Assembly (NCBI GenBank): GCA_950097015.1
Contig: CATNEN010000038.1
Coordinates: 7,440,001-7,504,000, forward strand
DNA from: Macrostomum hystrix
Taxonomy: Eukaryota; Animalia; Platyhelminthes
DNA: 64,000 nt
Direction of reading: 5' to 3'
In this document: positions 1 to 64,000 of the stretch, piece after piece
Position numbering within the stretch: position 1 is the first letter of the stretch
How the letters are laid out: every line of letters starts with the position of its first letter
Notes under the pieces: model-generated
What the model was told of the DNA's origin: nothing
The model's database searches: none
What the model saw: only the letters and a program-made list of their open reading frames with translations
Program-made: the position numbers and the translations under genes

Positions 1-159
1 GATTCTAGCTACGATTCCTCATCCGATTCTAGCTACGATTCCTCATCCGATTCTAGCTACGATTCCTCATCCGATTCTAGCTACGATTCCTCATCCGATT
101 CTAGCTACGATTCCTCATCCGATTCTAGCTACGATTCCTCATCCGATTCTAGCTACGAT
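1..159. repeat. 24-bp minisatellite (GATTCTAGCTACGATTCCTCATCC)n, truncated by the window edge
   Basis: About 6.5 exact tandem copies visible. Confidence 0.97.
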
Positions 160-1394
160 TATTTATGCGATTTTTGCACAGAATCAATTTTAACTAATCA
201 AAGTGATTTCTTTAAAGTCCAGAAAATACTCAACATAAAAAAGCAATTTCAGTTAGTGAGTTAGTCTGTACTTTTTGGAATGCATAATTAATTGCTTACT
301 AAATTAATACTCAGCAATAACTAAGGACGAATGTCTATGCACACAATCTAACTCACTACAGACAGCTGGACTGATAGGAAAATGTTGCTTTTATTAATTT
401 CAACTGTTCGTTTTTTAAATGCTTTGGCTAAAAGAAACTCACCTCGTGAAGTACAACCATTGTGCCGAATTAAAAATCGACCTGTGTCAGTCAGAAAACC
501 TGCAGTACTAGAGCGGCAGATGCACCAGCGATTGGCTGAGATTTCTAAGTGATTGCGACGGCAAACAGAGAAATTATCAAAGCCTCATTGCCCAGTTTGT
601 GTCAGCCAATGCAGAGCTGGAACAGAAATCAAAGACGCGGGGAATCGTTTTCAATCTGTCAGTTTTCAAGCTCACACAAAGGGCGGTACCGCTAAGTTGT
701 AGGCGTGGTGGACTGGGCAAAAACTGGAAATCTCTTTTTTTATTTCTTTCGAGCCAGATTTTTTGGGTGTAGCTCTCATTATAAAACTACTTATTCTTTA
801 TATTTCTCTACCCGCAGCAGCAGACCAACCTCAACAAAAATCTTGCCGAGCAATATAATAAAACTGCAGCTGGACTATACTGATGCCGCTCAGCCAATGC
901 TGCGAATAGCTGCTGCCTTTTTCTTTACTTCTTTCGCAGCTACAGGACAGGAGAGAGTAGAGAAGTTTTTAGTTTTTGGGTGGGCGCAAGCATGCAGTGA
1001 ATGGCAGAGGTGGAGGACTGTAGGAATCGGGCGGTTTCGGTTGAGCACAGCAAGAGCTCTCACTCCCCTATAGCTCGACAATGTGCAAGAAACTGCACTT
1101 TAAATAATAAAAAACCTGAACCCAAGAGCAGAACGGTTCTCAGAGTTAGAGAGAGAAAGCTTTTTGGCCTTAGAGCCACACTCGCGCAGTAGGGCGGGCC
1201 GAACTGCTCACGCAGTTCTCACATGCAGTTTTTGTTAGCACAAAATTAATTGCGTCAAACAGTTCTGATGTCAAATGCAAGGCACGCATCCGAATATTGT
1301 CTACGAGATTTAAAAAAAATCGAATTGCTTTTCGTTAACTTAAGCTTTGTCATTTCTTCTGATCTGATTTCTGATTTGCTAACTGGGAGGCTAT

Positions 1395-1650
1395 AGGGAG
1401 TGAGTGGCAGAGCTGTCTAATGCGTTTGCCTCTCGCACCAGGCGGTTCTCAACCAATTTTGGGTGCATCCACCGAGATGGTTTGGTTGCTATTCTAGCTA
1501 TGAACGGGACTTGAGGGCAAACTTACAAGGCACAGTGAGAGTGTACACTGTCTGACGAAAGGACCAGTGTGAGTGTGTGCCTGTGTGCGGTATCTGTATG
1601 CGTGTGTGTTTAGGATTCAGTAGAATGTGCAGCATTGATTCTCGCTGGGA
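1395..1650 (+). mobile_element. tRNA-derived SINE, family A (diverged copy)
   Basis: Head GGGAGTGAGTGGCAGAGCTGTCTAATGCGTTTGCCTCTCGCACCA and body GGCACAGTGAGAGTGTACACTGTCTGACGA...GTGTGCCTGTGTGCGGTATCTGT match the reverse complement of 56620-56987 and 37000-37325. Confidence 0.75.
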
Positions 1651-2293
1651 ATAATTTGCTAGATGGTGGATATAATTAATTTCTTCAAATTAAAGATGCA
1701 AATACACAACCAAATGTGCGTGTATACCTAACAACCAGACCTAATAACCAAATAGGAATTTTTAATGATCATTGTGCTGAACAAGTGAGAGCTAACCTAA
1801 CTTAGTTTTTCATTCGATAAGTAGTCGACAATAAAATGCGAACATGATAGGCAATACATAAAAAACTACATAAAGAATACACTCAGAAAGAGTTCTACAA
1901 GGCCATGAAATCAAATGGAATCTGCAAGCCAATTCGTGCTTAGGGCCAGTGTACGAACGTAGAAGGGACAGAGAGACACCATATACTTTATGCTGGACAC
2001 GCATTGATGTGGGCATTGTGTCTCATTGTTAAACTTCATTTGAGCTCATTACATTCTCAATGAATGCTTCGCGCATTCAAGGTTGCCTATATTAAGCTTC
2101 TATACAAACACACAGGGCTGGCACTTAGCGGTCAACCTGAATGACCCGAATGCCTAAGAAAAAATTCGCTAGCTTAAAATAACCTGCGATTCGCGCGTAG
2201 ACAGGCGTAGAAACACAAAGTCCTACTTAAGAATCTGACCTAATGAAAGTAATGAAAGTCATACAGCCAGGGAGACAATACATCAATTACTAA

Positions 2294-2643
<350 letters not shown>

Positions 2644-3235
2644 TGATATCTATAGAAAAAGACACAATTGAAAAAAAACGGACAGACGTACAGACATGCA
2701 GAGACAAGCAATATTTAATCAGTTATAACAGTACTGAGGATAAATAACCTAAAACAGTTTGAAGATGTCATTAAACGCTCATTAAGAATTAACAGTAGTA
2801 AAAAATAGGACGAAAAAACTTTTCTTAGTTCCATGCAAAGCAGGGAACACATAGGGGGGCATATCTAGTAAGTTGGGGTGGGGATGCCCCACAGCAAGTG
2901 ATTAGGGAAGTAGCCCGCACTTATTGAACACTGTGAGTCCATGATCCCCAGTTACTCAAGACTAAAGCTTATTGATTACTGTGTCCAAACTGCGAGTCCA
3001 CTGCCTGCTCAAATGTCCTGTAGCTAGCTTGTAGTCAGTATTCTGTGCGTGCGTCACTACTATGCCATTCATATATTTAGTACTTAGGCTAAAGTCCAGT
3101 AAAAATTAACGAATATTAACGAATAGCATGCAATAGCTACAATAGCAAGTGAGGAGAATAGGCTATTCAGATCATAATGCGAATAATAGCTATTTCATAC
3201 ACACATACAAGCACAGACACACACTGAGAATATGG

Positions 3236-4215
3236 GTCAGGGAGGGTGTCAGTACAGAGCCTAAGAGGATCAGGGAGGGTGTTAGTACAGAGCCTAAGAT
3301 GATCAGGGAGGGTGTCAGTACAGAGCATAAGAGGATCAGGGAGGGTGTCAGTACAGAGCATAAGAGGATCAGGGAGGGTGTCAGTACAGAGCATAAGAGG
3401 ATCAGGGAGTGTGTCAGTACAGAGCCTAAGATGATCAGGAAAGGTATCAGTACAGAGCCTAAGATGATCAGGAAAGGTATCAGTACAGAGCCTAAGATGA
3501 TCAGGAAAGGTATCAGTACAGAGCCTAAGATGATCAGGGAAGGTATCAGTACAGAGCCTAAGATGATCAGGAAAGGTATCAGTATAGAGCCTAAGATGAT
3601 CAGGAAAGGTATCAGTACAGAGCCTAAGATGATCAGGGAAGGTGTCAGTACAGAGCCTAAGATGATCAGGGAAGGTGTCATTACAGAGCCTAAGATGATC
3701 AGGGAAGGTGTCAGTACAGAGCCTAAGATGATCAGGGAAGGTATCAGTATAGAGCCTAAGATGATCAGGAAAGGTATCAGTACAGAGCCTAAGATGATCA
3801 GGGAAGGTGTCAGTACAGAGCCTAAGATGATCAGGGAAGGTGTCAGTACAGAGCCTAAGATGATCAGGGAAGGTGTCAGTACAGAGCCTAAGATGATCAG
3901 GAAAGGTATCAGTACAGAGCCTAAGATGATCAGGAAAGGTATCAGTATAGAGCCTAAGATGATCAGGAAAGGTATCAGTACAGAGCCTAAGATGATCAGG
4001 GAAGGTGTCAGTACAGAGCATAAGAGGATCAGGGAGGGTGTCAGTACAGAGCATAAGAGGATCAGGGAGGGTGTCAGTACAGAGCCTAAGATGATCAGGG
4101 AAGGTGTCAGTACAGAGCCTAAGATGATCAGGGAAGGTGTCAGTACAGAGCCTAAGATGATCAGGGAAGGTGTCAGTACAGAGCCTAAGATGATCAGGGA
4201 AGGTGTCAGTATAGA
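3236..4215. repeat. 33-bp minisatellite (GATCAGGGAAGGTGTCAGTACAGAGCCTAAGAT)n
   Basis: About 30 copies; a unit length divisible by 3 produces the three overlapping repeat ORFs. Confidence 0.97.
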
Positions 4216-7200
4216 CTCTTTGAGGATCACAAAACAAGTTGTCAAGCACATAATAGAAAATTACTAAAATGTCTGCAATTAATATGAGAAAATGAAAAAA
4301 AGTAACTATAATATTTCCATGCATAGAAGAATTTTCAGAAATAAGGTAGGTAAATATCTAGCTAGTTATTGTGTGACTAATCATGAAAGAAGCAACCATA
4401 ATTATTCATAAATTAATATTTAATGATTCAATTTTCAAATATATATTTAGTTATAGTTTTAGTTTACATTTAAGACAGTTCTTTATTCAGGTAATTCATG
4501 TATATTTCACTAGATATGAATAGGTCCAATTAAGGTCCAGGTAACTTAAAAAGAACAAAAATAACAATAATTAGCTAGGCTGAAATACCAAAGATAGCAA
4601 TAGGCATTAGCCTCTAATCATAATAATACCAATTGCAAAAGGACAGTGGACAATGATACTTCATTTTGGCGACAATAAACCCACAACTAGCAAGGAGGAA
4701 ACTCTGCCCTTTAGCACTTTTTACCATAAAATGTTATAAATAGAACTAAAACTAACAACATATCTGCTATCTAGTGGCCCATTTTTCCCCATGGGCCTAT
4801 CTAGATATCTAAACTAAATGATTAGTTAGCTTACCAATGCCGAATTTTACTTTTAAATGGCTAATGCTGGGCTGATAATTAGCTAATGACATAGCTAGGC
4901 CTAAGTAGGCCCTTTTATTTAAATTAGGCCTAGCTTGAAAATAAAACTCTTGTTGTCACCTTGGCTATCCTACTTTCAAAGTTTCAATGGTCTACATTTT
5001 TGCCTAATTTTTGTTCCAATAAGTACTGGAATACATTTAATACATCACCATTAATAACTGCAAAATATAACTATGTATAGGCAAGCATTATAAAAACAGG
5101 TAATTTAGATACACTTTAGGCCTACCACACAAAAAAGTTAAGTTAAAAAATCTAATTGAATATAGGCCCTACTAAAAGTAATACAAAAGAACTTCACAGA
5201 TATAAAGACAACAACAAGTGAAAAAATGTGCTTTTAGAATGCAGAACTAGACTTCTGACTATTATAATAAACTAGCTGGTAGAATTATCTCGCCAGTGGG
5301 GTTGATGCAGCTATGCACATTTGGGTGAGAAATTTCTTATCAGTATGCTCACCAAGCAAAACTAGCTCTGATGCAATCATTAAAATTGGCACTGGAGCCT
5401 CACTGTGCACCAGCTGAAAACAAAAATGCATTAGAAAAGGCTATTTAAAACTGTTTTTCGAATATTTAATCCCCTTGGCAATAGAATTAAGCTGAATAAA
5501 AATACGTGTATTGTGTATAGTATAATTGTCCCCATATTTGGCATCTTTTGGTGAAATGGTGAAAAATTTTGAGAAAATCGATCGCGCATATATATAGATA
5601 GATTTGAATTCCAGTAAAGTGGAGGATATTTAAGCTTCTACTTCCAGGTCTACCACTTTCGTAATTAGACTAAGTGGAAACTTATTTTTATACAGAAACT
5701 CACTCGGTAAATAGCTTAAAAATTAGTAAATTAAATTTGAGGAGTTCATTATTTTCTTATATGAGGGATTCAGCGTTTACTGAAGTAACTGATTAACGTT
5801 GACAAAACGCCCGCTGAGCAGTATCAGTTGTGCTGAAAAAAATGCCACACCCAACATTTTTTCTCACGCCTTTCTTAGAAAACGAAGTATTTAACTTCTT
5901 GCTTTTTGTTTCTAAATGATTCTATCAAGTCAATATAAAATGAAAAGTTATTAGCAGAGTTTAACTTTAATACCATTAAAACATCTAAATAAATTTTTTG
6001 CTTCTTCACTATTTTTATACTAAAAACTAGTTTGGGTAGATTATAACTTACGCATATATATTTCTGGTTTTTATTCCGTAATTTATTATCGAAAAAATAT
6101 TTGATATGCGTTCTTGTTTGCTTTGAGTCACATTAGGCTAAGAGTCTAGAGAGTAAAATATTACAAAAATTAACTAAGAAAAAATAAGTACAACCTCATT
6201 CGTTGCGGGCGCACCTGAAGGCTGCGTCCCGCGGGAGTCAGCCTGTGCATGGTGAGGGCTGACGGCGCCACATCCAAATTACGCCAGCTCATTCTTTTAG
6301 AAATTAAACAAGTGGGTCAGCTACAGCAATACAGAGTTAAGTATCTCGCTGAGGGATGCCAAGCGTTAAAGTCGAGTCGGAGAATTCAACGCACCACGAC
6401 AGCTGCAAGTTGAGTCAGATCCTCATATGTACAAGTACCACGAGGCTGCAATCAAAATATTGCAACATATTTAGTGAAAGAGATAGTTTAAGTTTAGCTT
6501 TGTCAGCTTCTATTTTAGTAACATTATGAACTCTGTATTTCAGCTATTTTAAGCAAAGCTGGCCTTTATTGGCTGATGTCTATTGTGTTGTAATTGGGTT
6601 TCAAACAAGCCAATTTTATAAAAAAATATATAAACTAAGAAATTGAAGTCTTCCTTTTATTGGATGGGGCATCACAGAGCAGCGCAATAGCTCTCCAACA
6701 GTGAGCACAAAGCTGAAGCGGCTATGATCAGGATGTATATGTATATAATTATTTGTACTGACAAAAATGAAACATGTTCAGTAAAAACTTCACCGTCAGC
6801 GTTTTGCTGACCAGTGGATACAAGAAAAATGTAAATAATAGACTAAAAATACAACATGCAACGGTCGCCAAAGCTTTTTAAAACACTCTAGCTCCCGGGC
6901 TAAAACTATATCTAAGTAGTAACTTAAGGCGTGTAAAGTGGGTTAAAAAATAAGCCGAAAAATAGCACAACAGCCTAAGCAGAAAATAATAATGTCCACT
7001 CTAGTATTTGTACAGGGCGATGACAAGGACTGCTCCAGTAGTAGGATATGGCATACAGGCATGTAAAACAAAATACATGCAAACATGTAAAATTCTCACT
7101 AGGATTTTAGTAGTAGATGTTACTATTTTTAGAAACCAAATCCGGGTAACCCCAACGGAAATATCACACAATGACTGCGTGCCGCGTCTTTCAATGAAGT

Positions 7201-7821
7201 TTGTTTGAGTGATTAAAAACATAATTGTTGACGGACAAGGTTTCGACAACTCGACAAAAAACAATTTGTACGAAGTTAAAACGACTTCATGCGATAATGA
7301 AAAGCAAGCGAGTTTAATACTCGCAGAAAAGGAAAATTATACAAGCTATATATTTCATAGACTTTGTTAATAATTTAGACGATAAACTGAATAAAATCAC
7401 AGGCAAATAATGAGCCAGTAAATAAGAGTACAGTTGGGAGGCAAGTAAAATAGTTGGGAGTAGGACTAAGCGATGCTTTTCAGGAGCTTCGCTTTAAACA
7501 TTAAATTTAATGTGCACTTTTAACTGAAGCCAAACATAAATATATAGAAGCAGTTTTTTTAATTATAATTAAATTGCGTATTTACAAAAGGGCAAACATT
7601 CCAAACCTGCTGTTGCCTCTTAAAATAGCTGGGTTACGTCATCACTTACGCCAGTCGGTTTTGTAATAGCCATGCAACAAGGGTGTGCCATGTGTTGATG
7701 GAGTTTAGAATCTTCGGAGATACGAAAAAACTCTTGCGAATGCAATCAGCTCAAACTGCAGAGCACAATGCTACTGTGAAATCAGATGGACAAGTTGAAA
7801 AACTATAACTAGACAGACAGA

Positions 7822-8595
7822 CTACTCGCGCTGCTGGTAGGGCGGCGGCGGGGCATCTGTGGCAGGTCCGACGAAGGCGGTGGCCGCGTCGGCGGCGGCA
7901 CCGTTGGCCGAGTAGGCAGGCGGTCTGTCGCTGTCGCTAATGCCACCGACGGCGGCTTCCTGACCTCCACAGGCCTCGTCCTGGTCCTCCTTCGGTTGGT
8001 AGGGTGGGGGCTGGTACTGCTGCTGCTGCGGCAAGGTCGCTGGCGGCGGCGGTGGCGGCGCCGGGAAACGACGCCCGACCCGACCAGCTCCCAGTTCGAC
8101 GTCGTCATCGAAATCGTCCAGCTGGTTGGCGGACGGGCCGGAGCGACGCAGCCGGCTGCTGAAGTGGCCGGAGAATCGAGTGGCGGCGGCCGACGGGAAT
8201 CTGGGCAGCCGTACTGGCCAGTCCATCATCAGCAGTGGAGGTCGGCTACCGCCGGCCGCTGGTCGAGCCGCAGCGGACGAAGAGCTGACGGTGGCATTCC
8301 GGTAGGCGGCTGCGGCCCAGGCGGCCCGCCGTTTGTGCACCCCGCAGACGCCGAAGCAGACAAACAGAAGGAAGATGAGCATGAACCAGAAGTACCACAT
8401 GTTCCACATTGACACCAGGTGGCGCAGCTGCTGTGCCGGCACCCGGTCAGGCAGGGAGGTGAGGTTGGCCACCCGGTAGATCTGGCCGGTGTGCGGGTCT
8501 CGGACCCTCGGCAGGCAGCAGTGAGTGTCCCACTGACTGCAGCACAGGTAGGGCATCCGGCAGTAATGAGTGTAGGAGCAGGCCTGGTACAGCAT
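7822..8595 (-). CDS. WBP1/VOPP1-like single-pass membrane protein with PPxY motifs
   Basis: Cys-rich N-terminus (C..YC...CC....CC), hydrophobic segment WNMWYFWFMLIFLLFVCFGVCGV followed by basic HKRR, and cytosolic PPPY, PPAY and PPPPY motifs. First ATG at 8595, preceded by TTGCAG|CCAGTC (acceptor-like). An upstream exon with a signal peptide cannot be excluded. Confidence 0.75.
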   Translation of the reverse strand: MLYQACSYTHYCRMPYLCCSQWDTHCCLPRVRDPHTGQIYRVANLTSLPDRVPAQQLRHLVSMWNMWYFWFMLIFLLFVCFGVCGVHKRRAAWAAAAYRNATVSSSSAAARPAAGGSRPPLLMMDWPVRLPRFPSAAATRFSGHFSSRLRRSGPSANQLDDFDDDVELGAGRVGRRFPAPPPPPPATLPQQQQYQPPPYQPKEDQDEACGGQEAAVGGISDSDRPPAYSANGAAADAATAFVGPATDAPPPPYQQRE

Positions 8596-9689
8596 GACTG
8601 GCTGCAAGCGGAGTGCCGAATTAGCTTCGTCTTTGTCACTTTTGCAGCCTAGGAGTAATCTACCTTTTCATCTACGCCCCCCCACTGACTAGGCGCTCCT
8701 AGGTCTTCTGCTCTTTTCAAGTCTTGCCTCTGCACTTGGATCCGCGCCGGCGGCGGCTGGCTCTCTCACACCCTGCGTGATGGGGAGGGGCCCTTTGTGT
8801 ATGCCTGTGCTTGTGTGATTCCATTGTCTGCCTGTTGATAGTTAAGGATGCCTGCTTCACGTGATCCTTAAGGACAGTTTCTGTTTACTTGTAATTATGA
8901 CTCATGTCTATTTTTAGCAACAAGTCTTGGGATCGTTTTTCTACGTATATCCTACGTATGCCTGACGCCAGTTTCTAATTTTAGCAACAGACCCTTTGGT
9001 CATGGGTTTGTTGCCTGTTTATCTGACGTCAGTTGCTATTTATAGAATCCACGTGATGCGTCCGCTACCCCTACATCGTCTGCACGATATAAACAGTGCC
9101 CCGTTAAGGCCACAGGGCTAGAGTTTTCTTAAGTTTTTAAGCGTTTCCGTAGCGCTATATTAATTGCGTCCTATTATCATGCCCATTTAGTGTGTGCCTG
9201 CGTGCCCGCTAAAATATTGTTTCCAATCGAACTCCCGACCTCACGTTCAGAAATCTTAATATTTTATCTCTGGGCTAAAAGTTGCGCATTTAGTGAAAGC
9301 AAAATGAATCTAGCTACCTTTTGTAGGTACGAAGTGTAGATAGCTAACGGTCAGAAGTAGTCTTCAAATACCAGCCTATGGGAGGCAATTCGTGTCCTTT
9401 ATCTGGAGTAGAAATCTATGATCCTATTATGGAACTAAACAGATGTACACGGACTTTTGAGGCGCAGTAATTTCTATCTATTTACCTTTTATCTACTCTA
9501 GATCTGCATTTATCAGCTAGCTAGACAGGCATCAAAATAAATAGAAGAGCAGATGAAGCAGTCATGTTTTTGTCTCCAATGAAATTGGCCAATGCGTTAG
9601 CTAGCCAGTCTATTTAATGAGTCCAATTTAGACTCTGCATCGAATCGCTTTGTAGTCCAGAATGTAAGTCTAGGCATGAACTCTCGGAC

Positions 9690-10175
9690 TCAAGCATCGG
9701 CAGGCGGCTGCTGGGGAGCAGCGCCAGGACCAGCGGCTGCGGCTGCGGCCGGCTGGGTTTTGCGGTAGGCCAGCCGATCGCCGAAGCGGCCTCCCCGCTC
9801 GCCGCCCTCTCCGCCGCGACCTTCGCCGCCGCCGCGTCCGCCGGCGCCGGGTCCGCGCGCGTCGGTGGCAGCGCCGCCGGGTCCGGGGCGTCGGCTGAGC
9901 GTGGCCGGCACGCATTCAGTCGGCAGATGGAGGAATTTGCGCAGAAATTCGATGCCCTCGTTAGTCAGGAACCAGTAGTAGTGGCGCCAGGCGAACTGCT
10001 CGCGCACAAAGCCGCGCGACTTCAGGCTGGTCAGGGTCTTCACTACGTGCAGATTGCGCACCCCGGTGACCTGGGGATGAGTCACATTCGGCCTGGGATC
10101 CTTCTTGGCCACCATGACACCGTCGGAGAACAGGCGCTCGTAGATCGAGACGGTTTCCTTCTTTGGGATCAGCAT
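9690..10175 (-). CDS. RPS10: 40S ribosomal protein S10 (eS10), intronless CDS
   Basis: [22 protein letters not shown]...[53 protein letters not shown] is the eS10 signature; RG-rich tail. Confidence 0.97.
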
Positions 10176-10257
10176 GGCTGTTGTTGAATGGGCGGCACTG
10201 GCTGCGGGGCGGTGTGCGGGGTGGAATTAATGGGCTGCCTTGCCTGACTGCTCTCAT

Positions 10258-10800
10258 CTGCTTAATAACAATCCAGCCAAATTATCACCTGTTTAATAAC
10301 AATCCAGCCAAATTATCACCTGTTTAATAACAATCCAGCCAAATTATCACCTGCTTAATAACAATCTAGCCAAATTATCACCTGCTTAATAACAATCTAG
10401 CCAAATTATCACCTGTTTAATAACAATCCAGCCAAATTATCACCTGCTTAATAACAATCTAGCCAAATTATCACCTGTTTAATAACAATCCAGCCAAATT
10501 ATCACCTGTTTAATAACAATCCAGCCAAATTATCACCTGTTTAATAACAATCTAGCCAAATTATCACCTGTTTAATAACAATCCAGCCAAATTATCACCT
10601 GTTTAATAACAATCCAGCCAAATTATCACCTGTTTAATAACAATCCAGCCAAATTATCACCTGTTTAATAACAATCCAGCCAAATTATCACCTGTTTAAT
10701 AACAATCCAGCCAAATTATCACCTGTTTAATAACAATCTAGCCTAATTCTCACATGTTTAATAACCAGCTTGATTTTTACCTCCAATTCTTACCTGTTTA
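10258..10800. repeat. 31-bp minisatellite (TGTTTAATAACAATCCAGCCAAATTATCACC)n upstream of RPS10
   Basis: About 15 good copies, decaying rightwards. Confidence 0.95.
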
Positions 10801-11629
10801 AAAACAAGCTAGACTAATTCTCACCTGTTCACCGACTAGATTGTCTAATTATTCTCACCAGTTTCATAATTAGATTGCTGAAATATTTTAACCCGTTTAA
10901 CAAGACTTAGTAATTGTTAACACCTGCTTATAGAGACCCTACCCTACAAAATAATTCCTAGCTTTATTAAATATAATGAAATGGCAGACATAACACTAAA
11001 CAGAGTGGGAAGCAGTTACTAATCAAATAGCAGTAAGAGTTAATGTTTTTTTGTAAAAAAATCAATTAATAAGCTACTGTTTAGTAGCGCATAGTAGCAA
11101 AACCTGGTTAACAAGCATCAATGAAAACCGTATACGATAGGCATTCATCATACAGACATTATTGACAGCAAAAGATAAGCAAGATAAAGCACAAGAAAAA
11201 TCAGAACATCAATCAGATTCACATTGTCAATTGATTTAAGCCTAGAATATAGCGCAATTTAAAAACAGAAATGTGGAATTACGCTGGAGTTGCTATGGAA
11301 ACAGCGGGAAGTCCTACCGTGATTCAGTTATAATAAGTGACAATGGCGCACTTTTAGCAGTTAAACAGTTATTAATAGTACAGGATTGTCACCCGTGGCA
11401 CTTCAAACTTTAACTAGACAAATCTAGAATATATATTTTCTAAGACAAGCGAGTAAATCTATCTGATTAAATACAGTTTATTAAGTATATGATTTACTTT
11501 GCCTTAAAAACAAAGTGACAATAGATATTACTGTCAAATAATTGAATAGTGAATATAAAGGAATAAGAGTAATTAGAGAACCTCTTGGATAGAGAAGCAG
11601 CAGTTCGCATCCTCCCGCCGAGCGGCAGT

Positions 11630-12890
11630 TTACACAGACGTGCCTGGTTTGGTCAAGCTCTGCTCCATGAACTTGCGCTTAGCGAAGCAGATCCACCATT
11701 TGCTCGGCTTGTCGTTCGGATCGCCCGGGAACAGTTTATCAAGTAGGCGCTGGCCAGTCTCCTGGCGCAGCTGCTGAATGTACTGCCGCATCAGCTCCTC
11801 CTCGGCTTTGTCTCGCGGCTTCGCGTACAGAGCGTTCAACTCGCGAGGAAAGCCTGGATCTCCGGGCATGTCGAATTTGGCAATGCCCATGGCGTTGATT
11901 TCCTTGGAGGCCTGTGAGTGGATGCGTGCAATCACTCACTCTGTACATCCCATACAGAAAAATCTTCCTGACTACCTACCACAGGTAAGCACTGTTATTT
12001 GCCTCGGTAAAGTAGAGTAGTCTATCTAATCAAGCCTAATCGATCTACTCTACCTTCCGGGTCTATCCACTGTGGTCTAGTAGCTCTACCCTATCTAGCT
12101 ACTAGCTCCACCCTATCTAGCTACTAGCTCTACCTTATCGAGCTACTCACTCCACCTTATCGAGCTACTCACTCTACCTTATCGAGCTACTCACTCTACC
12201 TTATCGAGCTACTCACTCTACCTTATCGAGCTACTCACTCTACCTTATCGAGCTACTCACTCTACCTTATCGAGCTACTCACTCTACCTTATCGAGCTAC
12301 TCACTCTACCTTATCGAGCTACTCACTCTACCTTATCGAGCTACTCACTCTACCTTATCGAGCTACTCACTCTACCTTATCGAGCTACTCACTCTACCTT
12401 ATCGAGCTACTCACTCTACCTTATCGAGCTACTCACTCTACCTTATCGAGCTACTCGCTCTATTCAATCGAAAAACTCGTTATACCCAATCGACCTACTC
12501 GTTCTTTTTTATCTACCTGCTCGCTCTACCTAATCTAGCTACTCGCTCCACCCAATCGAAATAGTCGATCTACCCAGTCTACCCAGTTGTATCCAGCAAA
12601 CCGCAATGAAAACAACAAACCTGAGTCTTATTCGGGCTGCGGTAAATCTTGCGCAGGACATCCAGGATGTAGAGGGTCAGGTAGATGAGGACCCGATCAG
12701 CCTCGGACTTGATCTCGTAGTTCTTGAAGAACACGTTGGCCTTGAAGTAGAACAGGGCCTCGTCAATGATGTCCTTCTCAAGGCTGGACTCCTGTGGCGC
12801 CGGTCCGCGGAACTTGGTTCGCAACGGCAGCAGCGCCATGTTGCCAACTAGCTTGGACGCCTGAACGAACTCTGAGTGATAGGCAGGCAT
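11630..12890 (-). CDS. ARPC3: Arp2/3 complex subunit 3 (p21-Arc), 2 exons
   Basis: Exons 12890-12621 and 11911-11630, phase-0 intron (CAG|gtttgt...cactcacag|GCC), 183 aa. MPAYHS...[16 protein letters not shown]...[36 protein letters not shown] and PGDPGFP..LN...[14 protein letters not shown]. Confidence 0.97.
12075..12460. repeat. 22-bp minisatellite (AGCTACTCACTCTACCTTATCG)n in the ARPC3 intron
   Basis: About 15 tandem copies. Confidence 0.95.
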
Positions 12891-13039
12891 TGTGCTTCTC
12901 TTCTTTCGCGATTCACGGAATACTAGCTCTGAAAGCGAATAATTCGGGACGAATTAATAACGAAAATTGTTTAAGGAATTCAATTACCTGTTCTACAAAT
13001 CCTGTACTACTGAATTCTATACTTTACAAATTTCGCATT

Positions 13040-14065
13040 ACTGAATACTATGTTCTACAAATCCAGCATTACTGAATTATATTCTCTACCAATCCTGCAT
13101 TAATGAATTCTATGCTCTACAGATCCTGTATTACTGAATTCTATGCTCTACAGATCCTTTATTACTGAATTCTATGCTCTACAGATCCTGTATTACTGAA
13201 TTATATGCTCTACAGATCCTGTATTACTGAATTCTATGCTCTACAGATCCTGTATTACTGAATTCTATACTCTACAAATCCAGCATTACTGAATTATATT
13301 CTCTACCAATCCTGCATTACTGAATTCTATGCTCTACAGATCCTGTATTACTGAATTATATTCTCTACCAATCCTGCATTACTGAATTCTATGCTCTACA
13401 GATCCTGTATTACTGAATTATATTCTCTACAAATCCAGCATTACTGAATTATATGCTCTACAGATCCTGTATTACTGAATTATATTCTCTACAAATCCAG
13501 CATTACTGAATTCTATGCTCTACAGATCCTGTATTACTGAATTCTATGCTCTACAGATCCTGTATTACTGAATTCTATGCTCTACAGATCCTGTATTACT
13601 GAATTCTATGCTCTACAGATCCTGTATTACTGAATTCTATGCTCTACAGATCCTGTATTACTGAATTCTATGCTCTACAGATCCTGTATTACTGAATTCT
13701 ATACTCTACAAATCCAGCATTACTGAATTCTATGCTCTACAGATCCTGTATTACTGAATTCTATGCTCTACAGATCCTGTATTACTGAATTCTATGCTCT
13801 ACAGATCCTGTATTACTGAATTCTATGCTCTACAGATCCTGTATTACTGAATTCTATACTCTACAAATCCAGCATTACTGAATTATATTCTCTACCAATC
13901 CTGCATTACTGAATTCTATGCTCTACAGATCCTGTATTACTGAATTATATTCTCTACAAATCCAGCATTACTGAATTATATTCTCTACAAATCCAGCATT
14001 ACTGAATTATATTCTCTACAAATCCTGCATTACTGAATTATATTCTCTACAAATCCTGCATTACA
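13040..14065. repeat. 31-bp minisatellite (TCTACAGATCCTGTATTACTGAATTCTATGC)n between PI4K2 and ARPC3
   Basis: About 32 copies with variant units. Confidence 0.96.
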
Positions 14066-15265
14066 AATTCTGTATTAAAATGTTCCTATTATTGCTTGCT
14101 AAACAGAAACAAAGCGAAGGTCAAGCAAAATGGTTAATAAGCAGTAACTGGCACACGAAATCATATTTATTGAACATTATTATTTATAACATAGTATTAA
14201 TCGTATGAATCAAAATCTCTGGTTTTGTCTGAAAACATTCTACTCGAATATGATGGGCACGCGTGAAAGCAAGAGATACGTGTACATAGAGAACATTTTC
14301 TATACCAGTGCGTAGATAGTTCGCTTTTTACTGAGAGAGAGAACGAAATAATGTACACAGCTCACTGTATACTACTGTCAGCAGACAAGAAAATAAGCAC
14401 TATAAAAATATAGTTGGGTTGGGTACTAAAATCTTTATTTTTGAAGTTCTCAGAATTACTTTGATTAAAAAAATCTTGCTTTCTTGCTTTGTAAGATAAA
14501 TAAACAAAACTGTAAATACAATTAGTTACAAAAATATTTATTACAGATTAAAAATCACTTGTTTTAATGGTTAAACGAGACAAAAAGTCAATTCATTCAC
14601 CTTTTCATAACAATAGAAGTGATATGGTTCTACTGGGTTCGCAATTTCTATTGGAAGTTGTGCGAAAAAAACAGAACTCCAATGATATAATTGCTAGAAT
14701 TAGCACAATCAACAGCTGAGGAGAACATTACATTATTAACTAACATGCCAACATGACCAAACACCTGAACACCCACAGTGACAGAGTATGCTGGCATAGC
14801 AACAGTAAAACTCATGGAAATTAGACAGTTGGATGTCAAATAATTCATTTCTGTATACTATAAACAGTTTGTTGGCAAAATAGCAATTACAGTAAAGTAG
14901 GTTGGAATATATGATAACGGATTTGATTAGTCGGTTCATGTAGCATTAGCAAAGGGTGTTGGACAACAGTAGATACATTTGTAAAATATCTGGCTAATTA
15001 GAGCTGGATGATACAATAATACAACATTTAGTAACACCCATTCCATACACTGTACTCATGCGAGCGCTATGAGCAGTCATTTACAACCATCTCTTCCATT
15101 TCCTGTACTCATGCGAGCGCTATGAGCAGTCATTTACAACCATCTCTTCCATTTCCTGTACTCATGCGGGCGCTATGAGCAGTCATACAAGCCGTTATGA
15201 ATTGTCTATTTCCAACCTTATCGGCGCATTGAATGTGAAATCGTCGCATTCGTACACCCAGCAAT

Positions 15266-19809
<4,544 letters not shown>

Positions 19810-20391
19810 GAAGTCAGTAACTGCACTTTAATTAGAATTGACAGGTTGCACAATAACCAGCTAGACAGTGGTGTGCAGATCATGCAGATAAATTGAAAAA
19901 TGGGCATGCACTATGTAATTACACTATTCTTTAGTTTATCTAACTTGATGCTTTGCCTGCAACTGAGATTTAAGGTTGTAAAAATGAATAAGGCAATCAA
20001 ATTAGAACCTTTTAAAACATTTTTATCAAAGATCATTAGTTTTTTAAAGTTTATAAAAATATATAATTAACCTAGCTTGCAAAGTTTAATGAATTCATAA
20101 ATGTTCAAGTATCATAAATTAAATAGGATAATTATTTTTGCAAAAAAATTGTTAAGATTCCATGTTGGTATTGATAAGACTAGCTATATAAAAATTGACA
20201 GTGTTTATCCCATTACATAGTGTAGTACTATGTATTATATAACTATGTACTACTACTTACATATATTGTGCATATAACAATTCTCAGCATAAACAATATT
20301 TTGGTATTTACTTAGCATTTGCCACATATACATTTTTGTAGTAACATTTTTTGTATACACTTACCACCTTCTTTCTTGACTTTGGCATTTA

Positions 20392-21341
20392 CAGGGTAGC
20401 CCCAGTTGACTTAAAAAAAATTCCCGGGGAATTCCCAAATTTTTTTGACAGAAGGCAAAAACTCCCAGGTGATGGCTGGGAACCAAAAAATAGTCATCTA
20501 TGATTAAAATGCAATTTTTAGCAACTGCTAACTCTTGTGCACGTTACTTTAATCTTAATCACAATTAGTATGACTTGTACATTATTGCTCTTAATTAAAG
20601 TAGATGACATGAAGCTGCCTTAGCAAAATTTGGTTTCGTGATCTTGTGTGGCTTCTTGGTTACAGCAGGGCTTGTCTTGTCAGTATATTTCTCAGTCAGT
20701 TCCTCACCAATAATTAGCCTATAATAACTGAACAGCATTGATGGCAATGCTTACGTAGGCATTCAGTCCTTGTGAATAAAGAAAATAAGTCAAATTTACC
20801 ACAAAACATAACATGATGGTGTCTGGCCAATGGGAACATATTGAGAATGAGCAGAACAATCAGACAGGAACGCAAATAGGCATGAACCATTAAGAAAAAA
20901 TATATCATTAAGATAGGCCTATAGATTCACACAATATGGGGAATAAATAATGCTTATTGGGCAGGTAAGCAGAAGAGAGAAAGAGAAATCAGCAAAAGAG
21001 AAGTTCCAACCTTATAGATTGCTGGTCCAAGGACACTTCATGTTCCATGTGACCCACACACATGGAAGGGAGCTTCTAAGCCAAACTACAAAGTTTCTAG
21101 GTAGTGACACAACATAAAATAAAAAAGCAACATATAAGACAAGTTAAATCAGAACAGAAAAACAATTGTGAAGTCTGTTTAGACCTCACTTTATATTTTG
21201 TTTGAGTCGAAAATGATGAGAAAACAAATATATTGTCATTGAACATGCCATATAATATTTTATGCACTCAGTGATGTCATTCTAGAAAAATTCCCGGGGA
21301 TTTCCTGGTTTTCCAGGTTTTCATGGCCTGGGGCTACCCTG
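20392..21341. mobile_element. Non-autonomous DNA transposon / MITE (hAT-like ends)
   Basis: Perfect 14-bp TIRs CAGGGTAGCCCCAG (20392-20405) / CTGGGGCTACCCTG (21328-21341); subterminal AAAAATTCCCGGGGA at both ends; no clear TSD and no transposase. Confidence 0.7.
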
Positions 21342-23573
21342 ATATTCTTGACTATTGTATATTTCAATATGAATAACTTAAGATGATCACCAATGATTAG
21401 CAAAAATTTTATTTCTTGCTAGGCCCAATGACAAAACAACAAATGGAAAAGTAAAATTAATTGCTATAATTGAAGAATATCAACAATGAAAATGAATTCT
21501 TGCATTATACCTGGTATTAATACATATATAATGCAATTGTTCCTAGTCCTATGGCATTAAGATGCAAGCTACACGCTAGATAAATTAGACTAGCTGTAAA
21601 AAACAATGACTGATAACTGTCACTGTCCTGTCCTGTCAAGACCATGACACAATGACAGGACTGCCTGATTGACACATCTTAGACTAGACCAAACCAAGCA
21701 AAAAATGTACTGCACAATATAATTATTATTGGGATTTTGCTTGATAGCTTACAAATATTAACGATAGTACTTGGGAACTTTTACAAACGGGTGCGTGTCT
21801 CATACAGAAAAATAAATTAGAATACATCTATATTTTTTGTTAAGTCAAGTGTCGTAGTAAGAAGGCTGTTTCTATTTTCCACCAAAAAACAACCACACAA
21901 CGTGCTCAAGTTTACTGTTTATCATGTCCCGTAGAAAAATGAACGAAATTAATAGACAAATCCTTCTAAAAGTAAATAATATTATAAAAACAAATAAGCA
22001 CAAATTCTGTTTGTAAAAATATCTTATAATTAGAAGTGATCTTGCGATTGATTCTGTTTAAAAGCTTTTAACAAGATACATATTTTTAATTACTACCTGT
22101 GTCTTTTAATTTAACTAGTTGTTTAAAAACAATAAGCAACTATTATACTGGTAAAACATTAAATAATAAAGCAAGATTTGTTGTACTGCGTCGTATAACC
22201 AATTCCGTTGTGCTTGCATACACGCCATCTTATTTCCCGTTATTGGTTAACTGTATAAATTTCATAAATGATTTACTGAATAACAATCGTGAATTTCGTG
22301 ATATCCTATATTATTGTAACCGTAGACGTCGCAATTCGTTTGACTATCAATACTCATCATGTTTTAATCGTTTTTTAAAGTCAGAAACAAAACAGAAGTT
22401 GGACAGGGTTGACGTACTGATAGAAGCACAGGCCACAGGTTACATATTCTATAATATATCCTCTAGTACTCACACCACAATATTGATAACCTGGAATCAA
22501 TCAATTCCGTAAGCTCGCTGTTCGTGTCGCCTCTCAATTAAAATATCTCCTACGAGCAGCAATGGTAATATCTGCAACGGCACTAAAGCTTTAACTGGAC
22601 TTCGATCTACTTAGTTTAAACCAAGGGCCAGTTTATTAGTGCTTTTAAATATAAGGTTGAATTGTTCAAACGCAATATGCAACGATCAATAACCAAACAA
22701 TTACAACAAAAAAATAAAAACTTTTAAGTAACGCGATGTCCATAATATAGTTTTTCGCATAGCATGAATATTTACTACCTATAAACGTCATTAGGCAAGT
22801 CGAAATACTTTTATTCAGAGTGGTCAATAAAATTTTCGCTTTCTACATACAAATCAAGAATCTTCGAAATGTGTGAAGAAGTAAAGACACATCTCATCAC
22901 AGATTTTGGAACAAAACTAAAGCAATCTCAAAATTTGACTTTGAATTTAAATCCAGGAGCGAAATAACAAAATTTGGCGGTTGGTCGAAATTTTACGTTA
23001 ACCGTTATTTATAGATAGCAAAATCAGGAAACTCAAAAGCAAAACAGAAGCAGTTTAAGAAGCAGCAATTGAAGATCGACGCACTTTGACTAGTTCAGTC
23101 GCAATAGTAAAACAAAAGCAATTGGTGCACCTGTCAATGATTATAACTTACTGACGACTTAAAAAATTAACTCAAAGAAGTGTTATTTAAGCAAAATGAA
23201 AACAGGTAATTATGCTGGTAAATAGGAATATAACAAGAAACACGTTGGTGTTAGAAACAATTACAGGACCTAATTAAATGCAAATCTAACACACAATACC
23301 ATATCAATAGCATCAATGCATTGCAATTATTGAATAAAAGAATGTCTGTTAAAACAATGCTACGTGTCACACCATAGCACTGCCTTGCCATTGGTCAATT
23401 GAGATAAAATATAAATAAGTTAAAACAAAGCAACAAAGCTAAAAGCAGGAAATGGGTTTTATGCAACGAAAAACAAGACGCTTTTAAGGAAAAAAATATA
23501 AAAAACTCCCATTAAAACAAAAAAATCGGCCCGAATGCCGGAATTTCAAAAGTCCGCAGCGCCTGCACTCATC

Positions 23574-26500
23574 TTATCGCTGCTCGTCGCCAACTCGGTT
23601 GATGAGCTCGTCACAGATGCTGGTGAGCTCGGCGTTCTCTTGAACCTTGTGCTGAAGCTGCGCCTGCAGATTCTGCGCCTGCAGCTCCGCCTTGCGCAGC
23701 ACGGCCTGCAGCCTGGCCAGCTCCGACTCGCTGGCACGCCGCTGATCCTCGATGTGACGATTGGCCGCCTCCAGCTTCTCCTCAGCGTGCGCCTTCAGCG
23801 TCAGGTACTTCTGTTCGTTGCGCTTCATGCGCGCCTGGTGCTCCTGAGGGGTGGCGCCATGGCAGTGCAAGCTTTGTCTTACTTAAATCTTATCTCACTT
23901 CAATCCCATCTCACTTTAATCCCATATCACTTTAATCCCATCTCACTTTAATCCCATTTCACTTCAATCCCATCTCACTTTAATCCCATATCACTTTAAT
24001 CCCATATCACTTTAATCCCATCTCACTTTAATCCGATCTCACTTTAATCCCATCTCACTTTAATCCCATGTCTCTTTAATCCCAAATCACATTAATCCCA
24101 TCTCACTTTAATCCGATCTCACTTTAATCCCATCTCACTTTAATCCCATCTCACTTTAATCCAATCTCACTTTAATCCCTTCTCACTTTAATCCCTTCTC
24201 ACTTTAATCCTATCTCACTCCAATCCCATCTCACTCCAATCCCATCTCACTCCAATACCATCTCACTCCAATACCATCTCACTCCAATCCCATCTCACTC
24301 CAATGCCATCTCACTCCAATACCATCTCACTCCAATCCCATCTCACTCCAATCCCATCTCACTCCAATCCCATCTAAAGTTGTGCTCACCTGCACGGACC
24401 GATGCAGCGTCTGTTCATTGGCCCGCAGAGACTCCACCAGCTGCTTGGACTTCTCAAATCGTTTGTGCAGATCAGAGAAGGCCTTCTCAACCGACTGCAG
24501 ATCCTCGAGGGCCTGGTCCCGATCCCGCATCAGCTCGGCGGCCTGGGCATCGGCCTCACGGCGCCTCTCCGTCACGAGGCGCAGGCAGCGGTCGAACTCT
24601 CGGAACACCAGCCGGCAACTGTCAAGCTCAGACTGCAGCCGGGCATTCTCAGTGCTCAGGCTACGAATGCGAGACTCGTACTTGCGCAACTGCTGCTGCT
24701 GCGGCTGCTGCTGCGGAGTGGATGACGCCGGCAATTTGCTGCTCACGCCGCTGCTGTTGCTAACGCTGCTGCTGGCGCTGCCGAGGCTCTGCCTGCCCGC
24801 CGACTGCTGCTGAGATTTCTGGCGTAGGTATTTGATTATGGATTTACTTTGGGAATCGGTGGAGGACTGGGAAAGGGGTGAAGGACTGGGAAGGGGGTAG
24901 AGGACTGGGAAGGGGGTAGAGGACTGGGAAGGGGGTAGAGGACTGCGAAGGGAGTAGAGGACTGGGAAGGGAGTGAAGGACTGGGAAGGGGGTGAAGGAC
25001 TGGGAAGGGAGTAGAGGACTGGGAAGGGAGTAGAGGACTGGGAAGGGGGTGAAGGACTGGGAAGGGGGTGAAGGACTGGGAAGTGGTAGAGGATGAAGGA
25101 GTGGTTACAAAATGGCAGCAATTGTCACTCACCATTGAGATGTCCTCTTCGGCAGCGAGTAACTGAAATGAAGCATTGAAAGTGGAGTTCAGGTGCATTA
25201 CACAATGAGCACAAAGTTTTAAATAATAAAAGTAAGAGCCCAACAATGGAAAAATGGCAGTAAAAGTGTAGCCACCGGCAAGCGAAAACAGCGTAGGTTT
25301 AAAATAATAAAAAAATTAATTCCTAGTCCGAGATGAAAGAAGAGCAAATCACGCCCTCTTGGTTTCGAGGGAGCTTAGCGCCTGCCTGCTCAAGCTCCTG
25401 CTGCTCAAAGTCTGGCAGCTGTTCGAACAAATTGTCTATGGAATCCGAGAGGCAGCCCAGCTCCGTGCCAGACGCTGGGGGCGAATGTCTATTGGCTGGT
25501 TCGGGCAGCTCTGCCGGAGCCTCAGTCACCGACGACGAAGCGTGAGGCTGCGTGAGTGAGTAGCTGGAGCAATCACAATGGGGACTGAGCACATACTCAT
25601 ACGTATTGCCTTAAATACGAATGGAATAGGCCAGGGCAGTAATAATAATTAATAACAAGAAGGTTGGCCCTCAAGGGCGTAAATTGCACGACAAGCCTCC
25701 AAGCCTTCTCTCCGCGGCAGCGCCCTAAATAAATGTGGCCTCGCCGTGGAAACGAACTTGGGACCTTGGTGCGAGAGGCAAACGCGTTAACCGCTTTGCC
25801 ACCGACCCCTCTCAAGCCAGAGCAGATTTACATCCAACTCACCAGCGGCTCCTCGCAGCCTTTCAGCTGTTCCAGAGGCTCAGTTCGCTCTATGCCTTCT
25901 TGGACTGCTTCTTCAACGTCGACAGCGACAGCAGCAGCAGCGCCGGCGGCTTCAGGCGATCCGTCGGCGCAGTCGCTGAAGTTGTCTATGGCCGAAGCCT
26001 CTTCGGCAGGATCCGTTTCAACGGAGACTCTGGACGCACTGGGGGCTGCGTTTGACGACTCGAATGGCAAGAGTCTGTCCGCGCCGCCCGGCTGTTGTTG
26101 CCTAGCAACGGTACTGGAGCTGACAGCGAACTGGTGCAGATCGGCGCTTGGCAGCAAAACCGATTGGCGCTCGAATTGCGAGGCTGCTTGATTGAACTGC
26201 GGGAATCGGCAATCGGGTTAGGGAGCTATCAAAACGTTGAAATTCAATATCTTATAAACTCAAACTGCACTGCTCAAACAATGCAACAATAATTAAAACA
26301 AATTAGCCCCCCCCAGTTGTGTACAAATAAGTGAGTGATCTGGAAATCAACAAGACTTGGCCTGGTTTAGCCGTACCCGCGACTGCAGCCGGCGCAAATC
26401 AGCTGCCGTGGCGCCGTGGCCGGCATTGGCACTGCTGGCAGCGCTGTCTCTGGGCATTACGTAAACAGATTCTTGCAGCTAGTAGCGGCAGTCGAGAACC

Positions 26501-28898
26501 GAAAACTGTCCCTATACCATTTAGTATCTTGCCCCACAGTGTTACTGAACAATTTATAAGCCTACATTTGTCGACCAATCGAATACGGCAGAAATTTTAG
26601 AGCCAAGGCTGCACGGGACTCTGTATGGGGAGTTAGCGTTTGTGAGATCCCCCGGTTGAGACTTCATGTCGGAGCTTGAGGATCATTAGTGCGCGTGCGA
26701 CACTGGGACAGCTGGGAAATATTCAAACTGGCACAACTGAGCTATAGTAGCTGCTTCTATTTCTAAAGAGATTTTAATCGATAAAGAACGCACCGCTGAC
26801 GCACCGCTGACGAGGGAAGAAAATTTGCATGCACAATACGTGCAGTCTACCTGTAACATTCTTTCGCTCAAATTTTTTAATTTATTTTATGAAAAAAAAC
26901 TTCCACTGTGTAATGGCTTTAAAATTTTGCATGCTAATCACTTTTTAATTTCGCACTTGCAAACTTTATTACTTAAGGTAAAACCTAACATTCTTACCCA
27001 CAGACATGGCAAGCACTAACAGAAATGTTATTTCTGGATAATGAGAAAGTGCATGAACCAGGCGTTAAGTTGAAAAATGAGGTTGTGAATTTTATGGCAT
27101 TGAATGTAGCAAACTGAAATGACTGCTCATCTGTCTATTTAGTAACAGCAGCCTCTAAAACTGAGGAGGTTTTAGCTGCTCAAACTGGAATCTAAGACTA
27201 GCTGCTAAAACTGGGATCTGAGACTAGCTGCTAAAACTGGGATCTGAGACTAGCTGCTAAAACTGGGATCTGAGACTGTAGCTGCTAAAACTGGGATCTG
27301 AGACTAGCTGCTCAAACTGGGATCTGAGACTGTAGCTGCTAAAACTGGGATCTGAGACTAGCTGCTAAAACTGGGATCTGAGACTAGCTGCTAAAACTGG
27401 GATCTGAGACTAGCTGCTCAAACTGGGATCTAAGACTAATTGCTAAAACTGGGATCTGAGACTAATTGCTCAAACTGGGATCTAAGACTAGCTGCTAAAA
27501 CTGGGATCTGAGACTAGCTGCTAAAACTGGGATCTGAGACTAGCTGCTCAAACTGGGATCTGAGACTGTAGCTGCTAAAACTGGGATCTGAGACTAGCTG
27601 CTCAAACTGGGATCTGAGACTGTAGCTGCTAAAACTGGGATCTGAGACTAGCTGCTAAAACTGGGATCTGAGACTAGCTGCTAAAACTGGGATCTGAGAC
27701 TAATTGCTCAAACTGGGATCTGAGACTAGCTGCTCAAACTGGGATCTGAGACTGTAGCTGCTAAAACTGGGATCTGAGACTAGCTGCTAAAACTGGGATC
27801 TGAGACTAGCTGCTAAAACTGTGATCTGAGACTAGCTGCTAAAACTGGGATCTGAGACTAATTGCTCAAACTGGGATCTAAGACTAATTGCTAAAACTGG
27901 GATCTGAGACTAATTGCTCAAACTGGTATCTAAGACTAGCTGCTAAAACTGGGATCTGAGACTAGCTGCTAAAACTGGGATCTGAGACTAGCTGCTAAAA
28001 CTGGGATCTGAGACTAGCTGCTAAAACTATGATCTGAGACTAGCTGCTAAAACTGGGATCTAAGACTAGCTGCTAAAACTGGGATCTGAGAGGCTGCTAA
28101 AACTGGGATCTGAGACTAGCTGCTAAAACTGGGATCTGAGACTAGCTGCTAAAACTGGGATCTGAGACTAGCTGCTAAAACTGAAATCTGAGACTAATTG
28201 CTCAAACTGGGATCTAAGACTAGCTGCTAAAACTGGGATCTGAGACTAGCTGCTAAAACTGGGATCTGAGACTAGCTGCTAAAACTGGGATCTGAGACTA
28301 GCTGCTAAAACTGGGATCTGAGACTAGCTGCTAAAACTGGGATCTAAGACTAGCTGCTAAAACTGGGATCTGAGACTAGCTGCTAAAACTGGGATCTGAG
28401 ACTATAGCTGCTCAAACTGGGATGTAAGACTGTAGCTGCTGCATGTTTTGGCGACACATGAGCACAAGTGAGCAATCAAGAGTCGTGCGTCCTCCAATCT
28501 AAAATATAAATTCAATAATAGCAGAGTCCTTGGCTCGAAACCGCTGATTTTCCGTCGGCACTTACGCTGTCATCTTCAGCAAGTCGAGGACTCGCGCTGC
28601 AATGCGGCGAGGTCAGCAAGTCGGCATCGGCGGCGGGAGACTGTTCCAGTCCGCTGTCGCTGGTGGCATAGTCGGCTGCGGCAATCGAGGCTTCAACAGC
28701 GCTTGCGGCAGCAGCGGCTGCGGCTGCCAGAGCAATGTCCCGGTCAGCGCTGGCCTGAGTGACACGATTTGGTGGCAGCCGGAAGGTCGAACGAAACGAA
28801 TTGCGGCTGAATGTGGGGTCAGTTTCACTCAAATCTGGCGCATCTCCAGGCCCACCCTTGCGTTCCAGATTATTGTAGTCATCCACTTCATCATCCAT
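23574..28898 (-). CDS. TACC: Transforming acidic coiled-coil (TACC) family protein, multi-exon
   Basis: C-terminal TACC domain: RDQALEDLQSVEKAFSDLHKRFEK...ANEQTL|...EQKYLTLKAHAEEKLEAAN...KVQENAELTSICDELI. Phase-0 exons 23843-23574, 24818-24390, 25162-25133, 25547-25353, 26196-25843, 26478-26377. Probable first exon 28898-28566 (AGC|gtaagt). The 5' exons are less certain. Confidence 0.85.
23885..24375. repeat. 16-bp minisatellite (AATCCCATCTCACTTT/CC)n filling the last TACC intron
   Basis: About 30 copies with a gradual CTTT to CTCC variant shift. Confidence 0.95.
24860..25090. repeat. 19-bp G-rich minisatellite (GAGGACTGGGAAGGGGGTA)n in a TACC intron
   Basis: About 12 copies. Confidence 0.93.
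25660..25815 (-). mobile_element. SINE family A, 5' half (TACC intron)
   Basis: Reverse complement GGGGTCGGTGGCAAAGCGGTTAACGCGTTTGCCTCTCGCACCAAGGTCCCAAGTTCGTTTCC (tRNA-like head), then GGAGAGAAGGCTTGG.GGCTTGTCGTG...AGGGCCAACC. Confidence 0.8.
27175..28440 (+). repeat. 26/28-bp minisatellite (GCTGCTAAAACTGGGATCTGAGACTA)n in a TACC intron; same family as the PI4K2 array
   Basis: About 47 units, mostly one C>A change from the 16930-18000 consensus. Confidence 0.96.
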
Positions 28899-29195
28899 TT
28901 AAGCAAATTCAGTGCTTAATGCTTATTTCTTGATTAGACTTTGAAATGATAGCAAAATCTGAAATGTTTTGTAGATTAGTGCTCAAGCTCATTTTTACAC
29001 TCAGATGTCTCAATATTATTTTTATGATAAAATGTTGCTCTTTCTGAGGGGTTCCAAAAGTGACTATTGCACTGATTAGAAAATTTTTGTTTAAAATTGC
29101 AAGGAGTACATAAATAATGTATCAGATATATAAGCTTTATTTTGTCATTTAAATAAAAAGCATGAAAAAAGAATCATATTTTAATATTTAAATAA

Positions 29196-30771
29196 TCTAT
29201 ATATATAAAAGTGACAACTCTGTCTGCGTGTGTGCAACCTTTTGTCTTTATAGACGCCGAAACCGCTCAACCAAATCGCACCAAACTTTGCACATACCTA
29301 AAACCACCTACGCTGAGTGCAATAGGCTACTCAAATTCCCGAAAAATCATTTCCTTCCTGCTCAAAAGTGCAAAAAACTGCTCAAAAAATCGTCAAAAAA
29401 TCACTCAATTCGACATATCGTCGCCCCACTTTGTCAGATTTTCTCCAAATAGCTGCATCATCTCAAAGTGAGTCACTTTTTGTTTTCCGAGGACAGCCAC
29501 CCCAACTCCCCTCTGCCACTCTGCGGGCCAAATTTTATTACAGTCACCCCCTCCCTTCCCCAGGCGCCGAAGCCCCAGACTGTACATTGTATTTCAAGCC
29601 GTGAATGTACACAGCCCAAACCCCTAGACTGTCTACTGGCCCCCAAGCAGCACTGAGACTGAGTGCGGTGAGTGTGGTGGCGTCCCAGTGCGCAGGGCTC
29701 TCCGGTCGATATTTCTCTCCAGCCAGCCTATTTCTCTCGATATGCTGACGTTGACTGGCTGTCAGAGAGGGCAATTCTGTGTCCTAGAAATGATGCCGCC
29801 AACGAAATTAACTACCAACTGCTTCAGGAGTTGCCAGGTGCAGTTTTCACCTACAAGTCAATTGATACAACGTTGACTGATGACACCGCTGTGGAGTATC
29901 CTGTTGAGTTTCTGAACTCTCTAGATCCTCCTGGAACTCCATCGCACAACTTGCAGCTGAAAGTTGGGGCACCAATTATGCTCCTCCGCAACCTGAATGC
30001 GCCAAGGCTGTGTAACGGCACCAGACTGATAGTCAGGCGGCTCTTCCCACACATGATTGAGGCCACGATAATGACTGGATCTGGCAGAGGAGAGTCTGTG
30101 TTCATTCCCCGGATTCCAATTATCCCCACGGACCTGCCATTTCAGTTCAAGTGACTGCAGTTCCCTGTGAGAGTGTGCTTTGCGATGACTATTAACAAGG
30201 CTCAGGGACAGTCGCTGAAGGTAGCTGGCATCAACCTGGAGACTCCTTGCTTCTCGCATGGGCAGCTTTATGTCGCCTGCTCCCGTGTTGGAACTTCAGC
30301 TGGCCTATTCATTTTCGCACCAAGGGGAAGAACGAAGAATGTGGTGTATCCCCAGGCCTTGAGGTGACTCGCAAGCAATTAATAGAAAAGTAGTCACGAA
30401 TTGACCTTGACCTGTCTAACTCTGAACTCTGAAACAGTTTAATTTTGTTTCTTTGACATTGTTATTGTTATGCCATGGCTATTTTCCTTATGTATATGCG
30501 TGTACATGCATACTGTATACAGAGGCAGATTTAGGGGGGGGCAGGGGGGCAGTCGCCCCCCTAAATTTTAATCATGGGAATAAGATGCCCCCACATATTG
30601 TCTTCTTACTTTTTACTTAAAACGCCCTTAAACAAACTCTTCACTTTTCATTAATGCAGTAAATAAATAAATGGTGACCTTCACTATAAAGTTAATAGGC
30701 CTACAGAGACGTGAATTGCTTACTGCTTTGCTTTAAATTTCTGCCCCAAAAACAACGGGCAAAAAAGCTAG
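29196..30771 (+). mobile_element. Internally deleted Helitron
   Basis: 5' A|TCTATATATATAAAAG at 29196; 3' hairpin TGCCC-n-GGGCA (30742-30761) followed by CTAG|T (30768-30771); PIF1-type helicase C-terminus inside. Confidence 0.88.
29730..30367 (+). pseudogene. Helitron RepHel PIF1-like helicase C-terminal fragment
   Basis: WLSERAILCPRN...YPVEFLNSLDPPGTPSHNLQLKVGAPIMLLRNL...LCNGTRL...FIPRIPIIPTDLPFQFK*LQFPVRVCFAMTINKAQGQSL...FSHGQLYVACSRV. One in-frame TGA (30152-30154) where Arg is expected; Rep domain and N-terminal helicase motifs absent. Confidence 0.92.
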
Positions 30772-32479
30772 TAAGTTGTAAATTAACTTCTAAATAATAA
30801 TTGTTTCATGACCTATAAAAAATACTGATTATCAATAGGAACTTCATAATAAAAATACATAGAAACACATATATCCTAGGACATAGGTACCGTACCATGC
30901 CTGGTAGCAATAGCTTTCAGATAGAAAAATATAGTTATTTAAAATGTATATATTGACAAGCTAAATAGGGCCTATAGACGATCAATTTGCTTTGTAGCCT
31001 TGGCCCTACTCTACTTTATTGACTGACAAAACAATTGTAGGCTTAGGGAATATAATTTAGCATGTCATTTAGCATTTATCAAAGCCAATTTATACTATGT
31101 AGGGATTGTAGATAGATAAATGTGTAGCATAGCATATGCCTACCTAAGTTAAATATTGTCTTCTAAGAGTTTACTAAAGTTTATACTAGCTAGCTCAGCT
31201 GTGACAGTAAAGTATATCGATAAATTATTATAATCATGCGAAAAACGAAGTTGCAGAATTGCATAATTAAAAACAATATAATCAGTGACTTAAGTAGTCT
31301 GAAAGGTAATGTATGAAAAGAAGCGTTGAAAATGCGATACGGTAATTAATATCAAAAGCATACAAACACGCATAATAATATAATACTGTAGTGCTATTAA
31401 AATAAAAAAATAACTTCGTAGATTTTTAGGTATAAATAATATTCCTTTTGTTATGATTCTCAGTTCTTGTATTTATTAAATAGACTTTGTTGATACGTGT
31501 AATGACAAATAGTATCAAACCGGTGTCGAAAGAAAACAACTGAATTATAATTCGGTCAAAAGAAAGTAACAAAGATTTTTCATTCAGCATAATTTTTTGA
31601 AAATGACGATTAGGAAAAGTCTATGCAGTTTCACTTCCTTTAAAAGTGTTTTGTTACATAATGCACATGTAATAGCTATGCACAAAGTCACATTTATCAT
31701 TTTGTAAACTGCTACATAATAGTGTTATCAGCAATTAAAGCACTGCTATGATGTGTGTAACTCAAAATACTGTAACTATACTCTCTGCATAGATTGTTTA
31801 ACCTACTATTCTCTAGTTTTCATGGCTTATAATTGGTATTTAACTGGCCAAAAGTGGTCAAATAAAACGATAAACGCGGGCAATAATTACAAGATAATAC
31901 ATGATGATCTAGCTCTAAACAGCGCCCTCTGACGTCACGGAAGAGCTTCAGACAGCTGCAGATTGCTGTCAAAGAATTAAATGCAGCTCGGGAGAGCTTT
32001 CAGAAGCAGTAGTGTGCAGAACATGGCGGCACACCTTGTTACAATTCTGCAGCTGGTTACAATTTCAAATCAACAAAAAACATATTACAACAACAGCAGT
32101 TACATTTCGTTTTATTTGTGCGTCGTCGGCTGAAGTCGCATACGTAGGCATGGCTTTTTGCCCCAGGATAGTGTGTGGACTAGCAACTAGCTTGGCCCTG
32201 TCACACAGCATATCATCCCGACGCTCGATTTTCATCATCATCGCAACCCCAAAAAAGCTTATCCAGCTTTTGTGTCGAGGACTAATAGACATTGATAACA
32301 TTATAAATATGCATCATTAGTCCATTTGAACAGGTGATAAAAGTAGGTTTAATCTCCAGAACTTTAATAAATAACTTTATAGTTCATTTTTTACTTGACA
32401 TCATTCTGGCCAGATGTGCAGCCGACAGCACAGCCTCATGGGCAGCTATATCGCGTGGTATATCAGGGAAGGCTGCGTA

Positions 32480-32706
32480 TTGCTGTTCAGTTGTCCATGG
32501 ACTGGAGCCGGGGTGGGACGCCAAACCCACCCTCGACAGCTATATTACCCCAACTGATGCTGATACCGATGTAACGGCTGGTTCTACTAAAGTAAGACAG
32601 AATTATTAAGTGTCTGCATGCTAAAAAGGGCACACAGTTCCAGTTGAATCTGGAATCGAACCTCCGACCTTCAACTCGTTGACGCTCTGACCACTAGACT
32701 ACAACC
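32480..32706 (-). mobile_element. SINE family B (CORE-like)
   Basis: Minus strand GGTTGTAGTCTAGTGGTCAGAGCG...GAAGGTCGGAGGTTCGATTCC (A/B boxes); body aligns with 19180-19390. Confidence 0.75.
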
Positions 32707-33201
32707 ACCACTTAGCGAATTTACTTTTTGTATAACGTTATCTTAATAATTTTTTGCTTTATTAAATTAAACGACAAAATCTGCAGAGAAAAACTACAAA
32801 TAAAAAAATATGTATTTAAAAAGTTATACTTCCATGCTAGTCGAAAATCTGCCAATGAAGCGTGGAAAAAGTATAAAGCAATAGAAACTATTAAGTGCAG
32901 TTTTCTGACATGAAAATTCTAAAAAATCAATCTCGCACCGAAGTGAACCCGCGAGAATCCTAGCTTGACCTTAGAATTTAGGATGTTCAGATTCTATAGT
33001 GCAAATAACCACTGTATAAAATGACACGCGCTTATACCACACTAAAGGCTAGTTGCTTCTTAGAAAATGAATATCTCAAGAACTGTTTATTTAGTGGCGA
33101 TGCTGTTGGTTAAGTTCAATGTATCGAAAGTAGGAAGACAAGTAAGCTAGTAGTACTAAACTATCAGAGTCTCCTTACAGTCGCTGCGCGTACTGAGTAT
33201 T

Positions 33202-34443
33202 TCAGGTCGGCGAGTCCAGATCATCGACGTAGACCCGCTTTATGGACTTGCTGCTCTGACCCAGGCCGCCGGTCACGTAGAATTGCGGAAATCTGTCGTC
33301 GAATTGCCGGCAACACTTCTCCAGGCTGTGCAGATCCGGGGCCTGGATTGTTACGGTTCGAGTCCGCGCCAGACCGTTGCCGTTGGGCCTCGGCCGTTCG
33401 AGTCGAATCTGGGTATCGCACGATCGGGCGATGGCTTCAATCCGCCGGTCGTCCGGATCTGTGAAGATGCGCATCGTTGCGAAATTGTCCGGGATTCGAA
33501 AGCTGTACTTGTACACCACGGAGCGGAAGTTAACAGATTCAGCAACCCGCAGCTCTTCCAGGTTGCCGCGAACAATGTCTTTTCGCTGCTGCTGACTGGT
33601 TGAGCCTGTTAGAAGCTGGTCGACGTCTGTCTTGTTTTGGCTGTAGGTTGCAGGCTGTTTGGTTGCAAGCTGGCCAACAGACACCGACCTACACGACATT
33701 CTGTCGCTTGAATTCTGCTGCTGTTGCTGCAGGCGAGCATTGTAGCTGTGCTGCTGCTGCTTTGGTGGAGGTTCGGCGATGAATGTTACCGGACCGTCGT
33801 CCAGTTCGATATCATCATCATCATCCTCTTCTACAGTATCGTCATCCTCATCTTCGTCTGGGTAGCCGGACGCAGATGTAACTAATTGGTCTTGCTGCTG
33901 GTCACCGTCACCCTTTTTGTGAAGATAGGTATTCGCTTCAGCAGTGCAGTTGCTTGCTTTGTAAACGCAGCTTGTACATGTGTGACAGCTGCTGTTGCTG
34001 CTGCAGTTGCTGCGGCTACAGTCGCCTCTTGTTCTTCTACTGCTAGAGTTTTCACTGCAGCTGCTGCTGCCAGATGCAGTGTTGTTGTATTCATTGTTGC
34101 TGAGCTTGCCAATGCCAGCATCGAAGCCGCAACTGTTGCCTTCCTGGCTAGAGTCTGACGACGTTTGGCCAAAAGTTGTGAGCGGCTGCGTTACAAAGTC
34201 TGATTCTGCATTTCTCGACTTGTCCATCGACCTGTTGCGCGCTCCGTCTCCGCGTCCAAAAAAATTAGTCCACTTTTTGAGTCGCTGCGTTGCCCGACTG
34301 ACTTGCGTCGCCCGGTCGCTCTCCTCGAACCCCTCTGAGCATTCGCCGCATTCCTCGTGGTCATTAGGGGCCGGTTCGCAGTCTGGCAGTTTCTTGAGCT
34401 CTCCAGCCCGCGGTCGGAACATTCTGCGCAGTGCTGACAGCAT
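33202..34443 (-). CDS. Intronless 413-aa protein: low-complexity N-terminus plus C-terminal KH-like domain
   Basis: Long ORF with ATG in CGCAG|CCAGCCATG context; Ser/Cys-rich, Asp-rich and Gln-rich tracts. C-terminal YKYSFRIPDN...IEAIARSCDTQIRL...RTVTIQAPDLHSLEKCCRQFD follows the type I KH pattern but lacks GxxG. Confidence 0.7.
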   Translation of the reverse strand: MLSALRRMFRPRAGELKKLPDCEPAPNDHEECGECSEGFEESDRATQVSRATQRLKKWTNFFGRGDGARNRSMDKSRNAESDFVTQPLTTFGQTSSDSSQEGNSCGFDAGIGKLSNNEYNNTASGSSSCSENSSSRRTRGDCSRSNCSSNSSCHTCTSCVYKASNCTAEANTYLHKKGDGDQQQDQLVTSASGYPDEDEDDDTVEEDDDDDIELDDGPVTFIAEPPPKQQQHSYNARLQQQQQNSSDRMSCRSVSVGQLATKQPATYSQNKTDVDQLLTGSTSQQQRKDIVRGNLEELRVAESVNFRSVVYKYSFRIPDNFATMRIFTDPDDRRIEAIARSCDTQIRLERPRPNGNGLARTRTVTIQAPDLHSLEKCCRQFDDRFPQFYVTGGLGQSSKSIKRVYVDDLDSPT

Positions 34444-35212
34444 GGCTGGCTGCGAGGTTCTTATTTTATTACTTTAATCTTATATATAATATTCAATCTT
34501 ATTTTTTGTCGAGGCTATGCCCCTTTCATACATTAGAGCTAAAATGAAAATGCATTTCTTGCCTTATCCAGTTTGCTGCTTCTATGGTGTTTCAGCCATA
34601 GACTGTTTCCATTTTTTCGATTCTAAAGTACATCCTACATTAAACACATTTTCTATATTGCTCTCTGTAGATTGCACATACGCTCGTATATTGGTATCAC
34701 AGATTACGAGCTCGTACATATGATTCATATAGCTGAAATTAATAAAATATGCCATTTTAGTGACCTACTGAGTCATTCAGACATCACCAAGCCCACTTTA
34801 TCAGCTATATCCTGCTGAGCGTTTTCGCATTACGGTCAATACCCATAATTGATATTGGTCAACCATAATCCAACCAGTATAGGGTTGGCTGAAGCAAATA
34901 AAAGCCGATGCATTGTTGCCTGGGCTAACGATGAATTCAGTTAGTTCAGCCTGCTGTCCTGGAAGCTGCCGCGTCTTCTGGAACGTCAACAACACATCTG
35001 AGATAATTGAAAACTCCGATTACTTAGTGATCGAGATAGAACATTGTTTTTAATTAGTAATTCCGTAATCATCATATTGTTTCTCCCTTGGTTACAAGGA
35101 CTCACGAATCGGGATATTTTTACAACGTTCGCAATGTTATCGGGTCGATAAAGTATTTGGGTTTCATTACTTTCAACATTAGTTGAGGATCATCGATTTA
35201 TAACTCTAGACC

Positions 35213-35265
35213 CAGAGTGGCAGAGCGGTCAATGCGTTTGCTTCTTTGGGGCGCAGCCGCGAAGA
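35213..35265 (+). mobile_element. SINE family A, short remnant
   Basis: GAGTGGCAGAGCGGTCAATGCGTTTGC matches the family A head. Confidence 0.5.
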
Positions 35266-35612
35266 GAACGCTTGGGAGCATGCCGTGCATTTGCGCCATC
35301 AAAGGGATAAACTATTTAATGTATTAACGCTTAGCAGTTGTAGTAACTCAAAGGCTGCTCACAGGTGAGCCACTTAGAAAGGAGTTAAGAACATTGTCCA
35401 AACGATGCCCCAACACGGACTAATTTATTTCAAGAGTTTTTAGCTTGCTCACTTATCGAATCATAAGGAAAGTTATTTCAGCGAACCCCAGAAACTAAAG
35501 GTACCGATACAATGGCACAGATAAAAAGAACGTTGAACAGGAATTTACAAATAGCAAGCATTGAACCCTTATGAAGTCTAGCTGCAATGCACAGGCAAAG
35601 GCATTGTCACGC

Positions 35613-38600
35613 TCAGTCTGAGTCGTCGGATCCTGAAGAAATCTTCGGACCGGCCACCTCGGCGTCTTCGTCATCATCGCTGCTGGACAGCACCGCGGCG
35701 CGTCGCTGCTTCGTCGGCGACGCACCGACAACGGCAGCGGAATCGACGGCAGGTGCGACAGAATCACCGCCGGCTCCATCAGCGTTGTCCTCTGACTCGG
35801 ACCCCGATGATAATAGCTTGGAGCGCTGAACCCGAGCCGCGGCACCGGTGTCCGAATCCGAGTCAGAACCGCGGCGACCGCCGTCCGAGTCGGAGCCATC
35901 CGATGATGCACCCGAAGACGAATCGCCGCCAGCGCCGCCGCCAAAAATGCTGGCAGCCGTGCGGGCCGCCTCCGAGGACATCATCGCCTTCCGCTTGCTG
36001 CGCTGTCGCTGCTGCTTCTTCTTGGATTTGGCTTTGCTGGCTCCACGCTGCGACTTCTGCTGCTGACGTTGACGCTTGGCGCCTGAGGCGGAGGTGGCCG
36101 ACTGCTTCCGCTTGCGCTTACGGCCGGCACCGTCCTCATCGTCACCGTCGGACAAGTCGGAAGATGAGGCCGACGACGAACCGGACGATGCAATAGCAGG
36201 CCGGGGAGTGGCCGACACCTTCGGGCGAGTCGCCGAATCATTGTTGCCATTGTTTTCCTCCTCGTCGGAGGAAGACGACGATGACGACGATGAGCTGCCG
36301 CTGCTGCTGACGAAGGCCCTAGACTTGACGTTCTCCCGCTGGCGCTTAGTCAGGCCGTCTTCGTCGTCAGCCGCCGATGCCGCAGCCTGATGGCGACGCC
36401 GCTGCTTGGACTCGCTGCCGACGCCGCCACGTCGCCGTTTTCGCTTGCTGCCGCCGGCCTCTTCGTCGCCGCTCATTTCGGCGGCGGCAGATCGTCGACC
36501 AGATTTGCCGCCACTGGCCGGTGGTTCGGCCAGCTGAATCAGCGGCGTCTCCAGCAGCTGCCGGTTGCGCTCCAGCACCAGGCGGCGGGCCTCTCGGATG
36601 GCCAGGTCGCGCTCGGCCTCTCGCTGTCGCCGCTCCTCGGCTTCGCGCTGCTCCCGCTCGCGCAGCTCGGCAATGCGGGCGGCCTGCTCTTCGCGGGCGG
36701 CCTTCTCGCGCTCGTCCAGCTGGCGCGCCCGACGAACGTGATAATCGGCCTGCCGCAGCAGGTCGGCGCAGGCCACCGCCTCGCGGCCGGCTCCTGGAAA
36801 GCTGACCCCGCCGGAGGCTGCCGAGGTGCCACTGCCAGAAGCGGCCACGTCGGCCAGCCAGCGGAATGAGCGCTGCGCCAGTTTGAGATCCTCCACCGCG
36901 GATTGCACCTAGATTGGGAGACAATAGATGTCTGGGAGCTAGTTTTCTGTTGGGACATCAGGCTAATACGAGTAATAATAATAACAAAAATAATTGCAGG
37001 AGGGCCGCGGTCAATGGCACATTATTTGGTGACGCTAGACCAGAAGCCAGCGAGAAGGCAATTCTGGGAATTTCGCTGACTCCTGAGCACACACGCACAC
37101 AGATACCGTATGCAGGCACACACTCACACAGGTGTGTACATCTGCCCCGTCTTTCTCATCGTCAGACAGTGTACACTCTCCCTGTGCTTTGGAGGTTGGC
37201 ACACAAGGGCGTAAATTTTACGACAAGCCCTCAGCCTTTTTCTATGTGGCCTCCCCGCGGATTCGAGGTCAGGGACATTGGTGCGAGAGGCACCGCTCAC
37301 CGCTCACCGCTCTGTCACTCACCCCGGACATCAGGCTACCTGATAGACTCTTAAACCAAGGGTCCGCTGTACGATCCGATTTATCGAGTCCATGGACTTT
37401 GGGGCCACAGCACCCACTTAAATTGCTTCTGTTTGGACTGGGATTCGAACTCCCGACCTATTTAGTAGAATTTCGAAAGTCCAACCACTGGGCAACAAAG
37501 GCTTGAAAAAAAACGAATTCGCAGTTTCGCTTCCCAGCAGACTCACATGAGCATAGGAGCTCTTCTCGTCCTGCAGCGTCACGGAAGCCAGGCGCTGCTG
37601 CACCAGGGCCAGGTTGTAAATCACAGTGTGGTCAGCCGGATGAGCGTGCTTGGCCCGGAGCAGCACTGTGCGGCACTGGCGCAGCTGGCCGGCTTTGAAG
37701 TGAGCCCTAGCCAGGTACTGCAGCAGCTCCAGGTTGTTGTGCCGCTGGAATTTCTTCATGCAGTTTTCGTACATCTGCACGGCGGCCACGAAAGACTTTT
37801 GCTCCACGTGGATGTGGGCGATGTTGATCCACACGTCGGCGAACTCCGCGGTGGCCTCGCGAACCTGGCGATTGAGATGAGACGAGAATAATTTGGAGTA
37901 CCAGGGCGAGCTTGAGTCATTCTGCCACCTAGGGCTGTAAGAACTTGATGATCTAATGTCATACAAATATGTGTTGTGTTACTCCAAAACTACAGGCAGT
38001 CACACCAAACTACTGACAACACCTCACACATTGCAGTCAGTCACTCACACATTACAGACAGGCACTCACACATTACAGTCAGTCACTCACACATTATAGT
38101 CCCTCACACACAGCAGACAGGCACTCTGAAATTACAGACCGGCACTCACACATTACAGACATCACTAACACATTACAGACATCACTAACACATTATAGAC
38201 AGGCACTCACACATTACAGACATCACTAGCACATTATAGACATCACTAACACATTATAGACAGGCACTCACACATTACAGACATCACTAACACATTATTG
38301 ACAGGCACTCACACATTATAGACAGGCACTCACACATTACAGACATCACTAACACATTATTGACAGGCACTCACACATTACAGACAGGCACTCACACATT
38401 ACAGACAGGCATTCACACATTACAGACAGGCATTCACACATTACAGACATCACTAACACATTACTGACAGGCACTCACACATTACAGACATCACTAACAC
38501 ATTACAGACAGGCACTCACACATTACCAGTCAAAAACAGGCAACTCACCTGAGCGAACACATCCCTGGCCTCGTTGATGTAGCCCTTGTGAGCCAGCACG

Positions 38601-41600
38601 CAGCCGATGCCGTGCGCGGCCCAGATATTTCTGGGATCCTGGCGTAGCACAGTTTTGTACATACTGAGAGCCCGCTCCTGATGCCGGCGCTCCTTATCTT
38701 TGTCGCGCGCAGTCTGGTGATGCAGAGTCTGTAGCCAGATGTTGCCAAGGGCAATATGCGCGTAGGCGTCATTTGCGTGGGCAGGCTGCTGGACAATGCG
38801 CTCGAATTTCTTCTGGGCAGGTCCGTACTCGTGCTTGCTCATATGCAGCATGCCGATCAGGGTCCACGCGTCCGGATGCTCTTGATCCACCTGGGGAATG
38901 GACAGGTGCAACAGGTAAACTACTGGTAAGACATTAGCGGTATACTGATATCATTTTACCTTAGTTCACCGGTATGATAATTAAAGGTCTCAATCAACCA
39001 ATTTCCCCAGACCTCACCGGTATGACAGGTAACCACAGGTCTAAATCAATATGTTCCCTTGACCTCACCGGTATGACAGGTAACCACAGGTCTAAATCAA
39101 TATGTTCCCTTGACAACACCGGTATGACAGGTAAACACAGGTCTAAAGCTACCAGTTTCCACCTAACCTCATCGGTATGACAGGTAATCACAGGTCTAAA
39201 TCAATATGTTCCCTTGACCTCACCGGTATTACAGGTAATCACAGGTCTAAAGCTACCAGTTTCCACCTAACCTCATCGGTATGACAGGTAATCACAGGTC
39301 TAAATCAATATGTTCCCTTGACCTCACCGGTATGACAGGTAATCACAGGTCTAAAGCAACCAGTTTCCCCTGACCTCACTAGTATGACAGGTATACTTTA
39401 TATTGAAGTAAAAATAGCAAATCAATCTGAATCTAGCTGCACTAGGCACAAAAAAGATCTTACGTTAAGCGCGTCCTTGAACCAATCGGAAGCGTCGTAG
39501 ATCTGACCCCGGTCCCTAGCCAAGCTGCCGAGGCGCAGGTAGCAGTCTGCATAGTTGGTGTGCTCTTTTAGTACAGCCTTGTAAAGCATCTCAGACTTGT
39601 CGTGCTCAAATATGGTCTCATAAAGGCGGGCCAGGTTGTAGCGCAGGGTGACAGTGATGGAGCCGTAGTAGCGCTCGTCGTTCTGACGCTCGCGATCGCA
39701 GTAGGCGAGAGCCTAGAGGAGGACAGATATTAGAATAGATCAGTGGTCGACAACGTTGCCCCTTGCAACACCTACAGTATCCTGTCTCATCTTTCCCGTC
39801 TCGTCTCTCCCGTGTCTTCTCTGTCCTGTATCTTATCTCTCCACGGTCTCGTCTCTCCTCTGTCTCATCTGTCCTGTATCTTATCTCTCCACGGTCTCGT
39901 CTCTCCTCTGTCTCATCTGTCCTGTGTCTTATCTCTCCACGGTCTCGCCTCCCTATCTCGTCCATCCTGTGACTCATCTCTCCCCTTTCTCATATTCCTA
40001 GCTAATGCGGCCCGCTGTCGTCTTTTAGGATCTCTCCGTGGCCCGCATGCTAGTAAGTTTGCCGGACCCTCGAATAGTTGAAGCTGTCATTAAGAATTTC
40101 ACGAATTGGCCGGTCGAGGTTGCCAAACCTACGATCGAACTCTCGACCTCTCAGTCAGAAGCTTTAACTGCTGTAGTAAAAGCTCACCTGCTGATAGCAC
40201 TCCATGGCTTCCTGGTGAGCGCCCTGTTGGAACAGCAGCGAGGCCATGTTGTTGAGTATCTCTGGTGGCAGGTCCACTTGCACCTGCTCCTGCAGCAGCT
40301 TCACCGCGGTCCGATAGGCAGCCAGAGCCTCCTGCGGCTGCGGCTGCTCGAGAATCTGTCCGTACTCAATCCAGGCCTCCACATCGTCCGGGAACTGGTC
40401 CGTGACCTGCTTGAGGTAGCCGCGAGCTAGATGGCGCTTTTCAGCCTCCTTGCTCTGGCTGTAGATGCTGCCCAGAATCTTCAGAGTCTCATAGTTGCTA
40501 GGCGAAGCTTTGAGAACCTTCTCAAAGGCCAGGGCGGCGTTGTCCTGATCGCGGCGGTACAGGTACATTTGGCCCAGGCCGAAGAATGGCAGGATGAAGC
40601 TGGGCGAAGCAAACTGCGTGCTCTGGTAGTAGTACTGGAAGGCCTGGTCGAAGTCGCCCTGGACGTGATAGGCTCTGGCAAAGGCGGAGGCAGTTTCATA
40701 ATAAAGTTTACTAATTTAAGCACTTCGTCAGGTGCCTCAGTGCCCAGTAAAACTCTCCCTCAGGTGCTTCAGTGCCCAGTCAAACTCACCCTCAGGTGCC
40801 TCAGTGCCAAGTCAAACTCTCCCTTAAGTACCTCAGTGCCTACTCAAACTCTCCCTCAGGTGCTTCAGTGCCCTGTCAAACTCTTCCTCAGGTGCCCAGT
40901 CAAACTCTTTCTCAGATGCCTACTCAAACTCTCCCTCAGGTGCCTCAGTGCCCAGTCAAGCTCTCCCTTAGGAACCTCAGAGCCCTGTCAACTTTTCGGG
41001 TAATGCTCAAATCTCACCTGGCCAGCTGGAAGCAGCTCTCAGCGCGCATAGCCTCATTGTCTGTATTGTGAAAGGCGTGCAAAGCTAAGCTTTGAACCTT
41101 GGCGTACTCCTTCTTATAAAAGAAATGATTGGCCAGGTGATTCAACACCGTGCTGTTAGTTGGATCGATGCGATAGGCTGTGGACAGGTGCTCCACACCT
41201 TTGCGAATAGACTCTGGCGATTTTTCATTTAACTCGGTGATGGCCACGCCAACCAAGGCGCCGACGCATTCGGGGTCGAGCGACAGGGCGCGCTGAAAGG
41301 CCGCCTTGGCGCGGTCCATTCGGCCTAGGCGGGCGTAGCAGTGGCCGAGGCCGAGGCGCACGTCGGCCGGACAGGTGGGGCACACCTGTTAATTACAATC
41401 ATAAATATAATTTTCGCACTATACTACTGCTTCTTACTAAAGTAGAGAGTAGCGTATATTTGACATAAATTTAATTACGTCAGTTATAAAACTCTGACCA
41501 CCTCACCTGCAGCGCCTTGGTGTAGAGTCCGAGGGCCTCTTTGTACCGGCGCTGATTAAAGGCAATGCAAGCCTCGCCAAGGATCGCCGGCACATTGTCT

Positions 41601-42885
41601 GACACCTGGTTAAGCACGTATTTAAACTGCTGCTCAGCTTGGCTCACATTCTCGCCCTCGTACAGGAAAAAGAAGGCGCGACCGAACAGATGCCGAACGT
41701 CCATCATGTTTATGCGGTCTGCGCTAGTATACAGAACTGTGGCCTGCGGGTTTGGTCGGGAAGGCTGTTATCAACATTCTTGGGTTAGGAGGGCTGTTAT
41801 CAACATTCTATGCTCAGGAGTTATCAACATTCTATGCTCAGGAGTTATCAACATTCTATGCTCAGGAGTTATCAACATTCTAGGCTCAGAAGGGCTGTTA
41901 TCAACATTCTTGGGTTAGGACTAGGAGGGCTGTTATCAACATTCTTGGGTTAGGAGGGCTGTTATCAACATTCTATGCTCAGGAGTTATCAACATTCTAG
42001 GCCCAGGAGGGCTGTTATCAACATTCTTGGGTTAGGACTAGGAGGGCTGTTATCAACATTCTTGGGTTAGGAGGCCTGTTATCAACATTCTTGGGTTAGG
42101 AGGGCTGTTATCAACATTCTATGCTCAGGAGTTATCAACATTCTTGGGTTAGGAGGGCTGTTATCAACATTCTATGCTCAGGAGTTATCAACATTCTAGG
42201 CCCAGGAGGGCTGTTATCAACATTCTTGGGTTAGGAGGGCTGTTATCAATATTCCAGGCTCAGGAAAGCTGTTGTCAATACTCTTGGTTTAGGATGGCTG
42301 TAATCTGTATTCTTGGGTTAGGAGGGCTGTTATCAATATTCTAGGCTCAGGAAAGCTGTTGTCAATAGTCTTAGTTTTCGATGGCTGTTATCAACATTCT
42401 ATGCTCAGGAGTTATCAACATTCTAGGCTCAGAAGGGCTGTTATCAACATTCTTGGGTTAGGACTAGGAGGGCTGTTATCAATATTCTTGGATCAGATAG
42501 GCTGTTATCAACATTCTAGGGTAAGACTCAAGAGTGTCAACAGTCTCACCTTGGTGAAGAGCTCACGCTTGAGGTCTCTGTTTTTCTGCTTGTGCGCCTT
42601 CTGCACATAGTAGGCCGCCAAGGAATCGAAGCAGCGCATTTGGTCCTCCTGCGAGTCCGCATAGTCTGTGCTCGCCTCGGTTCGAGCGGCGTCTAAAATG
42701 GTCTCAAACTGAGTATACTCGCCCTTCTTATAGTACTCAAGCGCCAGGTTGACCCACACATTTAGCGTTGCTGTCTCCTGGCGTAGAATGCTCAGTACTT
42801 CCTCGGCTGAAGGCAGCTGGTCAATGTCCAATTCAATGACTTCGTCTGTGTCCTTCAGTGGAATCTCGATTGTTTTAGAAGCCAT
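35613..42885 (-). CDS. CTR9: RNA polymerase-associated protein CTR9 (PAF1 complex TPR scaffold), 8 exons (~1210 aa)
   Basis: Exons 42885-42550, 41743-41507, 41385-41018, 40674-40188, 39712-39464, 38890-38549, 37864-37547, 36908-35613, all GT-AG and phase-compatible. [70 protein letters not shown]; Ser/Asp/Lys-rich tail. Confidence 0.97.
37000..37325 (-). mobile_element. SINE family A, near full length (CTR9 intron 7)
   Basis: Aligns along its length with 56620-56987, including AATGGCACATTATTTGGTGAC at the 3' end. Confidence 0.8.
38020..38525. repeat. 20/21-bp minisatellite (CACATTACAGACAGGCACTCA / CACATTACAGACATCACTAA) in CTR9 intron 6
   Basis: About 24 interleaved units. Confidence 0.92.
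39000..39390. repeat. ~51-bp minisatellite (CGGTATGACAGGTAACCACAGGTCTAAA...) in CTR9 intron 5
   Basis: About 7 units of two subtypes. Confidence 0.9.
39775..39965. repeat. 48-bp pyrimidine-rich repeat in CTR9 intron 4
   Basis: About 3.5 copies of CTGTCCTGTATCTTATCTCTCCACGGTCTCGTCTCTCC... Confidence 0.85.
40725..40990. repeat. ~32-bp degenerate minisatellite in CTR9 intron 3
   Basis: CTCAGGTGCCTCAGTGCCCAGTCAAACTCTCC units. Confidence 0.85.
41760..42520. repeat. Composite GTTATCAACATTCT-anchored minisatellite in CTR9 intron 1
   Basis: About 25 units of 25-35 bp sharing GTTATCAACATTCT. Confidence 0.92.
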
Positions 42886-44179
42886 GCTAGGATATTAAGC
42901 TGAAGTTTAACAGTAAAAGGTGTTGCATTTAATTGTCAAACCCAACGAAACTTTAAATTTATTAAAGTATATGTATATGTACTTTTTGTTTGGTTTTTTT
43001 GTTTTTGTTTTGAACTCTCTCACTTTAGTTTGGAATCTAACACTAAAGTAAACTCAATAATTGTCACATGTATTCAACCATCTTGGCTATTAGAGCAGGC
43101 TGAGTACATGAATAGCACTTGGCTTAACAAGCCAGTTCATTGGCTTATGAAGATCAGTGTGCACAGCCAGACTACTTAATTATTTTCTAAAAAGATTGCA
43201 CTACCAGCAACTGCAGGTGCAAGTTCATTACTTATGGGCCAAGTTTGGTGCCAGACAAATTTGTTTAAAGACTGCTAGAATGCTCACACATTCAACCAGC
43301 AACAGTAATACCACTGTCACTGAGTGGACAATGGTTTCATCCAATGCAATATATTTTTTTTCCACTTAAGACTTTATGGCTCATATGTGTTACCTTATTC
43401 TTTTTTAGAATTAGATGAAGTAAAAAAATGCTAAAATACTACATTTGCAACATTTTCCACAAACTTTGTGGCTCTAACCTATTGATTGATAATAATAAGT
43501 ATAGATTACTAACTCACTAAAAATGAGATAGACCAATTTGTAGACAGCACAGTGAATAATTTTTCATTGAGCCATTATTGGTATTGCTTTGTCTGCTTAT
43601 GTAATCATTTGTTTTACACCATACCCAATACGAAAATTTGCTTTCTGCACTACACCTTCTCACAAGTTTTGCTTCAAAAAACTTATATGCCAGATAGGGG
43701 CCTATCTTCATCAAGCAGCAAAGAAGCAGAGAAAGCACACTTTAAATGAGAATATCTAAAAAAATTCTTGACAAATTTGTGTGTATAAGGTGTCATTTTG
43801 TAGCAGGGACATGCATCAAGCAGTTGCGGCAGAATCTGATAAAATAATTGACCCATGCCTTTAGGTGAGGCAGAAATAGGATCATTAAGACATATCAAAA
43901 GACTAAAAATACCATCAAAATACACTTTAAAAGTTTATTCAGAAGCAAATCATTGGCAATACTATTTGTCCCACATATTTTTTTTCAAGTTTGGCATTAG
44001 AGTTGGGCATATACTCTGGCTCAAGAGTTAGGTTTTTGTTTTGATTTTTACTTGAAGTGAAAAATGTCTGTTGGGGAATCCATACTTAGTTACTGACATG
44101 TATTCATGAACTTGATGCAAAAATTCTAATAGAATAACTATAATCACTTCCCTATATTACAAAGAATTGACTAGAAATT

Positions 44180-44370
44180 TTAGGGCCTATACATATTTGG
44201 TCCCTGGACATGCCTTTGACTTTGGACAAGATTGAGCGGCAGATGCACATTGTTCACCACAATGCTGTAGACTGGGCCAATTTCTGCAGAGACATCTGCT
44301 GTGAGCACCTGCTTGCCAATCTGGTACAGCTAGGTGGCCCTGGGTACAAGGTGGAGATTGATTGAATCGT
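44180..44370 (+). pseudogene. Merlin / IS1595(ISXO2)-like transposase fragment
   Basis: 44258-44362 translates HNAVDWANFCRDICCEHLLANLVQLGGPGYKVEID, then a +1 frameshift before ES; matches the DW.NF.R..C...GGPG..VEIDES motif of Merlin transposases. Confidence 0.8.
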
Positions 44371-45529
44371 CAAATCACTTTTTGACGAAGCCCTACGATA
44401 AATGCCGAAGAGACTAGGCCCCCATACATGTGAAACCTCCTAAATCTTAGCCAGCCGTGCGACTTAGTTTTTGCTCTATTTACAACTTAGTAAGTTAGTT
44501 TGTTTCATTGCTCTATTTACGACTTAGTTTGCTCTCATTTGCTCTCTTTTTCTCTCCCCTTTTTCCTCTTCTTCACGCCTTCCTTTTTTGTCCCTTAGTC
44601 CCCCTTTGATTTTTTTCATTTGGTTGATTGTTTTTTGCAACTTACCTTGCTTGGCCCTCATTTCACCCGGCCAGTACAGCCAGGTCGGCCGGGTGTTGCG
44701 CATATATGTAGGCCCCTAGTCTACACCTACACCTGAAGCTGAAAGTAAAGGCATAGCCAGGCCAACTTTGTGATATAACTGTAGGCTGTAGCTTCAAGAA
44801 AGCTTAGAACTAAACTTAAAGCATTTCCTTGAAAGTAAATAAATAAGAGAGCTAAGGGGTTTGCTAAAAAACTTATGGGAAGTTATGCTGAACTAAGTTA
44901 GAAAAAATGTGGTAATATAACATATACATTTTTTCAAAAACTCTTCGGTACCATTAGCTAGGTTTATAAACGTTGATATGATAGCCCTAAAACATAAAAG
45001 GCCACGTCGTTAGCCTAGGCCTATTATGTAATAAAATTAGAGTTAGACATAAACTGGAAAGTCTGTTTATTTGTGTTATGTGTCAGAAGTTCAAAATAAA
45101 ATCATTGCAGGGTTTAGTAATTTTTTCAGAAAAAACCATAGTTATTTCACTGATTAATGAGCATGATCATGAGATCAAATATTTTCCTGTCAGTGTCAAT
45201 GAATGAATCGAGTTTCGAATCGAACATGACCATATTGTGATCAGATTCCGAAAAAATAGTTCTATGAAAGTTCCGTACCAACGTAATAAACACCGGAAAT
45301 AAAAAATATTGATTTAGGGAATAACATCGATATTTTTATTTTATGTGTCCTTTAAAAATATTCTCACCCTTCCACCCAGACTTTTTAAACTTAATTCTCT
45401 AGATTGATTTATTCATTTCTTACAACTGCCCCTCAATACTTTTTTCCTTCACTCTAATGCTACAACCAGCTCTGCTTCCACTCTCCTCGTCTATTCCCTC
45501 AAATAATTATTCTTCTTTATAAGCTCCAT

Positions 45530-45910
45530 AACCCCCTGTCCCTCACTATTTCTCTACTCCCTCTTCATCTTTCTCTCTCCCTGTCTCTCCCCGTTCCCCT
45601 CGTCCTCTATCACTCCCTTCCCCTCTACCCCCTCTCTCCCTTCCCAATTACCTCTCTTCCTCCCTTCCCTTCTTACCCCCCTCTCTCCCTACCCAGTTAC
45701 CTCTCTCCCTCGCTTCCCCTCTACTCCCTAGCTCTCTCCCTTCCCAGAGAGATTAGAGAGAGATCAGAAAGATCAGAGAGATCAAAGAGATCAGAGAGAT
45801 CAAAGAGATCAGAAGATCAAAGAGATCAGAGCGATCAGAGAGATCAGAGAGATCAGAGAGATCAAAGAGATCAAAGAGATCTGAGAGATCAGAGAGATCT
45901 GAGAGAGATC
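45530..45910. repeat. CT-rich low-complexity tract followed by (AGAGATCA/AAGAGATC)n
   Basis: Directly visible. Confidence 0.9.
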
Positions 45911-47259
45911 AGCTAGCGAATTTGCTCGTAGAGTAGCTAGCGGGTCGGTGTTGTGCGTGCTACCTGACAAATCCGCGACTTACAACCGCAACAAACATTA
46001 CTAATGCTTCCGCGAATTTCTAAAATAACTGTTGATTGTTGTTTTGTGATTTCCATGCTTTCTTTTATTTAAGGCTTCCGCTGTATTTCAATAACCCGTG
46101 AGAGACCGAAAAATGTTCACAATAAAATATCCAGAATAACAATTTTACATTTCAGTGTGACAGTCTCATAATCCACATTCCCGTAAGCTAAGTTATATTT
46201 TCTGACCTTAAAGTCGCGGTCAGGCTGCACTTTATTCTCTTACCATATCATGTACGTTCTACTACCCCTCTGCTTGTCCCCCACCCATTCTTGATTTTGT
46301 TATATTTGTCGTTAAGATTAGCTCCTGTCCTTTGTACAAGTGTGTTTTGTTCCGTGTGTTTTGATACTGCGAGACCACAGCTTATTTAATTTATTTTATT
46401 AATTTATTTTACGTTTTGATTTTTACTTTGGAGTTCTAATAGAAAAAAACTGTCTGAGTAAGCAGGTGTCTGCGTTACATTTAGGATATCAGCTTTGAGA
46501 TATTATTATTGAAAATGGCTTTTAGCCAATCTAATCTGTTTATAATCAAAAAGTGAGAACAGCTTTATGATCTGTTAAAGAAAACAAAGTAGGCTAGCCA
46601 GTTGATTCAGTTTTTAAACAGAAAGTTCGTGGATTCTTTTATCAAAATCTTTGATAAAGTTTATGATGGAGTGTGTTTACTAAGCTTCAGCTGAGCCTCG
46701 CCACTGAGCGGCCTCTGCGGCGAATGCGGCGAATGCGGTGATTTTTGGGTTGGCAGTCAGGCCCACGCCGACTTTGGAGGCCACGTTGGTGATGTTGGGG
46801 CGTTCGAAGGTCCAGTTGTTGATGCTGGAGGGATGGTTGCATACTTACTCGTCACACACGGTGCACTTCTGGAGCACCTGGCCGACTAACTGTTATTTCT
46901 TTTAAGCCGTCGCAATTTTTGGGGAAATCCTCAAAGACACCGATACAACCGCCACCGGTCTGCAACGTTGAAGAGAATGGCAGGAGTCGCAATTGTCACC
47001 TTTCAGAGTTAATTAGTAACTAGCACAGCTTAATGAAAGTAGCAGCTTACAGTGATTTTATGCTTTCTTTTATTTAAAGGCTTCCGCTGTATTCCGGTGG
47101 GGGACAAGCAGAGGGGTAGAACGTACATGATATGGTTACTATCCTCTTTTCTCCAATTTGCAGCATAGCATGCTTTGCAGGTTTCTAATACGTCAATCAT
47201 GCTCGGAGGGATACACGTGGCACCGTACGCTTTTGGTGGAGGCAACTGCAATAGTCAGC

Positions 47260-48318
47260 CTACAGAGTGTCAAACTCCGAGAAGAATAGACCAATATTAA
47301 ACAATTTCTGCTGGGTGATGCTATCGATGGCTTCAACACCGCACCGCTGCAGCACCATGAGTCTCCATTCCTTGGCGGTGAAGTCAGCAGGTACCATGGC
47401 GAACTCTTGCTGCACGTCTGGCTGGCTCAGCTGGCGTTTTACAGCAGCCTTAAAAGTCCTGTGTGCTAGCTCCACCGGGTTGAGAAATGGTGAATACGGA
47501 GGAAAAACTCGAATGCTTATGCGATCCTTGTACTCCTGCGGAATTTGCAGGCCTTGGTGGAACCGGGCACCGTCAAGCAGAATCACACTGGAGTGACCAT
47601 CCTGCAGCTGGGCAACAATCCTTGGGCAGATGCGTTGCACGAACATTTGTACACATTGAACACATTGCCGATCTCCATGCAGGCTGTAATCCACCGGGTC
47701 AGTTGATGGCGACGTAGCCAGAATGAGGTTGACAGATGGGCTCTTCTGGGTGTGAACGTTCCTTCGAACTCGTGTTCCACGAACACTTCTGCCGAAGCCG
47801 CGTCGAGTCCAGACTCCGTAGCCGGATTCATCGAGGTGCACCAGTTCGACGAACGGTGGTAGGTTGACCAACCATTGAGCGAAATCCTGCCTCTTTGCTT
47901 TGTTCTCTTCTGTGTTTCGTGCCTCGGGAACGTCACCTTCCCTCGAAGGACACTTCATGGTGAAAAGATGTCCATCCAATGATCGTGATATCGTTGAAAG
48001 GTAGACACTCTCCAGGGTACCATGAAACTCAGCCAGCAGGGTAGTGCGCAGCTGCTGCAACGTGAGAAACGGGTTGTCCTCCACCGCAGCTAGCAGAAAG
48101 TCATTCATAGGCTCGGTGAGCTTTCGATTCTTGGTTCCACCCCTGGGCAGTGCATGGCGTCTCCCTTCCAAATCAAAGGCGTGGCAGATGTTGTACACGG
48201 AGGTTCGCTTGATATCCAGCATTCGAGAAATTTCGCTCACTGGCTCACCTCTTTGCCAGGCTTGAATGACGAGGTCTCTTTTTTCTCGAGTTATTTTAGC
48301 GTACGCAGGATTCTCCAT
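47260..48318 (-). mobile_element. IS630/Tc1/mariner-superfamily transposase ORF (HTH + DDE)
   Basis: N-terminal HTH (ISRMLDIKRTSVYNIC), PRGG linker, second HTH (NPFLTLQQLR...LSTISRSL), catalytic HLDESG / LLDGARFH / PPYSPFLNPVE. TIRs not identified. Confidence 0.9.
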
Positions 48319-48689
48319 TCTGAGTCTCTTGATTACGAACAGTAAAATGGTGTCAACATGTTTGCGCAGCCAAATTTAAAAGCCTGTTTGTGTTTCTTGG
48401 ATTTAGCCATAGACAAGTGTCTATGGTACAGCTAGGTTTGAATGTCTAAATTGAAAGCCCACTTGTCTAATTTAAAAGCCCGTCTGTGTCTTTCAGAGTT
48501 GGCCATAGACAGCAGTCGCTGGTTGGAGCAGCAGACAACTTAGTGTCCAATTTAAAAGCCCGCTGTCCCAACTAGACCGCAAAATGCTATTATTAGCAAG
48601 TAGCATTACTAGCAAGTTTTGCCCCCCAGTTGACCATGATCCCCCAGTTGACAATGATTCCCCTTTAGGGAATAGAGACTGCATGCATT

Positions 48690-49880
48690 GGAATGAAGAG
48701 ATTGGATTGAAATCAAAAGACTGGGTTGGAAAGAAGAGATTGGATTAGAATGAAGAGATTGGATTAGAATGAAGAGATTGGATTAGAATGAAGAGATCGG
48801 ATTAGAATGAAGAGATCGGATTAGAATGAAGAGATTGGATTGGAATGAAGAGATTGGATTGGAATGAAGAGATTGGATTGAAATCAAAGGACTGGGTTGG
48901 AAAGAAGAGATCGGATTAGAATGAAGAGATTGGATTGGAATGAAGAGATTGGATTGGAATGAAGAGATTGGATTGAAATCAAAGGACTGGGTTGGAAAGA
49001 AGAGATTGGATTAGAATGAAGAGATTGGATTAGAATGAAGAGATTGGATTAGAATGAAGAGATTGGATTAGAATGAAGAGATTGGATTAGAATGAAGAGA
49101 TTGGATTAGAATGAAGAGATTGGATTAGAATGAAGAGATTGGATTAGAATGAAGAGATTGGATTAGAATGAAGAGATTGGATTAGAATGAAGAGATCGGA
49201 TTAGAATGAAGAGATTGGATTGGAATGAAGAGATTGGATTGGAATGAAGAGATTGGATTGGAATGATTGGGTTAGAATGAAGAGATTGGATTGGAATGAA
49301 GAGATTGGATTAGAATGAAGAGATTGGATTGGAATGAAGAGATTGGATTAGAATGAAGAGATTGGATTAGAATGAAGAGATTGGATTAGAATGAAGAGAT
49401 TGGATTAGAATGAAGAGATTGGATTAGAATGAAGAGATTGGATTAGAATGAAGAGATTGGATTAGAATGAAGAGATTGGATTAGAATGAAGAGATTGGAT
49501 TAGAATGAAGAGATTGGATTAGAATGAAGAGATCGGATTAGAATGAAGAGATTGGATTGGAATGAAGAGATTGGATTGGAATGAAGAGATTGGATTAGAA
49601 TGAAGAGATTGGATTGGAATGAAGAGATCGGATTAGAATGAAGAGATTGGATTGGAATGAAGAGATTGGATTGGAATGAAGAGATTGGATTGGAATGAAG
49701 AGATTGGGTTAGAATGAAGAGATTGGATTGGAATGAAGAGATTGGATTAGAATGAAGAGATTGGATTGGAATGAAGAGATTGGATTAGAATGAAGAGATT
49801 GGATTGGAATGAAGAGATTGGATTAGAATGAAGAGATTGGATTGGAATGAAGAGATTGGATTAGAATGAAGAGACTGAAG
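48690..49880. repeat. 19-bp satellite (TTGGATTAGAATGAAGAGA)n
   Basis: About 60 copies. Confidence 0.97.
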
Positions 49881-49899
49881 AGACTCATTCATGTAATAT

Positions 49900-50160
49900 T
49901 GTGTGTCTGTGTACGCATTCCAATAGTGTGCATGCGTCTGTGTACGCATTCCAATAGTATGTAAGCGTCTGTGTACGCATTCTAATAGTGTGTAAGCGTC
50001 TGTGTACGCATTCCAATAGTATGTAAGCGTCTGTGTACGCATTCCAATAGTGTGTAAGCGTCTGTGTACGCATTCCAATAGTGTGTAAGCGTCTGTGTAC
50101 GCATTCCAATAGTGTGTAAGCGTCTGTGTACGCATTCCAATAGTGTGTATGCGTCTGTGC
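49900..50160. repeat. 31-bp minisatellite (GCGTCTGTGTACGCATTCCAATAGTGTGTAA)n
   Basis: About 8 copies. Confidence 0.95.
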
Positions 50161-52664
50161 AGGCGGGAGTCGCCCGTCGCGCCATAGCCGACCGGAACGG
50201 AATAATACAATGCCATAGACACAAATTCGCTTGCTTTGGGTCAGCCTAGAATTTGGATACCCACGTGGTAAGCAGTGCATACCATCAGACTTTTATATGT
50301 TAAATCCCAGTTGGCGCTCACCAGATCACCGCGCGATCCTAGATCCCTAGCTATGCAGGCACCACTGCCTGCCACTGTTTTACTGCAGATTCCAAGAAGG
50401 ACTTCGGCAACCAGGAAGGATGCCGAAATTGCGGTCTTTTATTTCTAAAGTATGGGTTAGAGGGACTAATAAACAAATAAATATGAAAATAAATAATTAT
50501 AGCCGCAAATAAAGCTATTTTTATAGGTATAGCAACAAAATTAGTTTACACGTGAAGCCAATTTTTATAGGTGTAGCACTTGTTTTTGTTACAGGTGCAT
50601 TGCCGAACTGCCAATTAGCACGACACTTTTGCACGGGAACTTTCTCCCGCCGAGATTCACCCATTATATTTTACTGCAAAACGTCCTAAAGTAATTTTTT
50701 ACATTTCCAGTCTAGTTCACGTCGCGCTCTAGACTACCTAATGGTTAAAAAGTTGCGCACTGCCCTCAAAGGAAACACAATCTGATTGTTCACACAATAG
50801 AGGACTCACTAAGTTGGGCCATGCTGCGAGCTAAGTATTATTCTATATTTCAATTAAACAAGGCTCAAGGTGCGTCAAAGAAGGAAGTGCATGGTTTAAA
50901 CCAGGAAGGACTTCGGCAACCAGGAAGGATTTCTGGTCTTTTATTTCTAAACAATATTTCTCAACTTTTCAATTAATGAAGCTAAATCTTTTCCCTAACC
51001 ACGATTTCTCAAATACCAATTCGTAAGGACATTGTTTTAATAAGTACATGGGAGTTAGACATCGCTAAATAAGTGCTATAACAATATAGCGCTTCAAGTT
51101 TTGATGTCTCTTGTCTTCACTTATAATTTGTCTAGCGGTTTGTTGCAGTCTAAATGTCTTGAAGGCTATAACTCCTAACGATTATCGACACTCAGTATAC
51201 CGGCTGGCTGTGATGGTCTCTCAGGATCGTTATCTTAGAACCAACTTAAGAAATAACACAAACACAATGAGTTTTCTAATATGTTTAACTTAACGGAATT
51301 CAAATGGAATCTCTAACTGACTCGAGTGGCGGTTCTTTTTCCGCGCTCCGCACCAATATATATAGTATCTTTAAAACCCCTCGATCCGAGGGGGAGATAA
51401 TACCATAGCAACAGTACGCATGGGAATTTGGGGTGAGTGAGGTCGCAGCCTCGAGTCTAGTAAAGATATTGTCATTAAACTAGTTGTTTGGTAGGCACAC
51501 CAACCACTTTCCTATGGAGGGTGGGTGAAAGTCTTAAAAACGCCTTAGTTGAGTTAGGATGTGTTCCCACTTCTATTGAGACCTCTTTCCTACTGTTCAT
51601 TATCCCCTTTCCCTTCATCGATCCAGTCTTCTTGTGCGGTTCCGGCCTCCTCCGGATCTCGTTCCCGATCGGGTCCGGGCGGCTCCAATTTCAGGCTGGG
51701 CTGGGTCGATGCAGGCAGCTGCAGGTCGGGACAGGCCGGGTTGATTCCGGGAGCTCCACGTCAGCACAGCTGCGTTCCGGTCTCGGGCCATTCCACGTCA
51801 GCACAGCTGCAGATCCGGTCTCCGGCAGTTCCGCGTCAACGCCTCTGCGGATCCGGTCTCAGGCAGCTCCACGTCGGCACAGCTGCTGCCATGCCGAACC
51901 GGGCCTGCGCTGAAATGAATAGTTGATCTCTGGGGGCGGATTTTGTCTAATCATTCTCCTTTCGGTTGCTCGCACTTTCTGCTGTTGGTATTTTTAGCTT
52001 TCGCTTCCTGCTGACGAACTCTTAAATTCCCTTCAGATTTCTAAGTCTTATAAACAACAGCTGTCTTCCACACAGCTCAATTAAGTTTGTCCGAAGTTAT
52101 ATACTCTCGCAACAACGCTATTTATTTAAGTGATTTTTGTTTATATCGGATCTGGACACAATCACCTTGGAAAAAACTAAGCAATCATTTAGAAATTTAC
52201 CTTTTTTTGCTTTGAGCAGCGCTGCCGATAGCAAAACACAGCCTTCATCTCATTTAGTCACAACTGCAACCGGATTGGTCCACGCAACTTAACATTATTC
52301 ATTATTTGGTTGCTTGTGTTGAATCTTGAATAAAAATATACAGTCTATATATATCAGACAGTAAATTCCTTGTTAACTGATGCTATTTTTTATGCAAAAA
52401 AATTCTTCAATTTTATGCTCCAGTGTAGTTTTGATTTTCAAACGAAACTTATTGCCAATAATATGAGCTCGACAAAAGTCACCAGTCCGGCAGAAGTCGC
52501 TAGAAGTGGTAAGTCTATTAACTATTGTTGAATCCCAATGGACAACCTGGGGGTCGTTGCATAGAATTGACAAGTTAAATGCGACAAGTTACAAGTCGAC
52601 AAGTGACATAAAATATATCAACTTATATCAACTTATCAATTTAGTGCAACTGTTACAAAGGACA

Positions 52665-52990
52665 AGAGAATTTCATGTGGGAAAAAATGTGGTTTCCACG
52701 TGCAAGGAAGAGTACGGGTTTGACCCTTGTCCAGGGAAGGACTATGCGTATGTACGAGACGTCCTTTGGCCTAACTTAAAGCGTCATACTTTGGAGAAGG
52801 TCGACTCACTAAGTAAAACGGGTGCTGCTGGTGGATCTGAAAGCAAGCTTAATGACGTACAAGAACTGGTGTTGGATATCCTGGACAAGAGATCTGGTCT
52901 TGTGGTTGGCTTGACTGTGCCCGAGACGTATGAACTGAGTCCTGCGACTGAGACAGTTGGTGCCACATCGTCCACTGAGGCGGTCGGCTG
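52665..52990 (+). pseudogene. Myb/SANT-like DNA-binding fragment (Harbinger-associated type)
   Basis: VRDVLWPNLKRHTLEKVD..SKTGAAGG...LNDVQELVLDIL....V.GL follows the W.NLK...K...TG.GG...L..E.VL.IL pattern; N-terminus missing. Confidence 0.6.
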
Positions 52991-53450
52991 CCAGCCAATC
53001 AGTCTTGCACATAACCAATAGTCTATGGTCACTTAGGTAGTTTTGACTCTAAAGACCACGTGGGTTTTTACAAATGCACTCAGTTTTCTTTCTTTCTGTA
53101 TCTCTAAAAATATTAGCCACCTAGCCTATAGCCACCAAAACCTAGAAAACGGGCCAAAATTTTCCGCTCTATCCGATTTTACAATTTCTAAACCATAACC
53201 ATCGTATAAAGGGCAGAAAATGTGAACGGCCAGATGGTGGACTTTCGCTAAAATCGGTCATTCGGTTTGGGAGCTGTCGCGAAGTAGGCAGTGGGTATTT
53301 AAAATACCCTCGTGGTGTTTCCACAGGTGGAAAACAGCGTGTCTTATTCCAAAAAGGACATATTGTAGGCATATGTGCCTAGATGCCTACAGCTTAGAAA
53401 AGCTTTTTCAAAGGAAAAAAGACCATTGAGCAGCTGGAAAGCTGGAGAAA

Positions 53451-53614
53451 TTCTTGCTACTTCGAGCTGGTCGAGTGGGACGACACGGGCTTCTTCGATG
53501 ACGCTGAGGAGCTCGGAGAATCTTCCGAGCAAGCTGTCCAAGTTCAGGCGGCAGCTGAGCGTCTTCTGCAGTGTATTCGCGTACAAATGTTAAGCGAATT
53601 CATGTATAAACGGT
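53451..53614 (+). other. Near-identical duplicate of the 3' end of the terminal STING-like domain
   Basis: 53451-53574 matches ~57560-57683 with only a few substitutions (SCYFELVEWDDTGFFDDAEELGESSE.A.QVQAAAERLLQC). The frame continues IRVQMLSEFMYKR to a possible phase-1 donor T|gtaaat at 53614/53615. Confidence 0.85.
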
Positions 53615-53914
53615 GTAAATACTTATTAAAAAACTGTTCCCTACGTGAACTATTCGCTCATTCTTGTCGTCCAACGCACTAAAAGTTTATTTAATAAGTA
53701 AAAAAAAATCTGTATTTGTACATGACTTTGTAACGTCGTTATAATTGAATATTAAATATTGAATATTGAATATTGAATAGATATTTCATGACCTAAATCT
53801 GTTGGTCATGAATCATGTTACAGCCAGTCATTTCATCATTGTTGGCGGTGCTCATAAAATGATACTCGTAAAATGCTTAATTCATTTCCCCAAACCATAA
53901 ACTGACGCCTGCAG

Positions 53915-56900
53915 CCACACTGCTGATTTTTGGCCACCTGGACCAGCCACCTGTGATCAAGGAAGCCGAGATTTCGATTCAGTCTAGCCTGTCCGGCGCC
54001 AGCACCTTCTACTTTTGGAACAAGAATTACGATCCGACCTGTAGCTACAGTCGACTGGCTGACGAAATCTCTGATAGCCATCAAATTGTGCTCTTGATCA
54101 ACTGCCGGCCTCCAGCACTCTCTGAGCTGCTCTGCCACCTGGCTATGGTCAGGGTAAGAACTCATTGGCTTGAAAATACTTGTGGTAAAGTTGAATACGT
54201 TTTCTCCATGGGCTTTATATACAAATATGAATAAATGAGGAGGGGATTTTACGGCCTCCCCACGTCCCCAGTCCATGGACTCAACAGTAGTGATCAAATG
54301 GGTTTTAGCCTAGAGGTTAGAGCGTCGGAGTCTAAACTTGAAGGTCAGGGGTTCGATTCAAGAGTGAACTGGAACAATTTGTTAAGTTAAAGTTAAATGT
54401 AGCAAGTCATTTAACTCTGCATAGCCAGCAGTTGCTGGAGTAATTGATGTAGGTGTTGTGTCCCCACGTAAAGAAAGGTGTAAAGGTGTAATAAAGGTGT
54501 AATAAAGAAAAACAAAACAGACTTCCACAGCGAAAATGTGACCAAACTGTGCAATGTGTGTCGTTTTTATTTCATTGATGCAATATTCTACGCTGACCGC
54601 TTGTAGCGACGCATAACGTAACAATACAATTATATTACCTGTCTGCTTTTAAAAATGAACTTCAGTGCGTCAACGAAAGCAAGCGAATAATTCACGTAGT
54701 GAAAAACTTTCGCGACAACGGCGAGCCACTGCTTCAGCATCGCCGCATACGACAGATGGTTCACTACTACGACCTGTGCTCCAACAGCGGCGCACTTGAT
54801 GAACTGCTCATCAACCTCAAGTCACAGAATGAGCAGGGTTCGTATTCTTGAATCTAGCTTTGTATTCTTATTCTGTTGATACACTCGCTGGTGAATGATT
54901 TATAGGAGGCTGTAGGCAGGAAGATGATCAGTGTACAGATTGAAGATCAGAGTGGTTTTAGTGGTCTGGGATTCCAATCTCCACCTTGGAGAACAGGTTT
55001 TTATCATTTGACAGTACCTCACATCGCCTCACTTCAACCAGCAGTAAAATTTGTACCAGAATCAGAGTGGGTTTTGCAGCTACCCTCCAGTCCGTGGACA
55101 CAGGGGTAGATTTTATTTAATATATTCTGGCAGTAATGGGGAGAAATTCACAGACACTATACGGCAAAAAACTATTTAGAACATTCAGAAAGCAGCGGTG
55201 CTATTCAGAACCTCGGCGAGGGCCTCGCCTGGCAGCTGTCGGTCGGCTTCCTGTCCTGCATCTTGCCCAGGCTTGAAAGCGTCATTCAAGCGAGCCTAGC
55301 CGACTTTCAACCGCCTCCACCGCTGGTTCGTGACGAGGTGCTCGTTCTGCCCAAGTACTTCATGCTGCTCAAACCAGAGCTAGTGACGGAGTCAATCGTG
55401 GGACCTTGCACGCCCCAGCCCCCTGAGCTAGTCGGTGGTTGCCAGATAATTCCAGACGTGACCATCAAATTTCCAAGTCACGGATATGAGAAGTACGTCC
55501 AACCTTACCTGATGAAGCTGGACATCAAGAACTCAAAGATTTCTCACATTGTCCTCTTCGGCGGATACGCCGCGCCAACATTCGCCATCCGGAGGCTCGA
55601 GGATGTCAGCGACGCTCAAAAGAAAGAAATTTTCGCCGACTTTCAGGAGGCCCTTTATTTCATCTGCAGCCATCCCGACTTTGAGAAGTTGATGAACAAG
55701 CTCGACTCGGACACCCGAGCCATCGATCTCTCCCACTCGCCCACTGCGTCCAGCAATCTCGTTCTGGTCAATGATCCCGACCAGATGCTGCAAGACATTG
55801 TAGCTAGAGAGGCCAGAAACTTCGTGGCCCGGCAAAGTCAAGATCTCGAAGTTCCAGTAGCCGAGACGCCTGCTGAGGCGCAAGTCCCTCGGCGCTTGCT
55901 ACTGGCTTTCAGCCCCTCAGTGCCAGCTGACTCGGTGACTCTCTTGCGTGCCACGCTGGTCAGACAAACTGGCATCGAAGCTACTGCGAATGTATCTGAA
56001 GACTTTGCCAGAGCTGTACTGGTGCTGCATCTGACAGACCTGCTGCAAAGCTGTGAGGCCAACAGTCCCGCGCTAATGATCACCATTGAGCAGCTGGTAA
56101 TCAAGGTTAGCAAACCGCAGAAATTTACTGCTCAATTCCTATTTCCCTTTAGACGCATCCGTGAAAATCTCATTTCAGATGCACACTGATGGTGAGTACA
56201 ACATCGCTGTGATTGTTATGTTCGGCAACGAGCACAGAGAATATCTGCAACAACGGGACATCTTCGACTGCTTGCCAAGTTTGCTAAGACACCTGCCAGA
56301 CAGCTGCGTTGTGAAGCTGGCATTCGAAACTTCAGCAGTTGAAGATGTGGATGAAGCCCTTGGCCAGATGTCTGTGCAGGCAGACGAGTTTCAAAGTAGA
56401 GATCCTGGCAGCGACCCCAAAGTGCGCTTTGCGTTTCCCAATGAATTGGAATCCGAGGGTCGCAGATTGTCTGATGTCGTCAGTGCACTGCGTAAGATTC
56501 TCACATTTCCAGAGTTCTTAAAAATACTTTGAGCACATTTGCTTTGAAATTTCATTTCACTATAAAATAAGACTCAGAGCTAAAACAGTTTCAGAGCTCA
56601 ATGATAGTAATTAATATTTGCGCGGGGCTGCGCGCAATGGCACATCATTTGGTGACATTTGGTGACATTTGGTGACATTTGGTGACATTTGGTGAGCGAG
56701 GAGGCGATTCTGCCCATTTCGCAGACTCTTGAGCACATACACAGATACTGTACGCAGGCACACGCTCACACAGATGTTTATACATTGTGCCCTGACTTTC
56801 CCATCGTCAGACAGTGTACACTTCACTGTGCCTCTGAGGTTGGCCCTTAAGGGTGTAGATGGCACGACAAGCCCCCAAGCCTTCTCTCCACGGCTGCGCA

Positions 56901-57698
56901 CAAATGAATGCGGCCTCGCCACGGAATCGAGCTCAGGGACCTTGGTGCGAGAGGCGAACGCGTTAACCGCTCTGCCACTCACCCCCTTTCAGAGCTGAAC
57001 TCGCATGTCAAAGCTGGGGATATCCAGCCATTGCTGTCCGTCGCGCCTTCAATGGTCGCCAATATTATCGGTTTCATCGAGCCGCTGATTGCCCGTGAGT
57101 GAAAGACTAGTCATTTCAGAGTGCCAGCTTGGTGTTAAAGCCCAAGCTCTTTTGCTCGAGTATTCTGCGCCTCATTAAGTGAGCAAAAAGTATGAATTTT
57201 TCAGATGCCCAAGCTACGAGGGGCGCGGGCATGGAGTCGGTTTACAATGGACGCTACTACTTTGTGCTACCGAAGAGCTGTCGCTATCCTGATGAAGGTA
57301 ATCTGCATGCGATTCTCGAGAGACCGCCACTGAACATCCGCATTGACAGACGGCGCTTCACCGACACCGCCACAAACAGACAGTATAACATCCGCGTGTA
57401 CCAGCGGGCAGATCGGGAAGCAGCCTTCGAGTTCCCTCCTTCCCTATGGAGTCTCCACCGTCTCGTTCACAGCGCAATCAGCGGACTGAGCCACCGTCGC
57501 ATCATGGCCAACGTCGAGTGCTTCAAGGAGCGCCTAAAAAAGCTCGAGCGGCATCATCGTTCTTGCTACTTCGAGCTGGTCGAGTGGGACGACACGGGCT
57601 TCTTCGATGACGCTGAGGAGCTCGGAGAATCTTCGGAGCCAGCTGCCCAAGTTCAGGCGGCAGCTGAGCGTCTTCTGCAGTGTCTGAACCTTAGTTAA
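53915..57698 (+). CDS. Soluble TIR-STING-TIR-STING-like protein (tandem STING cyclic-dinucleotide-binding domains), at least 6 exons, ~750 aa
   Basis: Exons 53915-54153, 54666-54837, 55180(or 55189)-56105, 56179-56491, 56993-57094, 57205-57698; all GT-AG, phases 1/0/1/0/1/1 join into one open frame; AATAAA overlaps the stop. STING-1: NLGEGLAWQLSVGFLSCILPRLESVI versus human [26 protein letters not shown]. STING-2: SVAPSMVANIIGFIEPLI...RYYFVLPKSCRYPD...NRQYNIRVY...AFEFPPSLWSLHRL..SAISGLS...VECFKERLKKL versus RLYILLPLDCGVPD...DRVYSNSIY...VLEYATPLQTLFAM..YSQAGFS...AKLFCRTLEDIL. TIR-like alpha/beta segments precede each STING domain. Start exon uncertain. Confidence 0.8.
54298..54470 (+). mobile_element. 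SINE family B (CORE-like) in an intron of the STING-like gene
   Basis: GGTTTTAGCCTAGAGGTTAGAGCG...GAAGGTCAGGGGTTCGATTC, then GCAAGTCATTTAACTCTG (CORE-like). Confidence 0.75.
56620..56987 (-). mobile_element. SINE family A, full length, in an intron of the STING-like gene
   Basis: tRNA-like head GGGGGTGAGTGGCAGAGCGGTTAACGCG...GCTCGATTCC, conserved body, internal (CATTTGGTGA)5 expansion near the 3' end. Confidence 0.85.
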
Positions 57699-58279
57699 TA
57701 AAGCAAATGAGTTCAAGCACAAATCACAAACAGAGAGTTTGTGATTGAATTGTTCAAGTTTCGCGAATTGTTATTCAGCGTTCAAAAACCTTTTTAGAAG
57801 TCGCTTTGACTAATTTGCACTCGGGGGATGTTGCATCCAGCAACTCCCAATTTTATTTTCCCTCATTTATCGATTGCTACCCTGCGCCGTTTGTGTCGAT
57901 CTCTATGTTGTCACACATTCATTGAAATCGCATCTCAATTGGTCGACACGTCCAAAACATGCAGCCTTTTGGTCAGCTTTTATGTCCACTTTTTTCGCCG
58001 TGCTGCACAAAGTTCACCTCCGACTTGGTTGTTAAGTTTAAATATGCCCGTAGCAGCAGCATAGAAGTGTACAATTACTTTATCTATAAAACTGGAAGCG
58101 TGCAAGCAAAGTATGGAAATTTACACGTCTTGTCTGTCCTTAAACTAATCAGATCGGTTGTTTCACGACGGTAGTATTTCCCCACCCTATGGAGGCCCAA
58201 TATGTAATGAGGGCTATAGCACAGATTTACAACCGAACATGTAAAAACTATCGCATAGCCTGGGGTAACAAGCCTGGGG

Positions 58280-58633
58280 TTGACACCTGGATGTTTTGAG
58301 ATAGTGTCAGAAGGAGGTACGGAGTTTGTACGCGTCGCTGTCGTCATGCTGTCTAAAAATGTTAAAGCGTCGTTGAACGAGAAGGCATTCAAGGATCTCA
58401 AGTTAGCTCGGATGTACAGCGTGCAAGACAAAACTGTTTGTCCCGTCGAAGCCTTTAAAATGTACGTCTCTCAACTACCGAATGGATGTGAGGTGTTGTT
58501 CCCAAGGCTCAATAAGTCTGGCTTCTCAGCCTGCCAACGACTAGGCAAAGATTCACTTGGAGACTTCATGAAGAATCTGAGTGCGTGTCTGGCGAACAAA
58601 AAAATGGTAACGCATCAAGGCTACAAATTATGA
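58280..58633 (+). pseudogene. Crypton-like tyrosine recombinase / DUF3504 fragment
   Basis: SKN...RMYS....CPVEAFKMYVSQLP....LFPR......RLGKDSLGDFMKNLS matches the DUF3504/CryptonA pattern; both ends truncated. Confidence 0.75.
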
Positions 58634-58905
58634 TTGTCTAAAAGAGTTACAATGCTTGCTAATTACCCTTTCTCACCTGCATGGTGGAACTTCTTGACTT
58701 TCATCTGGTGGTGGAACCTACGAGTACTTGAGCTGAATAGCTAAATCCACAGAATATTACACAGAATGCTCAGTCGAGCTCTCTGCATGAAAATAGCTGT
58801 GCCAGAAAAATGTGCAATTAAGCCTATACTCTTGTGGTGAAGAAAAGTTAGTAGCATACTACCATGAAATTCTAGGATCTGTGCCGCAGAAGATTATTTG
58901 CGTGG

Positions 58906-61900
58906 TGTTACGTTTGAGGAACACGAAGGCACTTGGGTTTGTGAATTGCAGAAGAGCGTTATTAGAGCAGCTCCAAGTTGGCATGAGCCTAAAGCTCGCT
59001 GTTATATTTCTTTACCCTTAAGGGGCATTGAAGCTTCTAGCAAACAAGATGTACAGTAGCATTTTGCCTCAATGGCACATAGACTACTTTTAGACGAGAA
59101 TAAGTCTATAAATAAATCTGCATAGCATGCAGCATATGCAACACCCCCACCGATGCTGAAAAACGTCAGTAACCCAAACGATCAGGGGGTCGACGTTGGC
59201 GAGAACTCCGCCTCAGTTCTTGCGCCGTTTCCGTAGCTTGATTAGCCGTGACGTCGGTAGTTTTTTCCTCCGAGACGGGTTTTTGATTCTGGTCGGAATC
59301 AGATCCGTCAGTCACGTCATGAAGCTTTGGTATAATATCCGATTGATGTACCAGCCGACCCTTGTCGTCACGAAAGGTATTGGTTCCGACGGAAGTAGTA
59401 ATCATTGACGGAACCCTCTCTTCCTTGTGTTCCACACGAATGAAGACTGGTTCGGCTTGTAGTCGAGGTTGAATCCAGTCAGTGCACACTCTTGACAAGC
59501 GAGTTCTTGGCAGTTGAAGAAACACCAAACCAGCAGGAATAGAACCATTGCATTGCGGTGTAGTATTGTGAAACAGACAGAACGCGATTGCAATTCGCTC
59601 TAGTTCAGCCGCGTCAGAAGTAGCGTTTGACTTCTTTAGATGAAATTTAAACTCTTCTATTATCCGCTCCACTTGCCCATTCGACTGATGGTGACCTGGA
59701 GGAGTCAGAAGGTGCTGAACGAAGTTCTCCTTTAGGAACGTGGCGAATTCGGCGGACGTGAAATTTGTACCGTTGTCTGTCACCAAGGTTTGTGGGAGAC
59801 CCATGTAATTAAATGTTTGTCGAAATGCCCGAATTACAGATTGCGATTTCATTGAATCGATATGCCGAACATCCGCCCACTTCGAGAATGCGTCTACTAG
59901 CACTAGGAATCGGTGTCCTTTGAATATCGCGACGTCTGCGTGTACTCTCTCGAAGAACGTCTGCGCATCTTCCCAAGAGGATAAATTGGAGTTAGTTCGC
60001 TTTCTTGCGTGAAGCTGACACTGTGCACACCTTCGAACGAAGCAGTTTATCTGCGTGTCGATTCCTGGCCACCAGAAATACTGTCGTGCCAAACGAATCA
60101 TGCGCACAACTCCGGGATGATTTTCATGGAGCAGGTGTAAAATTTCCGTTCGTAATTCACTGGGTGGAACGATCCGCAATCCTTTAAACACAACACCGTT
60201 CTGAATAGTATACTCAAGCTTCCCTTTTGAGTAAGGCAACATGACTTTCGGTAAGTACTCCGGCCATCCACCCTGAATGTAATGCTTCAGTGTCTGCAGA
60301 TGGCAGTCATTCGTCTTAGCAATTCGACGCAGTAGATCTTCGGAATTCGCAAAAGTGTCCAGGGCATTTATTGACAGTAGGTTGACGGATTCCTTCGTTA
60401 TGCAATTGCCATTTGGAAGTCGCGACAGAGTATCAGCGGCGTACATCGAATCGCCTTTGGAATATTCGATCTTGTAGTCATATGCTCGTAGAATGAGCGA
60501 CCAGCGTTGAAGCCTGGCGGAAACACGTTCAGAAGATTTATTGTGATCGAAAATGAACTGAAGCGGTCTGTGGTCTGATAGAATTGTAAATCTTCTTCCG
60601 GCGAGAAACTGGTGGAAATACTTAACTCCTTCGACGATAGCCAGCGCCTCTCGTTCGATATTTGCGTAATTACCCTCTGCGGGTGTGAGCACTCTGCTTC
60701 CGAGCCAAACAATCTGTCTCTGCTCTCTGTCATGAGAGAGCACGAACCCCAATCCATCCTTTGACGCATCACAAGTCAGAAACAGACGCTTTGACGAGTC
60801 GTAAGCAGTTATCGCTCCTTGTCGGATACTTTGCTTCAATCTCTTGAAGGCCTGTGAATGCTCTTTGTTCCAGAACCAGTGCTGTCCTTTCTTCAATAAT
60901 GAATACAACGGTCGAGCGATGATAGAAAAATTCTTGCAGAACAGACCGTAGTGTCGAAGAGTACACAAGGCGCTTTTTAATTGGTCTTTATCAGTGGGAT
61001 CTGGCATATTATCCCATGCTTCTATTCTCGCTGGATCAGGCTCGAGCTTGCCGTTGTGGATAATGAACCCGAGAAACTTGACGCTTTGTAGGCATTCCTG
61101 TGACTTGCGGGCGTTAATCTTGAACCCATTGTCAGCCAAACGCTGCTTTACCTTGTTTAGCACCAGGATGTGTTGTTGTCGGTCTCCGGGAGTTCCAATT
61201 ATTATATCGTCTTGATACGAAGCAGTGCATTCTACGTTTCTGAGCACATCATCCATGACTTCTTGGAAGATTAATGGTGCTGCGGAAATTCCAAACTGAA
61301 GATTTTTGAAAGCGAAGTAGCCCAGGTGCGTAGATATGCAGGTAAGTTTCTGGCTCTCAGGAGAAAGCGCAACTTGAAGAAACGCGTCTTCTAAATCCAA
61401 GACTGAATAGTACTTGGCATTAGGAATTTTAGAAAGGATTTCTTCTAGCTTTGGAAGCTTGTAGCGATCGGCATCGATTATGCGATTAAGCGTGACTGAG
61501 TAGTCGCCACATAGACGTATTGGTCTCGCTGAGCCTTGCTGCTTTAAAACTGGAACAATTGGCGCAGAAACGGTTGGGTCTTCCACTGGATATATAATGC
61601 CTGCATTTAGCAGTCGCTTGAGCTCGGTCTCAACCATGGACTTCATAGAAAAGGGCAAAGATCTGGCTGGATATCGCATGCCGTCCGTTCTAGCATCTGA
61701 GCGGAGGCGGAAACTCGCGAGAAATCTCGAACTTGCATCACGCACCACTGGCATGCAAAGAAGATCTTCTGAAATACTTCCGTCGATGTGTAGTATGTGC
61801 AGGCGCGATAGGAAATCCATTCCCAGTATAGCCAATAAATCGCTGCCTACATACACTTTTCCCGTGGCAGATCTTCCATCGGACAGAGTAATCGTTGCAT

Positions 61901-63259
61901 CCTGAATGACTGAGTATATTTCTGGCTGGAATCCGCCGTACGACTTAAGCGTTTTAGTAATTGGTTTGAATTTCAGATTGGAACCGTCAGCAACGTGCTT
62001 GGGTATGATGGTAACTTGACTGCCTGTATCTACCAACATCTTAGCACTCGCGTCTCCAATCTTGCATGTAACAAACCACTGATCCGTTGAATGACGATCT
62101 CCGATGTCGGTTGTCGCGTAGATTGCTCCTACATGCCCATGGCTAGAATCCTCTGATCGGCACACGTTCTGCAGAGTATTAACGGTCTTGGAGCGACAAA
62201 CTGCTGCCAGGTGTCCAACCTTCCCACACTTTCGGCACTGCGCATCCCTAAATCGGCACTTTGACCTGACGTGTCCTGCTTTTCCACATGTGTGGCAGTG
62301 ACCAGTTTCACGAGGCTTTGTCGGTCCTTTGCGGTTGTCCAAACTGTGCTGCTGCTTGTGGGCAGGCGTCTTTTCTGGTCTTACCCATCCGGAATGACTC
62401 TTCTTCTGCACCGCCGCGATTGTATCCGGCTTGCTTGTTGCCATCCTAATCGACTCAGACAGCAAACCTTCTTGTATCGCGCCTTCCAAAGTGACATCCT
62501 CTCTTGAAAGAAGCTTTTGCTTTAGCACTTGATTCCGCAAGCCAAATATGTACTGCGACAGAATTAGTTCGTCTCGGAGATCACCGAATCTGCATTTGTT
62601 GGCTTGGCGCTTCAGACATTCGATGTAGGTAGCAATCGATTCACCCTCCTTTTGCACCATGGAGTGAAGCACGTGTCTCTCATAGTGAAGCAATGTTTTG
62701 GGCTTAAAATGTGCGGTTAGCGAATTCTGGATATCATCGAACGTTACTTCCTCCTTCGTGATGTCTTTTGGCTTTGCAAGCTCTTCTATCAGTGTGAAGG
62801 CTGCGTCTCCGCATGTCGCTAGAAGTACTGCTTTGGAGTGAGCTTGCTTCCCTGAAGCCACCAGGTAAAACTGCAGTCTTTTGAAATACTGCTCGATCTC
62901 GGGATAAGAAAGAGGCAGTTCTCCAAGTCGAAAATCCAACGGCTGAGTCATCACTCCTGCGAACGTAAGGTAGTCAGTACACAGCTTCTTCAGTGAATCC
63001 AGTGGTTTTTCCTCGTCGCCATGTTACGTTTGAGGAACACGAAGGCACTTGGGTTTGTGAATTGCAGAAGAGCGTTATTAGAGCAGCTCCAAGTTGGCAT
63101 GAGCCTAAAGCTCGCTGTTATATTTCTTTACCCTTAAGGGGCATTGAAGCTTCTAGCAAACAAGATGTACAGTAGCATTTTGCCTCAATGGCACATAGAC
63201 TACTTTTAGACGAGAATAAGTCTATAAATAAATCTGCATAGCATGCAGCATATGCAACA
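58906..63259 (-). mobile_element. Intact Ty3/Gypsy LTR retrotransposon (Mag-like)
   Basis: Identical 238-bp TG...CA LTRs (58906-59143, 63022-63259); 5-bp TSD CGTGG (58901-58905, 63260-63264); PBS TGGCGACGAGG (63011-63021, complementary to a tRNA-Ser(GCU)-type 3' end); short PPT GGTGGGGG (59144-59151). Confidence 0.97.
59166..62951 (-). CDS. Gag-Pol polyprotein (2 CCHC knuckles, protease, RT, RNase H, integrase)
   Basis: CHTCGKAGHVRSKC and CRKCGKVGHLAAVC; LVDTGS; RLCGDY...YQDDI; TCDAS...IEREALAI...SDHRPL; HENHPG...CAQC; TDNG...NGQVER. Single uninterrupted ORF with ATG at 62951. Confidence 0.97.
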   Translation of the reverse strand: MTQPLDFRLGELPLSYPEIEQYFKRLQFYLVASGKQAHSKAVLLATCGDAAFTLIEELAKPKDITKEEVTFDDIQNSLTAHFKPKTLLHYERHVLHSMVQKEGESIATYIECLKRQANKCRFGDLRDELILSQYIFGLRNQVLKQKLLSREDVTLEGAIQEGLLSESIRMATSKPDTIAAVQKKSHSGWVRPEKTPAHKQQHSLDNRKGPTKPRETGHCHTCGKAGHVRSKCRFRDAQCRKCGKVGHLAAVCRSKTVNTLQNVCRSEDSSHGHVGAIYATTDIGDRHSTDQWFVTCKIGDASAKMLVDTGSQVTIIPKHVADGSNLKFKPITKTLKSYGGFQPEIYSVIQDATITLSDGRSATGKVYVGSDLLAILGMDFLSRLHILHIDGSISEDLLCMPVVRDASSRFLASFRLRSDARTDGMRYPARSLPFSMKSMVETELKRLLNAGIIYPVEDPTVSAPIVPVLKQQGSARPIRLCGDYSVTLNRIIDADRYKLPKLEEILSKIPNAKYYSVLDLEDAFLQVALSPESQKLTCISTHLGYFAFKNLQFGISAAPLIFQEVMDDVLRNVECTASYQDDIIIGTPGDRQQHILVLNKVKQRLADNGFKINARKSQECLQSVKFLGFIIHNGKLEPDPARIEAWDNMPDPTDKDQLKSALCTLRHYGLFCKNFSIIARPLYSLLKKGQHWFWNKEHSQAFKRLKQSIRQGAITAYDSSKRLFLTCDASKDGLGFVLSHDREQRQIVWLGSRVLTPAEGNYANIEREALAIVEGVKYFHQFLAGRRFTILSDHRPLQFIFDHNKSSERVSARLQRWSLILRAYDYKIEYSKGDSMYAADTLSRLPNGNCITKESVNLLSINALDTFANSEDLLRRIAKTNDCHLQTLKHYIQGGWPEYLPKVMLPYSKGKLEYTIQNGVVFKGLRIVPPSELRTEILHLLHENHPGVVRMIRLARQYFWWPGIDTQINCFVRRCAQCQLHARKRTNSNLSSWEDAQTFFERVHADVAIFKGHRFLVLVDAFSKWADVRHIDSMKSQSVIRAFRQTFNYMGLPQTLVTDNGTNFTSAEFATFLKENFVQHLLTPPGHHQSNGQVERIIEEFKFHLKKSNATSDAAELERIAIAFCLFHNTTPQCNGSIPAGLVFLQLPRTRLSRVCTDWIQPRLQAEPVFIRVEHKEERVPSMITTSVGTNTFRDDKGRLVHQSDIIPKLHDVTDGSDSDQNQKPVSEEKTTDVTANQATETAQELRRSSRQRRPPDRLGY

Positions 63260-64000
63260 CGTGGCATTTTTTGCTGCCTTTCAAGCTGAGTATACAGAAG
63301 CTGCCCATGGAGAAAAGAATAGATTTGAGTGCTATTTTGAAACAACCATGTTTGTTTCGCCTAATTTTTGAGCCAACTATTGGGTATAGGCCTATACCAG
63401 TATCAAGCGTCGTTTCATCGTACTTCATCTGCAAAACTTCAAGAATGTTCCGCTGTGGTCGTCAAATTCGAAGTGCAGCCCATGAACAATCACGAAGCAG
63501 TGATATCGCAATCCACTTCCATATGAACAGTTGTACCTAGTGTAGTAATTAATAATTAGACATGGAAAAATTGCGTCAGACTAATCCTTTCTCACTCGCC
63601 ATTGCTAATTTATTTTTGTTGCCTGCTTCGGGCAAAATTCAGGCCCATACACAGTACGAGCTGCCTCCTTAATTATTCCCAACAATGTTAGTCTCATCCA
63701 GTCGCAGTTTTTTCTAACTAGTTTCTTCCAGTTTAGACTTTAACTCAAGAGCTGAGACGGCCCGAATGTACATTGTCTCTGTTATCTGTACCTTGTCTGG
63801 CAGGCATTTTGGCTATGGCTATTGTCAAAGCCTACTAGAATGAGGTCCATGTACTTGCTTGAATCAGCGCCACTTCAATGCATATCCACTTGGCTCAATT
63901 TATATTCTGCGACAAATTTGACGGACAATAGACCAAGCGAAGCTGTAAGGCTACAAAATGAGACAAATAATCCTGCGAAATGTGTAAGCGTCATAACAAA

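What the first reader, a model, noticed from the sequence alone, without database searches (positions are those of the whole stretch)
53915..57698. Hidden six-exon gene encoding a soluble TIR-STING-TIR-STING-like protein
Seen: the plus-strand ORF fragments here, plus one exon the ORF track misses (54666-54837), splice with canonical GT-AG sites and matching phases into one ~750-aa frame. Two segments carry STING ligand-binding-domain motifs in the correct order (dimerisation helix GLAW..VGFL..ILP, the YFVLP.SC.YPD strand, the R-x-Y lid, the E-F/Y-x-x-P region and the C-terminal F...L helix). Each is preceded by a ~140-aa segment with TIR-like spacing (TLLIFGH...ADEISDSHQIVLLIN...RIIHVV...YYDL; RLLLAFS...AVLVLHLT...IAVIVMF...LPSLLRHL). 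No transmembrane segment or vertebrate CTT tail is evident. Known: TIR-STING fusions act as cyclic-dinucleotide-gated effectors in bacterial CBASS and occur in some molluscs and annelids, while STING has been described as lost in nematodes and in the flatworms first surveyed. Inference: if this genome is a free-living flatworm, this is a divergent, probably unannotated cyclic-nucleotide immune receptor with doubled architecture.
Basis: partly seen in the sequence, partly recalled or inferred. Interest (0 to 1): 0.95.

Follow-up and report, generated by a model that had tools for sequence, protein, structure and literature searches.

The report
Flatworm soluble double-STING receptor gene
This is a real, spliced and transcribed flatworm gene for a membrane-free protein of about 763 residues with two very diverged copies of the STING immune-sensor fold. 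It matters because flatworms were reported to have lost STING, but the "TIR" label on its two other parts is unproven and oysters already have the same build listed.

Summary
Transcript contigs from three runs of one study, with no mismatches, join every exon it proposed at GT..AG sites. They also add a first exon 1.4 kb upstream that carries the ATG. The gene therefore has seven exons (52463-57698, + strand) and encodes 763 aa, or 779 aa from an earlier in-frame ATG.

No stretch is hydrophobic enough for a membrane helix. The two "TIR" segments are alpha/beta-patterned, but no sequence profile recognises them and the one model covering such a module had low confidence. The only positive lead is a language-model search that placed a paralogue's module next to TIR clusters.

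The gene belongs to a family of at least 12 paralogues. It is the family's longest branch and has lost several ligand-contact residues in domain 1.

This scan has already found the family several times on other DNA of this genome. A 2024 paper lists two-STING, two-TIR proteins in oysters. Ligand binding and output remain inferred.

The parts
52098..52508 (+). Exon 1 of 7: 5' UTR plus the first 15 codons and one base (ATG at 52463; another in-frame ATG at 52415)
   Evidence: A contig joins 52405-52508 to 53915. Separate error-free contigs cover 52098-52383 in all three runs, so the 5' limit near 52098 is inferred. Sequence read.
53915..54153 (+).
   Evidence: Joints 52508>53915 and 54153>54666. 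Aligns with module 1 of P0001, P0003 and the L024 paralogue. No Pfam, PADLOC or BLAST support for any family.
54666..54837 (+). Exon 3: second half of module 1
   Evidence: Joints. Weak similarity to the same exon of paralogues (tblastn E 0.001-0.01).
55180..55844 (+). Exon 4, first part: STING ligand-binding domain 1
55890..56105 (+). Exon 4, last part: first half of alpha/beta module 2, in the same open frame as STING domain 1
   Evidence: Continuous ORF with no stop, so the STING-module fusion is real. Aligns with module 2 of P0002 and P0003. hhalign against the genome's own TIRs: probability 17%, E 0.0014.
56179..56491 (+). Exon 5: second half of module 2
   Evidence: Joints 56105>56179 and 56491>56993. 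BLASTP to P0003 module 2 gives E 0.006.
56993..57094 (+). Exon 6: helix alpha-1 of STING domain 2
   Evidence: Joints. Aligns with the equivalent exon of paralogues. It is one residue shorter than in the paralogues between the P-L and G-F motifs (read by eye).
57205..57698 (+). Exon 7: rest of STING domain 2, an acidic and helical tail, and stop TAA at 57696-57698; AATAAA follows directly
53451..53574 (+). Fragment copy of the last exon's 3' end, lying inside intron 1; not part of the mRNA
   Evidence: 97.6% identical to 57560-57683. Protein-level identity 75% over 56 aa. Contig depth is 0 here.

Best explanation
Shown: this is a transcribed seven-exon gene of a Macrostomum-type flatworm. It encodes a cytosolic 763-aa protein laid out as alpha/beta module 1, STING domain 1, alpha/beta module 2, STING domain 2. 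It is a diverged singleton of a lineage-specific family with at least 12 paralogues here and relatives in M. lignano.

Inferred: the protein is a cyclic-(di)nucleotide receptor. Canonical STING must form a homodimer to build one ligand pocket. Here the two STING domains of a single chain most likely pair with each other and form one asymmetric pocket. Ligand binding would then change how the flanking alpha/beta modules are presented. These modules are probably diverged, possibly non-catalytic TIR-like domains. The change would drive oligomerisation or recruit a partner as the output. The ligand could come from the genome's large set of Mab-21_C (cGLR-like) genes, or directly from bacteria.

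My odds:
- Real, expressed gene: 0.97
- Two STING folds: 0.9
- Modules derived from TIR: about 0.5
- This particular paralogue still binds a nucleotide signal: about 0.45
- Intra-chain pairing of the two STING domains: about 0.4
For: Gene and RNA: six GT..AG joints appear in error-free contigs from three runs, and all exons are open in frame.

Fixed pairing of the two domains: the P0001 model has pTM 0.63 although about 150 of its 582 residues are disordered. That is hard to reach unless the two STING domains hold a defined mutual position. This is my inference; I could not inspect coordinates.

Long retention of the family: three subfamilies pair one-to-one with M. lignano proteins (bootstrap 91-100).

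Soluble: no hydrophobic stretch reaches the membrane-helix threshold.

Possible ligand source: at least 90 Mab-21_C matches in the genome.

TIR lead: every nearest named Atlas cluster for a paralogue's module is a TIR family, at scores 0.90-0.92. hhalign places module 2 on TIR strands A to C in the right order.
Against: - No binding or activity data exist.
- This paralogue's STING domain 1 is the longest branch in the family tree (1.74 substitutions per site against a median of 0.14). That fits either an arms race or relaxed constraint.
- In domain 1 the E-Y-A-T-P motif reads G-Y-A-A-P, so the Glu260 and Thr263 equivalents are lost. By eye, the lid Arg and Tyr equivalents are Tyr and Gln.
- Helix alpha-1 of domain 2 is one residue shorter than in the paralogues.
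- Profiles of the two STING domains do not recognise each other (hhalign probability 2%). The profile of domain 2's last-exon part (helix alpha-1 excluded) finds no PDB STING by sequence.
- Domain 2 of the window itself was not folded.
- TIR is unsupported by Pfam, PADLOC, genome-wide HMM searches and the AlphaFold model. No conserved catalytic Glu could be placed.
- Only one Mab-21 nucleotidyltransferase core is detectable in the genome and no SMODS, so an endogenous synthase is not established.
Confidence: 0.5

Rival explanations
1. The protein keeps the STING fold but no longer binds a nucleotide. It would act as a decoy, regulator or scaffold, for example by pairing with ligand-competent paralogues or with another partner.
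For: It is the longest branch of the family. Domain 1 has lost the Glu260 and Thr263 equivalents and probably the lid Arg and Tyr (partly by eye). Domain 2 has a one-residue deletion in helix alpha-1. The gene is a dispersed singleton flanked by transposons rather than part of the tandem arrays on C2 and C39.
Against: Domain 2 keeps the family-invariant R-x-Y and F-E-x-P. Domain 1 keeps the aromatic residue at the Tyr167 position and the Y-A-x-P motif. The ORF is fully intact over 763 codons and the gene is transcribed. In a single-chain pair, one degenerate half is what an asymmetric pocket would look like.
Confidence: 0.25
2. It is a working nucleotide receptor, but the two STING domains pair between chains rather than within one. 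Domain 1 would pair with domain 1 and domain 2 with domain 2, or they would pair head-to-tail. Ligand would then build chains or filaments, as in bacterial TIR-STING.
For: All solved STINGs are homodimers. Bacterial TIR-STING signals by filament formation (PMC9402430). Two pairing surfaces per chain would favour polymerisation. Both alpha-1 helices are present.
Against: The linker plus module 2 between the domains (about 190 aa) is long enough for intra-chain pairing. Relatives without module 2 (P0001, L002, L003) have a short linker of about 25 residues, which favours a fixed intra-chain pair. The P0001 model's pTM of 0.63 suggests a defined mutual position.
Confidence: 0.15
3. It is a decaying gene copy that is still transcribed but has no function.
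For: Extreme divergence. Transposon-rich surroundings and a stray fragment of its own last exon in intron 1.
Against: There is no stop or frameshift in 2292 nt across seven exons. All splice sites are canonical and used. Domain 1 still folds confidently as STING.
Confidence: 0.05

Closest known systems
[quoted passage not shown]
   Same: Soluble, with no transmembrane domain. Two STING domains in one chain, each listed together with a TIR-type region. A lophotrochozoan animal.
   Different: The oyster domains are recognised by standard profiles. The flatworm ones are not: Pfam STING_LBD is below its cut-off and TIR is not detected. Orthology was not tested. Neither protein has been studied functionally.
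Oyster TIR-STING (PDB 6WT7) and oyster STING with c-di-GMP (PDB 8YDN)
   Different: One STING domain per chain, which must form a homodimer. A clear TIR. 12-19% sequence identity.
Bacterial CBASS TIR-STING and STING (PDB 7UN8, 9LMQ, 6WT4, 8HY9, 7EBD)
   Different: Bacterial proteins have one TIR and one STING, a catalytic TIR Glu, and filament-driven NADase activity. None of these was shown here. I draw no conclusion about descent from the structural match.
Canonical animal transmembrane STING (human TMEM173)
   Same: The ligand-binding-domain fold. Helix alpha-1 motif G-L-A-W...G-aromatic...L-P, matched residue by residue to human 154-173.
   Different: No four-helix membrane domain. No TBK1/IRF3 tail. 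The domain is doubled. Several contact residues are replaced.
Macrostomum lignano proteins P0001-P0003 (P0002 is UniRef A0A1I8HHQ4, named 'Death domain-containing protein')
   Same: The same family. 29-37% identity to exon 4 (BLASTP E 5e-27 to 3e-16) and 26-29% to exon 7 (E 2e-12 to 9e-9) (phmmer E for exon 4). P0002 has the same four-part layout.
   Different: None is an orthologue of the window's gene. P0001 lacks module 2 and P0003 has an extra module. None is annotated as STING, and Pfam finds no death domain.

Membership tests
STING (ligand-binding domain superfamily) | STING LBD fold, domain 1 | tested here: met
STING (ligand-binding domain superfamily) | STING LBD fold, domain 2 | tested here: met
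STING (ligand-binding domain superfamily) | Pfam PF15009 STING_LBD at or above the gathering score | tested here: not met
   Exon 4 scores 13.5 bits against 27, covering only profile positions 1-28. Exon 7 has no hit. Genome-wide there is one match, below the cut-off.
STING (ligand-binding domain superfamily) | Ligand-contact residues (human Tyr167, Arg238, Tyr240, Glu260, Thr263) | tested here: inconclusive
   Domain 1: Tyr167 is Phe, Glu260 is Gly and Thr263 is Ala; the lid residues appear lost, by eye. Domain 2: R-x-Y and E are kept, aligned in register to oyster STING, but that stretch is below threshold on its own.
STING (ligand-binding domain superfamily) | Binds a cyclic dinucleotide | not testable with these tools
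   Needs recombinant protein and a binding assay.
Canonical animal TM-STING | N-terminal four-helix membrane domain | tested here: not met
   The highest Kyte-Doolittle 19-residue mean is 1.58, in helix alpha-1 of domain 2. Exon 1 encodes only 15 polar residues.
TIR domain | Match to TIR sequence profiles (PF01582, PF13676, PADLOC TIR models) | tested here: not met
   No hit at E<=1 for any exon or for P0001-P0003. Six-frame genome searches find 4 and 33 TIRs elsewhere, but none at this gene or its paralogues.
TIR domain | TIR (flavodoxin-like) fold | tested here: inconclusive
TIR domain | Catalytic Glu after strand C (NADase TIRs) | tested here: inconclusive
   Module 1 has a Glu shortly after the third strand. 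The same holds in P0001 and P0003, but the L024 paralogue has Lys there. Module 2 has none at a conserved place. No reliable alignment to TIR exists to place the residue.
Oyster two-STING, two-TIR class | Domain order module-STING-module-STING in one soluble chain | tested here: met
   The order was shown by exon order and the RNA joints. Whether the modules are TIR is open, and orthology with the oyster genes was not tested.

The most novel reading that the evidence does not exclude
A single polypeptide forms a complete, built-in asymmetric STING 'dimer'. One half keeps the lid Arg/Tyr and the Glu, while the other keeps mainly the helix alpha-1 aromatic residue. This pocket is tuned to an asymmetric or non-canonical nucleotide made by the genome's large, unrecognised cGLR-like (Mab-21_C) family. 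The signal passes through two diverged TIR-like modules. That would be a complete cGLR-STING-type pathway, rebuilt in soluble form, in a phylum recorded as having lost it.
Probability: 0.25. Interest if true: 0.8.

Novelty: new member of a known kind. Interest (0 to 1): 0.55.

Why it matters
Wu et al. [quoted passage not shown] Li et al. 2023 (PMC9980059) state that most platyhelminths have no cGLRs beyond Mab21. In five full-text searches of the paper library I found no paper describing STING in any flatworm.

This gene and its family show that a free-living flatworm keeps STING-fold proteins that are too diverged for standard profiles. That changes the loss story and gives a tractable model animal a candidate nucleotide-sensing pathway. 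The one-chain, two-STING layout would also let the rule that STING must dimerise to bind ligand be tested in a natural fused form.

The gain is limited. The layout is already listed for oysters, this scan has reported the family repeatedly in this genome, and this copy is the most diverged one.

Tried and rejected
- Complex prediction on P0001 155-388 against 405-582 gave 'no answer' (score 0.00). My alignment was not used and the partner's own fold was uncertain. This is not evidence either way.
- hhalign of the STING-1 profile against the STING-2 exon profile found nothing.
- The STING-2 exon profile against PDB sequences found nothing relevant.
- The search for homologous proteins with P0002 found only itself, because the word filter was swamped.
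- The Atlas search on P0002 module 2 gave no usable hit.
- PADLOC found nothing.
- phmmer of the L024 module against PDB found nothing relevant.
- Composite alignments A3 and A5, with short exon fragments, were misaligned by MAFFT and were discarded. A6 was used instead.
- ARAGORN found no tRNA in 51000-59000, although the intron repeats look tRNA-like by eye.
- The reading that this is two adjacent genes, TIR-STING plus TIR-STING, is rejected. STING domain 1 and the start of module 2 share one open exon, and contigs run through all the joints.
Every search and fold used single exons by reference, or database homologues. So the window's own modules and its domain 2, each split by introns, could not be folded.
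I re-ran it reading from files only.
Full report
WHAT IS THERE. The window is G000:C38:7440001-7504000 of a 220-Mb flatworm assembly. Earlier notes of this scan call it Macrostomum. The only database relatives of the protein are three Macrostomum lignano-type proteins.

Three runs of one study (X2-X4) hold error-free contigs that skip exactly 52509-53914, 54154-54665, 54838-55179, 56106-56178, 56492-56992 and 57095-57204. Every skipped piece starts with GT and ends with AG. The library type of these runs is not recorded, but contigs that lack the introns and leave them uncovered can only come from spliced RNA. This is one study, so it counts as one independent source.

It ends at 52508 and carries ATG 52463, which has A at -3. 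A second in-frame ATG lies at 52415, and separate contigs suggest a 5' UTR starting near 52098. The fourth exon starts at 55180.

The coding sequence is 2292 nt, or 763 aa (779 from the earlier ATG). All exons are open, and the junction codons are GCC, GAA, CAG and CAT. AATAAA follows the stop, and contigs end by 57745.

All searches used single exons by reference or database homologues.

STING DOMAIN 1. Pfam gives only a weak hit: 13.5 bits against a cut-off of 27, covering profile positions 1-28. A search of the genome itself found 12 paralogous copies of this exon on contigs C39, C2 and C7, at 32-39% identity. A profile of these (A1) finds STING chains in the PDB. All 60 listed hits are STING, best E 2.2e-4. 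Only helix alpha-1 passes on its own, with a sub-threshold second stretch at Y-A-x-P.

In helix alpha-1 the match is gap-free. G-L-A-W is kept, human Gly166 is Gly, Tyr167 is Phe, and Pro173 is Pro. The E-Y-A-T-P motif reads G-Y-A-A-P.

STING DOMAIN 2. Its last-exon part (exon 7, without helix alpha-1) has no Pfam hit. A profile of that exon and its paralogue copies (A2) has no PDB sequence hit and is not recognised by the domain-1 profile. It is, however, clearly homologous to the last exon of seven paralogues (E down to 3e-12). It is also homologous to P0001 441-559 (E 1.4e-11) and P0002 546-669 (E 2e-12).

Domain 2 is split over exons 6 and 7, so I used my last folding job on the homologue P0001 (582 aa: module, STING, STING) with alignment A6. 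Both STING parts came out confident, with block pLDDT of about 80-93.

The full-family profile also aligns domain 2 in register with oyster STING 180-303. The family's invariant R-x-Y falls on R-E-Y, and its F...E-x-P falls on F...E-Y-A-T-P. That stretch is below threshold on its own.

So the second STING fold is well supported for the family and, by homology, for this gene. It was not shown on the window's own residues.

THE TWO 'TIR' MODULES. They are real, conserved family modules. With fragment-aware alignment, exons 2 and 3 line up with module 1 of P0001, P0003 and the L024 paralogue. The end of exon 4 plus exon 5 line up with module 2 of P0002 and P0003. Their strand-helix alternation fits a flavodoxin-like domain.

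Every test of TIR identity was negative or weak:
- Pfam and PADLOC find nothing.
- The genome has 4 TIR and 33 TIR_2 matches, none at this family.
- hhalign against the genome's own TIRs gives probability 17% (E 0.0014) for module 2, aligned in the right order over strands A to C, and 1% for module 1. The two modules do not recognise each other.
- The module in the P0001 model is below pLDDT 50.
- The Atlas feature search of the one module that sits in a single exon (paralogue L024:5212-5682) lists only TIR clusters among its named neighbours. Scores are 0.90-0.92 with 126-153 shared features, a range the tool says is also reached by chance or by distant relatives.

I put TIR descent at about even odds. 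I found no securely placed catalytic Glu.

SOLUBLE. No 19-residue window reaches the usual membrane-helix threshold. The highest mean, 1.58, lies in helix alpha-1 of domain 2.

FAMILY AND CONTEXT. The family varies in layout. L002, L003 and P0001 lack module 2, while L012 and P0003 carry an extra N-terminal module. In a tree of domain 1, three subfamilies pair with M. lignano proteins at bootstrap 91-100, so the family predates that split. The window's gene sits unplaced on by far the longest branch, 1.74 against a median of 0.14.

The gene is a dispersed singleton. A Tc1/mariner-type transposase ORF lies upstream and an intact-looking Ty3/Gypsy-type gag-pol ORF lies downstream.

Genome-wide, PF15009 finds one match, below the cut-off. 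The Mab-21 nucleotidyltransferase core finds one gene, and SMODS finds none. Mab-21_C, in contrast, finds at least 90 matches above the cut-off. I did not assess their catalytic status.

MECHANISM. Shown: the gene model, its transcription, the two STING folds and the absence of a membrane domain.

Inferred: the two STING domains of one chain pair and form one asymmetric pocket, and ligand binding is read out through the flanking modules. Three observations support this. Relatives have only about 25 residues between the two STING domains. The P0001 model reaches pTM 0.63 despite about 150 disordered residues. Contact residues are kept in a complementary way, with R-x-Y and E in domain 2 and the aromatic residue and Y-A-x-P in domain 1.

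The complex prediction gave no answer and counts for nothing.

The main rival is that this very diverged copy no longer binds ligand and acts as a regulator or decoy.

COMPARISON AND NOVELTY. [quoted passage not shown] That class is known only from annotation (PMC11103948). Next closest are oyster TIR-STING (6WT7) and bacterial TIR-STING. Eukaryotic TIR-STINGs are described as rare (PMC10732462).

STING is stated to be lost in flatworms (PMC4117786), and in five full-text searches of the paper library I found no paper on a flatworm STING.

This scan has already reported the same family on other pieces of this genome (s1-395426, s1-843767, s1-845637, s1-846132, s1-398616 and others). My results agree with those notes on the two STING folds and on the unproven TIR. 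I file this gene as a new, highly diverged member of a known kind.

Noticed in passing
window 53451-53574 (+), inside intron 1: A 124-bp copy, 97.6% identical, of the gene's own last-exon 3' end (57560-57683), on the same strand. The flanks are unrelated and no transcript contig covers it. It looks like a stray fragment from a recent partial duplication or gene conversion.
   Followed up: partly
window 56600-56999 (intron 5) and 53200-53399 (intron 1): High-copy repeats. Summed contig depth is 500-3,000 here, against 3-8 over the exons, and many diverged contigs are laid. There is also a short tandem run of a 10-base unit near 56645-56695. Parts look tRNA-like by eye, but ARAGORN finds no tRNA.
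   Followed up: partly
G000 genome-wide; nearest copy at G000:C38:7401635-7401949, 38 kb before the window: At least 90 matches to Mab-21_C (PF20266) above the Pfam cut-off, most in open frames of 400-600 aa and many clustered on C1. Only one match to the Mab-21 nucleotidyltransferase core (PF03281) exists. This points to a large, diverged cGLR-like family in a phylum said to have almost none. Catalytic residues were not assessed.
   Followed up: partly
window 59166-62954 (-): An uninterrupted 1262-aa Ty3/Gypsy-type gag-protease-RT-RNaseH-integrase ORF lies 1.5 kb downstream of the gene. Observed only.
   Followed up: no
window 47260-48318 (-): A 352-aa ORF with HTH and DDE_3 domains (Tc1/mariner-type transposase) lies upstream of the gene.
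   Followed up: no
window 52370-52465: The 5' UTR holds an in-frame ATG at 52415, which would add 16 residues, and an out-of-frame ATG at 52380 that opens a 28-codon upstream ORF. Which start is used is unknown.
   Followed up: no
L002, L003 (C39:4.249-4.254 Mb); L012/L024 (C39:4.228 Mb); P0001, P0003: The family varies in layout. Some members go from STING 1 straight into STING 2 with no module between them. Others carry two modules before STING 1. In L012 a whole module, STING 1 and half of the next module sit in one 554-codon open frame.
   Followed up: partly
P0002 (UniRef A0A1I8HHQ4, M. lignano): A source names this relative 'Death domain-containing protein', but Pfam finds no death domain or any other family in it. 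The reason for the name is unexplained.
   Followed up: partly
window 48001-50000 and 2001-4000: Strong strand composition bias (GC skew 0.49 and AT skew 0.35), probably from simple or satellite repeats. Not examined.
   Followed up: no
window 24327-25121 (-), 37418-37966 (-), 15266-15799 (-): Ordinary exons of neighbouring genes: TACC C-terminal domain, TPR repeats, and a PI3/PI4-kinase fragment. No other immune-type gene was seen in the window.
   Followed up: no
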